Below the pieces are notes generated by a model that worked only from the letters and a program-made list of their open reading frames with translations, was not told the DNA's origin and searched no databases. From contig CAZJPE010000004.1 in the NCBI GenBank assembly GCA_964547875.1, positions 30,598 through 93,472 on the forward strand: 62,875 nt of DNA, in the 5' to 3' direction. The stretch's first letter is position 1; the number at the start of each line of letters is the position of its first letter. The position numbers were made by a program, and so were the translations under genes. This document shows, one piece after another, positions 1-62,875 of this stretch. This DNA is from Candidatus Woesearchaeota archaeon (GTDB lineage Archaea > Nanobdellota > Nanobdellia > Pacearchaeales > GW2011-AR1).

Positions 1-239
1 AGTGTTTCATTTTTCCCGTTTATTTTTATTTTTGGAATCAATTCTTTATTATTGCTGAATATTTTGGCTCTTTTAATCTTCAGTTCTGATGAATTGAGAA
101 TTATTTTTACCGTTGGCTTTAGGATTTTTATTTCTATTTTTACTTTTCCCTTGAATGTGAAATTTTCTAAATCTGGCTCGAAAAATAGATTATAATTCAA
201 TGGATAGATTGATTTTGATAACATGGAATATTGTTTCAT
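1..239 (-). CDS. M1-family aminopeptidase, N-terminal part (runs off window start)
   Basis: Not in ORF track. Manual translation from ATG at 239 gives MKQYSMLSKSIYPLNYNLFFEPDLENFTFKGKVKIEIKILKPTVKIILNSSELKI, matching the P-x-x-Y-x-L...PDL..FTF.G.V.I start of M1 peptidases. Confidence 0.75.
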   Translation of the reverse strand, partial: MKQYSMLSKSIYPLNYNLFFEPDLENFTFKGKVKIEIKILKPTVKIILNSSELKIKRAKIFSNNKELIPKIKINGKNET

Positions 240-348
240 TATTTAGTCTATATTGAATAGTATTTAAAATTAATTTTTGTTCTTTATCGCTCCAAACAAA
301 ACTCAAGGGTTTGATAAAGTATTTAAAACTAATTTATGCTTTATTTTT

Positions 349-609
349 ATGGACGAAAGAGAGTTAAGGAAATATTTAGGGAATGTTCATGTAGGGGACG
401 AGGTTGAAATTGTTTACGAAGAAATTGGAAGATTGGGTTTTTCTGATAATAAAAAGACAAAGTGCAGAGGCTATGTTCTTATGATTGATAATGCTGATAT
501 TTATTTGTCGCTTAGAGATCCAATTGGACTCAAAGAGAGAAAATTCAGCAGGAAGATAGAGCATAATAGCGTTATTTCTTATAAGATGATAAGAAACGTT
601 GACGGCTAA
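349..609 (+). CDS. Small hypothetical protein (possible Sm/SH3-like beta fold)
   Basis: ATG at 349, about 25 nt after a TATA-like TTTAAAA; 86 aa. Confidence 0.5.
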   Translation: MDERELRKYLGNVHVGDEVEIVYEEIGRLGFSDNKKTKCRGYVLMIDNADIYLSLRDPIGLKERKFSRKIEHNSVISYKMIRNVDG

Positions 610-1233
610 CTAGGCGGCTTGTCTTAGATTATAGCCTACTCTTGCTGCAGCGTAGGCGTCTGCTTGGTCCTCGCCAGAGCCATAGATTGAGTGATATTCT
701 TCGTGATAATAGACAAATCTTTCCACATCTTTTGAGAGATTGTTCGCTATATAGATTGTGTGAGTTGATGGGGTATACATTCCAAGAACATTTTCAGGCA
801 ATGCCGAGGGATTAACATAAAAAACATTTGCCTTGCTTTGCGGATTTATATGATGGTCTGTGCTTTCTGAGATTAGATATTCTAGATAATTATAAAGTTT
901 TTTATTATGCTTATTTTTGTAATTGCTAGGAATTATATATTTTTCATTGTTTTCCTGTAATTTTTCTTCTAAATTGCTTTTATAATTTCTTTCTTTATTG
1001 ATTTGCTCTTCTAATTTTTCTTTCATTTTTTCTATTAATGCCTCTAAGTTATTTTTATAATTTTCTTGAGCTTCTTGATTTTCTAATTCTTTGTTTTCAT
1101 TTTCATTTTCTGGGTATTTTAGCGTAATGTTTATTTGGTATTCTTGCAAATAGACAGAATAGACATTGTAATTATTTCTTGGTTTTTCTCCCTGCTTTGT
1201 TCTCTCTATTGGAAATTTTATTATTTCTGGCAT
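610..1233 (-). CDS. Coiled-coil protein with C-terminal ImmA/IrrE-like HExxH metallopeptidase domain
   Basis: GMY...TIYIANNLS...RFVYYHEEYH...EDQADAYA; start moved to ATG 1233 because the longer ORF overlaps proS. Confidence 0.65.
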   Translation of the reverse strand: MPEIIKFPIERTKQGEKPRNNYNVYSVYLQEYQINITLKYPENENENKELENQEAQENYKNNLEALIEKMKEKLEEQINKERNYKSNLEEKLQENNEKYIIPSNYKNKHNKKLYNYLEYLISESTDHHINPQSKANVFYVNPSALPENVLGMYTPSTHTIYIANNLSKDVERFVYYHEEYHSIYGSGEDQADAYAAARVGYNLRQAA

Positions 1234-1320
1234 GCTTGTTTTTGCATCTTTGAGATTATAAATATTTTGATAAAGTTTGAAAAGGCGAAGATTTAATAAA
1301 CTTATTTCATAGATTAATTC

Positions 1321-2784
1321 ATGAGTAAAGAAGCTAAAGGCGAAAGAGATAATAAGGGTATAAGCGTTAAGAAAGATGAGAATTTTTCTGATTGGTATAG
1401 TGAGATTGTGCAGAAGGCTGAATTGGCCGATTTGAGATATAATGTAAAAGGCTTTTTGGTCTATCAACCTTGGAGCGTGTTAGTTATGGAAAAGATGTAT
1501 GATTATATGGAGAAGGCTTTACAAAAAAAAGGACATAAACCTTATTTTTTCCCTTCTGTAATTCCAGAAAGTAATTTAAAGAAAGAGAGTAGCCATATTG
1601 TTGGATTTATTCCAGAGGTCTTTTGGGTTACCGAGGCAGGGAATAGCAAGCTTGATGAGAGGTTAGCGTTGAGGCCAACTTCGGAAACTGCTTTTTATCA
1701 GATGTTTAGTATTTGGATTAGAAGCTATAAAGACCTGCCATTTAAGACTTATCAGAGAGCTAATGTTTTTAGATATGAAACTAAAGCCACAAGGCCTTTT
1801 TTGAGAAGTAGGGAATTTCATTGGATCGAGACCCATTGCGTCCATGAAACAGAGGGAAATGCTATGAAACAGGTAAGAGAAGATATGGAAACAACTAGAG
1901 AAGTCTTGCATGATGTTTTTGGTTTGCCCTTCATTTTCTTTGAAAGACCAGAGTGGGATAAGTTTCCAGGCGCGCAAAGGACATTTGCAGCAGATGTTTT
2001 GAATCCAGATGGGAGAGTGGTACAACAACCTTCAACTCATTTATTATCACAGGCATTTTCTAAAGGTTTTAATGTTATTTATAAGGATAAAGATGGAAAG
2101 GATAAACATGGATGGATTACCTGCTATGGGCCTGCTATATCAAGAATATTTGCTAGTGTTGTCATTACTCATGGCGATGATAAAGGGCTTAGATTTCCTT
2201 GGAAGATCGCACCTTTGCAGGTAGTAATTGTGCCTGTCAATGATGATAAAAAATTAATTGATAAGGCTGAAAGATTGAAGAAAGAAATTGGGAAATTTGC
2301 TTCTGTTGAAGTAGACTTAAGCCAAAAGAGTGCTGGAGAGAAATTTAATTATTGGGAGATGAAAGGAGTTCCTGTAAGAATTGATGTCGGATTGAAAGAT
2401 TTAGAAAAGAAAAAATTAACCATTTTTAGGAGAGATTTAAATAAAAAAGAACTTATAGATAATAAGGAAGTCATTGAGCATATTCATAAAGTTGCCGAAG
2501 AGTGTGGAAAGAATTTGATAAAGCGGGCGGAAAAGGTTTTTGAAGGAAGGATAAAAAATGCTAGAAGTAAAGACGAGATTAAGAAAGCGATTGAGCAGGG
2601 AATGATTGTGAGATGCAATTTTTGTTCTACTGGTAAGGAGGGGATTAAATGTGGGGAATTTTTTGAGAAAGAGATTGGAGCTAGTGTTAGAGGCACTTCA
2701 TTGGAAGAGGAAAAGGTAAGTGGAAATTGTATAATTTGTGGAAGAAAAGCTGGAAAAGTGGTTTATGTTGCTAGACAGTACTAG
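1321..2784 (+). CDS. proS: Prolyl-tRNA synthetase, archaeal/eukaryotic type
   Basis: LRPTSET, FRYETKATRPFLRSREFHW, C-terminal Zn site and ARQY end. Confidence 0.97.
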   Translation: MSKEAKGERDNKGISVKKDENFSDWYSEIVQKAELADLRYNVKGFLVYQPWSVLVMEKMYDYMEKALQKKGHKPYFFPSVIPESNLKKESSHIVGFIPEVFWVTEAGNSKLDERLALRPTSETAFYQMFSIWIRSYKDLPFKTYQRANVFRYETKATRPFLRSREFHWIETHCVHETEGNAMKQVREDMETTREVLHDVFGLPFIFFERPEWDKFPGAQRTFAADVLNPDGRVVQQPSTHLLSQAFSKGFNVIYKDKDGKDKHGWITCYGPAISRIFASVVITHGDDKGLRFPWKIAPLQVVIVPVNDDKKLIDKAERLKKEIGKFASVEVDLSQKSAGEKFNYWEMKGVPVRIDVGLKDLEKKKLTIFRRDLNKKELIDNKEVIEHIHKVAEECGKNLIKRAEKVFEGRIKNARSKDEIKKAIEQGMIVRCNFCSTGKEGIKCGEFFEKEIGASVRGTSLEEEKVSGNCIICGRKAGKVVYVARQY

Positions 2785-3009
2785 ACCCGTCATAATTTCG
2801 ATACATAGGTCTTCTATTTTTGTAAAGCCATGATTTAGCATAATGTATAGGCAAATCCAATTTTTTTGAATTTTGTAGGATAAAAGATAAATAGCCTCTA
2901 TCTATAAAAATGCAGATTTTTGTTTTATATAATGTTTTAGAATTTTTATTTCATTAATTCATCTTAACTTTATAAAAAGGATTAAAAAGATAGTCTTTCT
3001 TTTAGAGAT

Positions 3010-4281
3010 ATGGCAGAGCTTAACTTTCATCCTGGAGATAGAGTTAGATTAAGATTGGCTCTTGAGGAGTTAGATGGGGTTGTTTTAGAGAGCTCTGATG
3101 CAGGCGTTTTACTTTTGAAATTGGATTCTGGCTATAATATTGGAATTCCCAAAGAAAATATTTTAGCTGGGAGAGTTTTAAAGAGGTTTAATGAAGAGAA
3201 AGGGAAATTTCCCTTGCCTGAACAAAAGAAGGATTTGAAAAGTATAGGACTAATAATTACTGGAGGGACGATTGCCTCCAAATTAGATCCTAAAACTGGG
3301 GGAGTAAAACATTTGACTGGAATTGAGGAATTTGCCAGATTTTATCCTGAATTGTTTGAGGTTGTGAATGTTAAGAAGATTGAGATGCCTTTTATGATAG
3401 CCTCTGAATCGATGACTAGCGAGCACTGGAGCAAAATTGCCAAAAGCGTTGAGAAGATCTTGGAGGATTCAGATATTAGCGGAGTGATTGTGACTCATGG
3501 CACTGACTTTTTGGGGTATACTGCTGCTGCCTTATCTTTCTTTTTGCGTAATTTGGGCAAGCCAGTTGTACTCACATACTCGCAGAAAAGTATTGATAGG
3601 GCTTCTAGCGACGCTAGTCTTAATTTAGAGTGTGCTGCGAGAATGGCTATTTCAGACGCTGCAGGAGTATTTGTAGTCGGGCATGCTTCAATTAATGACG
3701 ATTTCTGCTATGCCCTGCTTGGAGCGAAAACGAGAAAGATGCACAGTTCAAGAAGAGACGCTTTTAAGGTTGTTAATTCAGAGCCAATTGCTAAGGTTTG
3801 GAAAGATAAAGTTGAATTTCTTAGCGCTTATAAAAAAAGAGACGAAGAAAAGAGGATTGAGCTCGATGTTAATTTTAATGATAAAGTTGCACTTATTAAA
3901 TTTTATCCAGGGCAGGATGCAAGCATTTTGGATTTTTATGCTTTAAAACATAAAGGGATTGTTATTGAGGCTGCTGGATTAGGACATCTTCCTGTGACAG
4001 AGGCTTCTCATAATTGGATTCCTAGATTGAAAAAGCATATTAAAAACGGATTTATTGTTTGCGCCGCCGCCCAGACAATTTATGGAAGATTGGACCCTCT
4101 TGTTTATTCTAATGGTAGGGAATTAGTTGATGCTGGCGTTATATTTTTAGACGATATGCTGGCTGAAACTGCGTTGGTAAAATTGGGCTGGGTTTTGGGG
4201 CATCGTGGTTGGATTACTAGGGTCAAGGAAAAAATGCTTGAGAATTTTAGCGGAGAGATTGGCGAGAGATTAACCGTTTGA
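3010..4281 (+). CDS. gatD: Glu-tRNA(Gln) amidotransferase subunit D
   Basis: N-terminal KLDSGYNIG domain, asparaginase motifs TGGTIAS and HGTD, SQKSIDRASSD. Confidence 0.95.
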   Translation: MAELNFHPGDRVRLRLALEELDGVVLESSDAGVLLLKLDSGYNIGIPKENILAGRVLKRFNEEKGKFPLPEQKKDLKSIGLIITGGTIASKLDPKTGGVKHLTGIEEFARFYPELFEVVNVKKIEMPFMIASESMTSEHWSKIAKSVEKILEDSDISGVIVTHGTDFLGYTAAALSFFLRNLGKPVVLTYSQKSIDRASSDASLNLECAARMAISDAAGVFVVGHASINDDFCYALLGAKTRKMHSSRRDAFKVVNSEPIAKVWKDKVEFLSAYKKRDEEKRIELDVNFNDKVALIKFYPGQDASILDFYALKHKGIVIEAAGLGHLPVTEASHNWIPRLKKHIKNGFIVCAAAQTIYGRLDPLVYSNGRELVDAGVIFLDDMLAETALVKLGWVLGHRGWITRVKEKMLENFSGEIGERLTV

Positions 4282-4291
4282 TTGGAGAGAA

Positions 4292-4723
4292 ATGAGAATA
4301 AGAAATGCTACAATTGATGACAAGGATTTTATTAAGGAATTAGATAAAGAAAATATGTCTTCAATTATAGAGTTTCATGGTGAAAAATATAAAAGTTATA
4401 TGTTTGATTCTTTTAAGCCAAAAAATTGTTTTATAATAGAAGATGACAAACTAATAGGATTTGTTTATTTTGGCATCATGGGAAATAAATTAGATATATG
4501 GAGCATTCAAATAAAAAAAAGTTTGTGGGGAAAGGGTTTTGGAAAGAAACTTATGAAATATATTCTTGATTTTGCTGTTAAAAAGAAATTAAAAAAAGTT
4601 GTTCTTGAGGTTAATAAAAATAATAATAAAGCCATAAGATTTTATGAAAGATTAGGATTTGAAAAAATTAATTCTAAAAAAATTAATAAAATAGCATTTG
4701 AATATATTATAAAAATAAATTAG
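4292..4723 (+). CDS. GNAT acetyltransferase
   Basis: WGKGFGKKLM acetyl-CoA loop; NNKAIRFYERLGF. Confidence 0.9.
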   Translation: MRIRNATIDDKDFIKELDKENMSSIIEFHGEKYKSYMFDSFKPKNCFIIEDDKLIGFVYFGIMGNKLDIWSIQIKKSLWGKGFGKKLMKYILDFAVKKKLKKVVLEVNKNNNKAIRFYERLGFEKINSKKINKIAFEYIIKIN

Positions 4724-4824
4724 ATATTATTCATAAGGCACGATAGTCAAATAAGATAATTTTGTTATAACTATAAAAGAGTTAAAATAGAAAGATTTAA
4801 ATAGATATTTTGAGTCTATTTTTT

Positions 4825-5544
4825 ATGCACAAAAGAAAAAACAAAGATGGATTGTATGAAGTTGTAAAAAGATACTTTGAGCCCAGCGCGGGGCAGATTC
4901 CGGTTTTGCTAGTGGATACAGGAACATTAATAGATTTTGAAGAGCGTGCTAAAGAAGAAAAATCCAGAGAAGCCCCCCATAGAATTGCCGGAAAACTTTT
5001 TAATGATATTGGCAGTTTAGCTAGCTATGTGGTGTTTCCCAGGGGCATTTATGACGAGATAGTGGAGCATCATTGTAAAAGCAAGAAGAATGGCAAGTCT
5101 GAAATAGGGGAAGAGACATGTAATCTTGTAAGGGATTATAGCGCGAATTCTGAGAAAATCTTAGAAGCTACCCGCTTTGATTATCATTATAGCGAGCCCT
5201 ATAAGAATGAGGTAGATAAGCTTCAAGAATTAGTTGAGCATCTGCATAGAGAGGTTAATGGCGACATAAGGGGCGGAAAAAAGATTGATAGAGACCCTAT
5301 TTCTCAGAACGATTTGGAATTGCTTAATACTGCAATTAGATTTGCTGTCAAATCCTTATTTGAATTTCGCCTTCGTCAAGAAGAGAGCGGAGATGTGGCT
5401 TCTGATATAGAAGGGACTTATAGAATTGCAGTAGTATCTCCTGACTCACATATTTACAGACCTTTAAATGCGCTTATTACAAGAGCGGAGGGTGTTTCTT
5501 ATAGGGATTATCTCCAAGCATTTAATCCAAGAGAATATAATTAA
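4825..5544 (+). CDS. PIN-domain ribonuclease (large, Nob1-like motif spacing)
   Basis: Acidic tetrad in PIN order: LLVDTG, IYDEI, ISQNDLELL, VVSPDSHI; TATA-like TTTAAATA about 25 nt upstream. Confidence 0.7.
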   Translation: MHKRKNKDGLYEVVKRYFEPSAGQIPVLLVDTGTLIDFEERAKEEKSREAPHRIAGKLFNDIGSLASYVVFPRGIYDEIVEHHCKSKKNGKSEIGEETCNLVRDYSANSEKILEATRFDYHYSEPYKNEVDKLQELVEHLHREVNGDIRGGKKIDRDPISQNDLELLNTAIRFAVKSLFEFRLRQEESGDVASDIEGTYRIAVVSPDSHIYRPLNALITRAEGVSYRDYLQAFNPREYN

Positions 5545-6408
5545 ATGGTTCAGGAAATGACGAGTAATGTGGAAAAGAATTTTAAGTTTATGCATGTTCG
5601 AGAGTATGGCGGGGCAGAACGCTCCCATGGAGGCCTTTTTGTATACGAGAAAATTGATGGAGGGAATTGTTCTGTGAGGAAGGAGGATGGCATTCTAGTT
5701 CCTTATAGCAGATCCAGAAGATTGACTTCTCAAGATTTGGGATCTTTTTATTTTCTAAATCTTTTTAATTGGGTTCATTCAGTTCCAGCTCTTCAGCATT
5801 TACCTGAAGATAAAATATTATGCGGGGAATGGACTCATTACGGTTTTGGACATATTTGCTACAATCCTGAATATATGGAGAGATTTTTTCTTTTGGGTGT
5901 TTATGATAAAAATGAGGGAAGATATTTGCATCCAGATAAATCTAGTGAACTTGTAAATAGTTTGGATATGGAGAGTAATGTTGTTAGACTGCCTATTCTG
6001 CGTAGTGGCAATATTAACAATGAGATAGCTGACGAATTGGTACAGAGCAAGAGCGACTTTTATGATGGTCTAAAAGAGGGCATTGTTATCCATAAATATC
6101 ACGATACTTTTAAGAATGGTTTACGTATGGAGAAGTACTTTAGCCCTGAATTTCGTGAAATAGATTATGGCGGAAAGGGGATTGATAAGTACATTACAAA
6201 GAGAAGGCTAATCAAAGCAGCTCAAAATTTACGTACGCATGGAAAACGCCTTAATTTTGGAAATGTTGTTGGTGCAGCTGCCAACGATATATTAAGGGAT
6301 ATTAAGGATTATAAGAGAGAGGAACTAATTGCGGCATTTCAGACGCCTGAAATTGAGTCTTTATTCAATGAGAAGATTTTTCCTCTTTTTCAAATAAATA
6401 GAGGATAA
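5545..6408 (+). CDS. ATP-dependent RNA ligase (Rnl2-like nucleotidyltransferase)
   Basis: Motif I EKIDGGN, III CGEW, IIIa FFLLGVYD, IV EGIVI, V EKYFSPEFRE; helical C-terminal domain; no recognisable OB domain. Confidence 0.85.
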   Translation: MVQEMTSNVEKNFKFMHVREYGGAERSHGGLFVYEKIDGGNCSVRKEDGILVPYSRSRRLTSQDLGSFYFLNLFNWVHSVPALQHLPEDKILCGEWTHYGFGHICYNPEYMERFFLLGVYDKNEGRYLHPDKSSELVNSLDMESNVVRLPILRSGNINNEIADELVQSKSDFYDGLKEGIVIHKYHDTFKNGLRMEKYFSPEFREIDYGGKGIDKYITKRRLIKAAQNLRTHGKRLNFGNVVGAAANDILRDIKDYKREELIAAFQTPEIESLFNEKIFPLFQINRG

Positions 6409-6438
6409 TTTTAATAACTACCTTTTTGTTTATTTTTC

Positions 6439-7890
6439 ATGGATTATTTGAAATTAGGATTAAAGGCAGGCTTAGAGATTCATCAGCAGTTAGATGTCGG
6501 CAGAAAGTTGTTTTGTAGATGCCCTGCTTTTTTAAGAAGCGAAGAGCCTGATTTTTTTGTTAGGAGGAAATTGCATGCTGTTCCTGGAGAGAGCGGCGAG
6601 GTTGATATGGCTGTTGAATATGAGGCAGGACTCGGAAAGGAATTTGTTTATCAGGGATATAATGATAATAATTGTTTGGTCGAACTTGATGAATCGCCTC
6701 CTTATGAGGTAAATGAAGGAGCTTTAGACGAAGCTTTGAAGATTGCATTGCTTTTGAATTGCGAGATTTATCCTATAACGCAGATAATGAGAAAGACAGT
6801 TATTGATGGCTCAAATACAAGCGGATTTCAGAGAACGATCTTAATTGCTCATGATGGTTTTGTTGAGACCTCGTTTGGGAAAATTGGCATTGCGACAATT
6901 ATGCTTGAGGAGGATTCTGCGAGGATTCTAGAGAAGAGCGGAAATAGCGCTATTTACAGATTGGACAGATTAGGGATTCCTCTTGTTGAGATAGGGACTA
7001 TGCCTGATTTGAGAACTCCAGAGCAGATTAAGGAAACGGCATTGAAGTTAGGGGAGATTCTTCGGGCTTGCAGGGTTAAAAGAGGTATTGGAACTATAAG
7101 GCAAGATTTGAATATTTCTGTCAAAGGACATAATAGGGTTGAAATTAAGGGCTTTCAAGAGCCGAGGATTATGCTTAAGACTATTGAGCTTGAAGTTGAA
7201 AGGCAATTGGGAGAGTTGAAAAATAATAATAAGGAAGGAGGTGTTAGAAATGTTTTGGATGATGGAAAGACTGAATTTTTAAGGCCCATTCCAGGGGGAG
7301 CGAGGATGTATCCTGAAACTGATTTGCCTCTGCTGAAAATTGGCAGAGAGAGAATTAATAGGATTAAGAAGGAATTGCCGAGATTGAAGCAAGATATAAG
7401 AGATGAATTAAGGAAGAAAGGGCTAAGCGAAGAGCTAATTAATTTAGTTTTGGCCGATAAGGAGAGTTTTGATGAGTTTAATGTTTTAATAAGCGTTTAT
7501 GATAAGGACGCTAATTTAGCTGCTAAGATGATAACTTTATGGAGACAGGAATTTGCTTCTAAGAGTGGGAAGGATTTTGATGAAATTAAAGATATTTTAA
7601 ATGAAAGGGTTTTGGAGCAGGTATTAGAGCATGTTCGCGATGGAAAATTAGATAAGGGGCATGTTAAAGAGGTTTTATGGAATATTTTACAAGGGAAAAA
7701 GATTGAAGAGGCATTGCATGTTGAAAAGGTTGAAAATAACGAATTAGAGGAGAGGATTAGGAAGATTGTCAAGGAAAAGCCCGGGCTTAGAGAAAACGCT
7801 TATATGGGCTTAGTGCTCAAGGAATTTGGGAATAAGGTTGATAAGAGAAAGGCGATGGAACTTATTAAGAGGATTTTGCGGAGCAAATAA
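6439..7890 (+). CDS. gatE: Glu-tRNA(Gln) amidotransferase subunit E, lacking the AspRS-like (GAD) insertion
   Basis: GLEIHQQL, DGSNTSGFQRT, RGIGTIRQD, ARMYPETD; only 483 aa. Confidence 0.95.
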   Translation: MDYLKLGLKAGLEIHQQLDVGRKLFCRCPAFLRSEEPDFFVRRKLHAVPGESGEVDMAVEYEAGLGKEFVYQGYNDNNCLVELDESPPYEVNEGALDEALKIALLLNCEIYPITQIMRKTVIDGSNTSGFQRTILIAHDGFVETSFGKIGIATIMLEEDSARILEKSGNSAIYRLDRLGIPLVEIGTMPDLRTPEQIKETALKLGEILRACRVKRGIGTIRQDLNISVKGHNRVEIKGFQEPRIMLKTIELEVERQLGELKNNNKEGGVRNVLDDGKTEFLRPIPGGARMYPETDLPLLKIGRERINRIKKELPRLKQDIRDELRKKGLSEELINLVLADKESFDEFNVLISVYDKDANLAAKMITLWRQEFASKSGKDFDEIKDILNERVLEQVLEHVRDGKLDKGHVKEVLWNILQGKKIEEALHVEKVENNELEERIRKIVKEKPGLRENAYMGLVLKEFGNKVDKRKAMELIKRILRSK

Positions 7891-7900
7891 TAATATTAAA

Positions 7901-8305
7901 TTATTCAAATTCCAATAATTCTATTATGTCTTTTGTTGTTATTATTTTTGTTATATCTTGATTTTTTAATGATTTATCGTTTGTCCATAATGGAATTTTT
8001 AATTTCATTGCTAGTGCCATGTATTCTATGTCCTTTTCGTCTTTTATAATATCTTTGCATTTTTGCATTTGTTCTTTATATTCTTTTAAATCAATAAAAT
8101 TTATTCTTGTATTTAGTATATCTATAAAAGAATTAAAATCTTTTAGATTTGCTTTTTTTAGTATGTCTTCTTTATATTTCATTATTTCTTTCTTCGCAAA
8201 TTCTGGTGAAAATAAACTTAATGGAAAGTTAGCAATTAAATATCTTGTTTTTGATAAAGGGTTCGCTATTGAGAATAGAATATTTGCGTTTATTACTAAC
8301 TCCAT
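7901..8305 (-). CDS. VapC/PIN toxin with first catalytic Asp replaced by Asn
   Basis: LVINANIL, DEKDIEYMALA, LWTNDK. Confidence 0.85.
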   Translation of the reverse strand: MELVINANILFSIANPLSKTRYLIANFPLSLFSPEFAKKEIMKYKEDILKKANLKDFNSFIDILNTRINFIDLKEYKEQMQKCKDIIKDEKDIEYMALAMKLKIPLWTNDKSLKNQDITKIITTKDIIELLEFE

Positions 8306-8551
8306 TTAAACTATTATACCCTTATTTTTTAGTTCTTTTAATCTTTCTGCTTTCATTTTTCTTCCCATTTCAACTGTCCAGTTAGTGAATTCTTCTTCTT
8401 TTTTTAATTGCTTGAGCATTTCCTCTTTCCAAGATAATTCTTGTACTTTTTTCTCGATTATTTTTCTAACTAAAGCAGACCAATTTATCTCATCATATTG
8501 CTTCATTTTTTTTCTTATTTCTTCTGGAATAGATAATGTTATGCTTACCAT
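8306..8551 (-). CDS. Ribbon-helix-helix antitoxin
   Basis: MVSITLSIPEE...INWSALVR; directly upstream of the PIN gene. Confidence 0.85.
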   Translation of the reverse strand: MVSITLSIPEEIRKKMKQYDEINWSALVRKIIEKKVQELSWKEEMLKQLKKEEEFTNWTVEMGRKMKAERLKELKNKGIIV

Positions 8552-8668
8552 TTTTACTTTAGTTGATTTATGTATAAAAACATAATTACGTTTAAATATT
8601 TAAAGCTTTCGATTTTTAGACTTTTAGTTAAGAGGATTTTACAATAAGTTTTTGGAATTAAGATTTAA

Positions 8669-9901
8669 TTACCCTAGCCAATGTTCTTTTAGTTTTTTAA
8701 AACTACCATTGCCTGCGATTATACTTTGCCTGATCTGGCTTGTGAGATTTAGCATGAAATAGACGTTATGAATTGTTGCTAATCTGCCATACTGCATTTT
8801 TATTTCTTTATTGTCTTTTTCCTGAAACATTTGCTTGTACAAAGCCCTTATTTCTGATTTTGAATAGTTTTGGCAAGTCTGACACAAGCAATTTTTATCT
8901 ATTGGAGTTTTATCTTCTTTGTAAATAGATTTTGCTATGTCTATTCTGAATTTGTTTTCTAAAGTGCCGCCTGCCCTTGGAGTGACATAAAGACTTCCAT
9001 GTCTTGCTATGCGAGTCATTTCAACACAGTCAAATGTATCAATGCCTCTTTCAACGCATTCAAAGACATCGTCTATCCAACCTATGCCGAGCATGTGCCT
9101 TGGACGAGCGTCTAATTCAGGAGTTATCCAATCTAGGATTTTATGCATGTCTTTTTTAGTTCTTCCTAAGGAACCGCCAATTGCTATGCCTTCAAACGGA
9201 AGGGAATTGATAAATCGTGCAGATTCTAATCTTAAATCTTTGAACCAGCCCCCGTGAATAATTCCATAAAGAGCTTGAGATTGGTTGTGATATTTTAGGG
9301 ATTCTAATTCCCATCTATGAGAGCGCTCCATTGACTCTTTGATATACACTCTATTGGAACTTGGAGAGGTGCATTCGTCAAATGCGAAAATTATGTTAGA
9401 GCCCAAATTAGATTGTATTTGCATTGATTCTTTAGGGCCTATGAAATGCTCTGTTTTGTCATATTTAGATTTGAAGAGCACGCCGTTTTCAGTTATTTTG
9501 ACATTGTTCTCGCCTATATTTGATTGAATTTTTTCTCCAGGGAAAAATCCGATTTTTCTTATGCTTTGTTCTTTACCTAGACCGAGCGAGAACACTTGAA
9601 ATCCTCCAGAATCTGTAAATATGGGCTTGTGGAATTTCATCATATTGTGCAGACCGCCTTGTTGTTTTATTTTTTCATCGCCGGGATTAAGATGTAGATG
9701 ATATGTATTTGCCAGTAGGCACTGGGTTTGCAGAGATTCTATATCTTTTAGGGAGAGTGCCTTTATCTCGCCCCGCGTTGCCACTGGAATTAAATAAGGT
9801 GTTTCTATATCTCCGTGTCTTGTTTTAATAATGCCGGCTCTTGCTTTAGTTTTATTATCTTTTGCTACTATCTCAAATTTTATCGGCGAGTTAACTCTCA
9901 T
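8669..9901 (-). CDS. tgt: Bacterial-type tRNA-guanine(34) transglycosylase
   Basis: NTYHL, TDSGGFQVFSL, FDEC, RPRHMLGIG, DTFDC, CxCxxC...H zinc site; start at ATG 9901. Confidence 0.93.
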   Translation of the reverse strand: MRVNSPIKFEIVAKDNKTKARAGIIKTRHGDIETPYLIPVATRGEIKALSLKDIESLQTQCLLANTYHLHLNPGDEKIKQQGGLHNMMKFHKPIFTDSGGFQVFSLGLGKEQSIRKIGFFPGEKIQSNIGENNVKITENGVLFKSKYDKTEHFIGPKESMQIQSNLGSNIIFAFDECTSPSSNRVYIKESMERSHRWELESLKYHNQSQALYGIIHGGWFKDLRLESARFINSLPFEGIAIGGSLGRTKKDMHKILDWITPELDARPRHMLGIGWIDDVFECVERGIDTFDCVEMTRIARHGSLYVTPRAGGTLENKFRIDIAKSIYKEDKTPIDKNCLCQTCQNYSKSEIRALYKQMFQEKDNKEIKMQYGRLATIHNVYFMLNLTSQIRQSIIAGNGSFKKLKEHWLG

Positions 9902-9991
9902 GCAATTGCTGATTTTATTGGCTTGATAAAGCTTTTGATTTTTTGGATTTTGGAGAGAAAGGATTAAAAATCTTGTTTTTCTTTCAGAGTT

Positions 9992-11386
9992 ATGCTTAGA
10001 ACACATACATGCGGGGAATTGAGAAAGAAAGATATTGTAAAGAAAGTTAAGCTATGCGGATGGGTTGATACTATTAGGGAGCATGGGAAGATTAGTTTTA
10101 TTGACTTGCGCGATAGATACGGCAAAACGCAGATTGTTATTGTTGGAAAGCATGAATTGAAATTGGAGTATGTTGCCTGCATTAGCGGACAGGTAAATGC
10201 TAGAAAGAAGGGAACTGAAAATAAGGATTTGGAAACAGGAGATGTAGAGATTTTTGCTGACAATATAGAAATTATTGCCAAGTCTAAAGTTTTGCCTGTT
10301 GAAATAAGTGACAAGAAAGTTGCCGGAGATGACGTAAGGATGAGATATAGATTCTTGGATTTACGCAGGCCTTTGATGCAGAAAAATTTGATGTTTAGGG
10401 CGCGGGTTGTTGAAGCTGTTCGGGAGTTTTTTATTAGGGATGGTTTTATTGAGATTGAAACTCCCTTGCTTGTTAAACCTACACCGGAAGGCGCGCGGGA
10501 TTATATTGTGCCTTCGCGAGTGAATGCTGGGAAATTTTATGCCTTGCCTCAAAGTCCGCAGTTATACAAACAGATTTTGATGATTTCTGGATTTGACAAA
10601 TATTTTCAGATTGCTAGATGTTTGCGCGACGAAGATTTAAGAGCTGACAGGCAGCCAGAGCATACGCAGATTGATTTTGAGATGAGCTTTGTTGAATTCA
10701 GCGACATAATGGGATTTGTTGAGGAAATGTATAAATATGTTTTTAAAAAAGTTTTAGGAGTTGAATTGAAGAAATTTGCACGGTTAACTCATGAAGAGTC
10801 TATGAAGAGATACAAGAGCGACAAGCCTGATTTAAGGAAAGATAGTAACTCGGGAGAATTTGCATTTTGTTGGGTTTATGATTTTCCTTTATTCGCGTAT
10901 AATAAAGATGAGAAGAAGTGGGAGCCAGAGCATCATATGTTCACAATGCCTAAGAAAGAGCATTTGCAGTTCTTGGAAAAAGATCCTGGAAAGGTTAAGG
11001 GAGATTTATTTGACGTTGTTTTGAATGGTGTTGAATTAGGGAGCGGGAGCATTAGAGTCAGCAATCCTGAATTGCAAGAGAGAATTATGAAAGTAATTGG
11101 AATGTCTAAGGAGGAAGCTAGGAGAAAATTTGGATTTTTATTAGAGGCGTATGATTATGGGGGGCCTGTACATGGAGGCATGGGGCTTGGTGTTGATAGA
11201 TTAGTTGCTTCAATGCTTTGCTATAACGATATTCGCGAAGTTATTGCATTTCCAAAAAACAAAGCAGCGCAGAATACTATGGACGGCTCGCCTGCGGAAG
11301 TTGATGATAAGCAATTGAAGGAGGCGCACATTAAATTAGACTTGGCTTCTAAAGTGAAGGGCGGGGAAAAGGGAAAGAAGAAATGA
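9992..11386 (+). CDS. aspS: Bacterial-type aspartyl-tRNA synthetase without GAD domain, probably non-discriminating
   Basis: MLRTHTCGELR, EGARDYIVPSR, FYALPQSPQLYKQ, RDEDLRADRQPE, IREVIAFPK; REHG carries the His typical of ND enzymes. Confidence 0.95.
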   Translation: MLRTHTCGELRKKDIVKKVKLCGWVDTIREHGKISFIDLRDRYGKTQIVIVGKHELKLEYVACISGQVNARKKGTENKDLETGDVEIFADNIEIIAKSKVLPVEISDKKVAGDDVRMRYRFLDLRRPLMQKNLMFRARVVEAVREFFIRDGFIEIETPLLVKPTPEGARDYIVPSRVNAGKFYALPQSPQLYKQILMISGFDKYFQIARCLRDEDLRADRQPEHTQIDFEMSFVEFSDIMGFVEEMYKYVFKKVLGVELKKFARLTHEESMKRYKSDKPDLRKDSNSGEFAFCWVYDFPLFAYNKDEKKWEPEHHMFTMPKKEHLQFLEKDPGKVKGDLFDVVLNGVELGSGSIRVSNPELQERIMKVIGMSKEEARRKFGFLLEAYDYGGPVHGGMGLGVDRLVASMLCYNDIREVIAFPKNKAAQNTMDGSPAEVDDKQLKEAHIKLDLASKVKGGEKGKKK

Positions 11387-11855
11387 AGAAAACATTAGAT
11401 AGATTAATTTTGATTGGTTTTTTAGGATTAAGCGGATTAGTAGGATGTTCAAATGAGCAAAAGACGAGAGAAGAAGCACTTTTCGAATTTCATTCATTTG
11501 TGGATGATGAATATAGAAAATATAGGCAGGAAGAATATAGTATAAAAGAATTCGTAAAAAATTTTGAAGAATATAAGAAAAAAATTATTAAAGATAGATT
11601 AGATGATGGAGCTATATACGATAATCTAAAGAGGGAAGCCTTAACCCCCGAATTAGCAGAATTATTTAAAAAATATATGATTAAAAGGGCTATAACGAAT
11701 CTGAAATAAAAAAGGAGACTATTAGAGTGTATGTTCAATGTCTGTTAGAAGGCCAAAAAAATTTTAAAGAATGGGAAAAAATAAATTTTGATGCGAAACC
11801 TATTACAGTTCAAGAGATTTTGAGGGGCATAGACGAGGGAAAGGGGAAACGATGA
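11383..11855 (+). pseudogene. Lipoprotein-like hypothetical gene with one frameshift near 11685
   Basis: Signal peptide ends in GLVGC; frame 0 stops at 11709; the -1 frame (KGYNESEIKK...GKGKR*) ends in an ATGA overlap with the next gene. Confidence 0.55.
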
Positions 11856-12645
11856 GGATTATTGCAATAGGTGATCCACATGGAGATGTTGCTAAATTGC
11901 GCAAAATTCCTTTGAAAGGAATCGATTTAATTTTACTAACTGGAGATTTAGGTAAAGCGGATTTAGCTAGAAAATTTGCTTTTATGAATATAGAAAGACA
12001 GAGAAAGGATTGCCTAAATTAGAGGAAACTCCGCAACAAGATAAAGCGCAATATATGGAGGTTTATAATTCTTCTATAGATGTTTTAAGATATTTATCTA
12101 AGTTTGCACCTATTTATGCTATATTTGGAAATGTAGAAAGCACTGATGCCGAAGTTAAAAAAAGAGCAAGGAAAATTAGATTAAAATTGCCTCTTTATGT
12201 TAGCAGTATTGATAGAATTAAAAATGTTGAAATTATTAATAATAGATTACGGAATTTTAATGGCGTTAAAATTGGAGGATTGGAATATTTTGTTGATGAT
12301 ATTTGGGTCAGAATATTTAAACCAAAAAATTATGAAAAGAGATTGAAAGACGCATTGAAAGATACAAAAAAGGCAAAAAGAATTTTAAGAGAGTTTTATG
12401 ATGCTGATATTTTAGTTTGTCATCAACCGCCTTATGGTGTTTTGGATAAAGTTACTGCAAAATTTGCACCAAAACATTGGCGAGGATTGCATGCTGGAAG
12501 TAAAGTAATTTTAGATTATATTAAACGAAAACAGCCCAAATATGTTTTTTGCGGGCATATTCATGAAGGAGAGGGCTTTAAGAAAATTGGGAAGACAGAG
12601 GTTTATAATTTAGGTATTTGCGGATACAAGATTGTTGAATTTTGA
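11852..12645 (+). pseudogene. Metallophosphoesterase split by a -1 frameshift near 12005
   Basis: N-part MRIIAIGDPHG...LTGD from ATG 11852; C-part GNVE, HQPPYG, GHIHE in ORF 12010-12645. Confidence 0.85.
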
Positions 12646-12687
12646 AAATAGAGAAAGGTTTAAATATTATAATTATATTGTTTATAC

Positions 12688-12906
12688 ATGATAGAAATTA
12701 AAACAAGGTTGAGGAGATGGGGCAATTCTTTCGGAGTAGTTGTGCCTCAAAGAGCAATAGAAAATGAAGATGTAAGAGAAGGAGATGAGATAACAATATT
12801 ATTTAAAAAAGAAAAACCTAATTTAAGAAAATTATTTGGTGCACATAAATTCTCCAAGCCAGTAGAGCAATTAATGAAAGAGATGGACGAAGAGCTTTAT
12901 GACTGA
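12688..12906 (+). CDS. AbrB/MazE-type antitoxin
   Basis: LRRWGNSFGVVVP. Confidence 0.9.
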   Translation: MIEIKTRLRRWGNSFGVVVPQRAIENEDVREGDEITILFKKEKPNLRKLFGAHKFSKPVEQLMKEMDEELYD

Positions 12907-13267
12907 AAGATTTTTATATGACACATATGCCTTAATTGAGATATTAAATAATAATAAAAATTACGAGAAATATGTTGATAAAGACATAATAATCAATGAT
13001 TTTATTTTTGCAGAGTTCTGCTATCAGCTAATAAAAGATAATGAAAAAAATTCTGAAGAATATCTGGATGAGGTAGAGCCCGCTATAATTAAGCTAACAG
13101 CAAAGATAATAAAAAAAGCAATGAAATTTAGATATGAACATAAAAAGAAGAAATTATCTATGACAGATTGCATTTCTTATTTTCAGGCTAAGGAATTAGG
13201 AATAAAATTTCTTACAGGCGACAAGGAATTTCAATCTTTAGATAATGTAGAATTTGTTAAAAAATGA
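12899..13267 (+). CDS. vapC: VapC/PIN toxin
   Basis: YDTYALIE, LSMTDC, FLTGDKEF; overlaps the antitoxin gene. Confidence 0.9.
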   Translation: MTERFLYDTYALIEILNNNKNYEKYVDKDIIINDFIFAEFCYQLIKDNEKNSEEYLDEVEPAIIKLTAKIIKKAMKFRYEHKKKKLSMTDCISYFQAKELGIKFLTGDKEFQSLDNVEFVKK

Positions 13268-13301
13268 ATAGATTTATTAACTAATATTTTTTTTCTGTGG
13301 G

Positions 13302-13541
13302 ATGATAAGTGAAAAAGAAAAGGATAGTATTAGAAAAGAAGCAAAGCAAATTTTGGATAATTTTGCTTCTGCACTTGAGGGAGTTAAAGTAAAAAAGAGA
13401 GGATTTAAAAAGCGTGTAGGGGGATATAGAAAAGAAAGAGACGGACAGAAGTGTGATGAAGATTTTCGCAATAGAATGTTTGATAATGCACCTTCAAAAG
13501 ATGGAGATTGTATAATTGCAGAGAAGAAAAAATGGCAATGA
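13302..13541 (+). CDS. gatC: GatC-like amidotransferase subunit C
   Basis: 79 aa, ILDNF...R...FDNAP.KDGDCIIAEK; near gatA and aspS. Confidence 0.7.
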   Translation: MISEKEKDSIRKEAKQILDNFASALEGVKVKKRGFKKRVGGYRKERDGQKCDEDFRNRMFDNAPSKDGDCIIAEKKKWQ

Positions 13542-13930
13542 AGAAAATTAAAAAGAATGCTAAAATTGAAGAGGAATTAATGAAGGATGTTAATGTTGCT
13601 GAAGAGGAGATTAAGAGATTAGGGAGCGTAATCAGTAGAGATGGCGGAGAAGAGATAAAGAGAATTAACGTCAAAGGCTCTAAGCCAATATCTCAATTGA
13701 AAAAAGGGGATAAAGTCAAGGTTGATGGCATTAATTATGAAGTTGATGCGCATTATGTCTTGATTGACCATGGTAAAACGAAAGAAATGACAATAGAGAT
13801 TTTTAATCCAAAAACAGACAAAGACTATCAGTTAAGATATTTTTCTGATCAAATTGAAACAAGCCTGGAATTTTATGAATTGCAGGAGATTGTTTACGTT
13901 AGAAGGCATTTGGAGAGAGTCGAGTGGTGA
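13538..13930 (+). CDS. Hypothetical protein (beta-rich)
   Basis: ATGA overlap with gatC; about 130 aa. Confidence 0.6.
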   Translation: MKKIKKNAKIEEELMKDVNVAEEEIKRLGSVISRDGGEEIKRINVKGSKPISQLKKGDKVKVDGINYEVDAHYVLIDHGKTKEMTIEIFNPKTDKDYQLRYFSDQIETSLEFYELQEIVYVRRHLERVEW

Positions 13931-13938
13931 ATGTTATT

Positions 13939-14328
13939 CTATATTTCTAAAATTTTTACATTTTTTAATTCTCTAAAATCATTATCTAATGTAATAAATA
14001 ATGAATTATTTATTAAAGAACTGACATATATTAAAGAATCTATTGCAGGTATATTTTTATTTATTGATAATTCAGCTGCTTTTTCTGCTATTTCTTCATT
14101 TAAAGATAATTGTATTGTTTTTTCTTTAATAAACTTTAATTTTTCATTTATTATAATTTCAGGTATTTTTTTCTCCAGCATTTTCTTCTTTATTTCAAAA
14201 ATAGATAAAATTGATATAAAAAATATTTTTTCGCTTTCTATTAAATCTTGAAAATTTCCCTCAAATAAATAAGCCAAGATAACTGAAGAATCAAGCGTTT
14301 CAGAATCTATCTGATCTTCTTCTTTCAT
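13939..14328 (-). CDS. vapC: VapC/PIN toxin
   Basis: LDSSVILAY, SIFEI, AIDSLI, TLDNDF. Confidence 0.88.
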   Translation of the reverse strand: MKEEDQIDSETLDSSVILAYLFEGNFQDLIESEKIFFISILSIFEIKKKMLEKKIPEIIINEKLKFIKEKTIQLSLNEEIAEKAAELSINKNIPAIDSLIYVSSLINNSLFITLDNDFRELKNVKILEI

Positions 14329-14527
14329 TTTGCAATTCTTTTAATATATCTTTAAGAGTCTCTCCTTTTTTATAATATTTCTTTAATGAGCCAGCCATAG
14401 ACTTTGTTTTTGTCTTTTTAATTGCGAGTTTTATTATTGCTTCATCATATGATTTAGCCATTAATTCATCTTTTAGCTTTTTCAATAAAAGCAAAGTCTT
14501 ATCTTCTACTTGTATCGTTGTTGTCAT
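14300..14527 (-). CDS. VapB-type antitoxin
   Basis: MTTTIQV...SYDEAI; overlaps the PIN gene. Confidence 0.8.
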   Translation of the reverse strand: MTTTIQVEDKTLLLLKKLKDELMAKSYDEAIIKLAIKKTKTKSMAGSLKKYYKKGETLKDILKELQNERRRSDRF

Positions 14528-14596
14528 ATAATTATATGATTATAGGTTATATAAATTTTTGGTAAGGTTTAAATAGGCTATTATCCCAATAAAATC

Positions 14597-14986
14597 ATGG
14601 ATAAAGTAGTGCATTTTGAGATACCTTTTGATGACGCTAAAAGGGCTAAGGAATTCTACAGCAAGGTTTTTGGGTGGAAGATTAATGAGATTCCTGAAAT
14701 GAATTATCATATGGTTCATACTGTAGAGGTTGATGAAAAGATGATGCCTAAAGAATCAGGGGCAATTAATGGAGGGATGTATAAGAGAGACGAGAGTTCT
14801 GCGAAGAGCCCGGTTATTGTGATTGATGTCAAAAGTGTTGATGAATATGTTAAGAAAGTAAAGAAAGCTGGGGGAAAGGTTGTTATAGGAAAAAGGCAAG
14901 TAGGTGACATGGGATTTTATGCGCAGATTTCTGATACAGAGGGGAATGTTATTGGTATTTGGGAAATGATTAAGAAACAAAGCTAA
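14597..14986 (+). CDS. VOC/glyoxalase family protein
   Basis: VVHFEIP, AINGG, DTEGNVIGIW. Confidence 0.92.
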   Translation: MDKVVHFEIPFDDAKRAKEFYSKVFGWKINEIPEMNYHMVHTVEVDEKMMPKESGAINGGMYKRDESSAKSPVIVIDVKSVDEYVKKVKKAGGKVVIGKRQVGDMGFYAQISDTEGNVIGIWEMIKKQS

Positions 14987-15127
14987 TTTTTTATTATTTT
15001 AAGGAAAGATTCTTCTAATCTAAAATGAGATAATAAACTAAAATAATCGATTAGAGGCGGTTTATTTTATTAAACTTTCTACAGCAGTTTTAGTAAGATA
15101 TTTAACTAATTCTTTTTGTATATTATT

Positions 15128-16429
15128 ATGAAAGTTGAAGAAAAGGTTAAAGTATATTTAGATAAGATAAAAAAAGAAGACAAGAGGATAAATGCGTTTT
15201 TGCATTTGAATGAAAATGCTTTGCAAGAGGCTAAGGAGATTGATAAAAAGGTAAAGAAAGGGCGGCTTTATGGATATGTTTTTGGAGTGAAGAGCAATAT
15301 TAATGTTAAAGGAATGATTTGCAATTGTGCTTCTAAGACTTTGGAAAATTATAGGGCTCCTTATAATGCTAGTGTTATTTCTAAAATTAGAGCAGAGGAC
15401 GGGGTTATTATTGGGATGACAAACATGGATGAATTCGCTTGCGGAAGTAGCGGTGAGAGCAGCGCATTTGGAGCTACGCAGAACCCAAATGCTTTTGGAA
15501 AGATTCCTGGGGGTTCTAGTTCTGGAAGCGCTGCTGCTGTTGCTGCAGGTTTTTGCGATGTTGCTTTAGGAAGCGATACGGGAGGAAGCATAAGAAATCC
15601 TGCTTCTTATTGCGGGGTTGTTGGAGTTAAACCTTCTTATGGATTAGTTTCGCGATATGGATTAATTGATTTATCAATGAGCTTGGATCAGATTGGGCTA
15701 ATTGCTAAAAACGTTTTAGATACTGCTTTAATTTTAGATATTATCAGAGGGAAAGATGATATGGATACTACCACATTTGATTCTAATGAGATAAAAATAG
15801 CCAATGTAAAAAATATTAAGGTAGGGGTTGTTAGGGTTGATGGCATTGATAATCGGATTGAGAGATTGATTGAAACTAAAATAGAGAACATTAAGAAAAG
15901 ATTTGGATGGAAAATAGAAAAGATTGAGATTAAGCATATTGAGCTAGCTGTTCAGACTTATTATCCTCTTGTTTATACAGAGTTTTTTTCAGCAACAAGG
16001 AGATTTGATGGAAGAAGATATGGAAAGAGAATAGAAGAAAGTTGCGGAGAAGAGGTTTTAAGGAGAATTTTAGGAGGGAGCGAGACTAGCAAGGCTGAAT
16101 TTAAAGGAAGATATTATAGAAAAGCATTGGAAGTGAAGGAAATAATTAAGGAAGAATTTGAGAGCTGTTTCGCGAAAAAAGGAATTGATTGCATTATTCT
16201 CCCAACTGTTCCGATACTGCCTTGGAAAATTGGCGCCGGAGCTAAGATGAAGCCTAAAGAGATTTATGCTTCTGATGCGTTAACGATTCCTGCGAATTTG
16301 GCTGAAATATGCGCTGTTTCTATTCCTGCCGGAAAGATTGAAGGAATTCCTATTGGAATGCAGGTAATGTGCGCCAAGGGGGAGGAAGGAAAGATGCTTT
16401 CTATTGCGAGGGAAATTGAAGGATTATGA
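15128..16429 (+). CDS. gatA: Asp/Glu-tRNA amidotransferase subunit A
   Basis: Amidase signature GGSSSGS and GSDTGGSIRNPA; EVLRRILGG. Confidence 0.95.
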   Translation: MKVEEKVKVYLDKIKKEDKRINAFLHLNENALQEAKEIDKKVKKGRLYGYVFGVKSNINVKGMICNCASKTLENYRAPYNASVISKIRAEDGVIIGMTNMDEFACGSSGESSAFGATQNPNAFGKIPGGSSSGSAAAVAAGFCDVALGSDTGGSIRNPASYCGVVGVKPSYGLVSRYGLIDLSMSLDQIGLIAKNVLDTALILDIIRGKDDMDTTTFDSNEIKIANVKNIKVGVVRVDGIDNRIERLIETKIENIKKRFGWKIEKIEIKHIELAVQTYYPLVYTEFFSATRRFDGRRYGKRIEESCGEEVLRRILGGSETSKAEFKGRYYRKALEVKEIIKEEFESCFAKKGIDCIILPTVPILPWKIGAGAKMKPKEIYASDALTIPANLAEICAVSIPAGKIEGIPIGMQVMCAKGEEGKMLSIAREIEGL

Positions 16430-16431
16430 TA

Positions 16432-16797
16432 TTATTTTATAAAATATTTTAATAATATTTCTTCAATACTTTTTGGAAGAATAATAGCAAAATATTCTTC
16501 ACCATTAATTTTTTTATTTTCTAATATTGCAGCATAACTTATTTTATTTTCACAGGCAGATATAGATAATATAAGATTTTCTCTAGGATGCCATTCTAGA
16601 GCCATATTACCTGATGGTTCCGGACTTATTTCTGGAGTTTGTATATTATTTGGAAGAAGATCTATAAGATTTAGTGTTTGTTCTAGAGAAGACTGATTTA
16701 TTGAGACTGCATCGTAGCCATCCCAGCCATTATAATTACATTTCTGCGTTATTATTTTAGTTTCTTGTTTAAGTTTGTCTCTCCAATTCAGCATCAT
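16432..16797 (-). CDS. Hypothetical protein (WDGYDA family)
   Basis: WDGYDA...PEISPEPSGNMALEW. Confidence 0.6.
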   Translation of the reverse strand: MMLNWRDKLKQETKIITQKCNYNGWDGYDAVSINQSSLEQTLNLIDLLPNNIQTPEISPEPSGNMALEWHPRENLILSISACENKISYAAILENKKINGEEYFAIILPKSIEEILLKYFIK

Positions 16798-16880
16798 ATA
16801 TTGAAATGGTTTATATATTTAATAATTTTTATTTTCTGGAGCATAATTAACTTTAAAAAATTTGTTTTACTTTTGTTTAG

Positions 16881-17552
16881 ATGGAAATTAAGGGAATTAA
16901 AATTGAATTTTTAGGGCATTCTGGATTCTTAATAGTGAATGAAAATGGGAAGAGAATTGTGATTGATCCATATAACGTTTCTGATAAGATAGAAAAAGCG
17001 GATTTTATTTTGATAACGCATAGCCATTATGATCATTGTAGTATTAAAGATATAACTAGGTTGGCTAAGAAAGGGACTATTATTGTGATCTCTCCTGATT
17101 CTCAGAGCAAGATCACGAAAATTGACGACGTTGAAATGCAGATTATAGAGATAGGAGACAAATTGGAGTTCGGGGAGATTAAAGTAGAAGCTTTAGCCGC
17201 TTATAATGTTGATAAGGATTATCATCCAAAAAAAGAAGGCTGGCTTGGCTATTTGATAAAATTTGATGATGTTATTTTTTATCATGCAGGAGATACAGAT
17301 AAAATTCCTGAGATGAAGAATTTGACAGGATATGGAAAGCATGGAAATGAGTTTGTTGCTTTGCTGCCTGTTTCAGGGAAATATGTTATGAATGCTGAAG
17401 AGGCTGCAGAAACTGCTAGCTTGATAAAATGCAATTTGGCAATACCAATGCATTATGGAGCTGGTGTTGCAGGGATTATTGAAGACGCCAATAACTTTGT
17501 CAAATTATGCGAGGAAAATGGCGTTAGAGCTGTTGTATTGGAGAAGATTTAA
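16881..17552 (+). CDS. Metallo-beta-lactamase fold hydrolase
   Basis: THSHYDH, YHAGDT, IPMHYG. Confidence 0.92.
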   Translation: MEIKGIKIEFLGHSGFLIVNENGKRIVIDPYNVSDKIEKADFILITHSHYDHCSIKDITRLAKKGTIIVISPDSQSKITKIDDVEMQIIEIGDKLEFGEIKVEALAAYNVDKDYHPKKEGWLGYLIKFDDVIFYHAGDTDKIPEMKNLTGYGKHGNEFVALLPVSGKYVMNAEEAAETASLIKCNLAIPMHYGAGVAGIIEDANNFVKLCEENGVRAVVLEKI

Positions 17553-17661
17553 GTACTGAATTTTATCATTTTTTTTGAAGAATATGTTAGCATGGGCGAA
17601 CTGCGTATTTTCTAGTTACTATTTTTTCATTACGACGCAGAATTTTGGCTGATTTTAGAAC

Positions 17662-17750
17662 TGTCGACTAATATGTTCGACAATAGTCAAATATTTAAAG
17701 TGTTTTTATCTAATTTTTCCATGATTTCAAGAAAAATTGAAAGGAGGTTT
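17662..17750 (+). promoter_or_regulatory. ftsZ upstream region: TGTCGA-N9-TCGACA inverted repeat, TATA-like box and Shine-Dalgarno
   Basis: Inverted repeat at 17662-17667/17677-17682; TTTAAA near 17694; AAGGAGGT at 17741-17748. Confidence 0.45.
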
Positions 17751-17755
17751 CTATT

Positions 17756-18835
17756 ATGGTATTAGATTTTGCAAAGGAAGCTGTGGAACATGCGCAGAGT
17801 CACAGCATTAATTTTGACGAATTAAGGGCTGGCAAGGCAAACATCAAGGTTTTCGGTGTTGGAGGAGCTGGCTGTAACGCAATTACATGGCTGTTTAACA
17901 AAGGAATCAACGGAGCAACTATTTACGGCGTTAACACAGACGCATTGCACTTGAGCATTACAAAGGCGGATGAGAAAGTTCTAATTGGAAAGGAATTGAC
18001 AAGAGGTCTTGGATGTGGCGGATTTCCTCAAAAGGGAAGAGAGGCTGCTAAAGAATCACTTTCTGAACTGAAAAGAGCTGCCGGAGGCGCGGACATGGTA
18101 TTTATCAATGTCGGACTTGGCGGAGGAACTGGAACAGGAGCAGCGCCTGTTATTGCACAGTTAGCAAAAGAATCTGGAGCAGTTGTTATTGCTGTAGCGA
18201 CAATGCCATTTGATTGCGAAAAAGCGCGACACGAGAAAGCAGAGTTTGGCTTGCAGGAATTAACAGAGGTTGTTGATACGGCTATTCTTATTGATAACAA
18301 CAGATTAGTTGATATAGCAGGCAATTTGCCTATGGAGCAGGCATTTGCAGTTGCGAACGAGCTAGTTAGTACAATGATAAAAGGAATTGTGGAAACAATT
18401 ACCTTGCCTTCATTAATTAACTTGGATTATGCGGACGTTTCTGCAATTATGAAGAACGGAGAGGTTGCTGTTATCGGAGTCGGAGAAAGCGACACGACAG
18501 CCAGAGTTGACGAGGCGGTTAGGCAGGCATTAACGCATCCACTTTTGGACGTTGATTACAAGGGAGCGACTGGAGCTTTGATTCACATAACTTGCGGGCC
18601 TGATTTTAAGCTTGAGGAGTTTTCCGGAGTTGGAGAGCTTGTCACAGAGAACATAAGCACAGACGCACAGGTTATTATCGGAGCGAGAATCAACAGGGAT
18701 TTTGCCAATCGCGTTAGGGTTATCACAATAATGACAGGAGTCAAATCGCCTTATATTTTAGGGAGACGCTCTGAAGAGCGGCAGATTTCTGTAAAGCCTC
18801 AGATGTCTGAGCTAGGAATTGAATTTTATAACTAA
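17756..18835 (+). CDS. ftsZ: Cell division protein FtsZ
   Basis: GVGGAGCN, GGGTGTG, INLDYADV. Confidence 0.97.
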   Translation: MVLDFAKEAVEHAQSHSINFDELRAGKANIKVFGVGGAGCNAITWLFNKGINGATIYGVNTDALHLSITKADEKVLIGKELTRGLGCGGFPQKGREAAKESLSELKRAAGGADMVFINVGLGGGTGTGAAPVIAQLAKESGAVVIAVATMPFDCEKARHEKAEFGLQELTEVVDTAILIDNNRLVDIAGNLPMEQAFAVANELVSTMIKGIVETITLPSLINLDYADVSAIMKNGEVAVIGVGESDTTARVDEAVRQALTHPLLDVDYKGATGALIHITCGPDFKLEEFSGVGELVTENISTDAQVIIGARINRDFANRVRVITIMTGVKSPYILGRRSEERQISVKPQMSELGIEFYN

Positions 18836-18895
18836 TTTTTAAGAGGATTTTTCCTCTTTTTTCCTTTTTTATTTATTTTTTCCTTTTTTATTTTC
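18836..18895 (+). terminator. Short hairpin plus long T/C-rich tract after ftsZ
   Basis: AAGAGGA/TCCTCTT stem followed by oligo-T runs. Confidence 0.5.
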
Positions 18896-19162
18896 TGACT
18901 TGTTTTTTATATTCTCTAATTGTTTTTCTTGTATATGGCTCAATAGGGAGTTTTAATGCTTGCTCTAAAGTTGTCCATAAATATTCTTGTCCCTCTTCAT
19001 TTAATTTTATTTCTTTAGAATTTGTTTTGCATGAATAATCAAGGAATATAAAATGTCTTTTTTATAGAAAATTTCATCAAAAATAAATTCTTGAAAGCAA
19101 ATAAATTTTATATCATAAATATCTAAATTAGTTTCTTCTTTTATTTCTCTTTTTAAAGCGTC
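18888..19162 (-). pseudogene. 5'-truncated, frameshifted NUDIX hydrolase (NudI-like)
   Basis: DALKREIKEETNL...FYKK, shift, RHFIFLDY...LNEEGQEYLW...*; no start codon and an in-frame TAA just upstream. Confidence 0.75.
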
Positions 19163-19174
19163 TTAATATTTTAT

Positions 19175-19756
19175 TCAGGATTGAAAAGCACTGGGATCTT
19201 TGGGCTCTTTGAAGAGAGGAGGGCGCCTTTCATTTTCCCATTTTTCCCAGAAAATTGTATTTTCTAGTTCTTTTTTTCCCGGCTTTTTGCTTTGTGCTTT
19301 TTTATTTTCATAGCCAATTGGGATTATTGCTTCAATTTGAATGTGCTGGGGAATTTTAAGTATTTCTTTTATTATTTCATCTTTGTACGAGCCGACCCAG
19401 CAAGCTGACAAGCCTAAATCAACTAGTTTTAATAATAGCGTCTGGATTGCAGCACCTGCCTGCTGTCTTGAATAGACTCTGCCTCTTTCTCCGTATATGT
19501 TTTCCAAATGCGTTTCATCAGAACATACAAGAACTAAGATATTAGATTCGCTAATCCAGGTTTGTTCAGCTAATTTTGCTATTCTATTTATTGTCTCTTT
19601 TTCTTCTATGATAAGAAATTTTAGGTTGTTGTGATTGCCTGCAAATGGATTTTGATTTGCCGCTTCAATCGCATCAAGGATAAATTTCCAGCTTGGTTTT
19701 TTTGAAATAAATGCTTTTACTGACTTCCTTTTTTTTATTATTGCATTAAATTCCAT
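19175..19756 (-). CDS. Nitroreductase family protein
   Basis: IKKRKSVKAF, LGLSACWVG, IIPIGY. Confidence 0.9.
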   Translation of the reverse strand: MEFNAIIKKRKSVKAFISKKPSWKFILDAIEAANQNPFAGNHNNLKFLIIEEKETINRIAKLAEQTWISESNILVLVCSDETHLENIYGERGRVYSRQQAGAAIQTLLLKLVDLGLSACWVGSYKDEIIKEILKIPQHIQIEAIIPIGYENKKAQSKKPGKKELENTIFWEKWENERRPPLFKEPKDPSAFQS

Positions 19757-19809
19757 GATTATTAGGATATAATAATATATAAAAAGGTGTTGATTATCGC
19801 TGGATTATT

Positions 19810-20190
19810 ATGATAGGGCATACACATGATTCATTTAGATATATTAATACCTTTTTAGAGAAAGGCGACAGGAATAAAATACAGAATTCTGGTTTTTTGG
19901 ATGGAAGGATTATTGTGATTGACGGCGAGGGCGTATTCCCTTTGAGGGCTATTTTAAGCAATAATGAGCAACCTGGTATAAAAGTAGGCGAGGTTTACGA
20001 GTTGGGTATCCCTAATAGGATTTTTAACGATACGAAATTTAAAGATTGTGGATTTTATTCTTTGAAATGTGATTATGCCTCTTTTGAGTCCAAGCGTTTT
20101 TGCTTTGTAGATATTGAGCGATTGAATGAGATAAAAAATGTGGATAATCATTATTTAATGATGTATGAGGTGCTCAAATTGCAGAAATAG
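19810..20190 (+). CDS. Hypothetical protein
   Basis: 126 aa ORF with upstream TATA-like element. Confidence 0.55.
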   Translation: MIGHTHDSFRYINTFLEKGDRNKIQNSGFLDGRIIVIDGEGVFPLRAILSNNEQPGIKVGEVYELGIPNRIFNDTKFKDCGFYSLKCDYASFESKRFCFVDIERLNEIKNVDNHYLMMYEVLKLQK

Positions 20191-20193
20191 AGC

Positions 20194-21288
20194 TTATAAC
20201 AAATATCTGATTTCTCCCCCGCCAATGATTTTATCTTTGTCATGGAGAACTATGAACTGGCCTTCTGCAATTGCTTCAATAGGACGCGTAAATTTGAAAT
20301 AATAGCTCTTATTTTTCTTTATTAATTTTCCTTGATAAAGATTTCCTAGATGCCTGATTCTTGCTTTTAGGTTTTTTGAAATTTTCTCTTTTGGATTTAT
20401 TAAATGAACGGCTTTTATTTTTATTATTTGCCTTTTAAGGAGAGGATGGTTTTTTGGAGCTATAATCATTGTGTTCGGCTTCTTTTTTTCTGCCACATAC
20501 AACTTTTCATTAATCTTTTTTGTTATTTGAAATCCTAATCTTGAGCCCACTCTCTGGCCAATTGTGGAATACATTATCCCTGGATGATAGCCAATTATGT
20601 TGTTATTTATATCAAGGATTTTGCCTTTTTTGTTTTTTATTTTCTTTTCCAAGAATGATTTTATATTAACTTTTCCAACAAAACAGATTCCAGTTGTGCT
20701 TTTTTTGTTATAATTTGGGAGATTGTTTTTTTTTGCTATTTTTCTGACTTTTGTTTTTTTCATATTTCCCAGTGGGAATAACGTGCGGGAGAGGTCATTC
20801 TGTGCTAATTGCGAAAGAAAATAAGACTGGTCTTTCGCCTTGTCTTTTCCCTCATATAATTGAAAGCCAGACTTTGTTTTTTTGATTTTTGCATAATGAC
20901 CTGTTGCAATATAATTTATTTTTAATCTTTTAGCTTCTTTCCAGAGAAGAGGGAATTTTATTGTTTTATTGCATAATATGTCTGGATTTGGCGTTAGATT
21001 GTTTGAATATGACTTGAACATGTAATTTATGACCTGTTTTTTGAATTCTTTTTCTGAATCTAAAGTTATTAATGGAATGTCAAGAATTGCTGATATTTTT
21101 CTTGCCATTTTTTGGTCTTCTATGTAGGAACATTCGCCTGTGATAGGGTTTTTCGTATCTGAAAAGTTTTTCATGAACGCGCCTATTACATTATAACCTT
21201 GCTTTTTCAATAGGAGCGCGGCTACGCTTGAATCTACGCCGCCGGACATTGCTACGAGGATTGTTTTTTTCTTGTTTGAGACTGTCAT
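20194..21288 (-). CDS. mnmA: Bacterial-type tRNA 2-thiouridylase
   Basis: SGGVDS, TPNPDILCN, ATGHYA, KDQSYFL, GICFVG, TIGQR. Confidence 0.95.
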   Translation of the reverse strand: MTVSNKKKTILVAMSGGVDSSVAALLLKKQGYNVIGAFMKNFSDTKNPITGECSYIEDQKMARKISAILDIPLITLDSEKEFKKQVINYMFKSYSNNLTPNPDILCNKTIKFPLLWKEAKRLKINYIATGHYAKIKKTKSGFQLYEGKDKAKDQSYFLSQLAQNDLSRTLFPLGNMKKTKVRKIAKKNNLPNYNKKSTTGICFVGKVNIKSFLEKKIKNKKGKILDINNNIIGYHPGIMYSTIGQRVGSRLGFQITKKINEKLYVAEKKKPNTMIIAPKNHPLLKRQIIKIKAVHLINPKEKISKNLKARIRHLGNLYQGKLIKKNKSYYFKFTRPIEAIAEGQFIVLHDKDKIIGGGEIRYLL

Positions 21289-21338
21289 ATTTAATCGATT
21301 GATATAATATTTAAAAATGTTAAGATTATTTGATTTTT

Positions 21339-21755
21339 ATGAATGATAGAGACAAAACTCTTAATGTCATTAGTTTATTTGTCGCAATAGCTTCATTGCT
21401 TATTCCTGCAGTATTTTTTATTATCTCTGCAACCGATAAGATACAAATACAATCTCTCATTATTTTTGGTATAATGGTTGCTTCAATTATTATATTTTCA
21501 GTTATTTATTTTGTTTATCAAATATATAAAAGAGAGCTATATGATATTGAAATTAATAAAAAGGATATATTTGAGATAAGAAAGTCTTTAAACTCTAAGA
21601 AATTATTTGATGATATGGATGTTAGAATTAAAGTTTTAGAGAGATTAACAGAAAGAAAAAATAAGAGAGCACAAATAGATCCTAGGATTGTTTGGATTAT
21701 AGTTATGTTGATATTATTATATTTATTTCTTAAGTCTATAGGCATTTTGCCTTAA
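21339..21755 (+). CDS. Membrane protein with C-terminal KRAQ + hydrophobic segment
   Basis: Two N-terminal TM helices, coiled coil, then KNKRAQIDPRIVWIIVMLILLYLFL. Confidence 0.65.
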   Translation: MNDRDKTLNVISLFVAIASLLIPAVFFIISATDKIQIQSLIIFGIMVASIIIFSVIYFVYQIYKRELYDIEINKKDIFEIRKSLNSKKLFDDMDVRIKVLERLTERKNKRAQIDPRIVWIIVMLILLYLFLKSIGILP

Positions 21756-21827
21756 TTTTCAGAAATATTTATAAGTGTTTTGAATTTTATTTTGATAAAA
21801 ATAGCAGAGGGTTTAAAAAAGAATCAC

Positions 21828-22514
21828 TCAGGAATTTTCTCTTGTTGATGCTAGAATATATCCGATAAGAGCTGTGTTGATAGTTATTCCGAGTATAGCT
21901 TCAAGAGATGCAAATAAGCGGTAGATTCCTAAAGGGACTATGTCTCCATAGCCTACTGTAGTGAATGTCATTGAACTGAAATATAGAGCCTCGCGGAATT
22001 TTAATTCTTTTACTTTTTCTGCTTCTAAAAATGCGCCTGTTCCAGATGTATATGCTCCCGCAAACAAAAGAATTGTAAGAATTATTGTCGTTATGTAACT
22101 TATAATAAAATGCGTTATCTTTTTTGAAGTTATTCTTGCTTTTAGCCATATCATTACCCCTGCAGAATAAAAGAGCATGAAGATGAAAACTATTGTTAGG
22201 GCAGAGTTTATTCTGCCTTTTAGAATTATATACAATAAAAGGAAGATTATCATTACTGCCGTGATAGTGTAATCCTCCAGCACAGTACCTTTCTCTTTTA
22301 TTATGTGCCTAATTTTTACAACTATGAATGTTAAAGTCAAAATAGGTATTATGAAAACCAATATTCGTAAATCTTCCAATGAGGTTAGATAAATCAGGGA
22401 AAGAATCGCAATTATTATTGATAATATAATCTCAAATGGCGTTGATTTGCTATTCTCTCCATGACTATAACGAAATTCTTTATGCCTTAGCTTCCCAAGA
22501 ATTATGTCTCTCAT
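21828..22514 (-). CDS. Potassium channel family protein
   Basis: ALYFSSMTFTTVGYGDIVP selectivity filter. Confidence 0.92.
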   Translation of the reverse strand: MRDIILGKLRHKEFRYSHGENSKSTPFEIILSIIIAILSLIYLTSLEDLRILVFIIPILTLTFIVVKIRHIIKEKGTVLEDYTITAVMIIFLLLYIILKGRINSALTIVFIFMLFYSAGVMIWLKARITSKKITHFIISYITTIILTILLFAGAYTSGTGAFLEAEKVKELKFREALYFSSMTFTTVGYGDIVPLGIYRLFASLEAILGITINTALIGYILASTRENS

Positions 22515-22564
22515 TTAATGATTAATATGAAAATGTTTATAAGTGTTTTGTGTTTTGTTTTATT

Positions 22565-22774
22565 ATGAGTGAAAGAGTTGAAACTGGAGGATTGATGAGC
22601 TTTGATTATTCTGAGGCAGAGAGCTCTAAGATGAGCGATGAGCAGAAGAGAGATATTGTAGAGGCATATAAGAAATATTACGAGAGAAGGAAACGAGAAC
22701 GCAGAAAAAGATTTTTCATTATTGTTTTAATAATTGTTATTATTTCGGCTGGGTTGTTGGCTTGGATTCTTTAG
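22565..22774 (+). CDS. Small tail-anchored membrane protein
   Basis: Basic patch followed by C-terminal TM. Confidence 0.55.
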   Translation: MSERVETGGLMSFDYSEAESSKMSDEQKRDIVEAYKKYYERRKRERRKRFFIIVLIIVIISAGLLAWIL

Positions 22775-22779
22775 TGAAA

Positions 22780-22922
22780 CGTCCCTGAGAGGACTCGAAC
22801 CTCTGACCCCGTGGTTTCTATGAGGCCTACCGCAGTAAGACTGGCTTGTAACAGCCACGTGCTCTACCGAATGCTCCTTTCTTAACTCATTTAAGGTCTC
22901 GGAAAGTCTGAGCTACAGGGAC
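22780..22922 (-). tRNA. tRNA-Asn(GTT) with two introns: 37 nt at 15/16 (22907-22871) and 33 nt at 37/38 (22848-22816)
   Basis: Acceptor GTCCCTG/CAGGGAC, T arm AGAGG-TTCGAGT-CCTCT, anticodon stem CGTGG/CCACG; removing both introns gives a canonical 73-nt tRNA with G73. Confidence 0.9.
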
Positions 22923-22967
22923 TTAGAATTTTGAGATAAACGAGTTTTATAAAGATTTGGTTATTTA

Positions 22968-23456
22968 TTAAAATTTCCTATTTTTTCTTTTATTTAATCT
23001 TTCCAGATAGCGATAGGTGTTTGACTGCTTTGTTCCTTTTATAAGATTAGTTATTCCTGTTATCAATTCTTTTATTGATTCAGCATCTCCGATAATGCCC
23101 ATTTCATTGTCTTTAATTATAATGTTACATTCTGCTATGTTTTCTATTGTTCTTTTTGTTTTGCCCTCTTTGCCTATTATTCTGGCTCTAACTTCTTTTA
23201 GATTTTTTTTTCTCGTAAAATTCTTTATATTTAGTATGCGGAATATCTTAGATTCTTCTTTTAGAGCAAGAGCTTTTTTTGCCGAAAAGCCGAAATTAAT
23301 CGCGTCTAAGACAATGGAGGCTTCGTATTCCTCCAATGAATTTCCTCTGATTTCTACTTTCTTTGCTTTGATTTTTATTTTAATGTTTAGCTTTTTTTCC
23401 AGCTCGTTTTTTGCTCTTTTCAATTCTTTCAAGTTTTTGAAGATTATTGTCTGCAT
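22968..23456 (-). CDS. KH-domain rRNA processing protein (Pno1/Dim2-like)
   Basis: AINFGFS...RIIGKEGKTKRTIE...YRYLE. Confidence 0.9.
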   Translation of the reverse strand: MQTIIFKNLKELKRAKNELEKKLNIKIKIKAKKVEIRGNSLEEYEASIVLDAINFGFSAKKALALKEESKIFRILNIKNFTRKKNLKEVRARIIGKEGKTKRTIENIAECNIIIKDNEMGIIGDAESIKELITGITNLIKGTKQSNTYRYLERLNKRKNRKF

Positions 23457-23459
23457 TTT

Positions 23460-23756
23460 TTAGATTAGAATTAAAGTGAATGGAATGTTTTTTATTTTGT
23501 GAATTGATTGCTTTGTTATTAGTCCTGCTTCTATGGCAGCTTGGACTGACTTCTTGCCGACTATGTTGAATGTTGAATCTTCATTTGCCTGCCGTCTTAG
23601 CAGCTTAACTGCCTCTTCTTTTGTTATTTCTTTATCTTTGTAGAAATTCTCTCTTACATCCAACTGCTTTTTTCCTTCTTCGAATTTTTTTCCTATTAAG
23701 TCTGCGTCGCATAGCGCGACAACATTTCTGTATGACCTATGGATTTTTATATACAT
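23460..23756 (-). CDS. DUF424 family protein
   Basis: VVALCDADLIGKKF...FNIVGKKSV; adjacent to aIF2-beta. Confidence 0.88.
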   Translation of the reverse strand: MYIKIHRSYRNVVALCDADLIGKKFEEGKKQLDVRENFYKDKEITKEEAVKLLRRQANEDSTFNIVGKKSVQAAIEAGLITKQSIHKIKNIPFTLILI

Positions 23757-23858
23757 CTTAAAATTTACTGTCTAATTTTTTTATTAGATATTATTTTATA
23801 TATTAGTTTATAATATATTTTCATGAGCAATATTGACATTCTTCCTATTTAGATTTTA

Positions 23859-24269
23859 TTAAATTGCGTATTTTGTCGGGGATTTAGCGCCACATGCAAG
23901 GCAGTGCTTGAATTTTATGCCCTTTTCTGATATTATCTCTGTATCAGGCTTTCTGCATTCGTTGCATATGACAAAGTATTTTGCATATAGTTCTATTTTT
24001 TCATTGACTTTTGCTGAATTTAATTTTGTGTTTAATATTAGACGATCATTTTCAAGTTTTCCTGATACTGCCAATTCTTTTTGAAGGAATTTTATCAGAT
24101 GCTTGATAGGGCGCATTAGATATGAGGCAATTGCAGTGATATTTACGATTATTGTGTTTTTTCCTGCGACGAGGCCTTCTACTTTTGGAATTTCAAATCT
24201 TTCCGAATTGTGACTAACAATCTTTAATTTAAGGTATGCTTTTTTCAGCATTTCATCGTAATTTTCCAT
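23859..24269 (-). CDS. eif2b: Translation initiation factor aIF2 beta
   Basis: ERFEIP, FLQKEL, CNECRKPDT, CLACGA. Confidence 0.95.
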   Translation of the reverse strand: MENYDEMLKKAYLKLKIVSHNSERFEIPKVEGLVAGKNTIIVNITAIASYLMRPIKHLIKFLQKELAVSGKLENDRLILNTKLNSAKVNEKIELYAKYFVICNECRKPDTEIISEKGIKFKHCLACGAKSPTKYAI

Positions 24270-24309
24270 TTTTATATTGGGTTTGAAGTCTTTTTAAAGA
24301 TGATGGAGG

Positions 24310-24737
24310 CTAAAGTTTTATTCCGGTTATATAATATAAAATAGCTTGAGCCTCTTCCTTAAATAGGTAAGGGATAATCCTGAATTCTTTATTACAATGT
24401 CCTTTATAAATATGGTATAATTCATGTCTTACCTTAGTTTTATTGGCGTTAAGTTCACCCATAACTATTTCATATTTATTGTTCCATTTCCATACATATG
24501 CGTAATTTCTAGAATGCTTTAATGTGCTTTTAATATCATCTTGAATACATAATTTTTGTGCCCCATCTCTAATAATTTGATCTAATTCTTCTTGCGTTTT
24601 TATTTTTTAGAAAATTTATCTGCTAAACTATTTATAATGGACAGACTTAAATTCCATCCCAATGCAGAAAGGCACAAAGAGGATGCCACTATTCCAGCTA
24701 ATGTTAACTTCTGCACTAAATCAAATTCATTATCCAT
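24310..24737 (-). pseudogene. Membrane-anchored HExxH metalloprotease-like gene broken by a frameshift near 24605
   Basis: MDNEF...TM...FSKK* then, in the -1 frame, IKTQEELD...VRHELYHIYKGH...EAQAILYYITGIKL*; absent from ORF track. Confidence 0.7.
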
Positions 24738-24840
24738 ATTTTTTATAAGAATGTGCTTTTTTAAATGTTTGTTGATTTTAAGGCTAAATTTATCTGAAGT
24801 TAAAGAAGAATTTATAAACCTACTTATTTTTATTGTTTTT

Positions 24841-25434
24841 ATGTTCAGCGTAAAGAATCTAATATTAGGGATTGGAATATTTATTGTTTACATGCTTATG
24901 CTTGGATATGGGATTGAGGCGTTTTATCCATCTCCTAAATATGACGATTTTTGTAAGGCAGAGGGAGGAAGATATCCTATAAAAGCGTATGATTATGGGA
25001 CAGGAGCAAATTGCACTTTCTCAAGAAATTTGCAGGAAGCTCAGGAGCAGTGTTATGCAGATGGCGGACAGCCAATTTTTGAATATGACGACAATGGCTG
25101 TACTATTGCTATAGAGAAATGCGATTTCTGCAACAAAGAGTTTAATGACGCAAATAAGAAATATTCAAAAATAATTTTTGTTATATCTTTGATTGCTGGT
25201 ATTATCACTCTTTTTCTTGGCTTCGCTATTTTGAGCATTGAGCCTGTTGGAAGCGCTTTAATGGCTTCTGGAGTTGGAGCAATAATTTACGGGAGCATCA
25301 GAAACTGGCAGAATTTGAGCGATGTGTGGAGATTCCTGCTTTTGCTTGCTGCGCTTGTTTTGCTGATTTGGATTGCTCTGAGATTAAACAGGAAGAAAGA
25401 GGGTTTTTGGCAGAAATTGGGCATTAAGAAATAA
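24841..25434 (+). CDS. Multi-TM membrane protein with Cys-rich extracellular loop
   Basis: True start probably ATG 24841; FYPSPKYDDFC...CDFC then three TMs. Confidence 0.75.
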   Translation: MFSVKNLILGIGIFIVYMLMLGYGIEAFYPSPKYDDFCKAEGGRYPIKAYDYGTGANCTFSRNLQEAQEQCYADGGQPIFEYDDNGCTIAIEKCDFCNKEFNDANKKYSKIIFVISLIAGIITLFLGFAILSIEPVGSALMASGVGAIIYGSIRNWQNLSDVWRFLLLLAALVLLIWIALRLNRKKEGFWQKLGIKK

Positions 25435-25472
25435 TTTAGAAATTATTATATATAACTGCTCTTATTATTTTT

Positions 25473-26077
25473 ATGGATAGAAAAGACATCACAAGGAAAT
25501 TTTATGATGAGCACGTAAGTGAATTTGAAGACAGAACTAAGAATTATCTTAAGGAACATATTTTAGATGACGCTCTTTTATTTATTAAAAGTTTGAAAGG
25601 GAAAGATATTTTAGATATAGGCTGCGGCGCTGGAAGAGATGCTTTATTTTTTAAAGAGCAAGGATTGAAACCTTTGTGCGTTGACATTTCTCCCGTAATT
25701 ATAGAATTGTGCAAGAAGAGAGGACTTGAGGCTTTTGTTATGGATGTGGAAGACTTGGAATTTAAAGACGCTTTTGATGGCATTTGGGCTTATACTTCGC
25801 TTTTGCACATGCCTAAAAATAATTTTTTAGCTGTTTTAGACAAAATAAAGGATTTGCTTAAAGCCAGAGGTATTTTTTATTTAGGAATGAAAGAAGGCGA
25901 TTTTGAGGGATGGATTGAAGATGAAAGATATGGGCCGCTAGAAGATTTTACTCTTTGTATAAAGATGAAGAGCTCTGTAATATTTTAGATAAAAGATTTG
26001 TCGTTATTCATGCATCTAAGGTTAATTTAGAAAAGCACGTTTATTTGAATTATTTATGCAGAAATAAATTATCCTAG
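25473..26077 (+). pseudogene. Class I SAM methyltransferase with a frameshift near 25933
   Basis: ILDIGCGAGRD, FDGIWAYTSLLH; the -1 frame continues RRFYSLYKDEEL...YLNYLCRNKLS*. Confidence 0.8.
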
Positions 26078-26695
26078 ATATCTTAATTTTCCCGGGCGGG
26101 GCTCGTAGACAAGCCCGTCTTCCAAGAGCTTTTTAATTTCTTGATTTATTATTGAGGAATTTTCCTTTAACTCCAAAATAATTTTTTCAGTATCTATGCC
26201 GTCGTCTTTTTCTGCTTCCTTAACCATGTAGACAATTTTGTCTTTAAGCTCTATTAATTTTTCTTTTTCCATGGACTTTGGCTCTTCTGCCTCGAGCTCC
26301 AGCTTTCTTATTAAGAGAAATGCGGGATCTTTCTTTTTTATTATTTCTGGCGCGATGTAAACTTCGTTGTTCCAATAGCGGATAAGGCCTATGACTTGAA
26401 TTGTGTCTCCTTGACTTAATGGCGAGAATTTTGATATTTCATCTCCAAATGCCTTTAGCCTTATTTGGCCTGTTGCATCATCTAATGTTACAGATGCGTA
26501 TTTTTTTTCTCCTTCTTGAACAAATTTGTCTATTACATTGGCTATTACATTTGTTCTTATTATTGTTTTGTTGTCTATCTCGAGGAATCTAAGCTTGTCG
26601 TTTTCAAGGATTGGCTTTCCTGAGAGTATTTTCCCGATCCTGAATTTATAAGCGATATGCCTCTTGAATTGCTCTGTTGCTGTTGACGTGTTCAT
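26069..26695 (-). CDS. RPA32-like OB-fold + winged-helix ssDNA-binding protein
   Basis: TLDDATGQIRLKAF, C-terminal GLVYEPRPG; follows mcm. Confidence 0.88.
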   Translation of the reverse strand: MNTSTATEQFKRHIAYKFRIGKILSGKPILENDKLRFLEIDNKTIIRTNVIANVIDKFVQEGEKKYASVTLDDATGQIRLKAFGDEISKFSPLSQGDTIQVIGLIRYWNNEVYIAPEIIKKKDPAFLLIRKLELEAEEPKSMEKEKLIELKDKIVYMVKEAEKDDGIDTEKIILELKENSSIINQEIKKLLEDGLVYEPRPGKLRYLG

Positions 26696-26696
26696 T

Positions 26697-29600
26697 TTAT
26701 ATTTTTTGTATGTAGCCTTTTTTTGGTTTGAATATGTCTCCTACTTTTGATAATTGCTCTAATGCTTCTTCTAATTCTGCTTTTGAGATTTTATCTATTA
26801 AAAGCTTTTCTAATTCTTCTATTGGAATAAGCTTGCCTAGACGCGATTCCAGCTGTAGGATTGTTTCTTTAACAGCAAGGATTTTCCCACGCTTTGAAGA
26901 GGTTATGCCTGTTGTTATTCTGTCGATGTCAAACGTCTTGGTTTCCTCGTCATAGCCTACTTGCGAGAGCGAAGTTTTTAATAGTTCTATTGCTTTTTTT
27001 GCATCTTTAGGCGTTACTTCTTTTCTAAGATGGATTTTTGCGTGTGCCTCTGCCAGTCTCACTATTCCTTCTAATTGACGAGCAGTTATAGGAATTGGCT
27101 TTATATCAGATTCGGTTTTAACAGACTGATTTCTAAGCCTAACATAAAAGTTTTTTATTTCTTCGATTGCTTCATCTGTCAGTTTTGGCTTTACTTTTTG
27201 TTTTGCGTAGGCAATATACTTTCTAAATAGTTTTTGTTCTATTATGTTTCTGATAACCTCTTGTTTGTGCTCTTCGAGAACATGAGTGGCTATTGCTTCA
27301 TCTATTGATTTGTTAGGGATATCTCGGATTATGAATATAACATCAAACCTGCTCAATAAAGCCGGAGAGATATCAATTTGCTGGGGAATCGGTGTGTAGG
27401 GGTCGAATCTTCCGAGCTTTGGGTTGCCTGCCGCGAGAACAGTTGTTTCTGCTCTTAGAGAAGCCTGGATGTTTGCCTTGGAGATTGTAACAGAATTATG
27501 AAGCACCATGTTATTTGATATGAAGCTATGCGTTGGTTTGATGGTAATATCATAAACCCATTTATCATTATTTGCTATTGTTTCAACTGACTTTATCTTT
27601 GACCATCTAATTTTCCCAAAGGCCAGTTTTTTTAATTCCCTTAATTCTGTCAAAATAGCCAGCATGTTTTCTATTTCTAAATAAATAATTTCTTTGTATT
27701 TTTTGTTTTGAACTCCTTTTTTTTCATGTTGTGACAGCACATAATCTGTGATTTTTAGTTTATTTGAGATATTAAGCACGGATAATTCCAGATATTCTCT
27801 AATTTGACCTAATACTTTAGAGTTGTCTGAATTTTTTATTTTTTCTTTCGCTTGCAATAACCTATCAATTTTTTCTTCAGCTATGTTTATCATTTTTTGT
27901 AAAAATACTCTATGCTTATTACAATTCAAACAAATTTGATTTTTAAGATATTTTTGTTGATTTATTTTTAATGTTTTGAATATCTCCCTTATTTTATTTG
28001 TTACATTTGGGACTATATCAGAAATTGAGCGATATGTTTTTTGTTTTTTAAGGTATTCCTCAAGTCTTTTTTGTTTCTTTTTTGAAAGAAAACCTATATT
28101 TTGATAAAACTTTAAAATGTTTGCCTGTCCCGAAATATCCACCCTATAGAACTCTTTATCAATATATATTGAAGATAGAATACCAAATCTTAATAATAAT
28201 TCAGTTACCTGCTCTGCTAATCTGGCATTTTCAGATATTAGGCCTATTCTGCATCCGTTTCTTTTTACATTTACAACCGTTCCGTCACCATCAAACAACG
28301 CTCTTAATAAAAATGTTAAATCTTCATTTTTGCATTTCATGATTTCTCCAGGAATTGCTTTCAATGTGCCTTTTTCCATTAGATTCCCGTCTAGAGACTT
28401 CATAAAATCTGCAATATCTTTTGAGATTACCCTTACTGCATATTTATCATTGCTATATGTAATTAGAGGTTTTTTGTTAAAAATAGAGTCTATAGCATTG
28501 GCGTAATCTTCAATTAAATCTTTATTTTTATTTGAGAATTGAATACCATTCTTTTTCCCCCTATTTAATTCGTAGCATCCATCACTTATATGATAACCAA
28601 GTAATTTGCATAATTGTGGACCATTTTCCCATGGTTTTTTATTGAAAGTCTGCTTCTCTCCTTCTATTGGTAGTTCCCCTGGTATAGGAAAAAATTCATT
28701 TATTCTTAGCATTGCCGCAGGAATAGTGGTAATTCTTCCTTCTTTTATTGCCCAACAGGGATGCTCTGGCGTTACTATTATGCTTCTTCCATTATTAAGA
28801 GTTATTTTAACAAGATTTTTAGGTGCAAGATGCCTACTTATTTTGTTTATTTTAACTGGATAAATTGATTCGAAATCAGTTGTCAGAATTTTTATATCCT
28901 GATTCAATGGCAAGATTTCACAATTTATTCCCTGCTGCGTTCTTTCTTTGTTTTTTTCCATTATAGAGTCCACAAACTTTCCTACTTTTTCTTTTGAGCC
29001 GTCTGTAAAGGTTAGTTCCAAATCTTTATGATAACATTGCTGCTCCATTGCTTCGTGCATTGTGCTCCTATCATGCTCATTCATTTTTTCTATTTCGTCT
29101 ATCGCAACTAATCCTTTGTTTGAAAGCACCATTGCTCCTGCTTCTAAGGACCATCCCCTTAAGAATTCGTCTTTCACTACTGCCGCTGTCATGCCTGCTG
29201 CTGTCGCTGCTTTTCCTGATACATAACGCCCCTTTGGAGCTATGCTTGCGATAAATTTTAGCATTACGGATTTTGCGACGCCAGGATCGCCCACTAATAA
29301 AATATGTATATCTCCTCTTGTAGAGCCGCCATCTGATTTTGTTTTTTTAACTCCGCCGAATAATTGCAATAGTATTGCCTCTTTTATCTGAACAAATCCG
29401 TAGATGCTTGGCGCAATGCTTTGCGCCAATCGCTTGAATATATTTGGATCAGCGGCCAGTTCCAAAATTTCTTTTATATCTTCGTCTCTAATTTTAAGAT
29501 TCTCAAATGATTCTTCTAACGCTATTGTATTATTTACTTCCAATGCTATGTCAAAACGGGTTGAGATTCCTGCGGGCAAAGGAACAGGAACTTCTTTTAA

Positions 29601-30251
29601 TATTCCATTAATTCTTACTCTGCTTCCGGGGGTGATCCATTCCTCCATTTTCGGATCAACTAAGTCTTCTTTTAGAAACGAGTTTATTCTTCTTGGTTGT
29701 TCTCCGCCTTCTAATGTATCAGGAGATTCTTCAATAACAATGCGCTGTACATCAACCATTTCTTTTGAGAGTATTTTAAAATTGCCTTTCCAATTGCAGG
29801 AGCATCTTGAGGGCTCTCTGAATTTTCTGTCAACTTGCAAGACTGAAAGAATTGCGCCGCAGCTCGGACATTCAAAGCGAGCATTCACAACTTGGGGCCT
29901 AACTTCTGATGCCTGCTTGACTATACCCTCTACGCTTAATAGCTGATCAAGATGTTTTGCTCTAATATCTCGGATTTTTATGTTTAGTGTCTGTGGGACT
30001 TCTAATAATCTTATTCGCGGATTTTTTATGAATTCTGATTCTTCCAAGGCATTTTCTAATAATGCGAGCGTTTCCTCTGGTTTGTCTATTATGTTATCAG
30101 CAAGTCTTGGCGAGAATTTTGATAATTTTGGAAATGGCAACTGAATTACCCGCTCGCCTTTTCTTGCAGATTCAATTATTTCCTCTTTTCTCGCATTGAA
30201 AAAACTTTTTGCTTCCAGGGACAATTCTTCATATTCTCTCTTTTTTTCCAT
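26697..30251 (-). CDS. mcm: MCM replicative helicase precursor containing one intein
   Basis: Zn finger, GDPGVAKS, IDEIEKM, SRFD, ITARQLE. Confidence 0.97.
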   Translation of the reverse strand: MEKKREYEELSLEAKSFFNARKEEIIESARKGERVIQLPFPKLSKFSPRLADNIIDKPEETLALLENALEESEFIKNPRIRLLEVPQTLNIKIRDIRAKHLDQLLSVEGIVKQASEVRPQVVNARFECPSCGAILSVLQVDRKFREPSRCSCNWKGNFKILSKEMVDVQRIVIEESPDTLEGGEQPRRINSFLKEDLVDPKMEEWITPGSRVRINGILKEVPVPLPAGISTRFDIALEVNNTIALEESFENLKIRDEDIKEILELAADPNIFKRLAQSIAPSIYGFVQIKEAILLQLFGGVKKTKSDGGSTRGDIHILLVGDPGVAKSVMLKFIASIAPKGRYVSGKAATAAGMTAAVVKDEFLRGWSLEAGAMVLSNKGLVAIDEIEKMNEHDRSTMHEAMEQQCYHKDLELTFTDGSKEKVGKFVDSIMEKNKERTQQGINCEILPLNQDIKILTTDFESIYPVKINKISRHLAPKNLVKITLNNGRSIIVTPEHPCWAIKEGRITTIPAAMLRINEFFPIPGELPIEGEKQTFNKKPWENGPQLCKLLGYHISDGCYELNRGKKNGIQFSNKNKDLIEDYANAIDSIFNKKPLITYSNDKYAVRVISKDIADFMKSLDGNLMEKGTLKAIPGEIMKCKNEDLTFLLRALFDGDGTVVNVKRNGCRIGLISENARLAEQVTELLLRFGILSSIYIDKEFYRVDISGQANILKFYQNIGFLSKKKQKRLEEYLKKQKTYRSISDIVPNVTNKIREIFKTLKINQQKYLKNQICLNCNKHRVFLQKMINIAEEKIDRLLQAKEKIKNSDNSKVLGQIREYLELSVLNISNKLKITDYVLSQHEKKGVQNKKYKEIIYLEIENMLAILTELRELKKLAFGKIRWSKIKSVETIANNDKWVYDITIKPTHSFISNNMVLHNSVTISKANIQASLRAETTVLAAGNPKLGRFDPYTPIPQQIDISPALLSRFDVIFIIRDIPNKSIDEAIATHVLEEHKQEVIRNIIEQKLFRKYIAYAKQKVKPKLTDEAIEEIKNFYVRLRNQSVKTESDIKPIPITARQLEGIVRLAEAHAKIHLRKEVTPKDAKKAIELLKTSLSQVGYDEETKTFDIDRITTGITSSKRGKILAVKETILQLESRLGKLIPIEELEKLLIDKISKAELEEALEQLSKVGDIFKPKKGYIQKI
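27495..29036 (-). mobile_element. 514-aa intein with LAGLIDADG homing endonuclease
   Basis: AMEQQ|CYHKD...TPEHP...LLGYHISDG...LRALFDGDG...WVYDITI...VLHN|SVTISKA. Confidence 0.95.
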
Positions 30252-30689
30252 GTCTCTTCATGAGAAAATAGGATTTAAATTGTTTGTTATGTTGTAATGC
30301 CTTATAGTATGCTCTTTAGGATAATGAAATAATTATATAATATAGCGACTTTCATATTGCCGTCATCTTTAGTTGGACTTTGATAATGATTAACAGAACA
30401 TATTAACACTAATTAATTTTTTAGAGGATACATAACATTAATTTTAATCTTCTATTTCGCTGGCAGAATTTTGAACGCCTTTTTCAGCGTTTGACAGCTG
30501 ATTGGAAAGAGCAGGATTTTCTTTTATTTTTTTCTTTATGTCGTTTAGCGCATATTCTTCAACTTTTTTTGAGATTGACAAAGACTCTTTTTTTACTCTC
30601 TTTTTCATGATTTATTGTAGATATGAGGGTATTTAAGATTTTTTGTTTTAGATTTTAATCTATTCTTGGAATATAGGGAATCTTGGCAA

Positions 30690-31820
30690 CTAGGAAGATT
30701 CGCCATATTCTATCGCGAATCTCAAGATAGCTCCAACGCCTTTTGTGAGATTATAGAACTGCTCGCCGTCCTGGTTTTCTGTGGATATTATAATTACTTC
30801 TGAACCTGTATTATTTGCCATTTTTTCCAATGAATCTCTTTCTTTTTTTTCCAGTTTTACTGAAATTAAAAGAATTTCTACTGCGCCTCTCTCAAGGGCT
30901 GTCTTGACCTTTTCAAGCCCGTATGCTGCTTTTTCCCTATGCTTACCGAGGGTCTCAAAGAATTTTTCCAGGATATTTTTTTCTTTGATAAGCTCCTGCT
31001 CCGATATGTCTCTTTGGGATTCTTCTACAAGTAACTCTAGGCCGTGCTCGTCCACATAGCCGACGTCTTTTACTGCAATCACCTTTTCTTTTAATTGCGT
31101 TACTAGATTGCCTTCTTCCAGGAATTCATCTTTTGTCGGGACAGGGCCGCCGACAAGGATTCCTTTTAGCCTTGGCATGTCAAAGAAAACTTTTTTCATT
31201 TCGTCTGAGACTCTGCGGAAAAATTCCTTTGCCAATCCTTCTGTAATCCTATGAAATCTTTGAGAAGATTGTCCGCCTGCCCTTACTTTTCCTGGAACAC
31301 CTGAAGTTAATTTCGTTATTGTTTTTATCTGTTTGCCCTCCAGCATGCCAATTGTTGCCTGCTGTCGGTCTATTACTAAAAGTCCATATATTTCCCTTGA
31401 TTCCAGCATTTCTTTTAAGGGAGCTATGGCGAATGTCTGATCGCAGTGATACAATCTTACGTTTAATGGATATGGAGGCTCGTAGACCCAGAGTTCTATG
31501 TCTTGGACGCCTTCTTTTTTTGAAATATTGCCGCAGAAAATTGCTAAGCCATTAGCAGGAGTTTGCTTGTAATTTTTTAATTCTCTTATTATTCTTTCAA
31601 GGGAGTTTTCAACTGCTGTTCTTGTCGGCTTTGATTTTATGTTCGCTGCTGTTGATTTTTCGTATTCTAATTGTCTTGTTACTGTTGAGAGATTAAAGCC
31701 TGCTGGTATCATTACTGTTACTAGTTCTGTATGTCTGCCTCTTATGCTTCCAAGCAGGTTTATGAGTTCTTCTAATTCTTGCTTTTGCTTGCCTGTGATT
31801 TCTATTGTTTCTGTTGGCAT
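30690..31820 (-). CDS. prf1: Peptide chain release factor aRF1
   Basis: NIKS, YHCD and GGQS motifs. Confidence 0.97.
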   Translation of the reverse strand: MPTETIEITGKQKQELEELINLLGSIRGRHTELVTVMIPAGFNLSTVTRQLEYEKSTAANIKSKPTRTAVENSLERIIRELKNYKQTPANGLAIFCGNISKKEGVQDIELWVYEPPYPLNVRLYHCDQTFAIAPLKEMLESREIYGLLVIDRQQATIGMLEGKQIKTITKLTSGVPGKVRAGGQSSQRFHRITEGLAKEFFRRVSDEMKKVFFDMPRLKGILVGGPVPTKDEFLEEGNLVTQLKEKVIAVKDVGYVDEHGLELLVEESQRDISEQELIKEKNILEKFFETLGKHREKAAYGLEKVKTALERGAVEILLISVKLEKKERDSLEKMANNTGSEVIIISTENQDGEQFYNLTKGVGAILRFAIEYGESS

Positions 31821-31890
31821 GTTTGGAGAAAAGAAGAAAGGTTAATAAATCTGAGGGTTTTTTAATTACTTGGAGATATTTAATTGAATA

Positions 31891-32004
31891 TATGAAGATA
31901 TTAAAGAAACAATAGATATACTTTAAGATATAGATTTGATATCTCAAATTATAGAAAGTGAAGAGAAAATTAAAGAAGAAGATGTGAGGGAATTTGCATA
32001 TTAG
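31891..32004 (+). pseudogene. Antitoxin-like remnant with in-frame TAA
   Basis: YEDIKETIDIL*DIDLISQIIESEEKIKEEDVREFAY resembles the ET.EIL.D C-terminus of RelB/YefM-like antitoxins. Confidence 0.35.
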
Positions 32005-32028
32005 TATATTATTATCTTAATCTCATAT

Positions 32029-34362
32029 TCATACAAACTCAACCTTAAACTCGCCTTTTTTGACTTCTTTAGCGTTGGAGACTGCGATTAAATCGTGCAT
32101 AACATTCAAAAATACTTTTATTTCTTCTTCTGGCAATGTTAGGATAATCCGCGCGTTCATTGGCTTTTTAGCTTCTGATTTTGCCTGGCGAATTTTTAAG
32201 ATTATTCCTATTAATTTATCCCATGTTTCTTGATCTGATTTTGTTTCTTTTATTTTTATTTGAATTGGCCAGCTTGCGAGATGTATTGACTTATCTTTTT
32301 CATATTTTTTGAAATATTCCTGATATAGATATTCTGTTATAAAAGGAGTTATCGGAGCGAATAGTTTTATTATTGTTAACAATGAGTTGTAGAGTGTATA
32401 GAATGCAGATGCTTTCTCTTGCTCATTGCCATTATAAACGCGGTTTTTTATAATTTCTATGTAATTGTCTGCCAGTGCGTGCCAGAAAAAATTATCTGTT
32501 TCTGATTTTGCTTTTGAGTAGTTATAATTATTGAACGCGCCTGTTGATGATTTTATTAAATTGTTTAGCTGCGCGATAAATATCCTGTCTGTTTCTATTA
32601 ATTTTGGCTTTTTTTCTTGGCGTTTCAGATTTAGAAAAACAAATTTTGTCGCGTTCATGATTTTTGTTATGAACTTTTTTCCCGTGATTATGTCTTTTTC
32701 CTGATAGTCTAAATCTTCCCCTAATTTGCTTCTCGCTGCCCAGAATCTTAAAGAATCTGCGCCATATTTTTGCATTACTTCTTGAGGGCTTATAACATTT
32801 CCCTTGCTTTTTGTCATTTTTTCGCCTTCAAGAGTGACGAAGCCTGAAATTGTTATATCATTCCATGGAATTTTATTTTCATGTAAATAAGATTTTACAA
32901 TTGTGTAAAAAGCCCAGGTTCTTATTATGTCATGAGCCTGCGGTCTTAGAGAATAGGGAATTTTTATTTTGTTGTTTACTAATGAAGATGCTATTTGAGG
33001 GGTTAATGAGGATGTTGTCCATGTATCAAGGATTTTTGTTTCCGGAATTGCGTGAGATTTGCATTTTGGGCAGTTCTTTTTGGTTTGTTGCGGGTCTATT
33101 GGAAGCTCTGATTTATTTGCGAGAATTATTTCATTGCATTTTTCGCAATACCATATTGGAATTGGAATGCCGAAATGCCTGTCTCTTGAGATGCTCCAAT
33201 CCCATTCTAAGCCCTTTATCCAGTTTTCATAGCGTTTGAACATGTATTCTGGATGCCATTTTATTTTTTTCCCTTGTTGTATTAATTCTTGTTTTTTATC
33301 AAGTATTTTTATAAACCATTGCTCAACAGGGAGAAATTCTATTTCTGTCTGGCATTTATCATGCACATTAACATCATGCTCTATTGTTTTTTGACTGATA
33401 ATTAGATTTTTTGCTTTCAACTCTTCAAGGATTTTTTTTCTTGCTTCTTTTATTGCTGTATTTTGATATTCTTTGACTGTCAATTTCCCTTCTTTGTTAA
33501 TTATTATTTTTTCTGGCAGTTTATGGCGTTTTATTGCGTCTACATCGTATTTGTCTCCATATGAGCAAACCATTAGAACTCCGGTTCCTTTTTCCATGTC
33601 TGCTGATTCATCGGCTATTATTGGAACTTCGTAGTTGAATAAAGGAACTAATACTTTTTTTCCTATTAGATGCTTGTATCTTTTGTCTTGTGGGTTAACA
33701 AATACCGCAACGCACGCTCCTAAAAGTTCAGGCCTCGTTGTAGCAATAGGAAGTTCTTGAGCTTGAACTTTAAATCTCAATGTTGCAAATTGTGTTGTTT
33801 TCTCTCTGTCCTCTAATTCGGCTTGTGCAACAGGCGTCTGACATTCAGGGCAATAGATAGTTGGAAACTTATCCTTATATATCAATCCTTTTTTATATAG
33901 TTGGATAAAAGATTCTTGAGATATTTTCTGAGATAGCTTATCTATTGTTGAATAATATAAATTAAAATCGCTGCTTATTCCAATGCTTTTCCAGTCTTGG
34001 ATAAATTGAGGAGTAATGTCTTTTAATGTTTTGAGGCATAGAGAGGTGAAGTCAGAACGAGACATTGATTTGCTTTTTACATTTTTCAGTTTTTCAACAA
34101 GTCTTTCTGTCGGCAAGCCGTTGTCATCTGTGCCAAATGGATAGAAAACATTATAGCCCATCATTCTTTTATATCGAGCAATAAAATCCTGCTGCGAATA
34201 TGAGAATGCATGGCCTATGTGCATCTTGCCCGAGACAGTTGGGGGAGGAGTGTCTATAGAATAAATTTTCTTTTTTGAATTTGAATTAAATCTGTAGATT
34301 TTTTCTTTTTCCCAGAACCCAAAGATTTTTGATTCTATTTCTTGGATGCTTATTTCTTTCAT
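32029..34362 (-). CDS. valS: Valyl-tRNA synthetase, archaeal type
   Basis: DTPPPTVSGKMHIGH, RPQAHDIIRTW, KMTKS. Confidence 0.96.
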   Translation of the reverse strand: MKEISIQEIESKIFGFWEKEKIYRFNSNSKKKIYSIDTPPPTVSGKMHIGHAFSYSQQDFIARYKRMMGYNVFYPFGTDDNGLPTERLVEKLKNVKSKSMSRSDFTSLCLKTLKDITPQFIQDWKSIGISSDFNLYYSTIDKLSQKISQESFIQLYKKGLIYKDKFPTIYCPECQTPVAQAELEDREKTTQFATLRFKVQAQELPIATTRPELLGACVAVFVNPQDKRYKHLIGKKVLVPLFNYEVPIIADESADMEKGTGVLMVCSYGDKYDVDAIKRHKLPEKIIINKEGKLTVKEYQNTAIKEARKKILEELKAKNLIISQKTIEHDVNVHDKCQTEIEFLPVEQWFIKILDKKQELIQQGKKIKWHPEYMFKRYENWIKGLEWDWSISRDRHFGIPIPIWYCEKCNEIILANKSELPIDPQQTKKNCPKCKSHAIPETKILDTWTTSSLTPQIASSLVNNKIKIPYSLRPQAHDIIRTWAFYTIVKSYLHENKIPWNDITISGFVTLEGEKMTKSKGNVISPQEVMQKYGADSLRFWAARSKLGEDLDYQEKDIITGKKFITKIMNATKFVFLNLKRQEKKPKLIETDRIFIAQLNNLIKSSTGAFNNYNYSKAKSETDNFFWHALADNYIEIIKNRVYNGNEQEKASAFYTLYNSLLTIIKLFAPITPFITEYLYQEYFKKYEKDKSIHLASWPIQIKIKETKSDQETWDKLIGIILKIRQAKSEAKKPMNARIILTLPEEEIKVFLNVMHDLIAVSNAKEVKKGEFKVEFV

Positions 34363-34496
34363 ATTTTTAATAAGGAGATAAGGGTTATAAAGATTCCTTT
34401 AAAACTTTTTGTCTTTTATGGTTTGGATTTTAGATAATGTAAAATCTAAGTATATGAAGAAATAATAAAAGAGGTTTGTGTTTAAAGAAGTATATT

Positions 34497-34934
34497 TTAT
34501 TTTCTGTATCTTTCTATGATCATTTTTGCATCTTGTTCGGATAAATCTATTTGTATAACTTTTTTTAAACCGTCTTCACTGTAATCAACCGCTGCCTGAC
34601 GTCCGCGATTAAACCAACTATCATTTATATCAACAGAAACTGCCCAATTATCATATTCTACTGGCAGAGTTCTTTTGAAACCTGCAACTTCCATAAATGA
34701 TTTATAGTCTATTCCAAAACCATCAAGAGCATCTTCTAAGTTCTCCCTTCTCAAATCTCGCATCTCATTTTCAGTTCTGATTATATGTGAAATGGCTGAC
34801 GAACTGTATCTTCCGGAGGGGAATGTTGAATATTTTGATCTTGGAATTGTTAAAACTCCTATCGATGCGACTAGAGGCATAGCTAACAATGGAACAATGT
34901 ATGCTGGAAATTTTCTCTTGTCGTCAGTTTTCAT
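34497..34934 (-). CDS. Hypothetical protein with N-terminal TM
   Basis: 145 aa ORF. Confidence 0.6.
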   Translation of the reverse strand: MKTDDKRKFPAYIVPLLAMPLVASIGVLTIPRSKYSTFPSGRYSSSAISHIIRTENEMRDLRRENLEDALDGFGIDYKSFMEVAGFKRTLPVEYDNWAVSVDINDSWFNRGRQAAVDYSEDGLKKVIQIDLSEQDAKMIIERYRK

Positions 34935-35113
34935 TTTAATCTCCTTATTAACAAGAATATATCTATATTTTATAAATCTTTTGGTTATTCGCTACTTTAA
35001 AGATACAGCTTTAAAAATTCTAAATATTGCTTAAAATCAAATAGGGATAATAAAATAACAAAATTTAAATAGTAGAAATTACTAAAGATATTAACTAAAA
35101 ATATTAATCTAAC

Positions 35114-35371
35114 ATGGGGATCACAAAGATAACGAGAAATTATCAAATAACCTTACCTAAGGATATAAGAAAGATGATTAGTCTAAAAGAAGGAGATGAG
35201 ATAATGTTTATTGTAGAGGATGATAAAGTAAGCCTTACAAAAGTAGAAAACGATGTAATACGAAGGACTGCAGGTATTTGGGGAGACATAGGTGAAACAG
35301 GAGCAGAATATCAAAAGAGAATTAGAAAGGGGTGGAGCAGAAGATTGAGAAAGCAACATGCAACTCATTGA
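35114..35371 (+). CDS. AbrB-type antitoxin
   Basis: TKITRNYQITLPKDIR...LKEGD. Confidence 0.9.
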   Translation: MGITKITRNYQITLPKDIRKMISLKEGDEIMFIVEDDKVSLTKVENDVIRRTAGIWGDIGETGAEYQKRIRKGWSRRLRKQHATH

Positions 35372-35732
35372 TACAAATATTTTTATTGATCATTTTAGAG
35401 GCTACAAGCCCGCAACAATTTTCCTTGAATCATTAGATAAAGATGATATAATTTTTTCTGCCATAACTGAAGCAGAAATTATCGCAGGAAAACAATGTTC
35501 AGAAGAAAAGAAAAAAAGAGAGATATTGGAATTTCTTATGAGATGGCAGAAGAAAGAGGTCAATAATCAGATTGCGATTAAGGCAGGAGATTTAACTCGT
35601 GAATATGGCATGGAGCTTGCAGATGCTTTTGTCGCAGCCACAGCTATTCTTTATGATACTGAACTTTTAACAAGAAATGTTAAAGACTTTAGCAATATTC
35701 CTAATTTGATAGTTAGAGATCCTTTTCAATAA
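35358..35732 (+). CDS. vapC: VapC/PIN toxin
   Basis: IDTNIFID, SAITEAE, LADAFVAATA, LLTRNVKDF. Confidence 0.92.
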   Translation: MQLIDTNIFIDHFRGYKPATIFLESLDKDDIIFSAITEAEIIAGKQCSEEKKKREILEFLMRWQKKEVNNQIAIKAGDLTREYGMELADAFVAATAILYDTELLTRNVKDFSNIPNLIVRDPFQ

Positions 35733-35764
35733 GGTTAAAAAAATATTGGGGTTTTGATATAATT

Positions 35765-36382
35765 ATGGGCAAGAGAAAGGAGTTTATTAGGATTTTCAAA
35801 AAAGCAGAGAAGAAATACGGCAGAGGCACGAAAAGGCTTGCTGGAGAGGGTTGGGACGCCGATTGGAAATTATTAATCGCGACTATTATGTCTGCTCAAT
35901 CGCGGGATGAGATGACTATAGAGATTGCGGAGAAATTGTTTAAGAGATATAATAGTTTTGATAAGTTGGCTAAAGCGGAGTATTCTGATGTCTTTGGGAT
36001 TTTTGCGAGCTTGAATTATAATAAGACCAAAGCAAGAAATGTTATTGCTGCCGCTGGGATGATTACCAAAGATTTTAATGGAAAAGTGCCAGATAGAATT
36101 GATTTATTGACTAAGATTCCCGGAGTTGGGAGGAAAACTGCTAATTTGATGCTGACAGAGCTGCACGAGAAGGACGCTATAACCGTTGACACGCATGTAC
36201 ATAGAATTGCTAATGTTTTAGGGTTTGTAAAGACAAAGAATCCGCATGAAACTGAAATTGCCTTGCAAAAGATTGCTCCTAGAAAATATTGGAGCAGGAT
36301 TAATAGGATTTTTGTTTTGTGGGGGAAGGATATTTATGGGAGAGATAGGAATAGATTGCTTAGGAAACTTGATGAGAAATAG
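35765..36382 (+). CDS. nth: Endonuclease III (HhH-GPD) lacking the 4Fe-4S cysteine motif
   Basis: IMSAQ, IPGVGRKTAN, VDTHVHRI; no cysteines. Confidence 0.9.
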   Translation: MGKRKEFIRIFKKAEKKYGRGTKRLAGEGWDADWKLLIATIMSAQSRDEMTIEIAEKLFKRYNSFDKLAKAEYSDVFGIFASLNYNKTKARNVIAAAGMITKDFNGKVPDRIDLLTKIPGVGRKTANLMLTELHEKDAITVDTHVHRIANVLGFVKTKNPHETEIALQKIAPRKYWSRINRIFVLWGKDIYGRDRNRLLRKLDEK

Positions 36383-36662
36383 CATGATTTATCATAATAA
36401 TCTTTATGATAATTGATTATGTTTGATAGTTATGCATTATGACTTATCTTATCAGGAAAGGGTTTTATTGGCTGCTTTTAGGATTTCTATGGAAAGCAGC
36501 GTCAAAAGAGGATATTTTTCACATCCTTTTATTGTAGTTAGCGGAGAGAGTATATTGGGAAGTGACAGCGATTTAGTTAGAGAATTATACAATATTGAGA
36601 TTAATTTAAGAACAACCTTGACGAATAGATAGTTTTTTATATTATAATACTTTATGATAATT

Positions 36663-36827
36663 ATGGCGGAAAATAAGGTACATATGCCCGGGGGATTTGG
36701 CGGGCTTATGAGGTATGACGAAGAGTATCATAGCAAGTTTATGCTTAGCCCTGGGCAAGTTGTTGGATTTGTTGTGTTAGTTATTGTTTTTGTTTTGGCT
36801 TTGAAATTGCTTTGGCCTATTGGCTAG
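36663..36827 (+). CDS. secG: Preprotein translocase subunit Sec61-beta
   Basis: Not in ORF track; MAENKVHMPGGFGGLMRYDEE.SKFMLSP followed by a TM, 54 aa. Confidence 0.88.
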   Translation: MAENKVHMPGGFGGLMRYDEEYHSKFMLSPGQVVGFVVLVIVFVLALKLLWPIG

Positions 36828-36918
36828 GGTCGAGTTGGAGATTAAGCGTTTAATTTTTTACTTATAACGATGAAGATTGTGCTATAATATTTAAATAATC
36901 TTTATCTCTAAGAAAATT

Positions 36919-37047
36919 ATGGCTTTAGACTTTAACGATTTTGTGAAATATAAGGAATTTTACGGAAGAAATATTGATCAAATGCCTTTGCTTATAGCAG
37001 AAGGCAGAACACCTATTTCTGTAGCGTGCGTTATGGAGCAAAGATGA
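36919..37047 (+). CDS. 42-aa ORF, possibly a truncated hypothetical
   Basis: MALDFNDFVKYKEFYGRNIDQMPLLIAEGRTPISVACVMEQR; TATA upstream; ATGA overlap with next gene. Confidence 0.4.
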   Translation: MALDFNDFVKYKEFYGRNIDQMPLLIAEGRTPISVACVMEQR

Positions 37048-37459
37048 AAATTTATTTTTGTGGAGCAATAAGAGGAGGAAGAGAGAATAAAGAAATGTAT
37101 TATAAGATTATTAGACATATGAGGAATTATGGGGCGGTTTTAACAGAAGAAGTGGGAGATGATGGCCTAATTGAATTGACAAATAAAGAGTTAAGCGATC
37201 CTGATATTTATACGCGAGATATGACATGGCTTGCTGATTCAGATGTTGCTGTTGCAGAGGTTTCTACTCCGAGTTTGGGGTTGGATATGAATTGAGATTT
37301 ATTGAAGAATTAAGAAAAAGACATTTACTTCTTTATAGAGAAAATAGTGGTAGAAGGTTATCTGCTATGATTTCGGGAAATAAATTTTTTAATATAAGAA
37401 ATTATAAAAACTTGGAAGAAGCATTAAGTCATATTGATGAATTTATGAAAGGTTTATAA
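37044..37459 (+). pseudogene. Nucleoside 2-deoxyribosyltransferase / DNPH1(Rcl)-like glycosidase with a frameshift near 37280
   Basis: MKIYFCGAIRGGR...AEVSTPSLG, shift, VGYEL...RLSAMISGN; adding one G restores the conserved SLGVGYE. Confidence 0.85.
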
Positions 37460-37481
37460 ATTTTGATTGCTCTTAAGTGTT

Positions 37482-37811
37482 ATGAATCCTACGGAGAGAA
37501 TAGAGGTGAGGAAGATTTATGTGGGAAAGGCAGCCTTATTTGGCTTGCTTTTCGGTCTGATTATTGGGATAATTGTCGGAGTGTTTCTTTTTGTTAGGAT
37601 TTTATTAGGAGTTGAGAGCGTTAGCATTTTTGGGAGGATAGTTGAGACTAATATGCTAATAGGTTTTTTTCTTTTAATTGGAAGCGTAATCTTCTATTCA
37701 ATTGCAATTTGTATTGCATTAGCAGTTTGCGCTTTTTTGTATAATTTAATTGCTAGCATTGGGGGAATGCTGCATATTGGGTTGGCCGAACATAGAGAGG
37801 AAATTGTTTGA
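37482..37811 (+). CDS. Membrane protein (DUF3566-like)
   Basis: Two long TMs, LYNLIA..GG. Confidence 0.65.
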   Translation: MNPTERIEVRKIYVGKAALFGLLFGLIIGIIVGVFLFVRILLGVESVSIFGRIVETNMLIGFFLLIGSVIFYSIAICIALAVCAFLYNLIASIGGMLHIGLAEHREEIV

Positions 37812-37881
37812 TAATTTTACTTCATGATAACGTCGCGCTTATCTGAAGTTCTTCGCCACTCTTAATTTTATCAAAACGCTC

Positions 37882-37989
37882 AAAATAAAAGGCAAATATT
37901 ATAATCAAAAAAATATTGGAAGGGCTACAATTGAAGTCGTTTACGAGAAAGATAAATATATAAAGGTGGTGACGTTATATTACATATGA
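37882..37989 (+). pseudogene. C-terminal remnant of a DUF4258-like toxin
   Basis: KGKYYNQKNIGRATIEVVYEKDKYIKVVTLYYI*; ATGA overlap with DUF2283 gene; no ATG start. Confidence 0.5.
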
Positions 37990-38195
37990 AAATCACATTT
38001 GATAAAGAAGCAGATGCAGTATATATTGAATTCTCTGGCGGAGAATTTGCATCAAATAAAAAAATAGACAATGATACTATTATTGACTTAGATAAAAATG
38101 GAAATATTCTAGGAATTGAGCTATTAAGTGTGAGTGAAAGAATTCCTAAAAACTTTCTATCAAGTGTGCAAGTAGAAAATCTTGTTTCTCAATAG
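37986..38195 (+). CDS. DUF2283 family protein (putative antitoxin)
   Basis: FDKEADAVYI...DLDKNGNILGIELL. Confidence 0.9.
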   Translation: MKITFDKEADAVYIEFSGGEFASNKKIDNDTIIDLDKNGNILGIELLSVSERIPKNFLSSVQVENLVSQ

Positions 38196-38325
38196 TTTTT
38201 CGCACCTTCCCTTTTATTATTCAAAATCGAAGATTTTGGCAATTTTAGGGGTGGGTGGTTGGTGGTTTAGAGCATTCACAATTACAGATAACTAATATTA
38301 AATAGCTAGTTATTCTGGGTTCTAT

Positions 38326-38559
38326 GTGGCGGACCTTAATTATAAGATAAGCTTTAATACAGAAAATTTAAAGAGAGATATTGCAGATAGACTTGGAGCT
38401 ATTTTAAGGGACAAATCTTTTGAAGAAAGATACAAAATAGCTGATAAAACGATAGATGCTCTTTTGGAATTAGGGAATTATGCTATTTATTATGGGATGG
38501 TTGAATATGGACTTAAAATTATCATGAATAGGTTTGTAACAAATGACGAAGAGGCATAA
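38326..38559 (+). CDS. Hypothetical protein
   Basis: 77 aa, GTG start. Confidence 0.45.
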   Translation: MADLNYKISFNTENLKRDIADRLGAILRDKSFEERYKIADKTIDALLELGNYAIYYGMVEYGLKIIMNRFVTNDEEA

Positions 38560-38564
38560 TAAAA

Positions 38565-40895
38565 TCAAAATAACTTGGCCTGTTTTGAATTTTGAATTAG
38601 AGAATCAAAATCTTTGTTTAATAAAGTCAGAATTTGATTTGCTATTGGCTTGATTTGTTTTTCTATATAATGTTCGTAATCTATTTTATGCTTGAGTTTT
38701 TGTATCGGCTCTGGACCATTAGTTGTTTGATAGTATTCTATTATATTGGTATCTAATCTTTCCAATTGCCTTGCTGCCTTTACATGCGGGGGTGTTGTTT
38801 TTGTGTATTCTTCTAAAGACTTACGGATTGATTTTCTGTACTTTAACTTATTGTCTAACTCACCTGATTCTATTTTTTTTACATAATCTTTTATGAAACT
38901 AGAAATTTCTTGCTTTTTGAATACTTTTTTTAATAGTTCTTTTTGGAATTCCTGCGCTGCCTCTGTCCAATCGCCCCTTATAGCTTCTAACCCTGTAATT
39001 TCAACCTGCTCTCCACTGCTTGTTTCTATTAAGCCTGCATAGCGCTTTTTCGCGGCTAATTCTTGCCCCCTTAATTTTGGAATCATCAATGAAAGATATT
39101 GCTTTTCAAATTCTAATTCTAGATATGATGTCCGATTGTAATTTTTTTTAATGTAGTCTTTATAGAAATTATTTATGTGTTCTTGAATTTTGTATCCAAG
39201 AGAATTTGCTTTTTCTTTTCCAAGATTTGTTTCTACAAAGACAGAATCTGTATCTAAATAAATTACCTTATATCCTAATTTTTCTATTTCTTTAGCTGTA
39301 AGCTTGATTATAAATTGACCGAAGTGAGTTATTGCATTTGCCATCTTTAGATTAAAAAAGCGGCAGTTTGGGCTTGCGAGAACGCCAAAAAAAGAATTCA
39401 TTATGATTTTTATCGCATAGCTCGAGAGTTCTCTTTTTTCTCGCTTTGCTTTTTCTCTTGCCTGATGCAGCTTCTCTATGATTTCCGGTAGAATACCATC
39501 TTCATTTTTAAAGTATGCTTTGTTTGGAGATTCAATTGCATTTTTTTCTTTTTTTTCCAAATAAGATGCTGGATCAATATTGAATGTTTTTATTATTGAA
39601 GGATACAGGGACTTGAAATCTAGGATTAATACGTTGTTGTAAATTCCAGGGTTTGAAGATTGAACATAACCTCCTGTGATGCGCTCTTCTTTTAAACCGA
39701 ATTTTGTTGTTGGGCAGACTAATCTTTTTTCTCTTGCCTTTCTTATGTATAGTGAATCAAAGGCGACTATTGAGCCGGTTATTCTGTCTAAAGGAAGGCC
39801 TGTTAGCTGCGCTCTTTCAACTGCCAAGTCAATTATTTTTGTTTTTTCTAGAATATTATAAACTAACTGGCAATCCATTATGTTATAATCTGCTAATTTT
39901 TGATGCGCGTCTTGAGAGTTTTTTTCGTATAATGCTTCTATCTCTTCGTGCCTGGACTTGCCCTTAATAAGCTTTCCTGAATTTAGTATAGCTTGCGAGA
40001 CATCTTCTAAAGTGTACGATTCAAATTTAGCGTGCTTTATTGTCGGAGCTTCTTGGATAAATGGATCACGGATTAAATAGAGGGCATCTAAAATCTGCCT
40101 GCCCGTAGCTTCTGCCGTTGATGTCCTAAAAAAGTCAGATTCTATCCTCAGGCGAAGAGCGTCATTATTCCTGCCTATGTCAAATGGGATTTTATTTTTA
40201 TTGAATAAAACTCTAAGATAAACTAAATCAAAACCTATTAAATTCCAGCCTATTATTATGTCGGGGTCTAACTTTAATAATTCTGACTTGAATTTTTCCA
40301 AGCAATCAGTTTCATCTTTGCAGGGCATTACATTTTTTAGTTTTTGAGAAGTTATCATAAAAACTTTCCTCTCGTTTTCTGAATAAATGCCGATGCAAAA
40401 TAGCTTTCCAGTTTTTTTGCTTGATTCGGTGTCTATTGAGGCAATTTTTAATTTTGGCTTGAATTCATTTATGGGAGAGATTTTCGGGTTTTCATAAATA
40501 CAATCAATTTTTTCAGATGAATAATAATCGCCCTCTATTTCTATTGCGCCAAGGATGTTATTGTCTATTAAGAAGCGATAATGCGGTTTGATATCTGCCT
40601 CATAAGTATTTATTTTTTTGTGAATGACTTGATGGAGCTTGTTTATTTCTGCCTGCGTGTTTGCTGATATTTTAATTACTTTCTCTTTATTGAAATTTGT
40701 GTAGTCTGTTTTTTCTATTTGATATTTTGTCAGAAGCTTATCTATTTTTCGCAAATCTTCTTCTTTTATGTAGAAATATGGCTTTATTTTGCTTAGAGTG
40801 ACAAATGACCTGTTATTTTCGAGTCTTCCATATAGCTGAATTATTGTTTCATTGTTTATTGTAATATAAGTTGGATATATTATGTAGCCTTTCAT
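38565..40895 (-). CDS. polB: Family B DNA polymerase, bacterial Pol II-like
   Basis: Exonuclease motifs IDTE, GWN...FD, YNIMD; polymerase motifs DFKSLYPSII, KIIMNSFFG, DTDS, KKRYAG, PPHVKAAR, GPEP, DYEHY. Confidence 0.95.
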   Translation of the reverse strand: MKGYIIYPTYITINNETIIQLYGRLENNRSFVTLSKIKPYFYIKEEDLRKIDKLLTKYQIEKTDYTNFNKEKVIKISANTQAEINKLHQVIHKKINTYEADIKPHYRFLIDNNILGAIEIEGDYYSSEKIDCIYENPKISPINEFKPKLKIASIDTESSKKTGKLFCIGIYSENERKVFMITSQKLKNVMPCKDETDCLEKFKSELLKLDPDIIIGWNLIGFDLVYLRVLFNKNKIPFDIGRNNDALRLRIESDFFRTSTAEATGRQILDALYLIRDPFIQEAPTIKHAKFESYTLEDVSQAILNSGKLIKGKSRHEEIEALYEKNSQDAHQKLADYNIMDCQLVYNILEKTKIIDLAVERAQLTGLPLDRITGSIVAFDSLYIRKAREKRLVCPTTKFGLKEERITGGYVQSSNPGIYNNVLILDFKSLYPSIIKTFNIDPASYLEKKEKNAIESPNKAYFKNEDGILPEIIEKLHQAREKAKREKRELSSYAIKIIMNSFFGVLASPNCRFFNLKMANAITHFGQFIIKLTAKEIEKLGYKVIYLDTDSVFVETNLGKEKANSLGYKIQEHINNFYKDYIKKNYNRTSYLELEFEKQYLSLMIPKLRGQELAAKKRYAGLIETSSGEQVEITGLEAIRGDWTEAAQEFQKELLKKVFKKQEISSFIKDYVKKIESGELDNKLKYRKSIRKSLEEYTKTTPPHVKAARQLERLDTNIIEYYQTTNGPEPIQKLKHKIDYEHYIEKQIKPIANQILTLLNKDFDSLIQNSKQAKLF

Positions 40896-40974
40896 ATTTT
40901 TATTATATTTGGTTATGTTTTATAACTATCTATTGTAGGTATACTATTACCTTAATGGTCTATGTCTAAATGTT

Positions 40975-41103
40975 TAGATATGCCAGATATTTTATCAAGT
41001 TCAATAATTTGTTATCTCTGCAGGAGTTTTTCCTTTGAGCTCTTGATGCTGTCAACAAAGTTATAAATTATTCTAAAACGCGCACTGTTCCTCGCTCTAA
41101 TAA
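40975..41103 (-). mobile_element. Degenerate C-terminal remnant of an IS6-like DDE transposase
   Basis: LERGTVR, then FRIIYNFV and QHQELKGKTPAEIT across frameshifts, matching the YNF.R.H..L.GKTPAE tail. Confidence 0.55.
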
Positions 41104-41111
41104 TTTGGGAT

Positions 41112-41720
41112 TTAAATCTCAATAATCTTGCCTTCTCTGCCTACATTTATTACTTTTGTGCTTCCTATTTTTTCTTCTATGCCTGATGTTTCATGGATAT
41201 GGCCGTGCAGCAAGAAATCTGGCTTGAATTCTTTTATTGCTTTTGTTATTGCTTCGCTTCCTTTTATTCCTGAAAGTTCAGATAGGCTTGGAGAGGGATG
41301 CATGTGCGTTACCATTATCTTCTTTTCAATGTTTTTTATTCCTGCATGGGCTTTTTTTAGGGTTTCAAATATCTCTTTTTCTGATATTCTACCAGGGCCA
41401 GGGCCTTCTGCCCCACCGGCACCGAAAAAGCCGATGTTTTCGTATTGGACAGAATAACCGTGGATGTTTTTTACTCCGTAAATACTTGCGAGAAAATCAG
41501 CTGTCGCAAATGAGTCCCAGTTGCCTGGAACTATTAGAATGCGCTTGTTTTTTTCCTTAAATGGTTTGATGATATTTTTTGTTTCTACAAATCCAGTTAT
41601 ATCACCGCATAGCACAACTAAATCTACATTTTCCTTTTCTGCTTTTTCAGCTAGTTTTTTAACTAATTTTGAATTTCCGTGGATATCTGATGCTGCAAGT
41701 ATCTTGAGCTTTTTTGCCAT
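41112..41720 (-). CDS. Metallophosphoesterase
   Basis: SDIHG, CGD, PGNWD, HGHIHE; start ATG 41720. Confidence 0.9.
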   Translation of the reverse strand: MAKKLKILAASDIHGNSKLVKKLAEKAEKENVDLVVLCGDITGFVETKNIIKPFKEKNKRILIVPGNWDSFATADFLASIYGVKNIHGYSVQYENIGFFGAGGAEGPGPGRISEKEIFETLKKAHAGIKNIEKKIMVTHMHPSPSLSELSGIKGSEAITKAIKEFKPDFLLHGHIHETSGIEEKIGSTKVINVGREGKIIEI

Positions 41721-41802
41721 ATTTTTAATTGTAAAAGGATGGTTATAAAGGTTTTTAAATTGTTTCAGTAAGAAATAAAAAGCGTGATTTGTTATTTTGA
41801 TA

Positions 41803-42357
41803 ATGGCTAAGGATATTAGCAAAAAGAGAAAGAAAAAGTTTGTTATTGTACTAATGATCGTTTTATTAATTGGCGCGGCTGTAGGAAGTGCATATTATTT
41901 TATTTTTTATTACAGGAAAAGTTTTGGCGTTCATAGTGATGGAGTGGTTGGCAGGATGGGACTTGAAAATCCTGTTGCTGGCTTAAGTTTGGAGGAAGCT
42001 GTTGCAAAGTTTGATGAGAGTTTTGTATATTACCTATTATTTAGCATTGGAGCTCATAATTTGCATAATCCTCCTTTTAGCTCTAATGAGCCAAAAATAG
42101 AGATTTTTGTTGATAGCGACATTTATAGCGCGAGAATTGTTGATGGAAGCATAAGAATTTCCAAAGGCGGAATTGAAGAGAGGGATATTGTGCTAAGGAC
42201 AACAAAGGAAGAGGCAATTAAGATGATGAATGATAAGAACGTTGTTGTCGAATCTTTTAAGAATGGGGAAAGCAAGATAGAATTGATTGCGAATAAGTTA
42301 GAATTATATTCTAAAGGATATTTAGGGCTTTATGACGAATTGAGCGGAGGGGATTAG
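41803..42357 (+). CDS. Membrane-anchored hypothetical protein (possible SCP2-like domain)
   Basis: Basic N-terminus, one TM, soluble C-domain. Confidence 0.65.
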   Translation: MAKDISKKRKKKFVIVLMIVLLIGAAVGSAYYFIFYYRKSFGVHSDGVVGRMGLENPVAGLSLEEAVAKFDESFVYYLLFSIGAHNLHNPPFSSNEPKIEIFVDSDIYSARIVDGSIRISKGGIEERDIVLRTTKEEAIKMMNDKNVVVESFKNGESKIELIANKLELYSKGYLGLYDELSGGD

Positions 42358-42374
42358 TTATATATAATTAGTTT

Positions 42375-42740
42375 CTAATCTCCATCTACAAACTTTTTTG
42401 CCCAATCTAACATTATATCATAATTATTTTCATAAAAGACAGTTTTATTTTGACTTATCATTTTTTTAAGCTCATCATCAGCCCCAGTGCTATGGCCTTT
42501 TAATCTGAAAAGCGCGTCACACTTAGATAAGATATTAAGGTCATATTTCAACCATTATTCGTAAGGCAATGGAAAAAGAAGATCCTGAAACATTGTCCAG
42601 TGCGGAGCAATGGGAATAATCAAATTTGTCTTGTATAATTTATCCCAACATTCCATAGCTCTTCTTGTATTGTATATAGGATATGCTTTAGTATATGGGC
42701 CTGCGATAAAGACTAATGGTTTGTTAAATTCGTTATTCAT
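42375..42740 (-). pseudogene. DUF4406/NDT-like protein interrupted by in-frame TAA at 42555-42557
   Basis: VFIAGPYT...PIAPH...YE*WLKYDLNILSKCDALFRLKGHSTGADDE in a single frame. Confidence 0.8.
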
Positions 42741-42901
42741 TATTTTTAGGAAAGGTAATATTCTTTTTTAAGAATTGTTGTGGTGATTCATGTTGTATTC
42801 AATGAGTGGTATTTCGCTACTAAATAAAATAACAAAGCCTTAGAAAGCTTTAAAAGCTGTAATTAAGCTTTAATATATAGTTTAGAATGTATATTTTGAA
42901 G

Positions 42902-43165
42902 ATGAAAGACAATTTCGACATATTTTTCAGGCGAAAACCAGCATTAATGCTTGTCGCGTTGAAGAGAATCAGCAGAGCGAGATATGGGAGCATTTTGGCT
43001 AAGGAAGTTGATTGCACATATAGCCATGCTGTTAAGATTTTGCAGAGCTTAGAAAAATTAGGCCTTGTAGGATTTGAGAAAAAAGGGCGCATTAAATTGA
43101 TTAAGCTGACTAAAAAAGGGACTGATATCGCAGAGAATATCGAGAATATTAAGACTAATTTGTGA
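42902..43165 (+). CDS. Winged-helix transcriptional regulator
   Basis: LAKEVDCTYSHAVKIL...GRIKLIKLTKKG. Confidence 0.9.
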   Translation: MKDNFDIFFRRKPALMLVALKRISRARYGSILAKEVDCTYSHAVKILQSLEKLGLVGFEKKGRIKLIKLTKKGTDIAENIENIKTNL

Positions 43166-43336
43166 AAATAGAATTAGATTTGGACGCAATGGCTGAAGAG
43201 CTTTTAGAATATGTTAGAAGAGGTAGAATTATTAGCGGATTAAGTATTTTTTATACATATATCTTGAAACATGATGAAATAATTGATGCAAATTTAGTTC
43301 ACGATAGTTTGAGAGATCTAGTAAAGAAAGGAATTA

Positions 43337-43705
43337 TCAAACAGATTCTAATTTATCAAGGAATTTATTGACGCCTTCAATGTGGGAGATCCTGGATTTT
43401 ATCAGTATTCCTCTTAAAGTTGAATCTAAATGAACGCCTAATTCTTGAAAGAGCGATTTTAAAAGCAGATATAACTGCTTTCCTCTTTTATCTAGGTCTG
43501 TGAGAATGCATATCTTGTCTCTTTTACTTATTTGATTGGCGATTTGCTCTGCTCTTTCTCTTAACGAAACGCCCGTTATGTGAATTGCATAGACGCTTTG
43601 AAAGCCGAGAGATTTTAGAGCATTGAGATCTTTTTTCCCTTCTACAACTATTATGTAATCCTTGAAATTTTCTATTTCTGCTTTTAGATTTTGGTTGAAT
43701 TTCAT
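43337..43705 (-). CDS. Toprim-domain protein (RNase M5/small primase-like)
   Basis: IVVEGKKD, ILTDLDKRG. Confidence 0.9.
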   Translation of the reverse strand: MKFNQNLKAEIENFKDYIIVVEGKKDLNALKSLGFQSVYAIHITGVSLRERAEQIANQISKRDKICILTDLDKRGKQLYLLLKSLFQELGVHLDSTLRGILIKSRISHIEGVNKFLDKLESV

Positions 43706-43851
43706 ATTATTAATATATCTAAGAATATACATCTTTATTAACTTTATTTTTATTACTTATAATAATCTATATTTCTTGAAGCTTAGAAAGATGGAATAGG
43801 GTTTCTGCCTCCCTGTGTAATGTAAGGGGGTGAACCACAATTAAAATAGGA

Positions 43852-43950
43852 TGGCCCCGACGGGATTTGAACCCGCGACACCTAGGTTTCTCGGCTAAAG
43901 CGATTGCGAGCTTAAGAGCCTAGTGCTCTGCCAGGCTGAGCTACGGAGCC
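43852..43950 (-). tRNA. tRNA-Lys(CTT) with 25-nt intron at 37/38 (43912-43888)
   Basis: GGCTCCG/CGGGGCC acceptor, CTAGG/CCTAG anticodon stem, TTCAAAT loop. Confidence 0.92.
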
Positions 43951-44099
43951 TTTATAATTGGAGAGTTGATTGGTTTAAAAAGTTATCAATTATTGCAATG
44001 TAAAATAGCCCAATTTAAGAATAATTATTTTTTATTATGTTTGGTTTTGGGTCGATATTACTGACGTTGATATATTAGGGGTTGTTAATCATTATAGAT

Positions 44100-44408
44100 T
44101 TACCTATAAATGCGCCAGGAATGGCCGCATTTAACGCATTTGTAGAACTTTGTTTCTGCCTCGTCCGATGCTCTTGTTTGCGATGTCCAGAAATATGCTC
44201 TTTTATTCTTGCATTTGGGGCAGTTGATTTCTATTATCGGATTTGTATTATCCTGCCCTTCTCTTATAATAGGGATGGTTTCTTTTGCTTCTAATTTTTC
44301 AGATGCCTCTATTTTTGGCTTTTTCTTCTGCTTAAAGCCGCAGTTCATGCAAACTGCTTTATTTTTCTCAACAAGAATCATGCTTCCGCATTTTGAACAA
44401 AATTCCAT
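44100..44408 (-). CDS. tfs: Transcription factor S
   Basis: Two Zn ribbons, QTRASDEAET. Confidence 0.95.
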   Translation of the reverse strand: MEFCSKCGSMILVEKNKAVCMNCGFKQKKKPKIEASEKLEAKETIPIIREGQDNTNPIIEINCPKCKNKRAYFWTSQTRASDEAETKFYKCVKCGHSWRIYR

Positions 44409-44447
44409 GTTCTGACCAAGAATACAGAGTATTTTAAATTTTTGGTT

Positions 44448-45014
44448 TTACCTGCAGAATCCTTGCTGATTAGTTGGGCGGAATGGCTCAAAGAAAATAA
44501 GCTTTATCCAACCTAATAAGGGTATTCTTAATGATGCTTTTCCTATTATTGAATTTTGTGATATGTTTCTTTCAATTTCTAATTGATTTGTGTTATGATC
44601 TCCCTTTGTTCCTATTGGATTTAATTCTATTATCCTATGTATTAAGGGGTGTTTTGCTTGAGCCGTGAAAATTATAATTTCTCCTGTTTTATAATTGTTC
44701 TTTCCTAAAACAAGGATAATGTCTCCTTTGTTCAAGCCATTTTTATAGCCTGATGATTCAAATTGTGATTTTGTGATGTTTTTTGATTCGTAAAAAGCGC
44801 TGTTTTTATCCCACCATTCTTCAAAGCTTGATTCATGGTACATTGAGCAGGATTCTATGACAACTAGTGGGAGCTGCGAGCCTGTAAGGAGAGAGATAAC
44901 TGGAAAAAATATTAGTTTAATGAAAAGTATTATTAATATTATTGACACTAGCCAAGACTGCCATGTGTCTTTTTTTAGGAAATTCCAGAATTTTTTTATT
45001 GCGTTTAGATTCAT
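44448..45014 (-). CDS. Signal peptidase I, archaeal/SEC11 type
   Basis: ESCSM, KGDI, IHRI, TKGDHN. Confidence 0.9.
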   Translation of the reverse strand: MNLNAIKKFWNFLKKDTWQSWLVSIILIILFIKLIFFPVISLLTGSQLPLVVIESCSMYHESSFEEWWDKNSAFYESKNITKSQFESSGYKNGLNKGDIILVLGKNNYKTGEIIIFTAQAKHPLIHRIIELNPIGTKGDHNTNQLEIERNISQNSIIGKASLRIPLLGWIKLIFFEPFRPTNQQGFCR

Positions 45015-45088
45015 TTTATAATTTGGAAGAGAGTGTTTTTAATTGTTGTCATCAATAGGTTTTTAAGATTAGGTTTTCTTTATTTATT

Positions 45089-45277
45089 ATGGACGAGGGT
45101 TTAGTTTTGCTGATTGTGGTTTTGCTGATTGTATTGGAAGGACTGTATATTGCTTTTTTGCCTAAAAATGCCAAGAGGATTATGATTGACATCAGCAGGA
45201 ATTTAAATGGATTAAGATTGATTGGAGTGATTGAAATAATTATCGGACTTATATTATTTGGAGTTGCTATTTTTTAG
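45089..45277 (+). CDS. Small two-TM protein (DUF2065-like)
   Basis: LIVLEGLYIAFLP...LRLIG. Confidence 0.65.
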   Translation: MDEGLVLLIVVLLIVLEGLYIAFLPKNAKRIMIDISRNLNGLRLIGVIEIIIGLILFGVAIF

Positions 45278-45280
45278 AAA

Positions 45281-45351
45281 TGCGGTCACGGGGAATTGAA
45301 CCCCGATCTTCTGCTTGGGAAGCAGAAATTCTGCCGTTTAACTATAACCGC
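45281..45351 (-). tRNA. tRNA-Gly(CCC)
   Basis: GCGGTTA/TGACCGC acceptor, TCTGC-TTCCCAA-GCAGA anticodon arm. Confidence 0.93.
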
Positions 45352-45474
45352 ATTTCAAATATATTAATGAAAGAGTTAAAAAGGTTTGTTGAAAGGAATT
45401 TTGTTAGCATTTATTAATTATCTCTAATAAGAATCTTTATAAATGAAATTTTGTTTTGATTTTAGAAAGTTTGT

Positions 45475-45548
45475 GATCGCGTAGCTCAGTCTGGCAGAGT
45501 ACTGCTCTGATAAGGCAGGGGTCCCCGGTTCAAATCCGGGCGCGATCA
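45475..45548 (+). tRNA. tRNA-Ile(GAT)
   Basis: GATCGCG/CGCGATC acceptor, CTGCT-CTGATAA-GGCAG anticodon arm. Confidence 0.95.
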
Positions 45549-45800
45549 TATTTCATAATGAAAGAGGGAGCAAGGAAAATACTTATTTTTAATGAGTATA
45601 GAGATATAATGAGAGAATTTATAAGACGGGATTTAATAGATTTGGATTATCTAAGAAAGTTTCTGCTTTAGATATTTTAGTTAAGGGAGGTATTTTGAAC
45701 AAGGTTGGGGGTTATATAAACCATCACATTTAGTCTGGAATATTTAGATTCTGTTTTGGGAATAGGTTTGGATTAGTATAATGAGAGAATAATGTTGGAT

Positions 45801-46436
45801 TTAAAATGTCTTAAATTCAACGAGAAGCTTGTCATTGGCGAGAGAGATGCTTTTCAATGGGAGATTGACAGGAAGGCTGTTAACATATACTTTTTTGCTT
45901 CCAATTGCTTTTATCTCATATCCTGATTCTAATTTTGAGATAAATATATCTTCAGGGGATTCTATTCCTGGGGTATTTAACTCGTAGACTACTTTATCAT
46001 TAAGCCTTTTTATTTTTGTTTCTGCATTAGAGCGCGGAAGTGAATTCATTCTTTCAAGCTGCTCTTTTGAAATGCTTCTTTGAAATATACTTCTTTGCTT
46101 TAAGTTATTAGATGCAGACTGACCGCCCATTCTGATTCTTATTCCATTTGGATAGCTTTTTATTTCAGTCCTTTTGGACTCTTTATCAATGTTCTTGAAC
46201 TGTTTGTCAAGACTTTTTATTAAAGTGTTCATTAGCGAGCCAAGAAATCTTTCTGTCATGCCTAGGCCGAAATTATCCTGCGTGCTTGTCAGCTCTTCGC
46301 CCTTGCCAAGCAGCCCATAATCTCTTATATGCTTTTCCTCGTCTATTTGGCTTTCTCCGCAATAAGGGCAGAAGCTAAATTTCTCATTGATTTTTGTGCG
46401 ACAATTTACGCATTTAATTTTTTTTCTGAAAATCAT
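45801..46436 (-). CDS. Zn-ribbon + Hsp20-like domain protein
   Basis: CVNC...FCPYCG; C-terminal alpha-crystallin-like region (VYELNTPGI...EIKAIG..KVY). Confidence 0.75.
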   Translation of the reverse strand: MIFRKKIKCVNCRTKINEKFSFCPYCGESQIDEEKHIRDYGLLGKGEELTSTQDNFGLGMTERFLGSLMNTLIKSLDKQFKNIDKESKRTEIKSYPNGIRIRMGGQSASNNLKQRSIFQRSISKEQLERMNSLPRSNAETKIKRLNDKVVYELNTPGIESPEDIFISKLESGYEIKAIGSKKVYVNSLPVNLPLKSISLANDKLLVEFKTF

Positions 46437-46590
46437 GCATTGTTTAGGAAAAGGGCTTTTTTAAACTTTATTGAAACTCAAAGACATTTATATATCTTGC
46501 TTTTTACCTCTTTTTCCGTCTATATTAATGGTTTATGCTGTTTATATATTTTTTGTTTGCCGATGATTATTATATACTTGGGAAGAGAAA

Positions 46591-46627
46591 TATTTATATA
46601 GTGGTGTATATACGAAATAGTATATAC
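46591..46627 (+). promoter_or_regulatory. TATA box followed by two GTATATAC palindromes (candidate operator)
   Basis: TATTTATATA at 46591-46600; GTATATAC at 46606-46613 and 46620-46627. Confidence 0.6.
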
Positions 46628-46652
46628 TAAAAGGATTTATCAATTTATCAAA

Positions 46653-47021
46653 ATGGCAGACATATTTGAACAAAAGATTTTTTGCAAGAGATGCGATGTT
46701 GAGATGAAGCCTTGCATAGTTGAAAAATCTGGAGTAGAATTAAGAGCTGTAAGATGCGATGAATGCGGGGAGAGGATTATTCGTCCTGCTGATCTGAATT
46801 GCTTGGAGCACTTCAAGAATTTAAAAGGAAAAACTTTTAATGTTAAATTGAGAATGGTTGGAAATAGTCATGCCATTAGCATACCAAAGGAGATTATTAA
46901 TTTTATGAATGAGACGCATAAGAGCATGAAAGAAGAAATGGATAGTATGGTTAAATTATGCTTTGAGGATTTTAGGAGATTAAGCCTTATATTTGGCGAC
47001 GAGGAGGAAGATGCAAAATGA
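46653..47021 (+). CDS. Zn-ribbon + AbrB-like DNA-binding protein
   Basis: CKRC...CDEC; [18 protein letters not shown]. Confidence 0.8.
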
Positions 47022-49306
47022 AATCAAAAAGCGATGATATAAAGTTAAAGGTTGTTGAAGCGTTGCAGGATGACGTTTATAAGGGAGTTGCCAGAATAGA
47101 CCCTAATCTGATGAAAGCAATGGGATTAAATAGAGGGGATTTTGTTTCTATCGCAGGAACGAGAGAGACTGTTGCGATTGTAGATAGGGCTTATCCTGCT
47201 GATGTTGGAGAGAGAATAATTAGAATAGATGGATTGATAAGGAAGAATGCGAGGACAGGTGTTGGAGAGCAAGTTAGGATAAGAAGAGTTAATATGGTGC
47301 CTGCAAAAAAAGTTTCTATTGCACCTGCGCAAAAGGGATTGATGATACACGCAGATCCAGAGCTGTTTAAAAATGGATTGTTAGGGAGGGCTGTTATGAA
47401 GGGAGATCTGATATCTTTGGGAGGGGTGCAGAGAAGAAGAGATTTGATGAGCGAGAATTTTCACGATATCTTTGGGGATCTGAATGATTTTTTCGGAGGG
47501 GGATTTGGATTTTCTGGATTTCAGCAGATGAAGTTTTTAGTTGTTTCTACAGCGCCAAATCAGGCATGTATTATTAACGAATATACTGAAGTTACTCTTA
47601 ATCCAAAGGCAGTTGACATTGGAGAAGAGATTATACCTGATGTTACTTATGAGGATATTGGAGGATTGCAGGATGAAGTGAGGAAGGTAAGGGAGATGGT
47701 TGAGCTGCCTTTAAAGCATCCAGAGATTTTTGACAAGCTTGGCATTGAGCCTCCTAAGGGAGTTATATTGCATGGGCCTCCTGGAACAGGAAAGACGTTA
47801 TTAGCAAAGGCAGTTGCCAACGAATCTGATACTCATTTTATTTTATTAAACGGGCCAGAGGCTATGTCAAAATTTTATGGAGAGAGCGAAAAGAGAATCA
47901 GGGATATTTTTGAAGAGGCAGAAAAGAATGCGCCTTCAATTATTTTCATTGACGAGATTGACGCGATAGCTCCCAAGAGAGAGGATGTACAGGGCGAGGT
48001 TGAGAGAAGGGTTGTTTCGCAACTGCTTACAATGATGGATGGTTTGAAATCAAGAGGGAGAGTGATAGTTATAGGAGCAACTAACAGAGTTAATTCTATT
48101 GATCCCGCGTTGAGAAGGCCTGGAAGGTTTGATAGAGAGGTAAATATCTCTGTGCCTGATAAGGGGGGGAGATTGAATATCTTGAAGATTCATACTAGAA
48201 ATATGCCTTTGTTTAAGAACGTTAATCTTGATATTTTGGCTGGGAAGACACACGGTTTTGTTGGAGCAGATTTGAGCGCATTAACTAAGGAGGCTGCAAT
48301 GAATGTCTTAAGAAAACTATTGCCTGAATTAAAGCTAGAGGACAACGAGCCGATACCTCCAGAAGTTTTGGATAAAATAGTTGTTAGGGCAGAGGATTTT
48401 GATGATGCGTTAAAGGTTGTTAGACCTAGTGCGATGCGCGAGGTTCTTGTTGAGGCGCCCAATATTTCATGGGGCGATATCGGAGGGCTTGAGCAGACAA
48501 AACAGGCTTTGAAAGAGGCAGTTGAGTGGCCGATAAAACATGCTCACGGATTTAAAAATTTAGGGATTAGGGCGCCTAGAGGAATATTATTATATGGGCC
48601 TCCTGGAACAGGAAAGACGTTATTAGCAAAGGCAGTTGCTAAGGAGAGCGAGGCGAATTTTATTAATGTAAAAGGACCTTCTTTGCTTAGCATGTGGGTT
48701 GGAGAGAGCGAAAAAGGAATTCGAAAAGTATTTGAGAGGGCGAGGCAAGTAGCTCCTTGCGTTATTTTCTTTGACGAGATAGATGCTTTAGCAGGAAAGC
48801 GAGGCATTGATATGGGAGCTAAAGTAACAGAAAGAGTCTTGAATCAGCTTTTGGCAGAGATGGACGGATTAGAGGAGATAAAAGACGTTACTGTCATTGC
48901 TGCAACTAATAGGCCTGACATGCTTGATGCAGCTTTGCTAAGAGCAGGAAGATTTGACAGAGTAATTTTAGTTGACATGCCTGACGCAGCTTCTAGAAAA
49001 AAGATATTTGAGGTTCATACAAGAAAAGTGCCGTTAGCAAACGATGTTGACATTAATGAGATTGTCAAGATTACAGATGGCTTTGTCGGGGCAGATATTG
49101 AGAGCTTTGTGAGAGAGGCTGCTATGAATGCTATGAGAGCAGACATTAATACGAAGACTGTAACAAAAAAAGATTTTGAAGAAGCATTTGCAAAGATTAA
49201 GCCGAGTGTTTCAAATGAAACAGCCAAGCGCTACAGAAAACTTGAGGAATATTATTTGAAGAGCGCCAAGGCGGGAATGGAGGTTGGGCCTATTTATGCG
49301 GGATAA
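47018..49306 (+). CDS. cdc48: Cdc48/VAT AAA+ ATPase
   Basis: N-domain and two AAA modules ([12 protein letters not shown], RxGRFDR). Confidence 0.97.
47772..48639 (+). repeat. Perfect 46-bp direct repeat at the two Walker A motifs of cdc48
   Basis: ATGGGCCTCCTGGAACAGGAAAGACGTTATTAGCAAAGGCAGTTGC at 47772-47817 and 48594-48639. Confidence 0.95.
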
Positions 49307-49307
49307 A

Positions 49308-49703
49308 ATGGTGTTTGACAATGTGCTTAATGACATGAAAAGGATGCAGAGGCGTTTCAGCAGAGTTTTTAGCAGTAGATCTGGAGCGAGAATACCTGAA
49401 AGCGAGATTGAAGAGACTGAAGGTGAGGTTATTGTTAATTTTGAGCTGCACGGCATTGAAAAGAAAGATATTGATATGGAGATTGATGGAAACAGAATCA
49501 GAATGAAAGCTGTTAGGAAGGTGGAATTTAGAAAGTTGGACAAGGAATATTATCATGAATCTAAAAGCTTTAATGGTTATCAGGAGATGTTGAGTCTGCC
49601 TTGCAAAGTTATTCCAGAAAAAGCAAAAGCAAAATTTGAGAATGGAGTTTTAGAAGTCAGGCTTCCCAAAGACAGGAAAAAAAAGAAAATTGAAATAGTC
49701 TAG
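49308..49703 (+). CDS. Small heat shock protein Hsp20
   Basis: ELHGIEKKDI...AKAKFENGVLEVRLPK...IEI. Confidence 0.93.
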   Translation: MVFDNVLNDMKRMQRRFSRVFSSRSGARIPESEIEETEGEVIVNFELHGIEKKDIDMEIDGNRIRMKAVRKVEFRKLDKEYYHESKSFNGYQEMLSLPCKVIPEKAKAKFENGVLEVRLPKDRKKKKIEIV

Positions 49704-49822
49704 ACACATACAGATGTAAGGAGGTCTAAAAATGGAATGTGGATGTTATTCAATGGAATGTGAGCATAGGAGTTTTCCTACCAAATTATTTATTTATTAT
49801 GCTCTTTTATTATTAAATGTTG

Positions 49823-50710
49823 TTAGGCAGTCGTGATAATTTTTTCTTTTTCTGTCAGCAAAACTGTGTGCTCGGCTTGCGCGACTTTTTTTCCTGATTT
49901 TTCTATTAATTGAGGGTAGTGATGCAATAGATTTGAGGATTCTATCTGCCTTAATGCGAGCAAACCACGTGTGCCAAATTTTTTGTAAATCCATCTTGCA
50001 CAGAATGGAAGAGTTTTATATTCTTCTTTAATAAACTGCAAAACAGAGCGGGCGAAATTATCTCTTATGTTTCCTTCTTTTTGCAGGTGATATATTCCTG
50101 ACGGCTTGCCTTCTTTCACAGAGCCGACTCCTAATGTCGTGAATGGCTCTATTGCATATAGCCCTTGCGAGATTTTTATTTCTTGGGCATTGTCAAAGTT
50201 TGGAATAGTAATGCCTGCATGAAGATTATAATTTGATATTGAATGCCCAGAGAGATTTATTATCGGCTGAACATTATTTTTTTTGCATGTTTTTTCAATT
50301 ATAGAGCCTATGTCTCTTAATTTTACGCCCAGATTTATTTTTTCAAGCGCATTGTCTCTTGCTTCTTCTGCTGTTTTTATCAGGTTTTTATTTTCTTCTG
50401 AATTTTCCAAGTCAAGAGAGAAGGCGGTATCTGCTATATGCCCATTGATATGAATTCCTATGTCTATTTTTAATAAGCTATGGGCTTTTGTTTCGTCATT
50501 ATAAGTAGGGGTTGAATGCGCTGCGACTTCGTTTATTGATAGATTTACAGGAAAAGCGGGCTTTGCATTTAACTCGAGAATTTTATTATCTATTTTATTC
50601 GCAATTTCTAATAAAGGCGTGTCTTTCTTAATTATGGATTTTGCGTATTCTATTACTTCTTTGGCAATTTTTCCTGCCTTGAGCAAATTTTCAATTTCTT
50701 CTTGATTCAT
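49823..50710 (-). CDS. map: Methionine aminopeptidase type II
   Basis: AAH, KIDIGIHING.IADTA, NLSGH, AIEPF, AQAEHT. Confidence 0.95.
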   Translation of the reverse strand: MNQEEIENLLKAGKIAKEVIEYAKSIIKKDTPLLEIANKIDNKILELNAKPAFPVNLSINEVAAHSTPTYNDETKAHSLLKIDIGIHINGHIADTAFSLDLENSEENKNLIKTAEEARDNALEKINLGVKLRDIGSIIEKTCKKNNVQPIINLSGHSISNYNLHAGITIPNFDNAQEIKISQGLYAIEPFTTLGVGSVKEGKPSGIYHLQKEGNIRDNFARSVLQFIKEEYKTLPFCARWIYKKFGTRGLLALRQIESSNLLHHYPQLIEKSGKKVAQAEHTVLLTEKEKIITTA

Positions 50711-51515
50711 TTTTGCGATGTTTTACAATTTTTGGTTTGTATGATATTATAAATATGGTTATTATAAGGATAATTATCAAAAGTGCTAGATTAAATAGTA
50801 TTTGATAATTATTTTTAATTCTCTGTGTTTTGCCTGATGAGATATTTTGCTTTTCTTCATAAGATATATTTCTCCCGCTTAGAGGCGTTGTTTCATTTAT
50901 TTTATCTTCTGGTATTTTAGGAGGCTCTGTTCCTGATGCTTTTTCTGAGGAGCTCCCTGACGAGCCTGTGCCTTGTGATTGACATTGGCCGCAATCTGTT
51001 GGACAATTGCTGCAGGATTCTTCTATGTTGCAGATCGCATTTCCGCAGGAAGGCGCAGAGTTATTTATAATGAAATTTACTTCTGAAAAATTTATTCTAT
51101 TGGCGCTGTCGTTTGCGTATATTTTTAGAGCATAATTTCCTTCTGGAAGACTAATATAAAAAGGGGCAAAAATTGTGACATTTTCTTGATCGTTTATAGA
51201 GTACCATATTGAATCGAGAGCGATATCGAGAATTGTGTAATTGACTAAGAGAGGCGTTACATTATTATATACTGTGTTCTTTGGATTTATTATATTAACA
51301 ATAGGTGATTCGCCATCAATAACAATTCTTATATCGCTTTGCTCGGATGGGCTAAGAGATTGCTGTGCTTGGGAAAATGGTATCAAGAAAAAAATAAGCG
51401 ACAATAGGATGTAGAGAACTGCGTACAAAAATGTGCTATAATTTACGCAGTTCTCTAATGGATAACTGCTGATACGTGAGCTATAAACAATGTAGTTATC
51501 CATAATGTTATTCAT
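50691..51515 (-). CDS. Secreted, C-terminally anchored protein (Ig-like domain, Cys-rich module, S/G linker, TM); putative filament base
   Basis: Signal, LSPSEQSDIRIVIDG, Ig-like domain, CGNAICNIEESCSNCPTDCGQC, TM with basic tail; start uncertain. Confidence 0.7.
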   Translation of the reverse strand: MNNIMDNYIVYSSRISSYPLENCVNYSTFLYAVLYILLSLIFFLIPFSQAQQSLSPSEQSDIRIVIDGESPIVNIINPKNTVYNNVTPLLVNYTILDIALDSIWYSINDQENVTIFAPFYISLPEGNYALKIYANDSANRINFSEVNFIINNSAPSCGNAICNIEESCSNCPTDCGQCQSQGTGSSGSSSEKASGTEPPKIPEDKINETTPLSGRNISYEEKQNISSGKTQRIKNNYQILFNLALLIIILIITIFIISYKPKIVKHRKNESRRN

Positions 51516-51539
51516 GATAAAGAATAATTTTTCTATTAT

Positions 51540-52118
51540 TTAAACTTGCTTTCTTCTTTTTATCAGTTTAGCAGAAATTATTATACTGAGTATTATTATG
51601 ATAATTATAATTATTGCAGATATCGTACTTATGTTTGTTTTTTTTAGGTTCGCTGGCTGTTCCGTCGTATTAATTAGAACCGCTGTTTTTTCTCCAACTA
51701 TGATTGGGAGTTCTCTTATATGTTGCAAGCGGAGCTGTATGTTTCCTTCTTTTTCTTCTGGACTAGGCGTTACAGCAAATTTTATGCTGTAAGAATCGCC
51801 TATTTTTGCATTTTGCGGAATAGACACTTTTATTATTATTTTATTATCATTTGAGCCAGGAGGAACTATGAACTCTTCTTCGCTGATGATTTCTGCTATC
51901 CCTGCACTTTCAATTAAAGAGACAATGGCTCTTGCAGGAGATTTTTCTTCAATGCTATTTTTGAGAGTAAATGATACTTCTTTTGTCTCGCCAGGATACA
52001 TTTTTAATGGATTGTCTTCCCAATATGGAGAATCTACGCCAAGAGCTAGAACAGAGCCTATGCTAATTACGAGAGTTAATATCAGAGTTGCGAATTTTAG
52101 CTTATTGTCATTATCCAT
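51540..52118 (-). CDS. Secreted Ig-like protein with C-terminal TM (paralog of 53062-53655)
   Basis: GVDSPYWEDNPLKMYPGETKEVSFTLKN. Confidence 0.75.
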   Translation of the reverse strand: MDNDNKLKFATLILTLVISIGSVLALGVDSPYWEDNPLKMYPGETKEVSFTLKNSIEEKSPARAIVSLIESAGIAEIISEEEFIVPPGSNDNKIIIKVSIPQNAKIGDSYSIKFAVTPSPEEKEGNIQLRLQHIRELPIIVGEKTAVLINTTEQPANLKKTNISTISAIIIIIIIILSIIISAKLIKRRKQV

Positions 52119-52990
52119 CCACTTGCTCCTGTCGCAGAATAGAACTGCGAACTGATTGCGCTTGGTACTAGTGTAAGGCAGTATGCTATTGTTTCTGTAT
52201 TCGAGCCAGATGGCCCTCTTGGGAGATTAACACTGGTTATTGGAGTTATAACATTATTTGACAAAGCATTTCCTGTTGAGCATACTACGGCTGCTCCTGA
52301 CGAACCTGCTGCTCTAAGATTGGTTGCGGGGATGAGCTCTGCAGGAAGAGTTTCTCCAGCGAGGTCGAAAGCTGTGATGCTTAATGTGCCCGGAGGGGCC
52401 TGGAAATTGCCTCTATTTGTAACTGTAGTTGGCGAGGACGATATAACATTAGACGCTCCTTGGACAACTGTTGGGAAATTTACTATTGTAGGAGATATTG
52501 TTATATCTGTTAATAAATTAACTGAAAACGTTGACGAACTTGTTCCTGTTAATCCTGCAGAGTCTTGAATGCTTACTGCAACATCCCATGTTCCAGGTGC
52601 ATCAAAATATTGCATTGTTACTGTACATTGATATGTTCTTTCAGTACCTGTTTGGGAGAGAAATACACAACTTCCTGTTCTTGTTGGCTCACCTGTTTTT
52701 GTAAAGCTTGATGATGCAGAGGCATCATTTAGGTCTGTGACATCATTAGGGTCTGTGGCAGTAAATGTAAATAAGACATTTGTTGTAGAAGGAGCAGGAT
52801 TTAGACTTACAGGAGAGATTGGCGATATACTTGTGATTGATGGGGCAACATTTCCTACTTCAATTCTGACATCAGTGGACTGAGAAGGGGCTAATCTTAC
52901 ATTTTTCTTGAACCAATCAGCAATACCTGCTGTCGCAAAAGGCAGAATCATCAAGACCAATAATGTTATTACAATAAACTCTTTTTTCAT
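52097..52990 (-). CDS. Secreted two-domain beta-sandwich protein; putative major filament subunit
   Basis: Signal peptide, S/T-rich, four Cys, no TM anchor, own TATA; ends FYSATGASGWIMTIS. Confidence 0.75.
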   Translation of the reverse strand: MKKEFIVITLLVLMILPFATAGIADWFKKNVRLAPSQSTDVRIEVGNVAPSITSISPISPVSLNPAPSTTNVLFTFTATDPNDVTDLNDASASSSFTKTGEPTRTGSCVFLSQTGTERTYQCTVTMQYFDAPGTWDVAVSIQDSAGLTGTSSSTFSVNLLTDITISPTIVNFPTVVQGASNVISSSPTTVTNRGNFQAPPGTLSITAFDLAGETLPAELIPATNLRAAGSSGAAVVCSTGNALSNNVITPITSVNLPRGPSGSNTETIAYCLTLVPSAISSQFYSATGASGWIMTIS

Positions 52991-53010
52991 GCTAAGAAAA
53001 GCAGACCTTT

Positions 53011-53040
53011 CTTTAAAAAGATTTCTTTTATGTTAAGTAT
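53011..53040 (-). promoter_or_regulatory. TATA box plus one copy of the ATACTTAAYAT motif upstream of the putative major subunit
   Basis: TTTTAAAG (minus strand, 53018-53011); ATGTTAAGTAT at 53030-53040. Confidence 0.5.
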
Positions 53041-53061
53041 GTGTAGGTTCATGATATTTTT

Positions 53062-53655
53062 TCATATGGCGTACTCGCGGTATTTATGGTTTTTTATTAG
53101 TAGGGATATTATAAAAATTAATATTATAATAATCATCGCTATTATTGATATAATTATTGTTGAGAAAATCTTTGCAGTGGATTTTGGAGATTCTGAAATT
53201 TCTGATGGTTGCTTTTCTTCTACCGGTTTTTGTTTAATTTCTTCTCCACTAATGATCACAGGAAAAGAGGCTGTTATACCTGTTGAGAGCTGTAACATCT
53301 TTCCTTCATCTTGCGATACTTGCTCGAATAGGATTGTTAGCTGATATTTGTCATTGACTTTGGTATTATTTGGAATTTTTATTTTCAAATTGGCTTTTAT
53401 GTCGTTTCTGCCAAATGGGACAGGATAATTTTGATTTTCAAGCGTTGCAATTTCGCTTCCGTTTATTATTTCTGCCCTTAATGTGAGGTCTTTTCCTCCC
53501 ACCATGTTTTGAAGGATGATAGGAACCTCTTTTGTTTCTCCAGGCACCATTATTAGCGGGCGATCTTTCCAATAAGGAGGAGTGGCTCCGAATGCGCATG
53601 CAAAATTAATTAGTAATAAAACTATTACTATTGGGATAGATGCTTGTCTTATCAT
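53062..53655 (-). CDS. Secreted Ig-like protein with C-terminal TM (paralog of 51540-52118)
   Basis: GATPPYWKDRPLIMVPGETKEVPIILQN. Confidence 0.75.
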   Translation of the reverse strand: MIRQASIPIVIVLLLINFACAFGATPPYWKDRPLIMVPGETKEVPIILQNMVGGKDLTLRAEIINGSEIATLENQNYPVPFGRNDIKANLKIKIPNNTKVNDKYQLTILFEQVSQDEGKMLQLSTGITASFPVIISGEEIKQKPVEEKQPSEISESPKSTAKIFSTIIISIIAMIIIILIFIISLLIKNHKYREYAI

Positions 53656-56600
53656 TTTGGCATTGATTTTAATTTTTTAATTGCTCGCGAGTAGAGCGTA
53701 TAAATATTTCTTGGGTCTTTATTTAATATTTTAGAGATTTCTGTGTTCTTTAATTCTTTTTCTCTTAAGTTATAGATTAGTGATTCTAGGATGCTAAGCT
53801 TTCTGTTGGAGAAGATATCTATTGGGATAGAGATAGATGTTTTTCTTATGTTTATTTTCTCTTTCATTTTTCTGACCGCATTTCTATAATTTATCCAAAT
53901 TGTTCTTTGGTTTCTGTTAATTAATTTTTCAATTTCACTGAATTTTAATCCGAGGTTTTCTTTTAGGTATTTGGCTAAGGACTCTGCCGCACCTATTTTC
54001 TGATTAAACAGTTCTATTGGAATTTTTATTTCCTTTGTTTTCTTTATTAACAATAATTCATCTAGGGTTGTATCATATTTGTCTTTTAATTTTTCATTTA
54101 GTACTTCTAACAGATTTTCTTTGGTGAGGACTTTCTTCCTTTTCTTTCTTTTTATCTTAAGAGTGGCAAATGCGAGACTAATCTCCCATATACTGCCTAT
54201 TAATGTTGAGTATCTTTGTGCTTTTAGGTTGTCAGGGACATTTTCCAGGCAGATGAATAATTGCTCTTGTCCTTCGCCGATTGAGTTGTCTCCTCTAAGG
54301 AGCGTTGCTCCTGCAATAAGCGTTGTTGCAGCATGAGCCATTATAGTTCCAGGATCAGAAAGCGAGCATAAGTTGACAGTATGAACAGTAAAACTATTAG
54401 CAGGAATTTTATAAGATGAATCTGTTTCTCCTAAAATGTCAAATGCCTTGACTTGCAGTATTCCTTCTTTATTACATGTGTTACTGATAATAATCGGATT
54501 GTTTGAAGCAAGTTTTTCGGCATCGCCTGGAAAGAGAGTTGGCCATTCCCAGAATGCTGGAGATATTGTTATACACGCGGTTTCTAGCAAAATAAATGTT
54601 TCAGAATATGGGGCTGAAAATCCATTGCTTTGATCTTGAATTTCCGCACTTACTGTCCATGTTCCAGGAGCATCAAAATATTGTATTCCTATTGTACAGC
54701 TATATTGCGTGGTTGTTATATTGATATCAGAGACAAAAGAGCATGCGCCTGTTCTCGTTACAGAATCTTTTGTAAATTGCGTAGTTATAGTTGCATCGTT
54801 TATATCAAATGCCCCGTTTGCATCTGTGACTTGAACAGTAAATGTCACATCTGTTATGCCTGATTCTGTTACTATTTGATCTGGGATGTTTGAGATATCA
54901 TCTATTGTCGGAGAGATATTATCGCAGACCCCTGTCCATTCTGTGCCATCAAGATTGAAGGTTTTTGTTGCAACTGCTCCAGTATTTGTGGTATATGCAA
55001 AGAGGAATTTATTGTCGCAGATAGAGGTTTGTGCTATTGGATTAGGATTTGGTATTAGCGTGTCTTTTCCATAGATGTCAAATAATAGACTAGTTGTATT
55101 TTCATCAGACGCTAGAATAAATGGGCCTTGCCTTAAGATTCCAGAGGAATCGTATATTGCTGCTTGAATATTATCTGCATTTCTATCATTCCAAGCAACA
55201 GCAAACCAATCTATTGGATCTGAACTGCTTTTTATTGTTGCCATTGCAATCCTTGATTGTGTGCCAGAATTTGCATCTACAAGAGTAGGAGCAAGAATTA
55301 TGTTATTGTTTACGTCTCTTATAGCAATTTGAATATTTTGTGAGGCAGAATCATACCAGCCCATTGCAAAATAATTGTTATTTAATGATGTAATTGCGAC
55401 TTGACCTGTTTCTCCTATGTTTGTGTCTATATCAGCTAGGACAATATTTACACTGTTTTGGTCTCTTATTGAGAATGTTGCATCGTTAGATGCATCATCA
55501 AAATATATTAATGCAAATCTTGTATTTGTTATGGAGGTACATGAAATGAGATTTTGCAATCCTAATGTGGCGCCAACAGATGTATCAATATTTGTTTCTA
55601 AACCAGCACCCCATGTACCATAATTGACTGTTATTACATCTGCGTCATCTTCTATATCATCTATATAACAGGCCTGAAATCTATCGAGCATATCGATAAT
55701 TTCTATATCAACTGAAGGAGTTCCTACTGCAGTCTCGATATCTGTAGCAGGAATGTTTATGCTTTCATCTTTATTATAGACAGCATATGTTATATCCTGA
55801 TCAATACCATCGTACCAACTTAAGATAAACGTAGAAGAATCAATAGCTTTAACAGCAACTCTTGAATTACCATTTACTTCTGTATCTGCGTCAATTGTAT
55901 TTGTTAATGGAGTGCCATTTGTACCATATATGATAAATGATATGTCATCTTCTGTGTCATCAACCCAAGCAAAAACAAAAGTGCTATTATCAAGAGTTGT
56001 TAATGCGACATCTAGGGAAGGTTGGATATCCGCTATAATAAATGGGTCAATAATATGATCAAATTCCAGATACGAATCTTTTTTCTCATTAAGACTTTTT
56101 ATTTTAAGATCAAAAGTATCATGCTCGCCCTGTAATTCTGTTAAATAGATTGTATAATAGCCTTCTTTTTTTATTATTGGAAATTCTGCTATTTTCTGCG
56201 TCGTGTTATAATAATAAATTTCTATTATTATTCTTTCTTTTTCTGGATTTCTCGCATAGAGCGTTATATCTTTTGTAGAATCAAGTTTTTCCTCAAATGA
56301 AACTCTAATAAACTCGTTATGATAAATTGGTTCGCTCCATATTTCATCTAACTCTTTTACTTGTTCATAAATATTAGAAATAAGATCTTTATTCTCATCT
56401 AGATGTTCTGCGTTTGTTATTTGTATTATTATTTCAAAGATATCATCTGATGAAGGAGCGTTCCACTCAACGCTATCTAAATATTCATTATTATCTGTAT
56501 CAAGCGCTTTAAATTCTAAATATTTCTTTTCTTTATTAGAATATATTTTTATAAATCTTTTATCTTTAGTGATTTCCTCTATGCTAATAGAAGCCAGTAT

Positions 56601-58082
56601 ATTTTTATATTCTATTCCTTCTGGGACAGAAATAGCAACTATCTTTTTCTCGTTTAATTCTTCTTCTTTTAGAGTTGGAGCAGGTAAGACATATTCTATT
56701 TCATATATTCCGGAATCTTCTTCTAATTTTATGTCTGTTTTATTCTCGGAAATTATTTCTTTCTCGATTTGATCTTTTTTAATTTTAATATCCGTTGCCA
56801 TTGCCGGGATTTTAATATTTATTTCGCCTTCTTCTTTTATTATTTTCTTTTTCCATTTTACTGGTTTTCCTATTGCAATTCTTTCTTCAGAATTGTCTTC
56901 TATTATGCTGAAATTATTTATCTCTAATGATGTATTTTTTGAGAATGAGATTATTTCGGAATCATTCAAATTATTTGAACTATCCCAGCAGTAATATCTG
57001 ACGCTATAATCTCCATCAGTTATATTTAAATTTGATATGAAATTAACATTATCTTGGGATTGCATTGTGTAGTTGCTTATTCCTTCGTCAAGTGAATAAT
57101 TGCAATCTCCTTTTTCGTTAAGAGCAAGCTCAAAATCAACTAATTCTAAATTGTAAATAGCATTGAATTGCGGTTTTTTTATTGTTAGTTTTGGAGGGAT
57201 TATGTCGGAATAACTAACTCTGAAATATAGGGCATTGAAATTGAATATATCCTGCCCTTCACCATTAATTTTCAGTGCTTGCGCTTTTGCAAATGCTTTT
57301 GCGCCGTTTTCATTAAAGAAATTATCACAAATCCAGTTTTCGTCTGCTGTAAAATCAATGAATTCCAATCTAGAAGAAGATATTTCATTGCAATCTATGT
57401 TTTTTTCAGTCCATGATTCTCCTGCATTTGCGTCTACACCAACAACGCACTGATGGTCTTTAGAATTATTTAATGTATAGAATTCATAATATAGTAGCAC
57501 TTGGTCTATTTTATCGCAATTTATAATTGAATTGTCGTGGGATTCTATACTAATTCCAGCATAAGTTGATAATGAATTAAATATTGTTTCTTTATTGCTC
57601 GCATAAATTTCTTCACAGGAATTAGAAAATAAGTTTTTATCTAGTTCTTCACTTTGTTTTAGGCATGATTGCATCTTTAATTCTATTGTTTCTTTTTCTG
57701 TGGGCGCGAGAAATAATTTTTGTTTTGAATATCGAGATGATAGCAATATAGTGAATATAAATAAAGATATTAAAAGTATAAAGATAGTTATTACAAAAAC
57801 TGAAATTAAATTTTTTTTTATATTTCTATCATAGTCTTCTACAAGCTTTTTACACGAATCAATGTATTTATCATAGTAATTTATCCATTCTTCTGCTGAT
57901 TTATTACCTGGCAAATTATTCAATATTTTTTTATATTCATCAAGAGAAATTTTTCTATTTTGATAATTTATCAAGGTTTTTTGCACCTTATTTATTATCT
58001 CTTTTTTATACCCTTCGGCCAGATAGATTTTCTTATTTAGTTCTCTTTTTCGTTCTTCTAATTGCTCTTTTTTTGATGACAT
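53652..58082 (-). CDS. 1476-aa multidomain surface protein: coiled coil, TM, Ig-like, propeller-like repeats, subunit-like module, tandem HTH
   Basis: TM near aa 92-114; repeats F..AW.D....DI...IY; module sharing QYFDAPGTW with 52097-52990; two IPI.(L/I)F...ES...(F/N).EI.K..N...R.I...Y..A repeats. Confidence 0.8.
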   Translation of the reverse strand: MSSKKEQLEERKRELNKKIYLAEGYKKEIINKVQKTLINYQNRKISLDEYKKILNNLPGNKSAEEWINYYDKYIDSCKKLVEDYDRNIKKNLISVFVITIFILLISLFIFTILLSSRYSKQKLFLAPTEKETIELKMQSCLKQSEELDKNLFSNSCEEIYASNKETIFNSLSTYAGISIESHDNSIINCDKIDQVLLYYEFYTLNNSKDHQCVVGVDANAGESWTEKNIDCNEISSSRLEFIDFTADENWICDNFFNENGAKAFAKAQALKINGEGQDIFNFNALYFRVSYSDIIPPKLTIKKPQFNAIYNLELVDFELALNEKGDCNYSLDEGISNYTMQSQDNVNFISNLNITDGDYSVRYYCWDSSNNLNDSEIISFSKNTSLEINNFSIIEDNSEERIAIGKPVKWKKKIIKEEGEINIKIPAMATDIKIKKDQIEKEIISENKTDIKLEEDSGIYEIEYVLPAPTLKEEELNEKKIVAISVPEGIEYKNILASISIEEITKDKRFIKIYSNKEKKYLEFKALDTDNNEYLDSVEWNAPSSDDIFEIIIQITNAEHLDENKDLISNIYEQVKELDEIWSEPIYHNEFIRVSFEEKLDSTKDITLYARNPEKERIIIEIYYYNTTQKIAEFPIIKKEGYYTIYLTELQGEHDTFDLKIKSLNEKKDSYLEFDHIIDPFIIADIQPSLDVALTTLDNSTFVFAWVDDTEDDISFIIYGTNGTPLTNTIDADTEVNGNSRVAVKAIDSSTFILSWYDGIDQDITYAVYNKDESINIPATDIETAVGTPSVDIEIIDMLDRFQACYIDDIEDDADVITVNYGTWGAGLETNIDTSVGATLGLQNLISCTSITNTRFALIYFDDASNDATFSIRDQNSVNIVLADIDTNIGETGQVAITSLNNNYFAMGWYDSASQNIQIAIRDVNNNIILAPTLVDANSGTQSRIAMATIKSSSDPIDWFAVAWNDRNADNIQAAIYDSSGILRQGPFILASDENTTSLLFDIYGKDTLIPNPNPIAQTSICDNKFLFAYTTNTGAVATKTFNLDGTEWTGVCDNISPTIDDISNIPDQIVTESGITDVTFTVQVTDANGAFDINDATITTQFTKDSVTRTGACSFVSDINITTTQYSCTIGIQYFDAPGTWTVSAEIQDQSNGFSAPYSETFILLETACITISPAFWEWPTLFPGDAEKLASNNPIIISNTCNKEGILQVKAFDILGETDSSYKIPANSFTVHTVNLCSLSDPGTIMAHAATTLIAGATLLRGDNSIGEGQEQLFICLENVPDNLKAQRYSTLIGSIWEISLAFATLKIKRKKRKKVLTKENLLEVLNEKLKDKYDTTLDELLLIKKTKEIKIPIELFNQKIGAAESLAKYLKENLGLKFSEIEKLINRNQRTIWINYRNAVRKMKEKINIRKTSISIPIDIFSNRKLSILESLIYNLREKELKNTEISKILNKDPRNIYTLYSRAIKKLKSMPK

Positions 58083-58088
58083 TATTAT

Positions 58089-58158
58089 ATACTTAATATG
58101 TATGAGAAGTGGCTTATAAATATTGCTATATTAAGTATATAATACTTAATATGTATGA
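58089..58158. promoter_or_regulatory. Operator-like array: 17-bp direct repeat plus inverted copy flanking a TATA box
   Basis: ATACTTAATATGTATGA at 58089-58105 and 58142-58158; ATATTAAGTAT at 58128-58138; TTTATAAG (minus strand) at 58120-58113. Confidence 0.7.
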
Positions 58159-58208
58159 TAAAATTAAATGAAAAATTATGGTTTATTATATAGGTATGGA
58201 GTAATAAG

Positions 58209-58661
58209 TTATTTTCTCAATCTTCTTTCTTTAGGGACGTAGTTAAATATTTTTTCTCCATTTGATTTTCCAGAGCCTACAAAGTCTTTTTTATATTCTA
58301 TTATTATAATACCTCTTTCTGCCTTAATGTTTAAGTCTCTGCCTCTTAACCAATCATTTAATTGCGATTCATTTATTTCTATGATGTTTTTTACTATTTG
58401 ATTTTTTAATAAATGAATTGCATCTAAATTGAGCCTTAATTCTCCATTTTCTTTTTTTAATAAATAAATTCCTATTGATTCTATGTTTATTAATCTTGAT
58501 AAAAATTTAATTTCTTCTTTTAGAAGATTGCCTGAAAATGCTCTGATTTTTTCTTTTCCTGATTCTATTAATAGGTAAGGAAGATTAATTATTCCAAATT
58601 GTTTATTTAATTGTTCTATTATTTTTCTTTTCTTATTTGATTTTATGAAATTTGGGTTCAT
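58209..58661 (-). CDS. NIP7/RsmF C-terminal-like PUA protein
   Basis: WLRGRDL...VGSGK...NYVPKERR; downstream of the m5C methyltransferase. Confidence 0.8.
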   Translation of the reverse strand: MNPNFIKSNKKRKIIEQLNKQFGIINLPYLLIESGKEKIRAFSGNLLKEEIKFLSRLINIESIGIYLLKKENGELRLNLDAIHLLKNQIVKNIIEINESQLNDWLRGRDLNIKAERGIIIIEYKKDFVGSGKSNGEKIFNYVPKERRLRK

Positions 58662-58927
58662 TTTTCTTCTCCTACTAAATATTTACACCCATTTTTGCCT
58701 ATGAGGACTTCATGCGTTTCATAGGCTTTAATATAAATATTATCTTTTGATTTTAATTTTAATATTTTATTTTCTAGAATTATTCTCATTGAGCCATTTA
58801 GAATTATTAATTTAGTGCCATATGGATGATTATGCTTTTTATAAAATTCATTTGGTTTATCTTCCCCAATGTATACTTTTTTAAAACCTTGATTTTCTAA
58901 TTCTTTTTTTAGTTTTTCTTCGTTCAT
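58658..58927 (-). CDS. Cupin domain protein
   Basis: HNHPY...HEVLIGKNGCKYLVGE. Confidence 0.85.
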   Translation of the reverse strand: MNEEKLKKELENQGFKKVYIGEDKPNEFYKKHNHPYGTKLIILNGSMRIILENKILKLKSKDNIYIKAYETHEVLIGKNGCKYLVGEEK

Positions 58928-59883
58928 TTCACTTCCTCCAACAAAGTTAATTTAGCGAGGAAAAAGCCTTCACTATCATTATCTTGTGGATAGATTCTAC
59001 ATGCTTTTGTTGTTTCTTGGTTAAATGCTTTTTCTTCCCATTCTGTTGTGCCTTGCCTGCATTTCAAGGGTAATGAAATCGATTCAATTTTAACTGGGAA
59101 GTTTCTTAATGTAAAATCTATGATTTCCTCGTTTTCTTCAGGGGCATGAGTGCAGGTTGAATAAACTAGAGAGCCCCCTTGCTTTAGGCATTTTAATGCA
59201 AAGGCCATAAATTTTTTCTGCTGTCTTGAGAGTTTTTTTATTACATCTAGATTCCAAATTAAGAATGTTTTTGGACTTGAGCGAAGAGTGCCCTCGCCTG
59301 AGCAAGGGGCGTCTAAGAGAATTTTGTCAAATTTTATATTTGAACTTGCGAATTTAGAGCATAGAGCTATTGCGTCATTTTTTGTTATAATTGTATTTGT
59401 TATTCCGCATCTTTCTAGATTTGCTGATAGAATTTTTATTCTGTCGAGTTTTAAATCATTAGCAATAATTGTACCTTGATTGTTCATGCTTGCCGCTATT
59501 TGCGTTGTTTTCGAGCCGGGCGAGGCGAATAAGTCTAAGATATATTCGTCTGGCTTTGGGTTTAGCGCTAAAATGGGAAGCATTGATGAAATTTCTTGTA
59601 TGTAATAATAGCCTAGGATATGCTCTATGGAATTTCCTAATTCTCCTGGCAAAAGTGTGGATTTTATTAGCATTACTTCTGGATAATTTTGAAAAGGCTG
59701 TTCAACATGCCATTTTTTTTGTAGATGAGCAAATAATTCTCGTGGCTGGATTTTTAGCGTGTTGCAACGGATAAAGTTTTTCGGAGATGTATGTATAATT
59801 TCGTTAAATTTCTTGAAATCATCTGGATTTGGCATGAGTTTTTCCAGCCTTTCTTTGAATAATGGCTTTAGCTCTGGCTTCAT
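58924..59883 (-). CDS. NOL1/NOP2/Sun RNA m5C methyltransferase
   Basis: ASPGSKT, ILLDAPCSGEG, YSTCT..PEENE. Confidence 0.95.
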   Translation of the reverse strand: MKPELKPLFKERLEKLMPNPDDFKKFNEIIHTSPKNFIRCNTLKIQPRELFAHLQKKWHVEQPFQNYPEVMLIKSTLLPGELGNSIEHILGYYYIQEISSMLPILALNPKPDEYILDLFASPGSKTTQIAASMNNQGTIIANDLKLDRIKILSANLERCGITNTIITKNDAIALCSKFASSNIKFDKILLDAPCSGEGTLRSSPKTFLIWNLDVIKKLSRQQKKFMAFALKCLKQGGSLVYSTCTHAPEENEEIIDFTLRNFPVKIESISLPLKCRQGTTEWEEKAFNQETTKACRIYPQDNDSEGFFLAKLTLLEEVK

Positions 59884-60041
59884 TCAATTTGAAATTAAAT
59901 GTAGATTATATGTGTTGCGGTTTTTTGATTTTTTGATCTTTATAATAATTACTTATTAATTATTAAGATTATTAGAATATATATAGAAATAATAACTTAA
60001 TTTTAAGATAAATTTATAAAGCATATTCTATTTTTTTATTT

Positions 60042-60332
60042 ATGAAAGGAAAAAAAGAGGGCTCTGCATCATTTTCTTTGGAGAGGACATTGCTTGCTAA
60101 TGAGAGGACACTGCTCGCATATATTAGAACTGCTTTTTCTTCTTTTTTGCTTGCCGTTGTTCTTTTGAAATTTTTAGATGGCGGGTTTATTAATTATCTT
60201 GGAATATTGTTTTTTGTTTTGTCTTTTATTTTTATTTCTGTAGGCATTGGCTATTATCTTATGAGGAAAAAGAAGCTTGAGAATCCTTCTGGCGTTTTTA
60301 CTGAACGGAATAAATGGCCACAATTATTTTGA
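60042..60332 (+). CDS. DUF202 membrane protein
   Basis: RTLLANERTLLAYIRT. Confidence 0.9.
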   Translation: MKGKKEGSASFSLERTLLANERTLLAYIRTAFSSFLLAVVLLKFLDGGFINYLGILFFVLSFIFISVGIGYYLMRKKKLENPSGVFTERNKWPQLF

Positions 60333-60755
60333 GGCGCGAAGCGCCGAACGCGCCGAGTTTATTTTGCTAGTTATGATTTAGTTAGATAAAAAGGGCGGTT
60401 AATGAAGATTAAATGTACTCTTTCTGTGCACTACTGGACACTTTATCTTCATTGAACGGTAAATTTCTTTGATTATTCCATAATCATTTTTCTTGTAGAA
60501 ACCAGAATATAGTGGAAGTTTCAGCGAATTGGTAGAAAAATTAAGCGGGCTCTATTTTTATAGAAACTGGAAGTTTGCTAAGCGCGTCATTTAAATTTGC
60601 AGCCTTTTTCTTAAAATTAAAGGTACCTATTCCAAATACATAGGTTTCTTGCGAGAAACTTCAGTGAGAAAACTAAGAAGTCTTTGAATTGGTAAATTGG
60701 TTTGTAATGCTATTTGGCTAGAAACTTATTTATAGGGTTGTTTCTTGTAGGGATT

Positions 60756-61088
60756 ATGATACCTGGAGTTGGCAAGATGGATCCTAGAAAGATGCAGGCT
60801 CTTATGAAACAAATGGGCATTAATCAGGAAGAGATAGAAGCAGAAAGGGTAATAATTGAGAAGAGTGATGGCAGGATTATTATTGAAAATCCGAATGTTC
60901 AGAGGGTAAGGATGCAGGGACAGGAGAGCTGGCAGATTATAGGGGAGGCGAGAGAGGAGGAAGAAGAGATTAAAGGAGAGGATATTAAATTAGTTATGGG
61001 AAAGACAGGTGCTGACGAGGGAGAAGCAAGAAGGATTTTGGAGGAGGTTGGGGGCGATATTGCAGAGGCGATTGTCAGATTAAGCTAA
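60756..61088 (+). CDS. nac: Nascent polypeptide-associated complex protein
   Basis: DPRKMQALMKQMGI...GDIAEAIVRL; start ATG 60756. Confidence 0.93.
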   Translation: MIPGVGKMDPRKMQALMKQMGINQEEIEAERVIIEKSDGRIIIENPNVQRVRMQGQESWQIIGEAREEEEEIKGEDIKLVMGKTGADEGEARRILEEVGGDIAEAIVRLS

Positions 61089-61448
61089 CACGAGGAGGAT
61101 ATTCAAAGACTATAATATCAATGACACTACTAAAAAGAATCCGTCGGAGTTTTCTCAGAGGAATAGAGGATTCTAAAGACAAGGAATATGATATTTGGTT
61201 TAACAAGAATTATCAATTTAGGAGCCAAGGCGAAACCCGCTCTGAGTATTTATCTAGATGAATTGCCTCTGACTTTTATCTCTTCCACCTACCTGTAATC
61301 AAACTTTACAGGTTCTTTGGCAGAAAGCGCCCTCTTTCCTTTATTAGCTGAAGGGAGAAGAGTTTAATTTTAATTATTGTTTTAGCTAGAAAGGTATTTA
61401 AAGTAGACGAGCTTTTTTATCATCCACGTCACTAGGTGAGTTTTTTTG

Positions 61449-61874
61449 ATGGAAAGAATAATAAAAGAAAAAATTAGTGCAGACCATCTTCTTTATGTGA
61501 GCTTGAAATATACAAAAACATGTGATGTTATTCTTAATTTAATATTGAGATGGAGCAATATGCTTGAGTATGCATTGGATGAATTGATTGAGAAGGCAAA
61601 GAAACAAAAAAAATGGAAGCCTGTTCCGGACGCGCCTAGGGCAAAATTATTGCAATTAAAGAAAATCTACGCTTCTGATGAATTAATAAGCAAGATTTTA
61701 GATATGTACGAACTCTTCCGCGATATTGAGAAGCTAGATAAGATAAGGGAGAACGAATTTAGAAAGGGAGTTAATTTGAAGGTTTTTTACAAAAGAGAAG
61801 CGATAAATATAAATTTGGACAAATTAAAGGAATATGCTGAACTGTTAGAAAGATTTATAAGCATTCTGAAATAA
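61449..61874 (+). CDS. Conserved helical hypothetical protein
   Basis: ADHLLYVSLKYTKTCDVI. Confidence 0.7.
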   Translation: MERIIKEKISADHLLYVSLKYTKTCDVILNLILRWSNMLEYALDELIEKAKKQKKWKPVPDAPRAKLLQLKKIYASDELISKILDMYELFRDIEKLDKIRENEFRKGVNLKVFYKREAININLDKLKEYAELLERFISILK

Positions 61875-61914
61875 TTTCTTCTACTGAAGAGTTAAAATAA
61901 CTTAAATTTTTTAT

Positions 61915-62664
61915 ATGATGACAAGGGTAATCACGATAACTTCTGGCAAGGGTGGTGTTGGAAAGACAACAAGTGCTATTAACATAGGCGCTGCGCTTAA
62001 TTATTTTGGGAAAGAGGTAGTAGTTGTCGATGCTAATTTGACTACGCCTAATATTGGCCTGCACTTAGGAGCTCCTATTGTGCCTGTCAGCCTGAATCAT
62101 GTATTATCGGGGAAGGCAAAGATCTCTGATGCACTTTACGAGCATGAATCTGGGTTGAAGATTATTCCTAGCTCGCTTTCTATCAAGGAATTGAGGCAGT
62201 TGAATCATAATAGACTAAAGGAAGTAAGCAAGAAATTGAAGAAAATGGCTGATTTTGTAATATTGGATTCTGCCGCAGGATTAGGAGATGAGGCCATAGC
62301 TGCTTTAGAGGCAGGAGACGAGATTATTATTGTTACTAATCCAGAGATTCCTGCAGTTACAGACGCCTTGAAAGCGAGCAAACTTGTTGAGCAACTTGGA
62401 GGAGATGTTATTGGAGTGATAGTGACCAGAGTTAAAGGAAATAAGTCGCAAATGCCTATTTCCAATGTAGAAGACATGCTAGAATTGCCTATTATAGGGG
62501 TTATCCCTGAAGACAAGAATGTGCTTAAGTCAGTTGTGATGAAGAATGCGCTTGTTTATACGCATCCACGAAGCAAGGCTTCTAGGGCTTATAAGAGACT
62601 GGCTGCCAGATTGATAGGAAATGAGGAGTATGAGAGAGGCTTTTGGGGGAGGATGTTTGGGTAG
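61915..62664 (+). CDS. minD: MinD-family ATPase
   Basis: SGKGGVGKTT, DSAAGLG, amphipathic C-terminus FWGRMFG. Confidence 0.93.
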   Translation: MMTRVITITSGKGGVGKTTSAINIGAALNYFGKEVVVVDANLTTPNIGLHLGAPIVPVSLNHVLSGKAKISDALYEHESGLKIIPSSLSIKELRQLNHNRLKEVSKKLKKMADFVILDSAAGLGDEAIAALEAGDEIIIVTNPEIPAVTDALKASKLVEQLGGDVIGVIVTRVKGNKSQMPISNVEDMLELPIIGVIPEDKNVLKSVVMKNALVYTHPRSKASRAYKRLAARLIGNEEYERGFWGRMFG

Positions 62665-62674
62665 ATTCATTTCT

Positions 62675-62875
62675 TTATTCAATGTCTTTTTCTAAATAAA
62701 TATTATTATCTTTGATGTCGCAAAATAATTTATAGCCTATCTCAAGCATATCCATGCCTAATAAGTTAGGAAATCTATCTAGGTTTTCTATTTGGCTGAT
62801 CTTAAGCGATATGGGCTTTAGGATTCTTATAGGTATTGTTTCTTTAATTTCTTTATTTTCTATTGATTTAAAGAT
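62675..62875 (-). CDS. C-terminal part of a possible retropepsin-like protease (runs off window end)
   Basis: Open frame ...FPNLLGMDMLEIGYKLFCDIKDNNIYLEKDIE*. Confidence 0.45.
   Translation of the reverse strand: MFKSIENKEIKETIPIRILKPISLKISQIENLDRFPNLLGMDMLEIGYKLFCDIKDNNIYLEKDIE

Follow-up and report, generated by a model that had tools for sequence, protein, structure and literature searches.

Two genes that lie back to back between gatD and gatE on a Candidatus Woesearchaeota contig appear to encode a PIN-like metallonuclease and an ATP-dependent RNA ligase, which raises the question of whether the two enzymes cut and rejoin the same RNA and, if so, in what biological setting. We analyzed the pair within a window of 62,875 nucleotides (the whole stretch of DNA under study) and compared it with loci in related genomes.

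Gene arrangement and genomic setting

The nuclease-type gene, of an unnamed family, is an open reading frame at 4825..5544 on the + strand (ATG 4825, TAA 5542-5544; 239 aa), and the ligase gene occupies 5545..6408 on the same strand (ATG 5545, stop codon 6406-6408; 287 aa). The initial annotation had the stop codon of the first directly abutting the start codon of the second, and the coordinates bear this out exactly, with 0 nt between TAA and ATG. An alignment of homologues favors ATG 4825 over the upstream TTG 4810 as the start of the PIN-like protein. The single TATA-box-like element that had been noted upstream, TTTAAATA at 4796..4803 (+ strand; spotted by eye), lies 22 nt before ATG 4825, inside a 100-nt AT-rich gap (GC 0.27) that follows a GNAT gene; judged from its sequence and position, it likely serves as promoter for a PIN-ligase transcript that is leaderless or nearly so. 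No open reading frame of at least 50 aa lies between the GNAT gene and the PIN-like gene, and the ligase gene is the only one tightly linked to the latter. On the other side, the ligase stop codon is overlapped by a promoter-like gatE motif, GATAATTTTAATAACT at 6404..6419 (+ strand), which forms the right boundary of the two-gene cassette. By eye, this motif or a near-identical one is found upstream of gatE in congeners whichever gene precedes it; because it is kept whatever lies upstream, transcription of gatE would be independent of the cassette.

Enzymes related to tRNA are encoded nearby (gatD, gatE, ProRS, AspRS and TGT), and the initial annotation had taken a location among tRNA genes as a hint of tRNA substrates. 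The hint finds no support, as the window contains only two tRNA genes, ~39 kb from the pair. The ligase gene is the sole PF09414 gene of the genome. RNase P RNA and RtcB are both present in the genome, and the pair therefore substitutes for neither. The reported lack of RNA-repair genes in the vicinity agrees with our results: RtcB is encoded on a different contig, and neither Pnkp nor Hen1 appears among the matches in a Pfam scan of the window. Equally, the PIN-like gene has no small antitoxin gene, unlike the four other PIN genes in the window, each of which has a small upstream open reading frame in a VapBC-like arrangement (PIN gene/small open reading frame at 7904-8305/8309-8551, 12899-13264/12688-12903, 13942-14328/14303-14527 and 35358-35729/35114-35368).

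A predicted PIN-like nuclease and an RNA ligase without a clean family fit

The 239-aa protein belongs to a rare family, with 55 representative clusters among 1.84 billion proteins, that sequence models barely recognize. It matches no Pfam family above cut-off (PIN_12 scores 16.5 bits at E 0.012, its cut-off being 32) and no NCBIfam model at E up to 1, and a search of PHROGs gave nothing above noise. Across 51 family members, weak Pfam matches are to PIN_12 in 11 (best E 4e-4), to PIN_4 in 2 and to PIN_5, PIN_6, PIN_3 and NYN in one each, the PIN_5 match having E 0.067; the member in genome G254 scores 24.6 bits on PIN_4, for which the cut-off is 21.9. Matches to an ETV6 fusion and to MCM, obtained with phmmer and in a profile search against the PDB, were discarded as spurious.

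We therefore turned to a structural model, since Pfam cannot decide the assignment. The AF2 model built from a 51-sequence alignment (pLDDT 92, pTM 0.89) was used instead of one built from 5 sequences only (pLDDT 65). It has an alpha/beta/alpha fold with a central parallel sheet, like that of the PIN domain-like superfamily, and the sheet of its PIN core is four-stranded. Foldseek with this model found nothing in the PDB at E ≤0.001, so VIA-align was required to reveal the fold. All matches from rank 1 to rank 42 are PIN or PIN-like nuclease domains by description, a uniform list although its Z values are middling. The best is 1o4w_A (Z 8.5, 114 residues aligned, rmsd 3.2). A second VIA-align comparison returned six chains at Z of at least 8, and in it the HARP chains 8ssg_F (Z 8.3, 147 aligned) and 7og5_A (Z 8.3, 142 aligned) effectively share the top with VapC11 (Z 8.4, 134 aligned). 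Residues D31, E78, S160 and D163 are invariant in the 51-sequence family alignment, and D157, D207, K152 and K153 are conserved in at least 90% of sequences, giving an S-x-x-D ... S-x-D-x-H pattern. The model together with these acidic residues supports membership in the PIN fold, on which the initial annotation had staked its proposal, and the acidic tetrad that it described as intact is indeed so (D31, E78 and D163 invariant, D207 nearly so). In the predicted active site, D31, E78, D163 and D207 would hold catalytic metal ions, with D157, S160 and K152/K153 nearby.

In the model, the PIN core is also interrupted, ahead of D157/D163, by a hairpin of two helices (96-122 and 124-146, together residues 96-146). 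The position of this hairpin fits the account of HARP architecture given for Hhal2243/Aq880 (PMC8266387), namely a four-stranded PIN core with a two-helix hairpin just before a D-x-D motif, the comparison being with the published description. By analogy with the spike-helix domain of HARP, the hairpin and K152-K153 might bind RNA or mediate oligomerization. HARP (homologue of Aquifex RNase P; PF08745 PIN_5, TIGR03875 'RNA ligase partner') forms homo-oligomers, from dimer to dodecamer, and cleaves the 5' end of pre-tRNA. It is itself linked to an RNA ligase, Rnl3 (Pab1020 type, TIGR01209), as was pointed out by Matelska et al. 2017 (PMC5499597) and examined by Seshadri and Gopalan 2025 (PMC12153264), a precedent that the initial annotation did not take into account. 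These likenesses bear on a rival explanation that we regard as possible but on balance unlikely: that the pair serves RNA maturation and is what HARP-Rnl3 would be in DPANN archaea. Its nuclease would trim one specific stable RNA (a C/D-box sRNA, the precursor of a tRNA or rRNA, or an intron-like element), which its ligase would circularize or rejoin in normal biogenesis. Besides the parallel in architecture, this explanation draws on the HARPs, which rank near the top of the structural matches and align with the model over the greatest lengths (142-153 residues), and on the linkage of HARP to an RNA ligase in ~700 genomes, for which 5' trimming of sRNAs followed by circularization has been proposed (PMC12153264). 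The protein is nevertheless no HARP by sequence, as neither PF08745 nor TIGR03875 matched anything across the genome at E ≤1e-3, with control genomes positive.

The assignment of the second protein is firmer. It matches PF09414 with E 1.6e-11 and 45.1 bits (cut-off 27), the only Pfam family above cut-off, and 'RNA ligase' phrog_548 with E 4e-17 over residues 16-275. A nucleotidyltransferase domain spans approximately residues 25-200, with K36 as the adenylylation lysine, and is followed by a C-terminal extension of ~85 aa. In an alignment of 15 diverse homologues, K36-x-D38-G39, E95, F114, E178-G179 and K197 vary little or not at all; fully invariant are E35, K36, G39, E95, E178, G179 and K197, and D38, N41 and R56 are conserved in at least 90%. 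These positions, which we take to be motifs I, III, IIIa, IV and V, had been called present in the initial annotation, and the PF09414 match and the intact lysine of KxDG agree with it.

Its description of the ligase as Rnl2-like stands in part. In placing a C-terminal extension after the nucleotidyltransferase domain, the protein resembles Rnl2, although T4 Rnl2 itself is matched weakly by the ligase profile (E 1.3e-5). The nucleotidyltransferase domain is closest to Rnl5: the nearest solved sequence is Naegleria NgrRnl (E 6.7e-12), and the resemblance to Rnl2 seems to be one of architecture only. With both families, defined as nick-sealing ligases in the family definitions of PMC11040149, the protein shares the PF09414 nucleotidyltransferase domain and all conserved catalytic positions. 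It differs from Rnl5 in lacking the N-terminal OB-like domain (the alignment begins at NgrRnl residue 160) and having a C-terminal extension instead, and Rnl3 structures are matched through the nucleotidyltransferase domain only (2e-7 to 6e-6). By sequence, the ligase thus appears to fit none of Rnl1-6 cleanly. The Rnl3 model TIGR01209 had no match in the genome (controls positive), and the ligase has neither the N-terminal nor the dimerization domain of Rnl3, the known RNA-circularizing ligase, which speaks against the RNA maturation explanation. PF18043 matches the C-terminal extension weakly (E 0.11, 13 bits, cut-off 27); language-model neighbors of the ligase are phage clusters, with PF18043 present in 12-23% of their members, which we treat as a lead only. 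A protein atlas names the Pfam families PF26507 and PF26425, the second of which had no match in our Pfam scan at E up to 1.

Both proteins also bear on a DNA-directed function, in which the PIN-like protein would attack DNA or RNA-DNA hybrids as a FEN/ExoIX-type 5' nuclease and leave a nick for the ligase to seal. FEN, ExoIX and T4 RNase H belong to the PIN-like superfamily and are matched at Z 5-6.4, and a related ligase in G434 also scores on the DNA ligase model PF01068. The top structural matches are, however, RNA-acting PINs (VapC, Nob1, HARP, Nmd4 and SMG6), at higher Z; the ligase of the window is above cut-off for PF09414 only, with PF01068 absent at E up to 1; and its nearest solved relatives are RNA ligases. 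We consider DNA nick or flap processing very improbable and infer that the substrate is RNA.

Linkage of the two genes and cassette-like replacement

The initial annotation would have had to be abandoned if homologues of the two genes were not linked in other genomes, and the linkage is strict. In all 12 assessable loci of the PIN-like family a ligase gene is adjacent; in 11 it follows immediately on the same strand, and in one it is convergent. The start of the ligase relative to the PIN stop in the 11 co-directional loci is 0, -4, -4, +1, -8, -4, -14, -14, -4, +16 and +18 nt, so that nine junctions fall within -14 to +1 nt. Both genes were found in the same 4 of 61 related genomes. Weak family matches in G413, G253, G073 and G388, none of them with a ligase within 1.5 kb, were left out of the family. 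In a phylum sample of 401 genomes, 9 of the 13 stand-alone PF09414 ligases examined lie beside a PIN-type gene of one of several subfamilies, including PIN_3 and PIN_4-like (one of the nine, in G285, was recognized by eye only), and 4 have no PIN gene within 1.5 kb. Fused PIN-ligase proteins were not seen among longer proteins, which is weak evidence.

Dense DPANN genomes, in which overlaps of unrelated genes are common, could in principle hold two independent neighbors together by operon hitch-hiking. This we find barely credible here, as the genes stay adjacent in at least 12 family loci and several more distant pairs even where genomic context, orientation, PIN subfamily or ligase subtype has changed, and the divergence of the two proteins co-varies (pairwise identities, Pearson 0.89, Spearman 0.59; pairs not independent).

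The pair is an accessory, mobile and fast-evolving cassette rather than part of a housekeeping pathway. It is carried by 3 of the 10 genomes of the genus and, counting strong matches, by 5 of the 401 in the phylum sample. Alignment-based searches of contig collections returned close relatives only, with three loci in genome contigs, two in metagenome contigs and none in viral contigs; PADLOC matched neither protein. In the five congeners without the pair for which the gatE locus was retrieved (G002, G003, G004, G006 and G007), the slot just upstream of gatE holds a Fic gene, a Fic remnant with a DUF6036-type nucleotidyltransferase gene, or genes for unknown proteins of 266-327 aa; one genome has a LAGLIDADG-type gene in the slot and a duplicated 5' remnant of gatE. 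Relative to G621, G580 and G599, the PIN-like protein is 19-25% and the ligase 24-27% identical, against 67-71% for GatE and 57-58% for GatD, which makes the pair three times more diverged than its flanks. In the ligase tree, the type found in the window clusters with genomes from two taxonomic families other than its own (support 100/99) and stands apart from G026, G621, G580 and G599 of its own family, three of which have the pair in front of gatE. Patchy presence, replacement by unrelated cargo at the same site, and this divergence and phylogenetic incongruence all count against RNA maturation, and no candidate substrate RNA gene accompanies the pair.

The surroundings, for their part, are in keeping with RNA maturation: at 7 loci gatE follows the pair directly, elsewhere the pair adjoins translation genes, and neighbors are in the main housekeeping genes related to translation (gatD/gatE, S10/EF-1A, aIF5B/PUA). 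We rejected gatD/gatE as an obligatory context, because 5 of the 12 family loci (G026, G365, G437, G426 and G254) are not directly before gatE; in four of them the regions fetched contain no gatD or gatE, and in G365 gatDE is ~4.4 kb away on the other strand. The GNAT gene was likewise dismissed as a third component: neither G001 nor L049 has it, and the GNAT beside the G437 pair shares only 25% identity with it. A tyrosine recombinase gene, which may be housekeeping XerA, adjoins the pair in G365 and G426.

Possible role and relation to known systems

Metal-dependent PIN nucleases give 5'-phosphate and 3'-hydroxyl ends, which need no healing enzyme before an ATP-dependent ligase can join them. 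The PIN-like nuclease of the window would leave such ends, and the ligase would adenylylate itself on K36, pass the AMP to the 5'-phosphate and seal the break; with direct sealing of this kind, no kinase or phosphatase would be required. The two genes may form a co-translated module that cuts and rejoins RNA, most likely as a conflict system with reversible cleavage, a reading to which we give slightly less than even credence. Its role might be that of a toxin with an enzymatic antidote or of a defense module with built-in repair. Of the three roles offered initially (toxin with repair as antidote, antiviral module, and RNA processing or circularization unit), the data single out none; the accessory, fast-evolving and cassette-like behavior leans towards the conflict or toxin-antidote readings, which we judge more likely than a housekeeping one.

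Several observations weigh against a conflict role. The neighborhood of translation genes fits RNA maturation equally well, and in the small genomes of such archaea most genes are housekeeping anyway. The fast divergence of the pair could reflect relaxed constraint rather than conflict, and the PADLOC result and the absence from viral contigs also count against it. HARP-Rnl3, the nearest known analogue, is just as patchy in its distribution, and knockout of the Rnl3 ligase in Thermococcus caused no growth defect (PMC12153264), which argues against a toxin-antidote relation in HARP-Rnl3.

The pair is best read, by analogy, as a DPANN counterpart of the published HARP-Rnl3 linkage. Each pairs an ATP-dependent RNA ligase with a PIN-type nuclease of ~200-240 aa that carries a two-helix insertion (as predicted by the model for the protein described here); both are patchily distributed, in organisms that may also have an RNA-based RNase P. 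Apart from the ligase type, they differ in that the genes described here are nearly always co-directional and translationally coupled, whereas those for HARP and Rnl3 are typically 'bidirectionally' oriented and co-located in only part of the genomes (PMC12153264), and in that the hosts here are mesophile-type DPANN MAGs as opposed to the extremophile lineages of PMC12153264. What HARP does where an RNA-based RNase P exists, and why it travels with a ligase, are open questions (PMC12153264, PMC10941002), and our literature search found no paper describing the DPANN pair. Another archaeal phylum shows the same nuclease-ligase logic built from unrelated family members, and its recurrence as a tight, swappable cassette provides independent support for a real functional partnership while shifting the odds towards a conflict-type role. 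A broader proposal, which we hold to be doubtful, is that PIN and RNA ligase pairs, HARP-Rnl3 included, form one widespread class of reversible RNA cleavage, in which the nuclease would be the toxin or defense effector and the antidote would repair its product enzymatically instead of binding the toxin. The parts would be modular (PIN subfamilies, ligase subtypes, either orientation) and swapped as cassettes at fixed slots of DPANN archaeal genomes. If so, such pairs would represent a new type of toxin-antidote logic, and being small and simple they are open to direct tests of toxicity, end chemistry and resealing.

Comparison with VapBC modules shows a PIN-fold nuclease with conserved acidic residues and an accessory, patchy distribution on both sides. 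The nuclease here is ~100 aa longer because of its helical hairpin, and in place of a small antitoxin its partner is a 287-aa enzyme encoded downstream. With RNA repair cassettes (Pnkp-Hen1 with a ligase domain, RtcA/RtcB, T4 Pnk and Rnl1) the pair shares a ligase in an accessory operon thought to reverse RNA breakage; those cassettes carry end-healing enzymes and mend the damage done by foreign nucleases, whereas the operon described here encodes its own nuclease and has no healing enzyme.

A predicted PIN-fold nuclease and its neighboring RNA ligase

The source genome (0.95 Mb in 13 contigs, 92.7% complete) encodes both an archaeal RNase P RNA and RtcB. ORF listing and Pfam searches of the window place gatD at 3010-4281 and a GNAT acetyltransferase gene at 4292-4723, followed on the same forward strand by an AT-rich gap of 100 nt, a 239-aa ORF for a PIN-like protein (4825-5544), a 287-aa RNA ligase ORF (5545-6408), a 30-nt gap and gatE (6439-7890). 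As described in the initial annotation, the TAA of the PIN-like ORF (5542-5544) abuts the ATG of the ligase ORF, and a single TATA-like element lies upstream, namely a TTTAAATA box identified by eye 22 nt before ATG 4825. Alignment with homologs favors this ATG over a TTG at 4810 as the PIN-like start. Neighborhood comparison ruled out the GNAT gene as part of the module.

The PIN-like protein matches only PIN_12 in Pfam, under the cut-off (E = 0.012), and NCBIfam, PADLOC and PHROGs gave no useful match. A word-based search of 5.8 billion proteins returned four relatives at 62–66% identity, and a profile run exhaustively over 1.84 billion cluster representatives defined a family of 55 proteins (E ≤ 0.001), nearly all of 190–260 aa. 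In a 51-sequence alignment, D31, E78, S160 and D163 are invariant, and I36, D37, E39, H82, E93, K152, K153, D157, S205, D207 and H209 reach at least 90% conservation. The AlphaFold2 model built from this alignment (pLDDT 92, pTM 0.89) contains four strands and places the conserved acidic residues where strands end and helices begin; a pair of long antiparallel helices (96–122 and 124–146) is inserted ahead of D157/D163. Foldseek found nothing significant for this model among known structures. VIA-align against 48,161 representative chains returned a list almost purely of PIN-domain proteins (Z of 8.5 for AF0591, 8.0 for Nob1, 8.0 for VapC11, 7.6 for Nmd4 and 7.3 for Aquifex HARP, the homologue of Aquifex RNase P), in agreement with the proposed PIN fold. 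In a second VIA-align comparison, several HARP structures ranked alongside VapC11 at the head of the list, and the longest aligned stretches were those with HARPs (8ssg_F, Z 8.3 with 147 residues aligned; 7og5_A, Z 8.3 with 142; 8kd9_E, Z 7.9 with 144).

PMC8266387 describes the HARP architecture as a PIN core, built on a sheet of four strands, into which a two-helix 'spike-helix' domain is inserted; the catalytic residues are D7, D138, D142 and D161. Our model has the same layout, but the HARP sequence models PF08745 and TIGR03875 do not match the protein; nor did they match anywhere in the source genome, though control genomes gave matches. PIN_5 touched one of the 51 family members (E = 0.067). 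Because the layout is shared and the HARP sequence models are unmatched, we regard the upstream protein as a predicted PIN-fold nuclease of an unnamed family that is HARP-like in look, and we stop short of classing it as a HARP.

The downstream ORF matches PF09414 (E = 1.6e-11), is the only such gene in the source genome and is spanned by phrog_548 ('RNA ligase') over residues 16–275. Across 15 diverse homologs, E35, K36, G39, E95, E178, G179 and K197 never vary, and D38, N41 and R56 seldom do; the motif numbering (I, III, IIIa, IV and V) is the conventional one. A profile of the 15 homologs matches the nucleotidyltransferase domains of Naegleria Rnl5 (6.7e-12), archaeal Rnl3 (2e-7 to 6e-6) and T4 Rnl2 (1.3e-5). 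Measured against the RNA ligase families as the PMC11040149 introduction defines them, the window ligase has neither the N-terminal domain of Rnl5 nor the dimerization and N-terminal domains of Rnl3, and like Rnl2 it has a C-terminal extension; a model search of the source genome found no TIGR01209 match. This extension reaches PF18043 only at E = 0.11, and the nearest phage 'RNA ligase' genes are 25–27% identical over 82–88% of the ligase length. The initial label 'Rnl2-like' is therefore apt for the architecture alone.

Linkage of the two genes across genomes

The PIN-like gene and the ligase occur in the same four of 61 related genomes (G000, G001, G009 and G026) and are adjacent in each. 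Run against 401 genomes sampled from the phylum, the PIN-like profile had five strong matches (G000, G365, G437, G254 and G426), all with an adjoining ligase, which is convergent in G254. Four weak matches were not counted as family members: G413, G253 and G073 lack a ligase within 1.5 kb, and G388 yielded no ORF match. Three further genomes (G621, G580 and G599) came from a class-level sample of 401 genomes; in each the ligase follows directly downstream of the PIN-like gene, as it also does on one metagenome contig. The linkage thus recurs in other genomes, with a ligase in 12 of 12 assessable family loci and on the same strand in 11; a thirteenth locus, L050, was too short and was left out of this count. 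Spacing from PIN stop to ligase start is 0, -4, -4, +1, -8, -4, -14, -14, -4, +16 and +18 nt in 11 co-directional pairs, a set that includes the more distant G070 pair.

PF09414 matches are found in 168 of the 401 phylum-sample genomes, mostly in frames of about 550–650 aa that we took to be DNA ligases; in four shorter frames that we checked, PF01068 scores higher. Our census from the ligase side covered the best 13 stand-alone genes with PF09414 as the top family, leaving out lower-scoring short matches and 13 returned loci with long frames. A PIN-type gene adjoins nine of these 13 best-scoring ligases: the PIN-like family itself at four loci, a PIN_4-like gene in G254, a divergently oriented PIN_3 gene in G434, and genes recognized by hhalign (probability 87%) in G070, by profile (E = 2.5e-6) in G334 and by eye only in G285. 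The other four (G305, G375, G214 and G390) have no PIN-type gene within 1.5 kb. Nuclease and ligase pairwise identities co-vary (Pearson 0.89, Spearman 0.59, over 13 pairs of non-independent data), and no fused PIN–ligase protein was found, itself weak evidence.

Two of the stand-alone ligases have other settings. The 351-aa PF09414 RNA ligase of G390 lies directly upstream of a gene for a TROVE-domain (Ro60-like) protein (L062:1420-3536), another kind of ligase partnership within this phylum. G375 carries tandem ligase-like ORFs with no PIN gene nearby (L063:1396-2730), a 204-aa PF09414 ORF followed by a 218-aa ORF with a KLDG motif seen by eye.

An accessory cassette in a variable slot before gatE

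The pair is an accessory cassette. It is present in three of the ten genomes of the genus, and carriers (GatE identity to the window of 76% in G001 and 74% in G009) interleave with non-carriers (80% in G002, 76% in G007, 75% in G003, 73% in G004 and 68% in G006) when ranked by GatE. In these five non-carriers a different same-strand gene stops immediately ahead of gatE, at positions of about 2950-4450 in each locus: a 307-aa Fic-domain protein in G006 (L030), a Fic remnant with a DUF6036-type nucleotidyltransferase in G002 (L024), and proteins of 266–327 aa without an assigned family in G003 (L027), G004 (L028) and G007 (L026). A conserved GATAATTTTAATAACT motif, identified by eye at 6404-6419 of the window, overlaps the ligase stop codon; it lies about 20–35 nt upstream of gatE whatever gene precedes (window, L027, L028, L030 and L049), and the cargo gene before gatE ends in a stop codon that overlaps the motif. 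The motif is probably the BRE/TATA promoter of gatE, and it marks the right edge of the variable slot.

A DUF1003 membrane protein is often encoded further upstream, on the opposite strand, in non-carrier gatE loci. In G009, a 390-aa ORF with LAGLIDADG-like motifs seen by eye (L012:1972-3323, contig 70) lies between ligase and gatE, beside a duplicated gatE 5′ end of 48 aa that is 71% identical over residues 1–46; the ORF resembles an insertion of the homing-endonuclease type at the start of gatE.

The pair also precedes gatE in other genera of the window's taxonomic family (G621, G580 and G599), with identities to the window of 19–25% for the nuclease, 24–27% for the ligase, 67–71% for GatE and 57–58% for GatD. 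In the ligase tree, the window type clusters (support 100/99) with the pairs of G365 and G437, which belong to two other taxonomic families, and stands apart from the same-family G026, G621, G580 and G599, three of which have the pair before gatE. However the tree is rooted, this taxonomic family, f1, therefore does not come out as one group. The nuclease tree points the same way, though its support is lower and its branches are long. Elsewhere the pair neighbors adk (G026), a tyrosine recombinase (G365 and G426), S10 and EF-1A (G437), or aIF5B and PUA genes (G254). The recombinase, of about 280 aa with Phage_integrase and SAM-like N-terminal domains, abuts the pair on different sides in the two unrelated genomes (L040:8550-9383 and L042:2155-2997) and could be either a housekeeping XerA or a sign of mobility.

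Possible roles of the pair

Metal-dependent PIN nucleases, including RNase P-type enzymes, hydrolyze phosphodiesters to leave 5′-phosphate and 3′-hydroxyl ends, and ATP-dependent ligases of the superfamily to which the window ligase belongs join such ends through a lysyl-AMP intermediate. In the simplest model, the PIN-like enzyme would nick a structured RNA and the ligase would then reseal it or circularize the product; coupling of their translation would keep the two enzymes in step. We tentatively favor a reversible toxin or defense module, because patchiness, cargo replacement in one slot, fast divergence, tree incongruence and mixing of PIN and ligase subtypes are traits of conflict systems. 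Several observations speak against such a module: PADLOC and viral contigs gave no match, the neighbors of the pair are mostly translation-related, and loss of Rnl3 in Thermococcus is reported to be harmless (PMC12153264). The pair could instead serve RNA maturation or circularization, as proposed for HARP-Rnl3, the published linkage of HARP with an Rnl3 RNA ligase; given the conflict-system traits, we consider this less likely and place it behind the toxin or defense module.

The co-occurrence of HARP with a ligase is noted in a 2017 paper (PMC5499597) and analyzed in a 2025 one (PMC12153264). Our literature search found no paper on the DPANN PIN-like family or its ligase; the 2016 RNA-repair survey of Burroughs and Aravind, outside that search, might bear on them. 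The finding matters because the window pair independently supports an unexplained nuclease–ligase partnership and gives it a testable direction.

Consistent with the initial annotation, the window holds four other PIN genes, all preceded by a small ORF, so the PIN-like nuclease stands out in having an enzyme as its fixed partner. Small toxin–antitoxin-like pairs cluster at 12688-14527: PIN genes are paired with ORFs of 72 aa and, on the other strand, 75 aa, and a 79-aa ORF is paired with one of 132 aa that has no Pfam match. Two more PIN pairs occupy 7904-8551 and 35114-35729, the latter with a MazE/AbrB-type partner. On the reverse strand, a 1476-aa ORF (53655-58082), for which Pfam gives only a sub-threshold sigma-70 region 4 match at the C-terminus, is followed by several ORFs without a Pfam match (50694-53655). 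An intein carrying a LAGLIDADG domain (Pfam families Intein_splicing and LAGLIDADG_3) interrupts the 1184-aa MCM helicase gene (26700-30251, reverse strand).

Follow-up and report, generated by a model that had tools for sequence, protein, structure and literature searches.

A conserved N-terminal strand shared by secreted and membrane-anchored Ig-like proteins of a DPANN archaeon is a candidate docking strand

Introduction

Bacterial pili, archaeal threads and cannulae are known examples of donor-strand assembly. In CPR bacteria, as far as the accessible text of a 2026 preprint goes, Pam pili consist of the pilins PamA and PamB, the chaperones PamC and PamD, the tip PamT and the anchor PamR; they are assembled by donor-strand exchange with membrane-anchored chaperones, and their anchor has an extra N-terminal strand and a C-terminal transmembrane (TM) helix (PMC13278184). 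The threads of the archaeon Sulfolobus acidocaldarius are built of Saci_0406 and capped by Saci_0405; their donor strand is N-terminal, according to the available part of the report on them (PMC9715654). A literature search on donor-strand and Ig-like surface proteins of DPANN archaea found no paper describing such a system in DPANN. One paper lists Ig-like surface proteins of Nanobdella, in its accessible part without a donor- or docking-strand mechanism.

Here we describe five genes in a stretch of 62,875 nucleotides (the window) from Candidatus Woesearchaeota archaeon (assembly GCA_964547875.1, contig CAZJPE010000004.1, positions 30,598 to 93,472). All of them are on the minus strand. A giant protein of 1476 aa (53652..58082) has a cytoplasmic N-terminus, a TM segment, a large ectodomain, a module like the 297-aa protein, a short hydrophobic and polybasic stretch and a helix-turn-helix (HTH) tail. 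The secreted 297-aa protein (52097..52990) has a signal peptide, a short helix (IADWFKK), a tail strand, a complete Ig-like domain (residues 47-160) and a C-terminal beta-sandwich (161-297), and it has no membrane anchor. The 274-aa protein (50691..51515), which probably begins some 30 codons after its first ATG, has a signal peptide, a tail strand (58-66), one Ig-like domain (72-150), a Cys-rich knot, a Gly/Ser linker and a C-terminal anchor (helix 230-258). The 192-aa protein (51540..52118) has a signal peptide, one Ig-like domain and a C-terminal membrane anchor, and the 197-aa protein (53062..53655) is its paralogue (32% identity, E=1e-18). The first 22 nt of the 192-aa gene lie within the end of the 297-aa gene, and the first 4 nt of the 197-aa gene overlap the giant's stop; a paralogous locus, too, has a gene of this type that overlaps the end of the module-bearing gene before it. 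Neither Pfam nor NCBIfam gave a match above the curated cut-offs for any of the five proteins. In the same databases none of the five matched the TasA/camelysin families or a SipW-type signal at E<=1, which would have placed them with TasA/camelysin and archaeal bundling pilins, and no match to the PapD or Usher families was found among them. The gene order giant, 297-like, 192-like and 274-like is seen again in relatives. The module was detected in 56 of the 151 genomes and 38 of the 84 genera searched in this order, and at 50% identity public data hold 2,097 representatives of its family. This uncharacterised set of five genes occurs widely among DPANN archaea.

Comparison with known assembly systems

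The locus resembles the Pam system, as far as the available text of the preprint describes the latter, in many respects. Both belong to ultrasmall episymbionts that have no outer membrane. In both, the subunits consist of two beta-sandwich domains with paired cysteines, Ig-like proteins (chaperones in Pam, putative helpers here) have a C-terminal TM helix, one member has no donor strand, one operon holds all components, and there is no usher. The anchor PamR is like the 274-aa protein in its extra N-terminal strand and C-terminal TM helix, a likeness of architecture only. On the same textual basis there are several differences. The donor of Pam pilins is a linker between an N-terminal sandwich and a truncated C-terminal Ig domain, whereas the candidate here is N-terminal and lies before the first domain. 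Pam chaperones are PapD-like proteins of two domains, whereas the 192-aa and 197-aa proteins have one domain and no PapD match in Pfam. Unlike in Pam, a strand-less module here ends a giant membrane protein with an HTH tail. No sequence relationship between the two systems was seen, and the host here is an archaeon.

Threads, in the part of their description available, are similar in that the subunit is beta-rich, glycosylated and secreted by Sec and signal peptidase I, and in that the N-terminal donor strand (here a candidate) is conserved in homologues. The product of a gene neighbouring the thread gene has a strand and no acceptor site, being donor only, as would be the 274-aa protein. Among the matches listed for the proteins studied here, no thread entry was seen and no homology to threads was detected. 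Chaperone-usher pili (Fim/Pap, CFA/I) have a tip, shaft and terminator logic of the same kind and an N-terminal extension with alternating hydrophobics; the 297-aa protein has such an extension (residues 41, 43 and 45), its donation being putative. Unlike these pili, the locus has no usher, no periplasm and no PapD-family match, and its subunit has two domains, with the last strand present in the model. The 192-aa and 197-aa proteins are also like the WxL-interacting proteins of Firmicutes (DUF916, PF06030), which have a signal peptide, an Ig-like domain and a C-terminal anchor, and whose genes likewise are in operons of cell-surface complex proteins. However, there is no Pfam PF06030 match, the partners and wall type differ, and the likeness rests on the common fold.

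A shared segment at the N-termini of the 297-aa and 274-aa proteins

The 297-aa protein carries the segment LAPSQSTDVRIEVGNVAPSITSISP (residues 33-57, nt 52820-52894), which is composed of a hinge motif (LAPS), a strand (TDVRIEV), a junction (GNVAP) and the first Ig-like strand. The 274-aa protein carries LSPSEQSDIRIVIDGESPIVNIINP (residues 54-78, nt 51282-51356), with LSPS, SDIRIVI, DGESP and the first Ig-like strand in the same order. The peptides quoted for both in the original prediction are exact, and the likeness is beyond chance. The segments are identical at 9 of 25 positions without gaps, and none of 20,000 shuffles reached their BLOSUM62 score of 54. The whole genome has 906 non-nested ORFs of 100 aa or more. 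In a search of the N-terminal 160 residues of each, the best non-self match of the 297-aa segment was the 274-aa segment (54; runner-up 34). Whole-protein BLASTP aligned the two proteins at E=2e-5 over the signal peptide and the shared segment; the alignment extends into the first strands of the Ig-like domains behind it, so the earlier statement that they are otherwise not obviously similar was nearly, though not entirely, right. By a profile of the 297-family N-terminus the 274-aa protein ranked second among the 906 ORFs, yet only at E=0.14.

The segment is also conserved within each family. Among 40 sequences with 43-65% identity to the 297-aa protein of the window, P35, T39, V41 and V45 are conserved to at least 90%, and N47, P50 and I52 never vary. 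All 12 sequences of the 274 family have S55 and P56, with L54 conserved to at least 90%. The strand proper, T39-V45 (52856..52876), was examined in 138 unique stand-alone relatives of the 297-aa protein, the sample also used for co-variation. The hydrophobic positions 41, 43 and 45 are its most conserved ones (entropy 1.72, 1.31 and 1.03 bits, vs 2.5-2.8 bits at 40, 42 and 44), and, taken whole, the strand (2.06 bits) is better conserved than each of the two domains (2.21 and 2.18 bits). The aligned sequences have the conservation pattern of a strand with one face buried.

Predicted structures indicate that this face is not buried in the adjacent fold. All 50 of the listed structural alignments of the 297 N-terminal domain, which are to complete Ig/PKD-like domains, begin at model residues 45-50. 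In the 297 monomer model (mean pLDDT 92.6), DSSP assigns no strand in residues 30-50 and none before residue 51, and the block means of pLDDT are 57 (21-30), 68 (31-40) and 89 (41-50). In the 274 model, which is weak, residues 49-67 have a pLDDT below 50. In these AlphaFold monomer models the shared strand is outside the Ig-like domain behind it and is packed in neither; a strand packed into its own domain, which would have counted against the original prediction, was thus not seen. The C-terminal domain of the 297-aa protein, joined to the first by a linker of only about 3 residues (158-160), is modelled confidently throughout (pLDDT 92-98). Its final strand is present in the model, short and split (284-285 and 293-296), beside a 10-residue F strand (265-274), and the alignments that span the two domains are to complete Ig-like domains in tandem, with a high rmsd. 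Hence no classically truncated C-terminal fold is evident, of the kind seen in chaperone-usher pilins, whose Ig fold misses its last strand and so has a groove. In contrast, the thread head, as the available report describes it, is a single domain in which the missing strand leaves a clear gap.

Co-variation of the strand with the C-terminal domain

If the strand is donated, it is expected to co-vary with the C-terminal domain of the module. Such co-variation was seen. Position 42 of the strand, which is polar (R in the window), couples with alignment column 282 (F283; codon at 52142..52144) with an MIp z of 8.8, rank 2 of 42,486 column pairs, in an alignment of about 132 effective sequences. 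F283 belongs to SSQFYS, a conserved stretch located between strands F and G of the C-terminal domain. The pairings appear chemically sensible: R goes with F/Y in 26/28 sequences (a class mostly from one clade), K with D in 3/7, N with S/A/P in 26/29, and S with T/V/I in 29/43. Furthermore, 17 of the 20 strongest partners of positions 38-45 are in the C-terminal domain (binomial p=0.005 vs its share of 55%), vs 7 of 20 for the junction positions 46-50. We then counted phylogenetically independent pairs on a tree built without the tested columns. For S/T42 vs T/V/I282 there were 12 such pairs, of which 7.4 changed in the same direction and 0.2 in the opposite one (median p=0.016); the other three of the four tests had just 5 pairs each and were non-significant (median p=0.25). 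Other inter-domain couplings (65-192, 118/120-190/192) were considered for telling contacts in cis from those in trans, and this was dropped because it would over-interpret a noisy matrix.

The hinge motif and its distribution

The hinge motif is L-[AS]-P here, and [ILV]-T-G stands at the same place in orthologues of other genera. Signal peptidase I disfavours proline at -1 or +1. On both grounds L-[AS]-P does not look like a signal-peptidase site, and the suggestion that it might be a processing site is not borne out. The predicted signal-peptidase site of the 297-aa protein, read from its sequence, is ATA|G (residue 21/22), and about 16 further residues, comprising the short helix and the hinge motif, precede the strand at 39; these residues are conserved. 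In threads, by contrast, the strand begins at the cleavage site with a conserved Asp that forms an isopeptide bond, according to the accessible description.

The motif is found beyond the two proteins. It stands behind the TM segment in 9/9 fetched giants of the window's type, and S/Q-T-G does so in 3/3 of a second type. In the window's giant, the LAP that had been noted behind the TM segment was confirmed: the segment LAPTEKETIELKMQS (residues 125-139, nt 57666-57710), directly behind the TM segment, has the LAP hinge motif and an alternating strand. Genome-wide, the motif follows the signal of other exported proteins, in 22 of 255 ORFs with an N-terminal hydrophobic segment, vs 204 of 6,863 background windows of 36 residues (3.0%). 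An exported 1023-aa protein on another contig of the genome (C9) carries the motif, and the strand behind it looks like the ordinary first strand of its own lectin-type domain, so that the motif alone is no marker of a free strand.

This distribution raises the question whether the segment is a general signal for membrane exit or maturation (a hinge, a peptidase recognition site or a glycosylation site), in which the strand has no pairing role. The interchange of L-[AS]-P and [ILV]-T-G is what a helix-breaking hinge would allow, and in the T-G lineages the strand usually has an N-x-S/T sequon. We nevertheless consider such a signal unlikely. Neither a hinge nor a sequon explains the strict alternation and the strong conservation of positions 41, 43 and 45, or the preference of the strand couplings for the C-terminal domain; moreover, the strand has no sequon in the window's genus, and L-[AS]-P is a poor peptidase site, as noted above.

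The strands of the two proteins follow each other across genomes

The strand of the 274-type protein follows that of the 297-type protein genome by genome. Tail segments were cut out by anchoring on the conserved proline. In 18 genomes, the summed similarity of the two segments within a genome was 725, vs 534 +/- 38 when shuffled (0/20,000), and the equivalent of position 42 was identical in both strands in 12 of the 18 genomes, vs a shuffled mean of 3.8 (0/20,000). Among the 13 genomes with the ITG-type motif only, own-genome similarity was 562 vs 492 +/- 23 (30/20,000). In the four genomes of the window's genus, own-genome pairing was no better than shuffled (131 vs 133; 17 of 24 permutations reach it). 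Gene conversion, which homogenises giant and stand-alone modules in some genomes (L029), could also inflate the likeness of tails within a genome. In one relative (L011), the 274-type protein consists of a signal, LGPSDVKITVGE, a Cys-rich knot, a linker and a membrane anchor and nothing else. This strand-plus-anchor protein fits the expectation that the base of the assembly is donor only.

These results bear on whether the tail could instead fold back on the C-terminal domain of its own 297-aa chain, with no polymer formed and with the likeness to the 274-aa protein due to common descent. A contact within one chain would produce the co-variation of 42 and F283 just as well, residues 41-50 are placed fairly confidently in the monomer model, and the two domains seem, from its pTM of 0.77, to be arranged in a defined and possibly compact way. 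However, residues 30-50 make no beta pairing in that model, and a single chain gives no reason why the strand of the module-less 274-aa protein should obey the same residue rule in 12/18 genomes or why the L011 protein should be hardly more than a strand and an anchor. With the usual up-down topology of seven strands, the N-terminal domain would also start at its distant pole, away from the C-terminal domain. We regard such self-complementation as quite unlikely.

A donor-like strand obeying the position-42 rule was also sought in 192-type sequences, and no consistent pattern was found. The tails might instead dock on the 192-aa and 197-aa proteins and not on the module, with these small proteins serving the giant, the 297-aa and the 274-aa proteins alike as membrane dock or chaperone. 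This would explain why tails of different proteins co-vary, and it suits a membrane-anchored type of protein that is the sole member of the conserved set without a tail and whose gene overlaps a module-bearing one in both loci. Structural neighbours of the Atlas model of the 192-aa protein include a cluster of PapD N-terminal domains (TM 0.57/0.63) and clusters of WxL-interacting proteins (TM about 0.5). Docking of this kind nevertheless seems rather improbable, as the coupling that was measured links the strand with the C-terminal domain of the module itself, a search for longer, fused forms of the 192-aa protein found none (weak evidence), Pfam and NCBIfam hold no family match, and the 192-aa protein looks by sequence like a complete single sandwich (its Atlas model having a pLDDT of just 0.71).

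The giant protein

Residues 1055-1304 of the giant (nt 54171..54920) are homologous to residues 47-297 of the 297-aa protein (36% identity, E=1e-37). The original prediction had the giant module lacking the strand. This is correct at the module junction, where the alignment starts at residue 47 of the 297-aa protein, and it does not hold for the giant as a whole, which has its own LAP and strand at residues 125-139. In giants, the stretch before the module, at the place equivalent to the tail, is the last strand of whichever domain precedes; thus the free tail looks like a last strand without its domain. When the giants' own N-terminal strands were compared with their modules by the position-42 rule, the results were mixed, and the register was uncertain. 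At the co-varying site the giant has R, vs F in the 297-aa protein, and both free strands (297 and 274) carry R. The giant's R at this site does not fit the pairing rule read from the alignment.

Giants of the window's type continue directly from the module into 12-16 hydrophobic residues, a polybasic run and a tail of the sigma-70 region 4 type. In the window, the tail behind the module (53655..54167) has the polybasic run KIKRKKRKK and then two HTH units. Because this stretch and the tail follow the module directly, the giant module is probably membrane-proximal and not the distal tip. This affects the pilus of tip, shaft and base that had been envisaged, with the giant as acceptor-only tip. 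The coupling of the strand with the C-terminal domain, the tracking of the tails and the donor-only L011 protein agree with it; the giant does not suit its role as tip, since it is not strand-less, is probably not distal and has R at the site.

Proposed mechanism

We tentatively propose, giving it slightly less than an even chance, that the tail serves for docking or strand donation and binds, on another chain, the C-terminal domain of a module. The tail would be a hinge motif plus one amphipathic beta-strand, foreign to the Ig-like domain behind it. It would dock in trans, by donor-strand or edge-strand pairing, on the C-terminal beta-sandwich near SSQFYS (strands F/G). The acceptor module would be that carried by the 297-aa protein and, as a fusion, by the giants. 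The 297-aa protein may be both donor and acceptor, which would make chain formation possible. The 274-aa protein, with a tail, an Ig domain and an anchor and without a module, would be donor only and would tie module-bearing proteins to the membrane. The 192-aa and 197-aa proteins, which are tail-less and anchored and whose genes are translationally coupled to those of module-bearing proteins, may hold or cap the acceptor site.

A bolder version of this docking is a long shot. Here the locus would encode usher-less donor-strand assembly in this DPANN order, a counterpart of the Pam pilus, in which strands clip 297-type subunits to each other, to the strand-plus-anchor protein and to giant adhesins, and the small tethered Ig-like proteins would be chaperones. 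In the giants and in some 297-type proteins the chain runs on through the membrane to DNA-binding tails like sigma-70 region 4, so that the surface assembly could report host contact to gene expression.

Biological significance

DPANN archaea live attached to other cells, and how their attachment surfaces are built is largely unknown. The shared strand, being outside the folded domains of its carriers and co-evolving with a site on another domain, probably joins the proteins into an assembly anchored at the cell surface, of a type so far undescribed in these archaea. If the strand docks between subunits, a large family of hypothetical proteins would become a defined assembly with testable contacts (R42/F283), and the principle of donor-strand assembly would extend to DPANN archaea.

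The five-gene set and its proteins

The window's source genome comprises 13 contigs (0.95 Mb), and the public labels on relatives of the window proteins are Nanoarchaeota or Nanobdellota. Five genes lie head to tail on the minus strand and encode a giant protein of 1476 aa (53652-58082), a 197-aa protein (53062-53655), a 297-aa protein (52097-52990), a 192-aa protein (51540-52118) and a 274-aa protein (50691-51515). The 197-aa gene overlaps the end of the preceding gene by 4 nt and the 192-aa gene does so by 22 nt. None of the five proteins reached the curated cut-offs in Pfam and NCBIfam. Pairwise comparisons revealed that the two-domain module of the 297-aa protein (residues 47-297) recurs in the giant at 1055-1304 (36% identity, E=1e-37), that the 192-aa protein is a paralogue of the 197-aa protein (E=1e-18), and that the Ig-like domain of the 274-aa protein is similar to a giant domain near residue 340 (E=7e-4). 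Orthologues of the 274-aa protein begin about 30 residues later, at the signal peptide (51425-51515, minus strand, in the window ORF); translation probably does not begin at its first ATG. Similarly, the 297-aa protein begins at M14 in its database copy (284 aa).

The 274-aa protein contains the Cys-rich motif C-G-x3-C-N-x3-E-x-C-x2-C-P-x-D-C-G-x-C at residues ~153-180 (50980-51060, minus strand), and behind it come a Gly/Ser linker and then a membrane anchor. Unrelated large surface proteins carry the same combination as an anchoring cassette at their C-terminus, and it is also found at the end of a 1978-aa protein on contig C1 of the same genome. The giant has about seven repeats of roughly 45-50 residues each at residues ~680-1045 (~55000-56050, minus strand), whose pattern, read by eye in the translation, resembles F-x-[FL]-[AS]-W-x-D and D-I-x-[FY]; these look like beta-propeller blades.

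The shared N-terminal segment

The original prediction described a strand common to the 297-aa and 274-aa proteins. This observation is confirmed, and it extends wider than stated. The segments (52820-52894 and 51282-51356, both minus strand) read as quoted, and 9 of 25 residues are identical without gaps, a score that none of 20,000 shuffles reached. When the first 160 residues of the 906 ORFs of the genome were compared, the best non-self match to the 297-aa segment was the 274-aa segment (54 vs 34 for the next), and a profile of the 297-family N-terminus ranked the 274-aa protein second of 906 ORFs, though only at E=0.14. The segment is kept in orthologues. For the 297 family, 42 homologues were found and 40 aligned; the database copy of the window protein and two partial sequences were excluded. 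Positions N47, P50 and I52 do not vary in this alignment, and conservation is at least 90% at P35, T39, V41 and V45. For the 274 family, 12 homologues were found, and S55 and P56 are invariant in the 12 rows of an alignment of 11 of them with the window's translation, the window's database copy being left out.

The segment consists of a hinge motif, L-[AS]-P-S, then seven alternating polar and hydrophobic residues (TDVRIEV in the 297-aa and SDIRIVI in the 274-aa protein), and a short junction (GNVAP and DGESP, respectively) leading into the first strand of the Ig-like domain. Other genera of the order have [ILV]-T-G as their hinge, often I-T-G-x-A-T. Orthologous giants show one form or the other at the same position, so the two are equivalent. 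Lineages with the T-G hinge (related loci L013-L032 and family members) usually or nearly always have an N-x-S/T sequon in the tail strand, in the register N40-x-S42 or N42-x-T44, and the two registers accompany different residues at alignment column 282; no such sequon was found in the tail strand in the window's genus. L-[AS]-P had also been proposed as a possible processing site. Cleavage there is not likely, since signal peptidase I disfavours a proline adjoining the scissile bond and ordinary A-x-A-type sites, read by eye as ATA/G in the 297-aa and SQA/Q in the 274-aa protein, lie upstream of the hinge.

The tail strand and the adjacent fold

The predicted models indicate that the tail strand is not part of the Ig-like domain behind it. 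The 297-aa model (mean pLDDT 92.6, pTM 0.77) has its first strand at 51-55 and no secondary structure at residues 30-50, with block-mean pLDDT of 57 (21-30), 68 (31-40) and 89 (41-50). In a structure search with this model against 48,161 solved chains, all 50 of the alignments listed begin at residues 45-50, and many span complete Ig- or PKD-like domains of 85-105 residues. For the 274-aa protein the model is poor, with a mean pLDDT of 55; confidence is moderate in the Ig-like domain (72-150), and residues 49-67 are unstructured with pLDDT below 50. In giants, what stands at the tail's position ahead of the module is the closing strand of another domain, be it propeller-like, lectin-like or Ig-like. 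Thus, the free tail looks like a last strand without its domain. In the giant of L029, a related locus, this stretch closes a 274-like Ig domain, and the module begins almost identically to the module of the neighbouring stand-alone protein.

Co-variation of the strand with the C-terminal domain

We analyzed 138 unique stand-alone members of the 297 family (about 132 effective sequences). The strand is more conserved than the two domains (entropy 2.06 bits vs 2.21 and 2.18 bits), in the pattern of a strand buried on one face. By corrected mutual information, position 42 of the 297-aa protein and column 282 (F283) rank second of 42,486 column pairs (z=8.8). F283 belongs to a conserved stretch, SSQFYS, that links strands F and G in the C-terminal domain. 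R at position 42 is paired with F/Y in 26 of 28 cases, N with S/A/P in 26 of 29, S with T/V/I in 29 of 43, and K with D in 3 of 7. Of the 20 strongest partners of positions 38-45, 17 are in the C-terminal domain, compared with 7 of 20 for the junction (46-50) and 10 of 20 for signal-peptide columns. In phylogenetically independent pairs, taken on a FastTree tree built without the co-varying columns, change in the opposite direction was almost never seen. The S/T class gave 12 independent pairs, 7.4 in the same and 0.2 in the opposite direction (median p=0.016); it alone had enough pairs, and the other three residue classes, with 5 each, were not significant.

The tails of the two proteins also track each other. 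Of 27 related loci, 17 have readable 297-like and 274-like proteins and were used together with the window; L020 was dropped as a duplicate of L029, and the other loci had no 274-like match in the stretch covered. Tail similarity was 725 within genomes vs 534 +/- 38 for cross-genome pairing (reached by 0 of 20,000 shuffles), and 562 vs 492 +/- 23 in the 13 genomes with the T-G hinge (30 of 20,000). The four genomes of the window's genus showed no within-genome excess (131 vs 133). Both tails have the same residue at the equivalent of position 42 in 12 of 18 genomes, where shuffling gave a mean of 3.8. All these counts overstate significance because kin are not independent. Since the strand of the module-less 274-aa protein obeys the pairing rule of the module's C-terminal domain, this is most simply explained if the 274 strand binds in trans to a module on another chain, or if both tails share a third partner. 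In locus L011 (G142:C4), the ORF at 2978-3514 (plus strand) encodes a 178-aa 274-type protein without an Ig-like domain, consisting of a signal, the tail strand LGPSDVKITVGE, a Cys-rich knot, a Gly/Ser/Pro linker and a membrane anchor; its 297-like neighbour reads FAPSDVKVRI.

The giant and the arrangement of the subunits

The original prediction placed the giant at the tip, as an acceptor only, with the 297-aa protein as shaft and the 274-aa protein as base. A strand given to another subunit gains support from co-variation and tail tracking; the proposed geometry does not. The giant carries LAPTEKETIELKMQS, its own motif and strand, directly after its transmembrane segment, and the motif is at this place in 9 of 9 fetched giants of the window type. 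The same nine and the window's giant all have, immediately behind the module, a run of 12-16 hydrophobic residues, then six to eight K/R, then a tail containing helix-turn-helix units. These post-module parts (residues 1306-1476 of the giant, 53655-54167, minus strand; relatives P0056-P0090, P0105, P0108 and P0160) have one to four units of the sigma-70 region 4 type. Against Sigma70_r4_2, the window giant's tail scored 23.8 bits, under the cut-off of 25.7; of seven tail-bearing relatives scanned, two were above the cut-off and four others below. Some 440-510-aa proteins combine the tail strand, the module and the giants' same C-terminal part. The helix-turn-helix tail is probably cytoplasmic, and if so the module would be at the membrane, not at the tip; we infer this topology, as the hydrophobic stretch is short for a membrane helix. 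A probably cytoplasmic DNA-binding tail on a giant surface protein is suggestive of a regulator tethered to the membrane.

The co-varying column holds R in the window's giant and F in the 297-aa protein. Position 42 is R in both free tails, and the N-terminal strand of the giant itself has E at the matching position (register read by eye). By the pairing rule, and judged from a single residue pair, the free tails would fit the 297-aa protein's own C-terminal domain better than that of the giant. In summary, the shared segment is likely a docking strand, and a tip-shaft-base pilus is not likely.

Distribution

Within the order, the module was found in 56 of 151 genomes (the window's among them), in 29 of 69 high-quality genomes and in 38 of 84 genera. 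It was also found in 2,097 public protein representatives at E<=0.001, 604 of them at E<=1e-30; proteins of ~300 aa match the profile from positions 1-15 and giants from position 33 onward. The order giant, 297-like, 192-like, 274-like recurs in the eight longer loci examined, and shorter loci hold the 297-like and 274-like portions of it. Contig C1 carries a paralogous surface-protein island at about 27.4-50.5 kb (locus L004, C1:30000-46000). The island encodes a 2012-aa giant that has the module at its end, two 192-like proteins, a 356-aa 297-like protein whose tail reads QLGPFNATVTIQS, and other large exported proteins bearing the motif; it is interrupted by a single ORF on the opposite strand.

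The motif was scanned genome-wide, as the original prediction had advised: of 255 ORFs with a hydrophobic segment, 22 have [LFM][AGS]P no more than 30 residues behind the first such segment, vs 3.0% of background windows, and about eight of the 22 look homologous to the tail by eye. Some of the 22 are clearly of another kind, namely a nuclease-like protein and one resembling type IV pilins. Contig C6 (30513-31301, minus strand) encodes a membrane-anchored protein of thioredoxin fold (C-P-F-C), read by eye, in which T-I-T-G and L-L-A-P-P, the two forms of the hinge, both follow the transmembrane segment.

Relation to known donor-strand systems

In archaea, donor-strand assembly is established for threads (PMC9715654); related papers deal with cannulae and bundling pili. 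The closest analogy to the five-gene set is the Pam pilus of CPR bacteria (PMC13278184). Its pilins consist of two domains and have paired cysteines, a C-terminal helix tethers its PapD-like chaperones to the membrane, its tip lacks a donor strand, and its anchor has an additional strand at the N-terminus and a helix at the C-terminus. The five-gene set has a comparable cast of parts, but it differs in the place of the candidate donor strand, in its single-domain putative helpers and in giants with helix-turn-helix tails. No sequence relationship to threads, cannulae, bundling pili or the Pam pilus was seen. Because parts resemble those of the Pam pilus and no such relationship was seen, we propose with moderate confidence that the five-gene set works like donor-strand assembly and is not a member of a named family; overall, the donor-strand interpretation is partly supported. 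The module's paired cysteines would need an oxidoreductase, such as the thioredoxin-fold protein of contig C6.

Follow-up and report, generated by a model that had tools for sequence, protein, structure and literature searches.

How contact is sensed, and how large surface proteins are controlled, are questions posed by DPANN archaea, whose lives are spent attached to other cells and in which very few signalling systems can be recognised. A locus in a tiny groundwater archaeon (Candidatus Woesearchaeota) raises them in concrete form. In the stretch of DNA that we analysed (62,875 nucleotides; hereafter the window, in which all features described below lie on the reverse (-) strand), a giant surface-protein gene (53652-58082) has a stop-free translation of 1,476 aa. 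The encoded protein has one strong transmembrane (TM) segment near its N-terminus, then a large ectodomain, the stretch LIGSIWEISLAFATL, the basic cluster KIKRKKRKK, and two helix-turn-helix (HTH) units that resemble sigma-70 region 4 and Tfx. Its C-terminal end reads ...AQRYSTLIGSIWEISLAFATLKIKRKKRKKVLTKEN...LKFSEIEKLINRNQRTIWINY...LKNTEISKILNKDPRNIYTLYSRAIKKLKSMPK*. On which side of the membrane does such a tail lie, and what would it do there?

The fusion would be absent from the organism if a stop codon had been lost or a frameshift or mis-join introduced, and the genome is a metagenome bin whose sole run containing the stretch is probably its own source. We examined the junction in a second assembly. 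A Logan contig from that groundwater metagenome run, which is probably the source sample and hence not independent, matches positions 53600-54600 with 0 differences and 0 gaps. There too the junction carries neither a stop nor a frameshift, so assembly of the binned genome did not create it. No RNA datasets containing the stretch were listed. The frame is open under table 11 and requires no alternative genetic code, and the continuous translation bears out the fusion of ectodomain, hydrophobic stretch, basic cluster and HTH pair that had been claimed in a first-pass annotation of the DNA. The segment at issue (53652-54200) encodes residues ~1295-1476 plus the TGA stop, and a separate HTH gene for the tail was rejected because no in-frame start codon occurs from the junction to M1400. 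Furthermore, an identical arrangement, junction motif included, recurs across many genomes and hundreds of clusters in the database, with homologues bearing names of Woesearchaeota or Pacearchaeota. The tail was found in 15 of 61 related genomes, where 15 of the 20 matches lie in large frames (592-4533 aa) and the other five are cut by contig ends. The fusion is genuine and conserved, and we regard an artefact as extremely improbable.

The tail begins with a helical linker (residues 1318-1350; 54033-54131) of the pattern LLxxLxxxLKxKYxxxxxEL. This is followed by HTH unit 1 (residues 1351-1412; 53847-54032; IPIELF...LKFSEIEKLINRNQRTIWINYRNA) and by HTH unit 2 (residues 1413-1476; 53655-53846; IPIDIF...LKNTEISKILNKDPRNIYTLYSRA), which is of the sigma-70 region 4/Tfx-like type. 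Both units are modelled by AF2 with pLDDT >90. Unit 1 of the window aligns to unit 2 of its homologues (E values of 1e-9 to 5e-11), so the earlier description of two repeats is upheld and the units are, judged by sequence, repeats of each other. The Pfam model PF08281 (Sigma70_r4_2) scores 23.8 bits on the whole protein, under its cut-off of 25.7, but 30.9 bits on a 186-aa C-terminal piece, and it matches 11/11 homologous tails. Region-4 fold matches, all of which concern unit 2, were obtained with VIA-align to the archaeal Tfx-family protein EnfR (8hno; Z 9.1, rmsd 1.4, 50 aa, 30% identity), to sigma-28 region 4 (1rp3; Z 9.0) and to SigW region 4 on DNA (6jhe; Z 8.6), the last two superposing with an rmsd of 1.6-1.8 over 50-51 aa. 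The HTH call exceeds chance. A Foldseek search of the tail against the PDB returned local HTH matches only, with no match to the whole tandem arrangement at E<=1e-3.

Assignment of the tail to an established family was less successful. Unit 2 has its best sequence match in the Tfx family (profile E 1.5e-3). However, the tfx profile (TIGR00721) finds 5 of the 11 tails, at E<=0.01 only and far below its cut-off, and the EnfR profile (NF053597) gives the window's tail 17.4 bits against a cut-off of 260. We rejected Tfx membership on these scores and on the different architecture. Likewise, the protein is not a bacterial sigma-70 factor: there is no Sigma70_r2 match in the 1,476-aa protein at E<=0.1, and NCBIfam sigma models match with their last ~35-40 positions only, at 15-19 bits versus cut-offs of 43-206. 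No Trans_reg_C match was found in the protein or in the tails.

At the other end of the giant protein, residues 1-92 (57807-58082) form a K/E-rich, helical domain that is presumed to be cytoplasmic. It is conserved in an alignment of 27 sequences (A3) with the motif ..LEERKxEL..ISxxEY..W-I-x-Y-Y-D.., and, of 49 full-length giants that bear the HTH module and an N-terminal TM segment, 39 have it. A search of the window's genome with A3 matches the giant protein only. Among longer proteins, at least eight matches to this N-domain were listed (six with PF08281, one the window's own protein, which has no precomputed Pfam list, and one of 435 aa that may be a fragment), which are too few for a co-occurrence test. 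The domain is followed by a signal anchor (residues ~93-115; 57738-57806). As had been stated previously, this is the sole strong TM segment, with a Kyte-Doolittle value of 3.14 for residues 95-113 and a simple Hessa sum of -6.06.

The ectodomain consists of a variable, acidic, beta-rich portion (residues 116-1049; 54936-57737) and two Ig-like beta-sandwich domains (residues 1050-1304; 54171-54935; AF2 pLDDT 87), the latter being what the first-pass annotation called a subunit-like module. Residues 116-1298 include 18 Cys and carry a net charge of -104, and residues 552-1053 have a paralogue in a further giant gene, on contig C3. The last ectodomain strand is formed by residues 1300-1304, inside S-I-W-E-I-S-L-A. 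Foldseek matches to the Ig-like module are generic (sialidase linker, integrin, CFA/I pilins, RbmA), and no specific pilin or adhesin family could be named from them.

Four genes for likely partners lie downstream. The first (53062-53655; 197 aa) has an ATG that overlaps the giant gene's TGA (ATGA) and encodes a signal peptide, an Ig-like domain and a C-terminal TM segment; a homologue was present in 6/6 relatives' loci examined. The others encode a secreted 297-aa protein paralogous to the two Ig-like domains that close the giant ectodomain (52097-52990), a 192-aa relative of the 197-aa partner with a signal peptide and a C-terminal TM segment (51540-52118), and a 274-aa protein with TM segments at both termini and an Ig-like (weak Y_Y_Y) domain (50691-51515). 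A terminator scan of 50400-58400 gave 0 terminator-like sites versus 4.5 expected, a comparison that is not meaningful for an archaeon because it used a sigma-70-type model.

The wider distribution of the tail proved informative. A profile of the HTH module matches 2,218 representative proteins at E<=1e-3 (885 at E<=1e-30), and many of these are 1000-5919 aa long with the module at the extreme C-terminal end. The family is present in 157 of 301 genomes of the class, and outside the family to which the window's genome belongs it consists mostly of frames of 160-240 aa. Free-standing homologues on long contigs (157-207 aa) lack a TM segment or signal peptide, show 40-60% identity and match profile positions ~25-188, which correspond to the linker, N-terminal in these proteins, and the two HTH units. 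Directly downstream of the free-standing gene, at a distance of -56 to +97 nt, all 47 sampled loci have a same-strand gene with an N-terminal TM segment, which encodes a membrane or secreted protein; such a segment is encoded by 269 of 878 genes in the window's genome. These following genes encode at least 800 aa in 27/47 loci (the base rate is 35/878), carry the N-domain A3 in 8/47 and have the TM segment at residues 41-140 in 16/47. Conservation among homologues, which the first-pass annotation had put forward as a check, therefore has two sides: the fusion is kept within the order, and elsewhere free HTH genes sit upstream of a surface-protein gene.

We propose a new family, in which tandem sigma-4-like HTH proteins regulate the surface-protein operons of DPANN archaea. 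Its features are linker helices with two HTH units, an adjacent or fused surface-protein gene and an upstream TAC-N7-GTA motif, and all of these are found here. Neither the architecture nor the family was found described in the main text of the open-access literature searched. The family is large (2,218 database clusters and about half of the class genomes sampled) and wired to surface-protein operons, and in one lineage the regulator became the tail of the surface protein itself.

The TAC-N7-GTA motif provides a candidate operator for this tandem-HTH family. Around a TATA-like box in the window, TTTATAA (58114-58120), a putative TATA box ~32 nt upstream of the ATG, there are three copies of TAC-N7-GTA. 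A distal operator-like element upstream of the box (58142-58161) contains the motif and pairs with an inverted copy at 58128-58138 to give a perfect 11-nt palindrome (58128-58152), the spacer being 3 nt. A proximal element (58089-58108) is a 20-nt direct repeat of the distal one, 95% identical at a spacing of 53 nt. Because the proximal element ends only 6 nt ahead of the start codon, it probably overlaps the transcription start. The exact 11-mer occurs three times in the 947.6-kb genome, each time in the giant gene's promoter. The proximal element is kept upstream of the orthologues in L013 and L014, with near-matches in L016 and L017, and the orthologous promoters likewise have a TATA-like box between two operator elements.

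The motif was first spotted by eye and then counted, and a scan of 320 palindromic patterns served as an unbiased comparison. In 51 upstream regions of the family, 72 occurrences were observed versus 3.6-3.8 expected, and TAC-N7-GTA ranked first in the scan with a ratio of 17.8 (next best, 4.6). Exact copies are present in 34/51 regions and absent from 17/51, and the density is 5.2 per kb upstream versus 0.14 per kb elsewhere in the loci. There is a hint of covariation of operator variants (AAGTA, ACGTA, AGGTA and GAGTA) with residues of the recognition helix. Since the tail is the sole family member in the window's genome (93% complete), no second protein of this family is present there to recognise the conserved operator.

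A palindrome of this kind might nevertheless be read by a different factor, with the HTH pair serving as a cytoplasmic protein-binding module that does not bind DNA. Sigma region 4 domains have protein partners too, anti-sigma factors for instance, and several of the top structural matches are sigma/anti-sigma complexes. The partner could be the conserved N-terminal domain or another protein; the N-domain and TM segment are laid out as in anti-sigma factors, and as noted above the N-domain occurs in some genes that follow a free-standing HTH gene. However, Pfam searches of the 27 N-domains gave no consistent family and no anti-sigma family, and the zinc-binding anti-sigma motif HxxxCxxC is absent from the A3 alignment, although a remote homology or an analogous fold may exist. 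A complex prediction for the N-domain (A3) with the HTH pair (A1, residues 28-186) scored 0.00, which says nothing either way about binding. With a net charge of +23 the tail is strongly basic, the palindrome arms lie one helical turn apart, as suits a reader with two HTH units, and the palindrome travels with the family. We consider a purely protein-docking role very unlikely.

To bind its own promoter the tail would have to reside in the cytoplasm, and here the junction is the difficulty. This segment (residues 1305-1317, FATLKIKRKKRKK; 54132-54170) comprises a short hydrophobic stretch and the polybasic cluster, and is a candidate stop-transfer or membrane-crossing segment. Across the family, the motif YSTxxxGxW-x-I-x-I followed by a hydrophobic stretch and [KR]5-8 is found in 90 of 149 representative proteins; hydrophobic character is kept (A/L/V/I/F 78%) ahead of the 5-8 K/R, without sequence conservation. 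The Kyte-Doolittle value of the stretch at 1292-1310 is only 1.23, compared to 3.14 for the N-terminal TM segment, and a value of 1.9 at the junction is reached by only 4 of 68 giants. AF2 models the junction as coil with pLDDT <50. The topology puzzle raised by the first-pass annotation is real, and worse than the word marginal suggests: WEISL belongs to the ectodomain as its last beta-strand, which leaves about five hydrophobic residues in the window's protein (family median 9, range 5-18, n=90). An uncharged run of at least 15 residues precedes the K/R cluster in only 8/90 proteins.

These dimensions give some weight to export of the whole tail, in which the short hydrophobic and polybasic stretch would adhere to a host surface or, from outside, to the membrane, and the basic HTH pair would bind extracellular DNA or another polyanion. 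The stretch falls short of a standard TM segment in length, and WEISL is the final strand of an extracellular domain. Secreted paralogues, including the 297-aa partner, end outside the cell at exactly this strand, as does a second giant protein of the genome (C1:33648-39686). DPANN archaea, moreover, must scavenge nucleotides. A sorting signal does not account for the junction, given that NCBIfam models of the PGF-CTERM/archaeosortase type have no match in the giant protein, 166 residues follow the basic cluster, and the hydrophobic part is a median 9 aa long instead of forming a TM segment of ~20 aa.

Four lines of indirect evidence nonetheless favour a cytoplasmic tail over an exported one. 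First, no signal peptides are found in the free-standing homologues, which show 40-60% identity. Second, the hydrophobic and polybasic character of the junction is conserved, and 5-8 K/R right behind a hydrophobic stretch are the usual sign of a cytoplasmic flank. Third, N-glycosylation sequons are enriched in ectodomains family-wide (4,037 versus 1,840 expected, 2.19x) but not in tails (63 versus 74.4 expected, 0.85x); because the window's own ectodomain is unenriched (14 versus 15 expected), this argument holds family-wide only. Cys is likewise more frequent in ectodomains than in tails (1.21 versus 0.33 per 100 aa), and in the window's protein the tail's positive charge contrasts with the strongly negative ectodomain. 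Fourth, the promoters of these genes, fused ones included, have kept a sequence-specific, operator-like palindrome. Export with binding outside the cell, the other of the two readings offered in the first-pass annotation, is thus quite unlikely. Of the earlier suggestion that a marginal second TM segment keeps the HTH pair cytoplasmic, the location of the pair is favoured, whereas the segment is too short to be a TM segment in the usual sense. If the tail does lie inside the cell, then ~9 hydrophobic residues and a lysine/arginine cluster would suffice to stop translocation, which matters for membrane-protein biogenesis.

We therefore lean, with modest confidence, toward a tail that is cytoplasmic and autoregulates its operon, either tethered or after cleavage. 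The giant gene product would be a looped membrane protein with a cytoplasmic N-domain of ~90 aa, a TM segment, an ectodomain of ~1200 aa, the junction and a tail of 160 aa. The tail would represent a captured copy of a regulator that elsewhere in the class is a free-standing cytoplasmic protein, whose gene opens surface-protein operons and is translationally coupled within them. Its two HTH units may contact both arms of the TAC-N7-GTA palindromes, which lie on either side of the TATA box and extend over the probable transcription start. In this manner the amount, insertion state or proteolytic processing of the surface protein could feed back on transcription of the operon, which comprises the giant gene and its four secreted or anchored partners.

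Whether a tethered state exists at all is a separate matter. The tail might instead be cut off constitutively, at or near the junction and soon after synthesis, to act as a soluble regulator with no signalling, in which case the fusion would only guarantee one regulator per surface protein made. The free-standing form, with the same linker and two HTH units, is the commoner one in the class, and the translational coupling in 47/47 loci suggests that a fixed stoichiometry of regulator and surface protein matters. The genome also encodes a site-2 protease, two rhomboids and a presenilin-like protease, although such proteases are near-universal. In the SPEARE proteins, the ectodomain part and the part comprising the TM segment and cytoplasmic region are reported from different size fractions (PMC6642349). 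Against such cutting, the junction keeps its hydrophobic and basic character with no fixed sequence and no recognised cleavage motif. Constitutive cleavage also requires a cytoplasmic tail and thus faces the same topology problem. We judge it unlikely, although it is the alternative to autoregulation by a possibly tethered tail that we take most seriously.

A bolder version of the autoregulatory reading is a Notch-like contact sensor. The ectodomain and the subunit-like partners encoded by the operon would engage a host cell or substrate, and an altered junction state, or cleavage by an intramembrane protease of the cell, would cause the tail to leave or to reach its own TAC-N7-GTA operators. 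The N-terminal cytoplasmic domain may hold the tail as an in-cis anti-factor. Surface contact would then be turned directly into transcription without kinases. We think this version improbable as it stands. Apart from it, the regulator family, its candidate operator and the lineage with the fused tail offer a concrete, testable link between cell surface and transcription.

Several known systems resemble parts of this arrangement. In bacteria, ECF sigma and anti-sigma factors are encoded by coupled gene pairs that often autoregulate. As in the free-standing loci, a gene with a sigma-4-type HTH lies directly upstream of, and coupled to, a gene whose product combines a cytoplasmic N-domain of ~90 aa, one TM segment and an outside domain (as noted, the TM segment is at residues 41-140 in 16/47 of our loci). 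Unlike an ECF sigma factor, the HTH tail lacks sigma region 2; the N-domain has no anti-sigma Pfam match and its binding to the HTH pair is hypothetical. To our knowledge, archaea have no bacterial sigma-dependent polymerase. Receptors that undergo regulated intramembrane proteolysis (Notch and SREBP/ATF6, and bacterial RseA/RsiW) free a cytoplasmic transcription regulator by cleavage. The contact-sensor reading is akin to these in its working principle, but there is no homology, and cleavage here is hypothetical.

Membrane-bound one-component regulators, namely those of the bacterial ToxR/CadC type and the archaeal ArnR/ArnR1, have an N-terminal winged HTH (OmpR-type in ToxR/CadC), canonical TM segments (a single one in ToxR/CadC) and a small sensor, which is periplasmic in ToxR/CadC. 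Like the giant protein, they combine a DNA-binding domain with a membrane or extracytoplasmic part in one chain. ArnR and ArnR1 of Sulfolobus are described as membrane-bound factors that control surface-structure genes (PMC6396743). In contrast, the HTH pair of the giant protein is C-terminal and sigma-4-like, its membrane crossing is non-canonical, and its outside part is a surface protein of more than 1000 aa with its own operon of subunit-like partners. Membership in the ToxR/CadC type was rejected on the position and type of the HTH, the lack of Trans_reg_C and the junction hydropathy of 1.23.

The SPEARE proteins of Nanohaloarchaeota are giant and mostly extracytoplasmic, with a TM segment near the C-terminus and a conserved, DNA-acting cytoplasmic C-terminal part (PMC6642349). 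That part resembles type III restriction enzymes rather than an HTH regulator, and no promoter operator is described for these proteins in that source. The SPEARE Pfam domains (type III restriction-enzyme-like, laminin-G and protease) have no match in the giant protein at E<=0.1, and we rejected membership because these defining domains are missing. The Tfx family (Tfx MTH0916; EnfR TON_1525, PDB 8HNO) shares with the tail an archaeal HTH resembling sigma-70 region 4. Tfx-family proteins carrying this HTH bind promoter regions (PMC10570040). They dimerise, and each has one HTH and an acidic alpha+beta C-terminal domain. In contrast, the tail has two HTH units in one chain, has no alpha+beta domain and lies behind a giant ectodomain.

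The giant gene occupies an open frame at 53652-58082 on the minus strand that encodes 1476 residues without a stop (translated under table 11). Its product ends with ...YSTLIGSIWEISLAFATL-KIKRKKRKK-..., followed by LKFSEIEKLINRNQRTIWINY and LKNTEISKILNKDPRNIYTLY, each within one of two similar units, and then the stop codon. Translation thus bears out the first-pass annotation, which had read a hydrophobic stretch, KIKRKKRKK, and two helix-turn-helix (HTH) repeats with no stop in between. Its single clear transmembrane (TM) segment near the N-terminus was likewise recovered by a hydropathy scan, where residues 95-113 form one strong TM (Kyte-Doolittle 3.14) compared to only 1.23 for the hydrophobic stretch of the junction that precedes the tail (the helical linker plus two HTH units). 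Full-length family members have in common a K/E-rich helical N-terminal domain of ~90 residues, after which a strong TM lies at about residue 90-115. A profile of this domain (A3) matches 39 of the 49 giants that have an N-terminal TM and, in the window's genome, only the giant protein; no Pfam family was found for it.

The giant gene adjoins archaeal-type genes for a type II methionine aminopeptidase and a Nop2-type methyltransferase, and database homologues carry Woesearchaeota and Pacearchaeota names. The genome comprises 13 contigs (947.6 kb, 93% complete), and a groundwater metagenome is the only run containing the stretch. The RsmF/Nop2-type methyltransferase is seemingly split on the minus strand into a 319-aa ORF (58924-59883), resembling positions 8-312 of the 480 in the RsmF model, and a 150-aa ORF (58209-58661), resembling positions 333-468 (PUA-like domain); the 262-nt gap that parts them could reflect two genes, a frameshift, or an insertion. 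Four more long ORFs of 762-1184 aa are present in the window: 26697-30251, 32029-34362, 38565-40895 (-), and 47018-49306 (+).

The fusion of the HTH pair to the giant protein is real and conserved. The 166-aa tail was found in 15 of 61 related genomes searched, and 15 of its 20 matches there end open frames of 592-4533 aa. The other five are cut by contig ends, with three still showing the junction or basic cluster at the edge. When a profile of the tail (A1) was compared with 1.84 billion representative proteins, 2218 matches were obtained at E<=1e-3 and 885 at E<=1e-30. Among the best 149 matches examined, 68 are at least 800 aa long (up to 5919 aa) with the module at the very end, and some carry two or three module copies. 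Furthermore, a Logan contig of metagenome run X1, which is probably the source of the bin and therefore not independent, spans 53600-54600 with zero differences from the window, which excludes a binning or assembly slip. Homologues and this contig, which has no stop or frameshift at the junction, both uphold the fusion described in the first-pass annotation. A separate HTH gene was rejected because the stretch from the junction to residue 1400 offers no in-frame start. Some family members (P0008, P0009, and P0058) have four or more HTH units, either as free-standing proteins (223-247 aa) or as the 384-aa tail of a 5919-aa protein.

The Pfam model Sigma70_r4_2 matches residues 1428-1471 of the whole giant protein at 23.8 bits, below the cut-off of 25.7, and reaches 30.9 bits with the C-terminal 186 residues alone. 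It also matches the homologous tails (11/11). NCBIfam matches of the tail to sigma, Tfx, and EnfR models are partial and far under cut-offs. AlphaFold2, supplied with the alignment of 11 tails, modeled both HTH units with pLDDT above 90, each as a short strand (IPI) and then four helices, and the junction with low confidence. VIA-align compared HTH unit 2 most closely with EnfR (8hno; Z 9.1, rmsd 1.4, 50 aa, 30% identity), sigma-28 region 4 (Z 9.0), and SigW region 4 on -35 DNA (Z 8.6); Foldseek found no match to the tandem arrangement as a whole. According to the EnfR paper (PMC10570040), the HTH motifs of the Tfx family are similar to sigma-70 region 4, and two members bind promoters. A sigma factor role was rejected since the giant protein lacks sigma region 2.

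The database also holds short homologues (157-207 aa, on contigs up to 75 kb) that consist of the helical linker and two HTH units, or in a few cases four units, and in which no TM or signal peptide was found. At E<=1e-10, the family is present in 157 of 301 sampled genomes of the phylum, all listed under one class and including the unpublished G303 and G304. Most listed matches beyond the window's family are frames of 160-240 aa that cover profile positions ~25-188; these are free-standing genes. Fusions were observed in the window's family and in another genome of the class (G244), and the tail is the only family member in the window's 93% complete genome.

Gene linkage was assessed in 47 free-standing loci (L024-L029 and L031-L071) from the top of the 301-genome match list, leaving out unpublished genomes and a fused case (L030). 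In all 47, the following gene on the same strand begins at -56 to +97 nt, with overlap in most cases, and its product has a TM within the first 140 residues (first 40 in 31 loci, residues 41-140 in 16), although these loci come from related genomes and are not independent, and the counts carry no P value. This downstream gene encodes at least 800 aa in 27 of 47 loci, most running past the fetched stretch, and eight of the products match the A3 domain. With the same crude predictor, the base rates in the window's genome are 269 of 878 genes for such a TM and 35 of 878 for at least 800 aa. In one locus (L029, genome G068), a 116-aa gene at 8425-8775 lies directly 3' of the HTH gene, overlaps it by 16 nt, and encodes the N-terminal domain and TM only; judged from sequence, it looks like a minimal form resembling a small anti-factor.

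The stop codon of the giant gene (TGA) and the start codon of the next (ATG) overlap as ATGA, and the order of the giant gene and the four genes that follow is kept in all six relatives' loci examined. These partners are two proteins with a signal peptide and C-terminal TM (197 and 192 aa), a secreted 297-aa paralogue of the giant's last two domains (52097-52990, minus strand), and a doubly anchored 274-aa protein. Directly after the signal peptide, this paralogue and its L013-L018 orthologues all conserve SAG-[FL][FLW]-D-[WF]-x-K-K. This motif and the Ig-like fold common to the giant's last module hint that the secreted paralogues may polymerise onto the giant protein by strand exchange. Outside the window, a second giant gene (C1:33648-39686, 2012 aa) heads a similar, paralogous cluster (C1:33648-44002) in which subunit-like and C-terminally anchored small proteins follow. 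Its product has no A3 domain, junction, or HTH and ends just past the last Ig-like strand. The cluster is a natural "unfused" control within the same cell.

The promoter region, defined as the 126 bp 5' of the giant gene (58083-58208), carries the ATATTAAGTAT element in three copies, which surround a TTTATAA box. The elements comprise a direct repeat of 20 nt (58089-58108 and 58142-58161; 53-nt spacing, 95% identity) and an inverted copy that creates a perfect palindrome of 11 nt with a spacer of 3 nt (58128-58152), and the box (58114-58120) lies between the two sites. The promoter 16-mer occurs twice in the window compared to 0.08 expected, and all three occurrences of the exact 11-mer in the 947.6-kb genome are in this promoter. 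The layout of element, inverted element, TTTATAA, element, and ATG recurs 5' of the L013 and L014 orthologues and is present as near-matches for L016 and L017.

Within each element is TAC-N7-GTA, which occurs 72 times (3.8 expected) in 51 upstream regions (46 free-standing loci, the window, and four orthologues). Of these regions, 34 contain it, 22 of them at least twice, and its density is 5.2 per kb compared to 0.14 per kb elsewhere in these loci. Because the motif was first spotted by eye, all 320 XXX-N5..9-reverse complement patterns were scanned, and TAC-N7-GTA ranked first (ratio 17.8 versus 4.6 for the next). Across the window's genome it occurs at a background level (105 matches, 0.11 per kb), and the only pair of identical copies <=150 nt apart is in the giant-gene promoter. 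Therefore, it is not a general promoter element. Its arms, one helical turn apart, would suit a reader with two HTH units, and operator variants seem to accompany recognition-helix variants.

A regular expression for Y-S-T-x3-G-x-W-x-I-x-I, a hydrophobic stretch, and 5-8 Lys/Arg matches 90 of 149 representative proteins. The strand W-x-I-x-I is part of the ectodomain because the secreted paralogues (52097-52990 and six orthologues), which have signal peptides, stop exactly there, because AlphaFold2 models residues 1050-1345 (pLDDT 87) as two beta-sandwiches with 1300-1304 as the last strand before a low-confidence coil, and because W+3 is Arg/Lys in 43 of the 90 proteins. The post-strand residues are 78% A/L/V/I/F (median Kyte-Doolittle 2.45 in the 90 proteins), and the C-terminal anchors of the operon partners span 20-25 residues. 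Only 5 residues are left between this strand and the basic cluster in the window (family median 9, range 5-18, n=90), and thus the topology puzzle raised by the first-pass annotation is genuine.

That annotation had proposed either a marginal second TM that keeps the HTH pair cytoplasmic or export of the pair to bind DNA outside. We favor the first of these, with a cytoplasmic tail, although this is not proven and the stretch is too short for a canonical TM. The free-standing homologues without TM or signal peptide, a hydrophobic and then polybasic junction, and a promoter operator that persists in genomes with the tail as their sole family member all argue for this location. So do the family-wide differences between ectodomains and tails in N-x-S/T sequons (4037 versus 1840 in shuffled expectation, 2.19x, and 63 versus 74.4, 0.85x, respectively) and in Cys per 100 aa (1.21 versus 0.33). 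Against it stand the short hydrophobic stretch, the predicted coil at the junction, the paralogues that terminate outside the cell at the same strand, and the lack of sequon enrichment in the ectodomain of the window's own protein (14 versus 15 expected).

With a cytoplasmic tail, the giant protein would be a looped membrane protein with both termini in the cytoplasm, and the tail would bind the palindromes that surround the TATA box and transcription start of its own gene. The site nearer the gene overlaps the likely start, and an archaeal regulator site in this position usually means repression. The tail could act either tethered or after release; if tethered, it would also keep the locus at the membrane beside the site where the partner proteins are secreted. 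Although genes for a site-2 protease, two rhomboids, and a presenilin-like protease are present in the genome, such proteases are too common to be evidence for cleavage. The fusion likely arose from a gene pair of regulator and giant, an arrangement present in L036, L040, L046, L047, L060, L062, and L065, through duplication and stop loss that placed a regulator behind the giant gene. G244 still has a free-standing copy immediately upstream of a fused gene.

We found no description of the family or operator in the main text of the open-access papers searched. The giant protein belongs to a large, so far undescribed family of DPANN regulators whose candidate operator is TAC-N7-GTA, and our favored, if unproven, reading is that it is a membrane-linked transcription regulator. 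By sequence and fold, Tfx/EnfR and sigma region 4 are nearest to the tail HTH. Among the systems nearest in way of working are ToxR/CadC, which are membrane-bound one-component regulators, and sigma/anti-sigma proteins, which are encoded as gene pairs. These also include the membrane-bound one-component regulators ArnR/ArnR1 (PMC6396743) and the SPEARE proteins of Nanohaloarchaeota, which lie largely outside the cytoplasm, carry a C-terminal TM and a cytoplasmic part that acts on DNA, and have parts that separate by size (PMC6642349). The giant protein differs from Tfx/EnfR, ToxR/CadC, ArnR/ArnR1, sigma/anti-sigma pairs, and SPEARE proteins in that a tandem sigma-4-like pair ends a giant surface protein.
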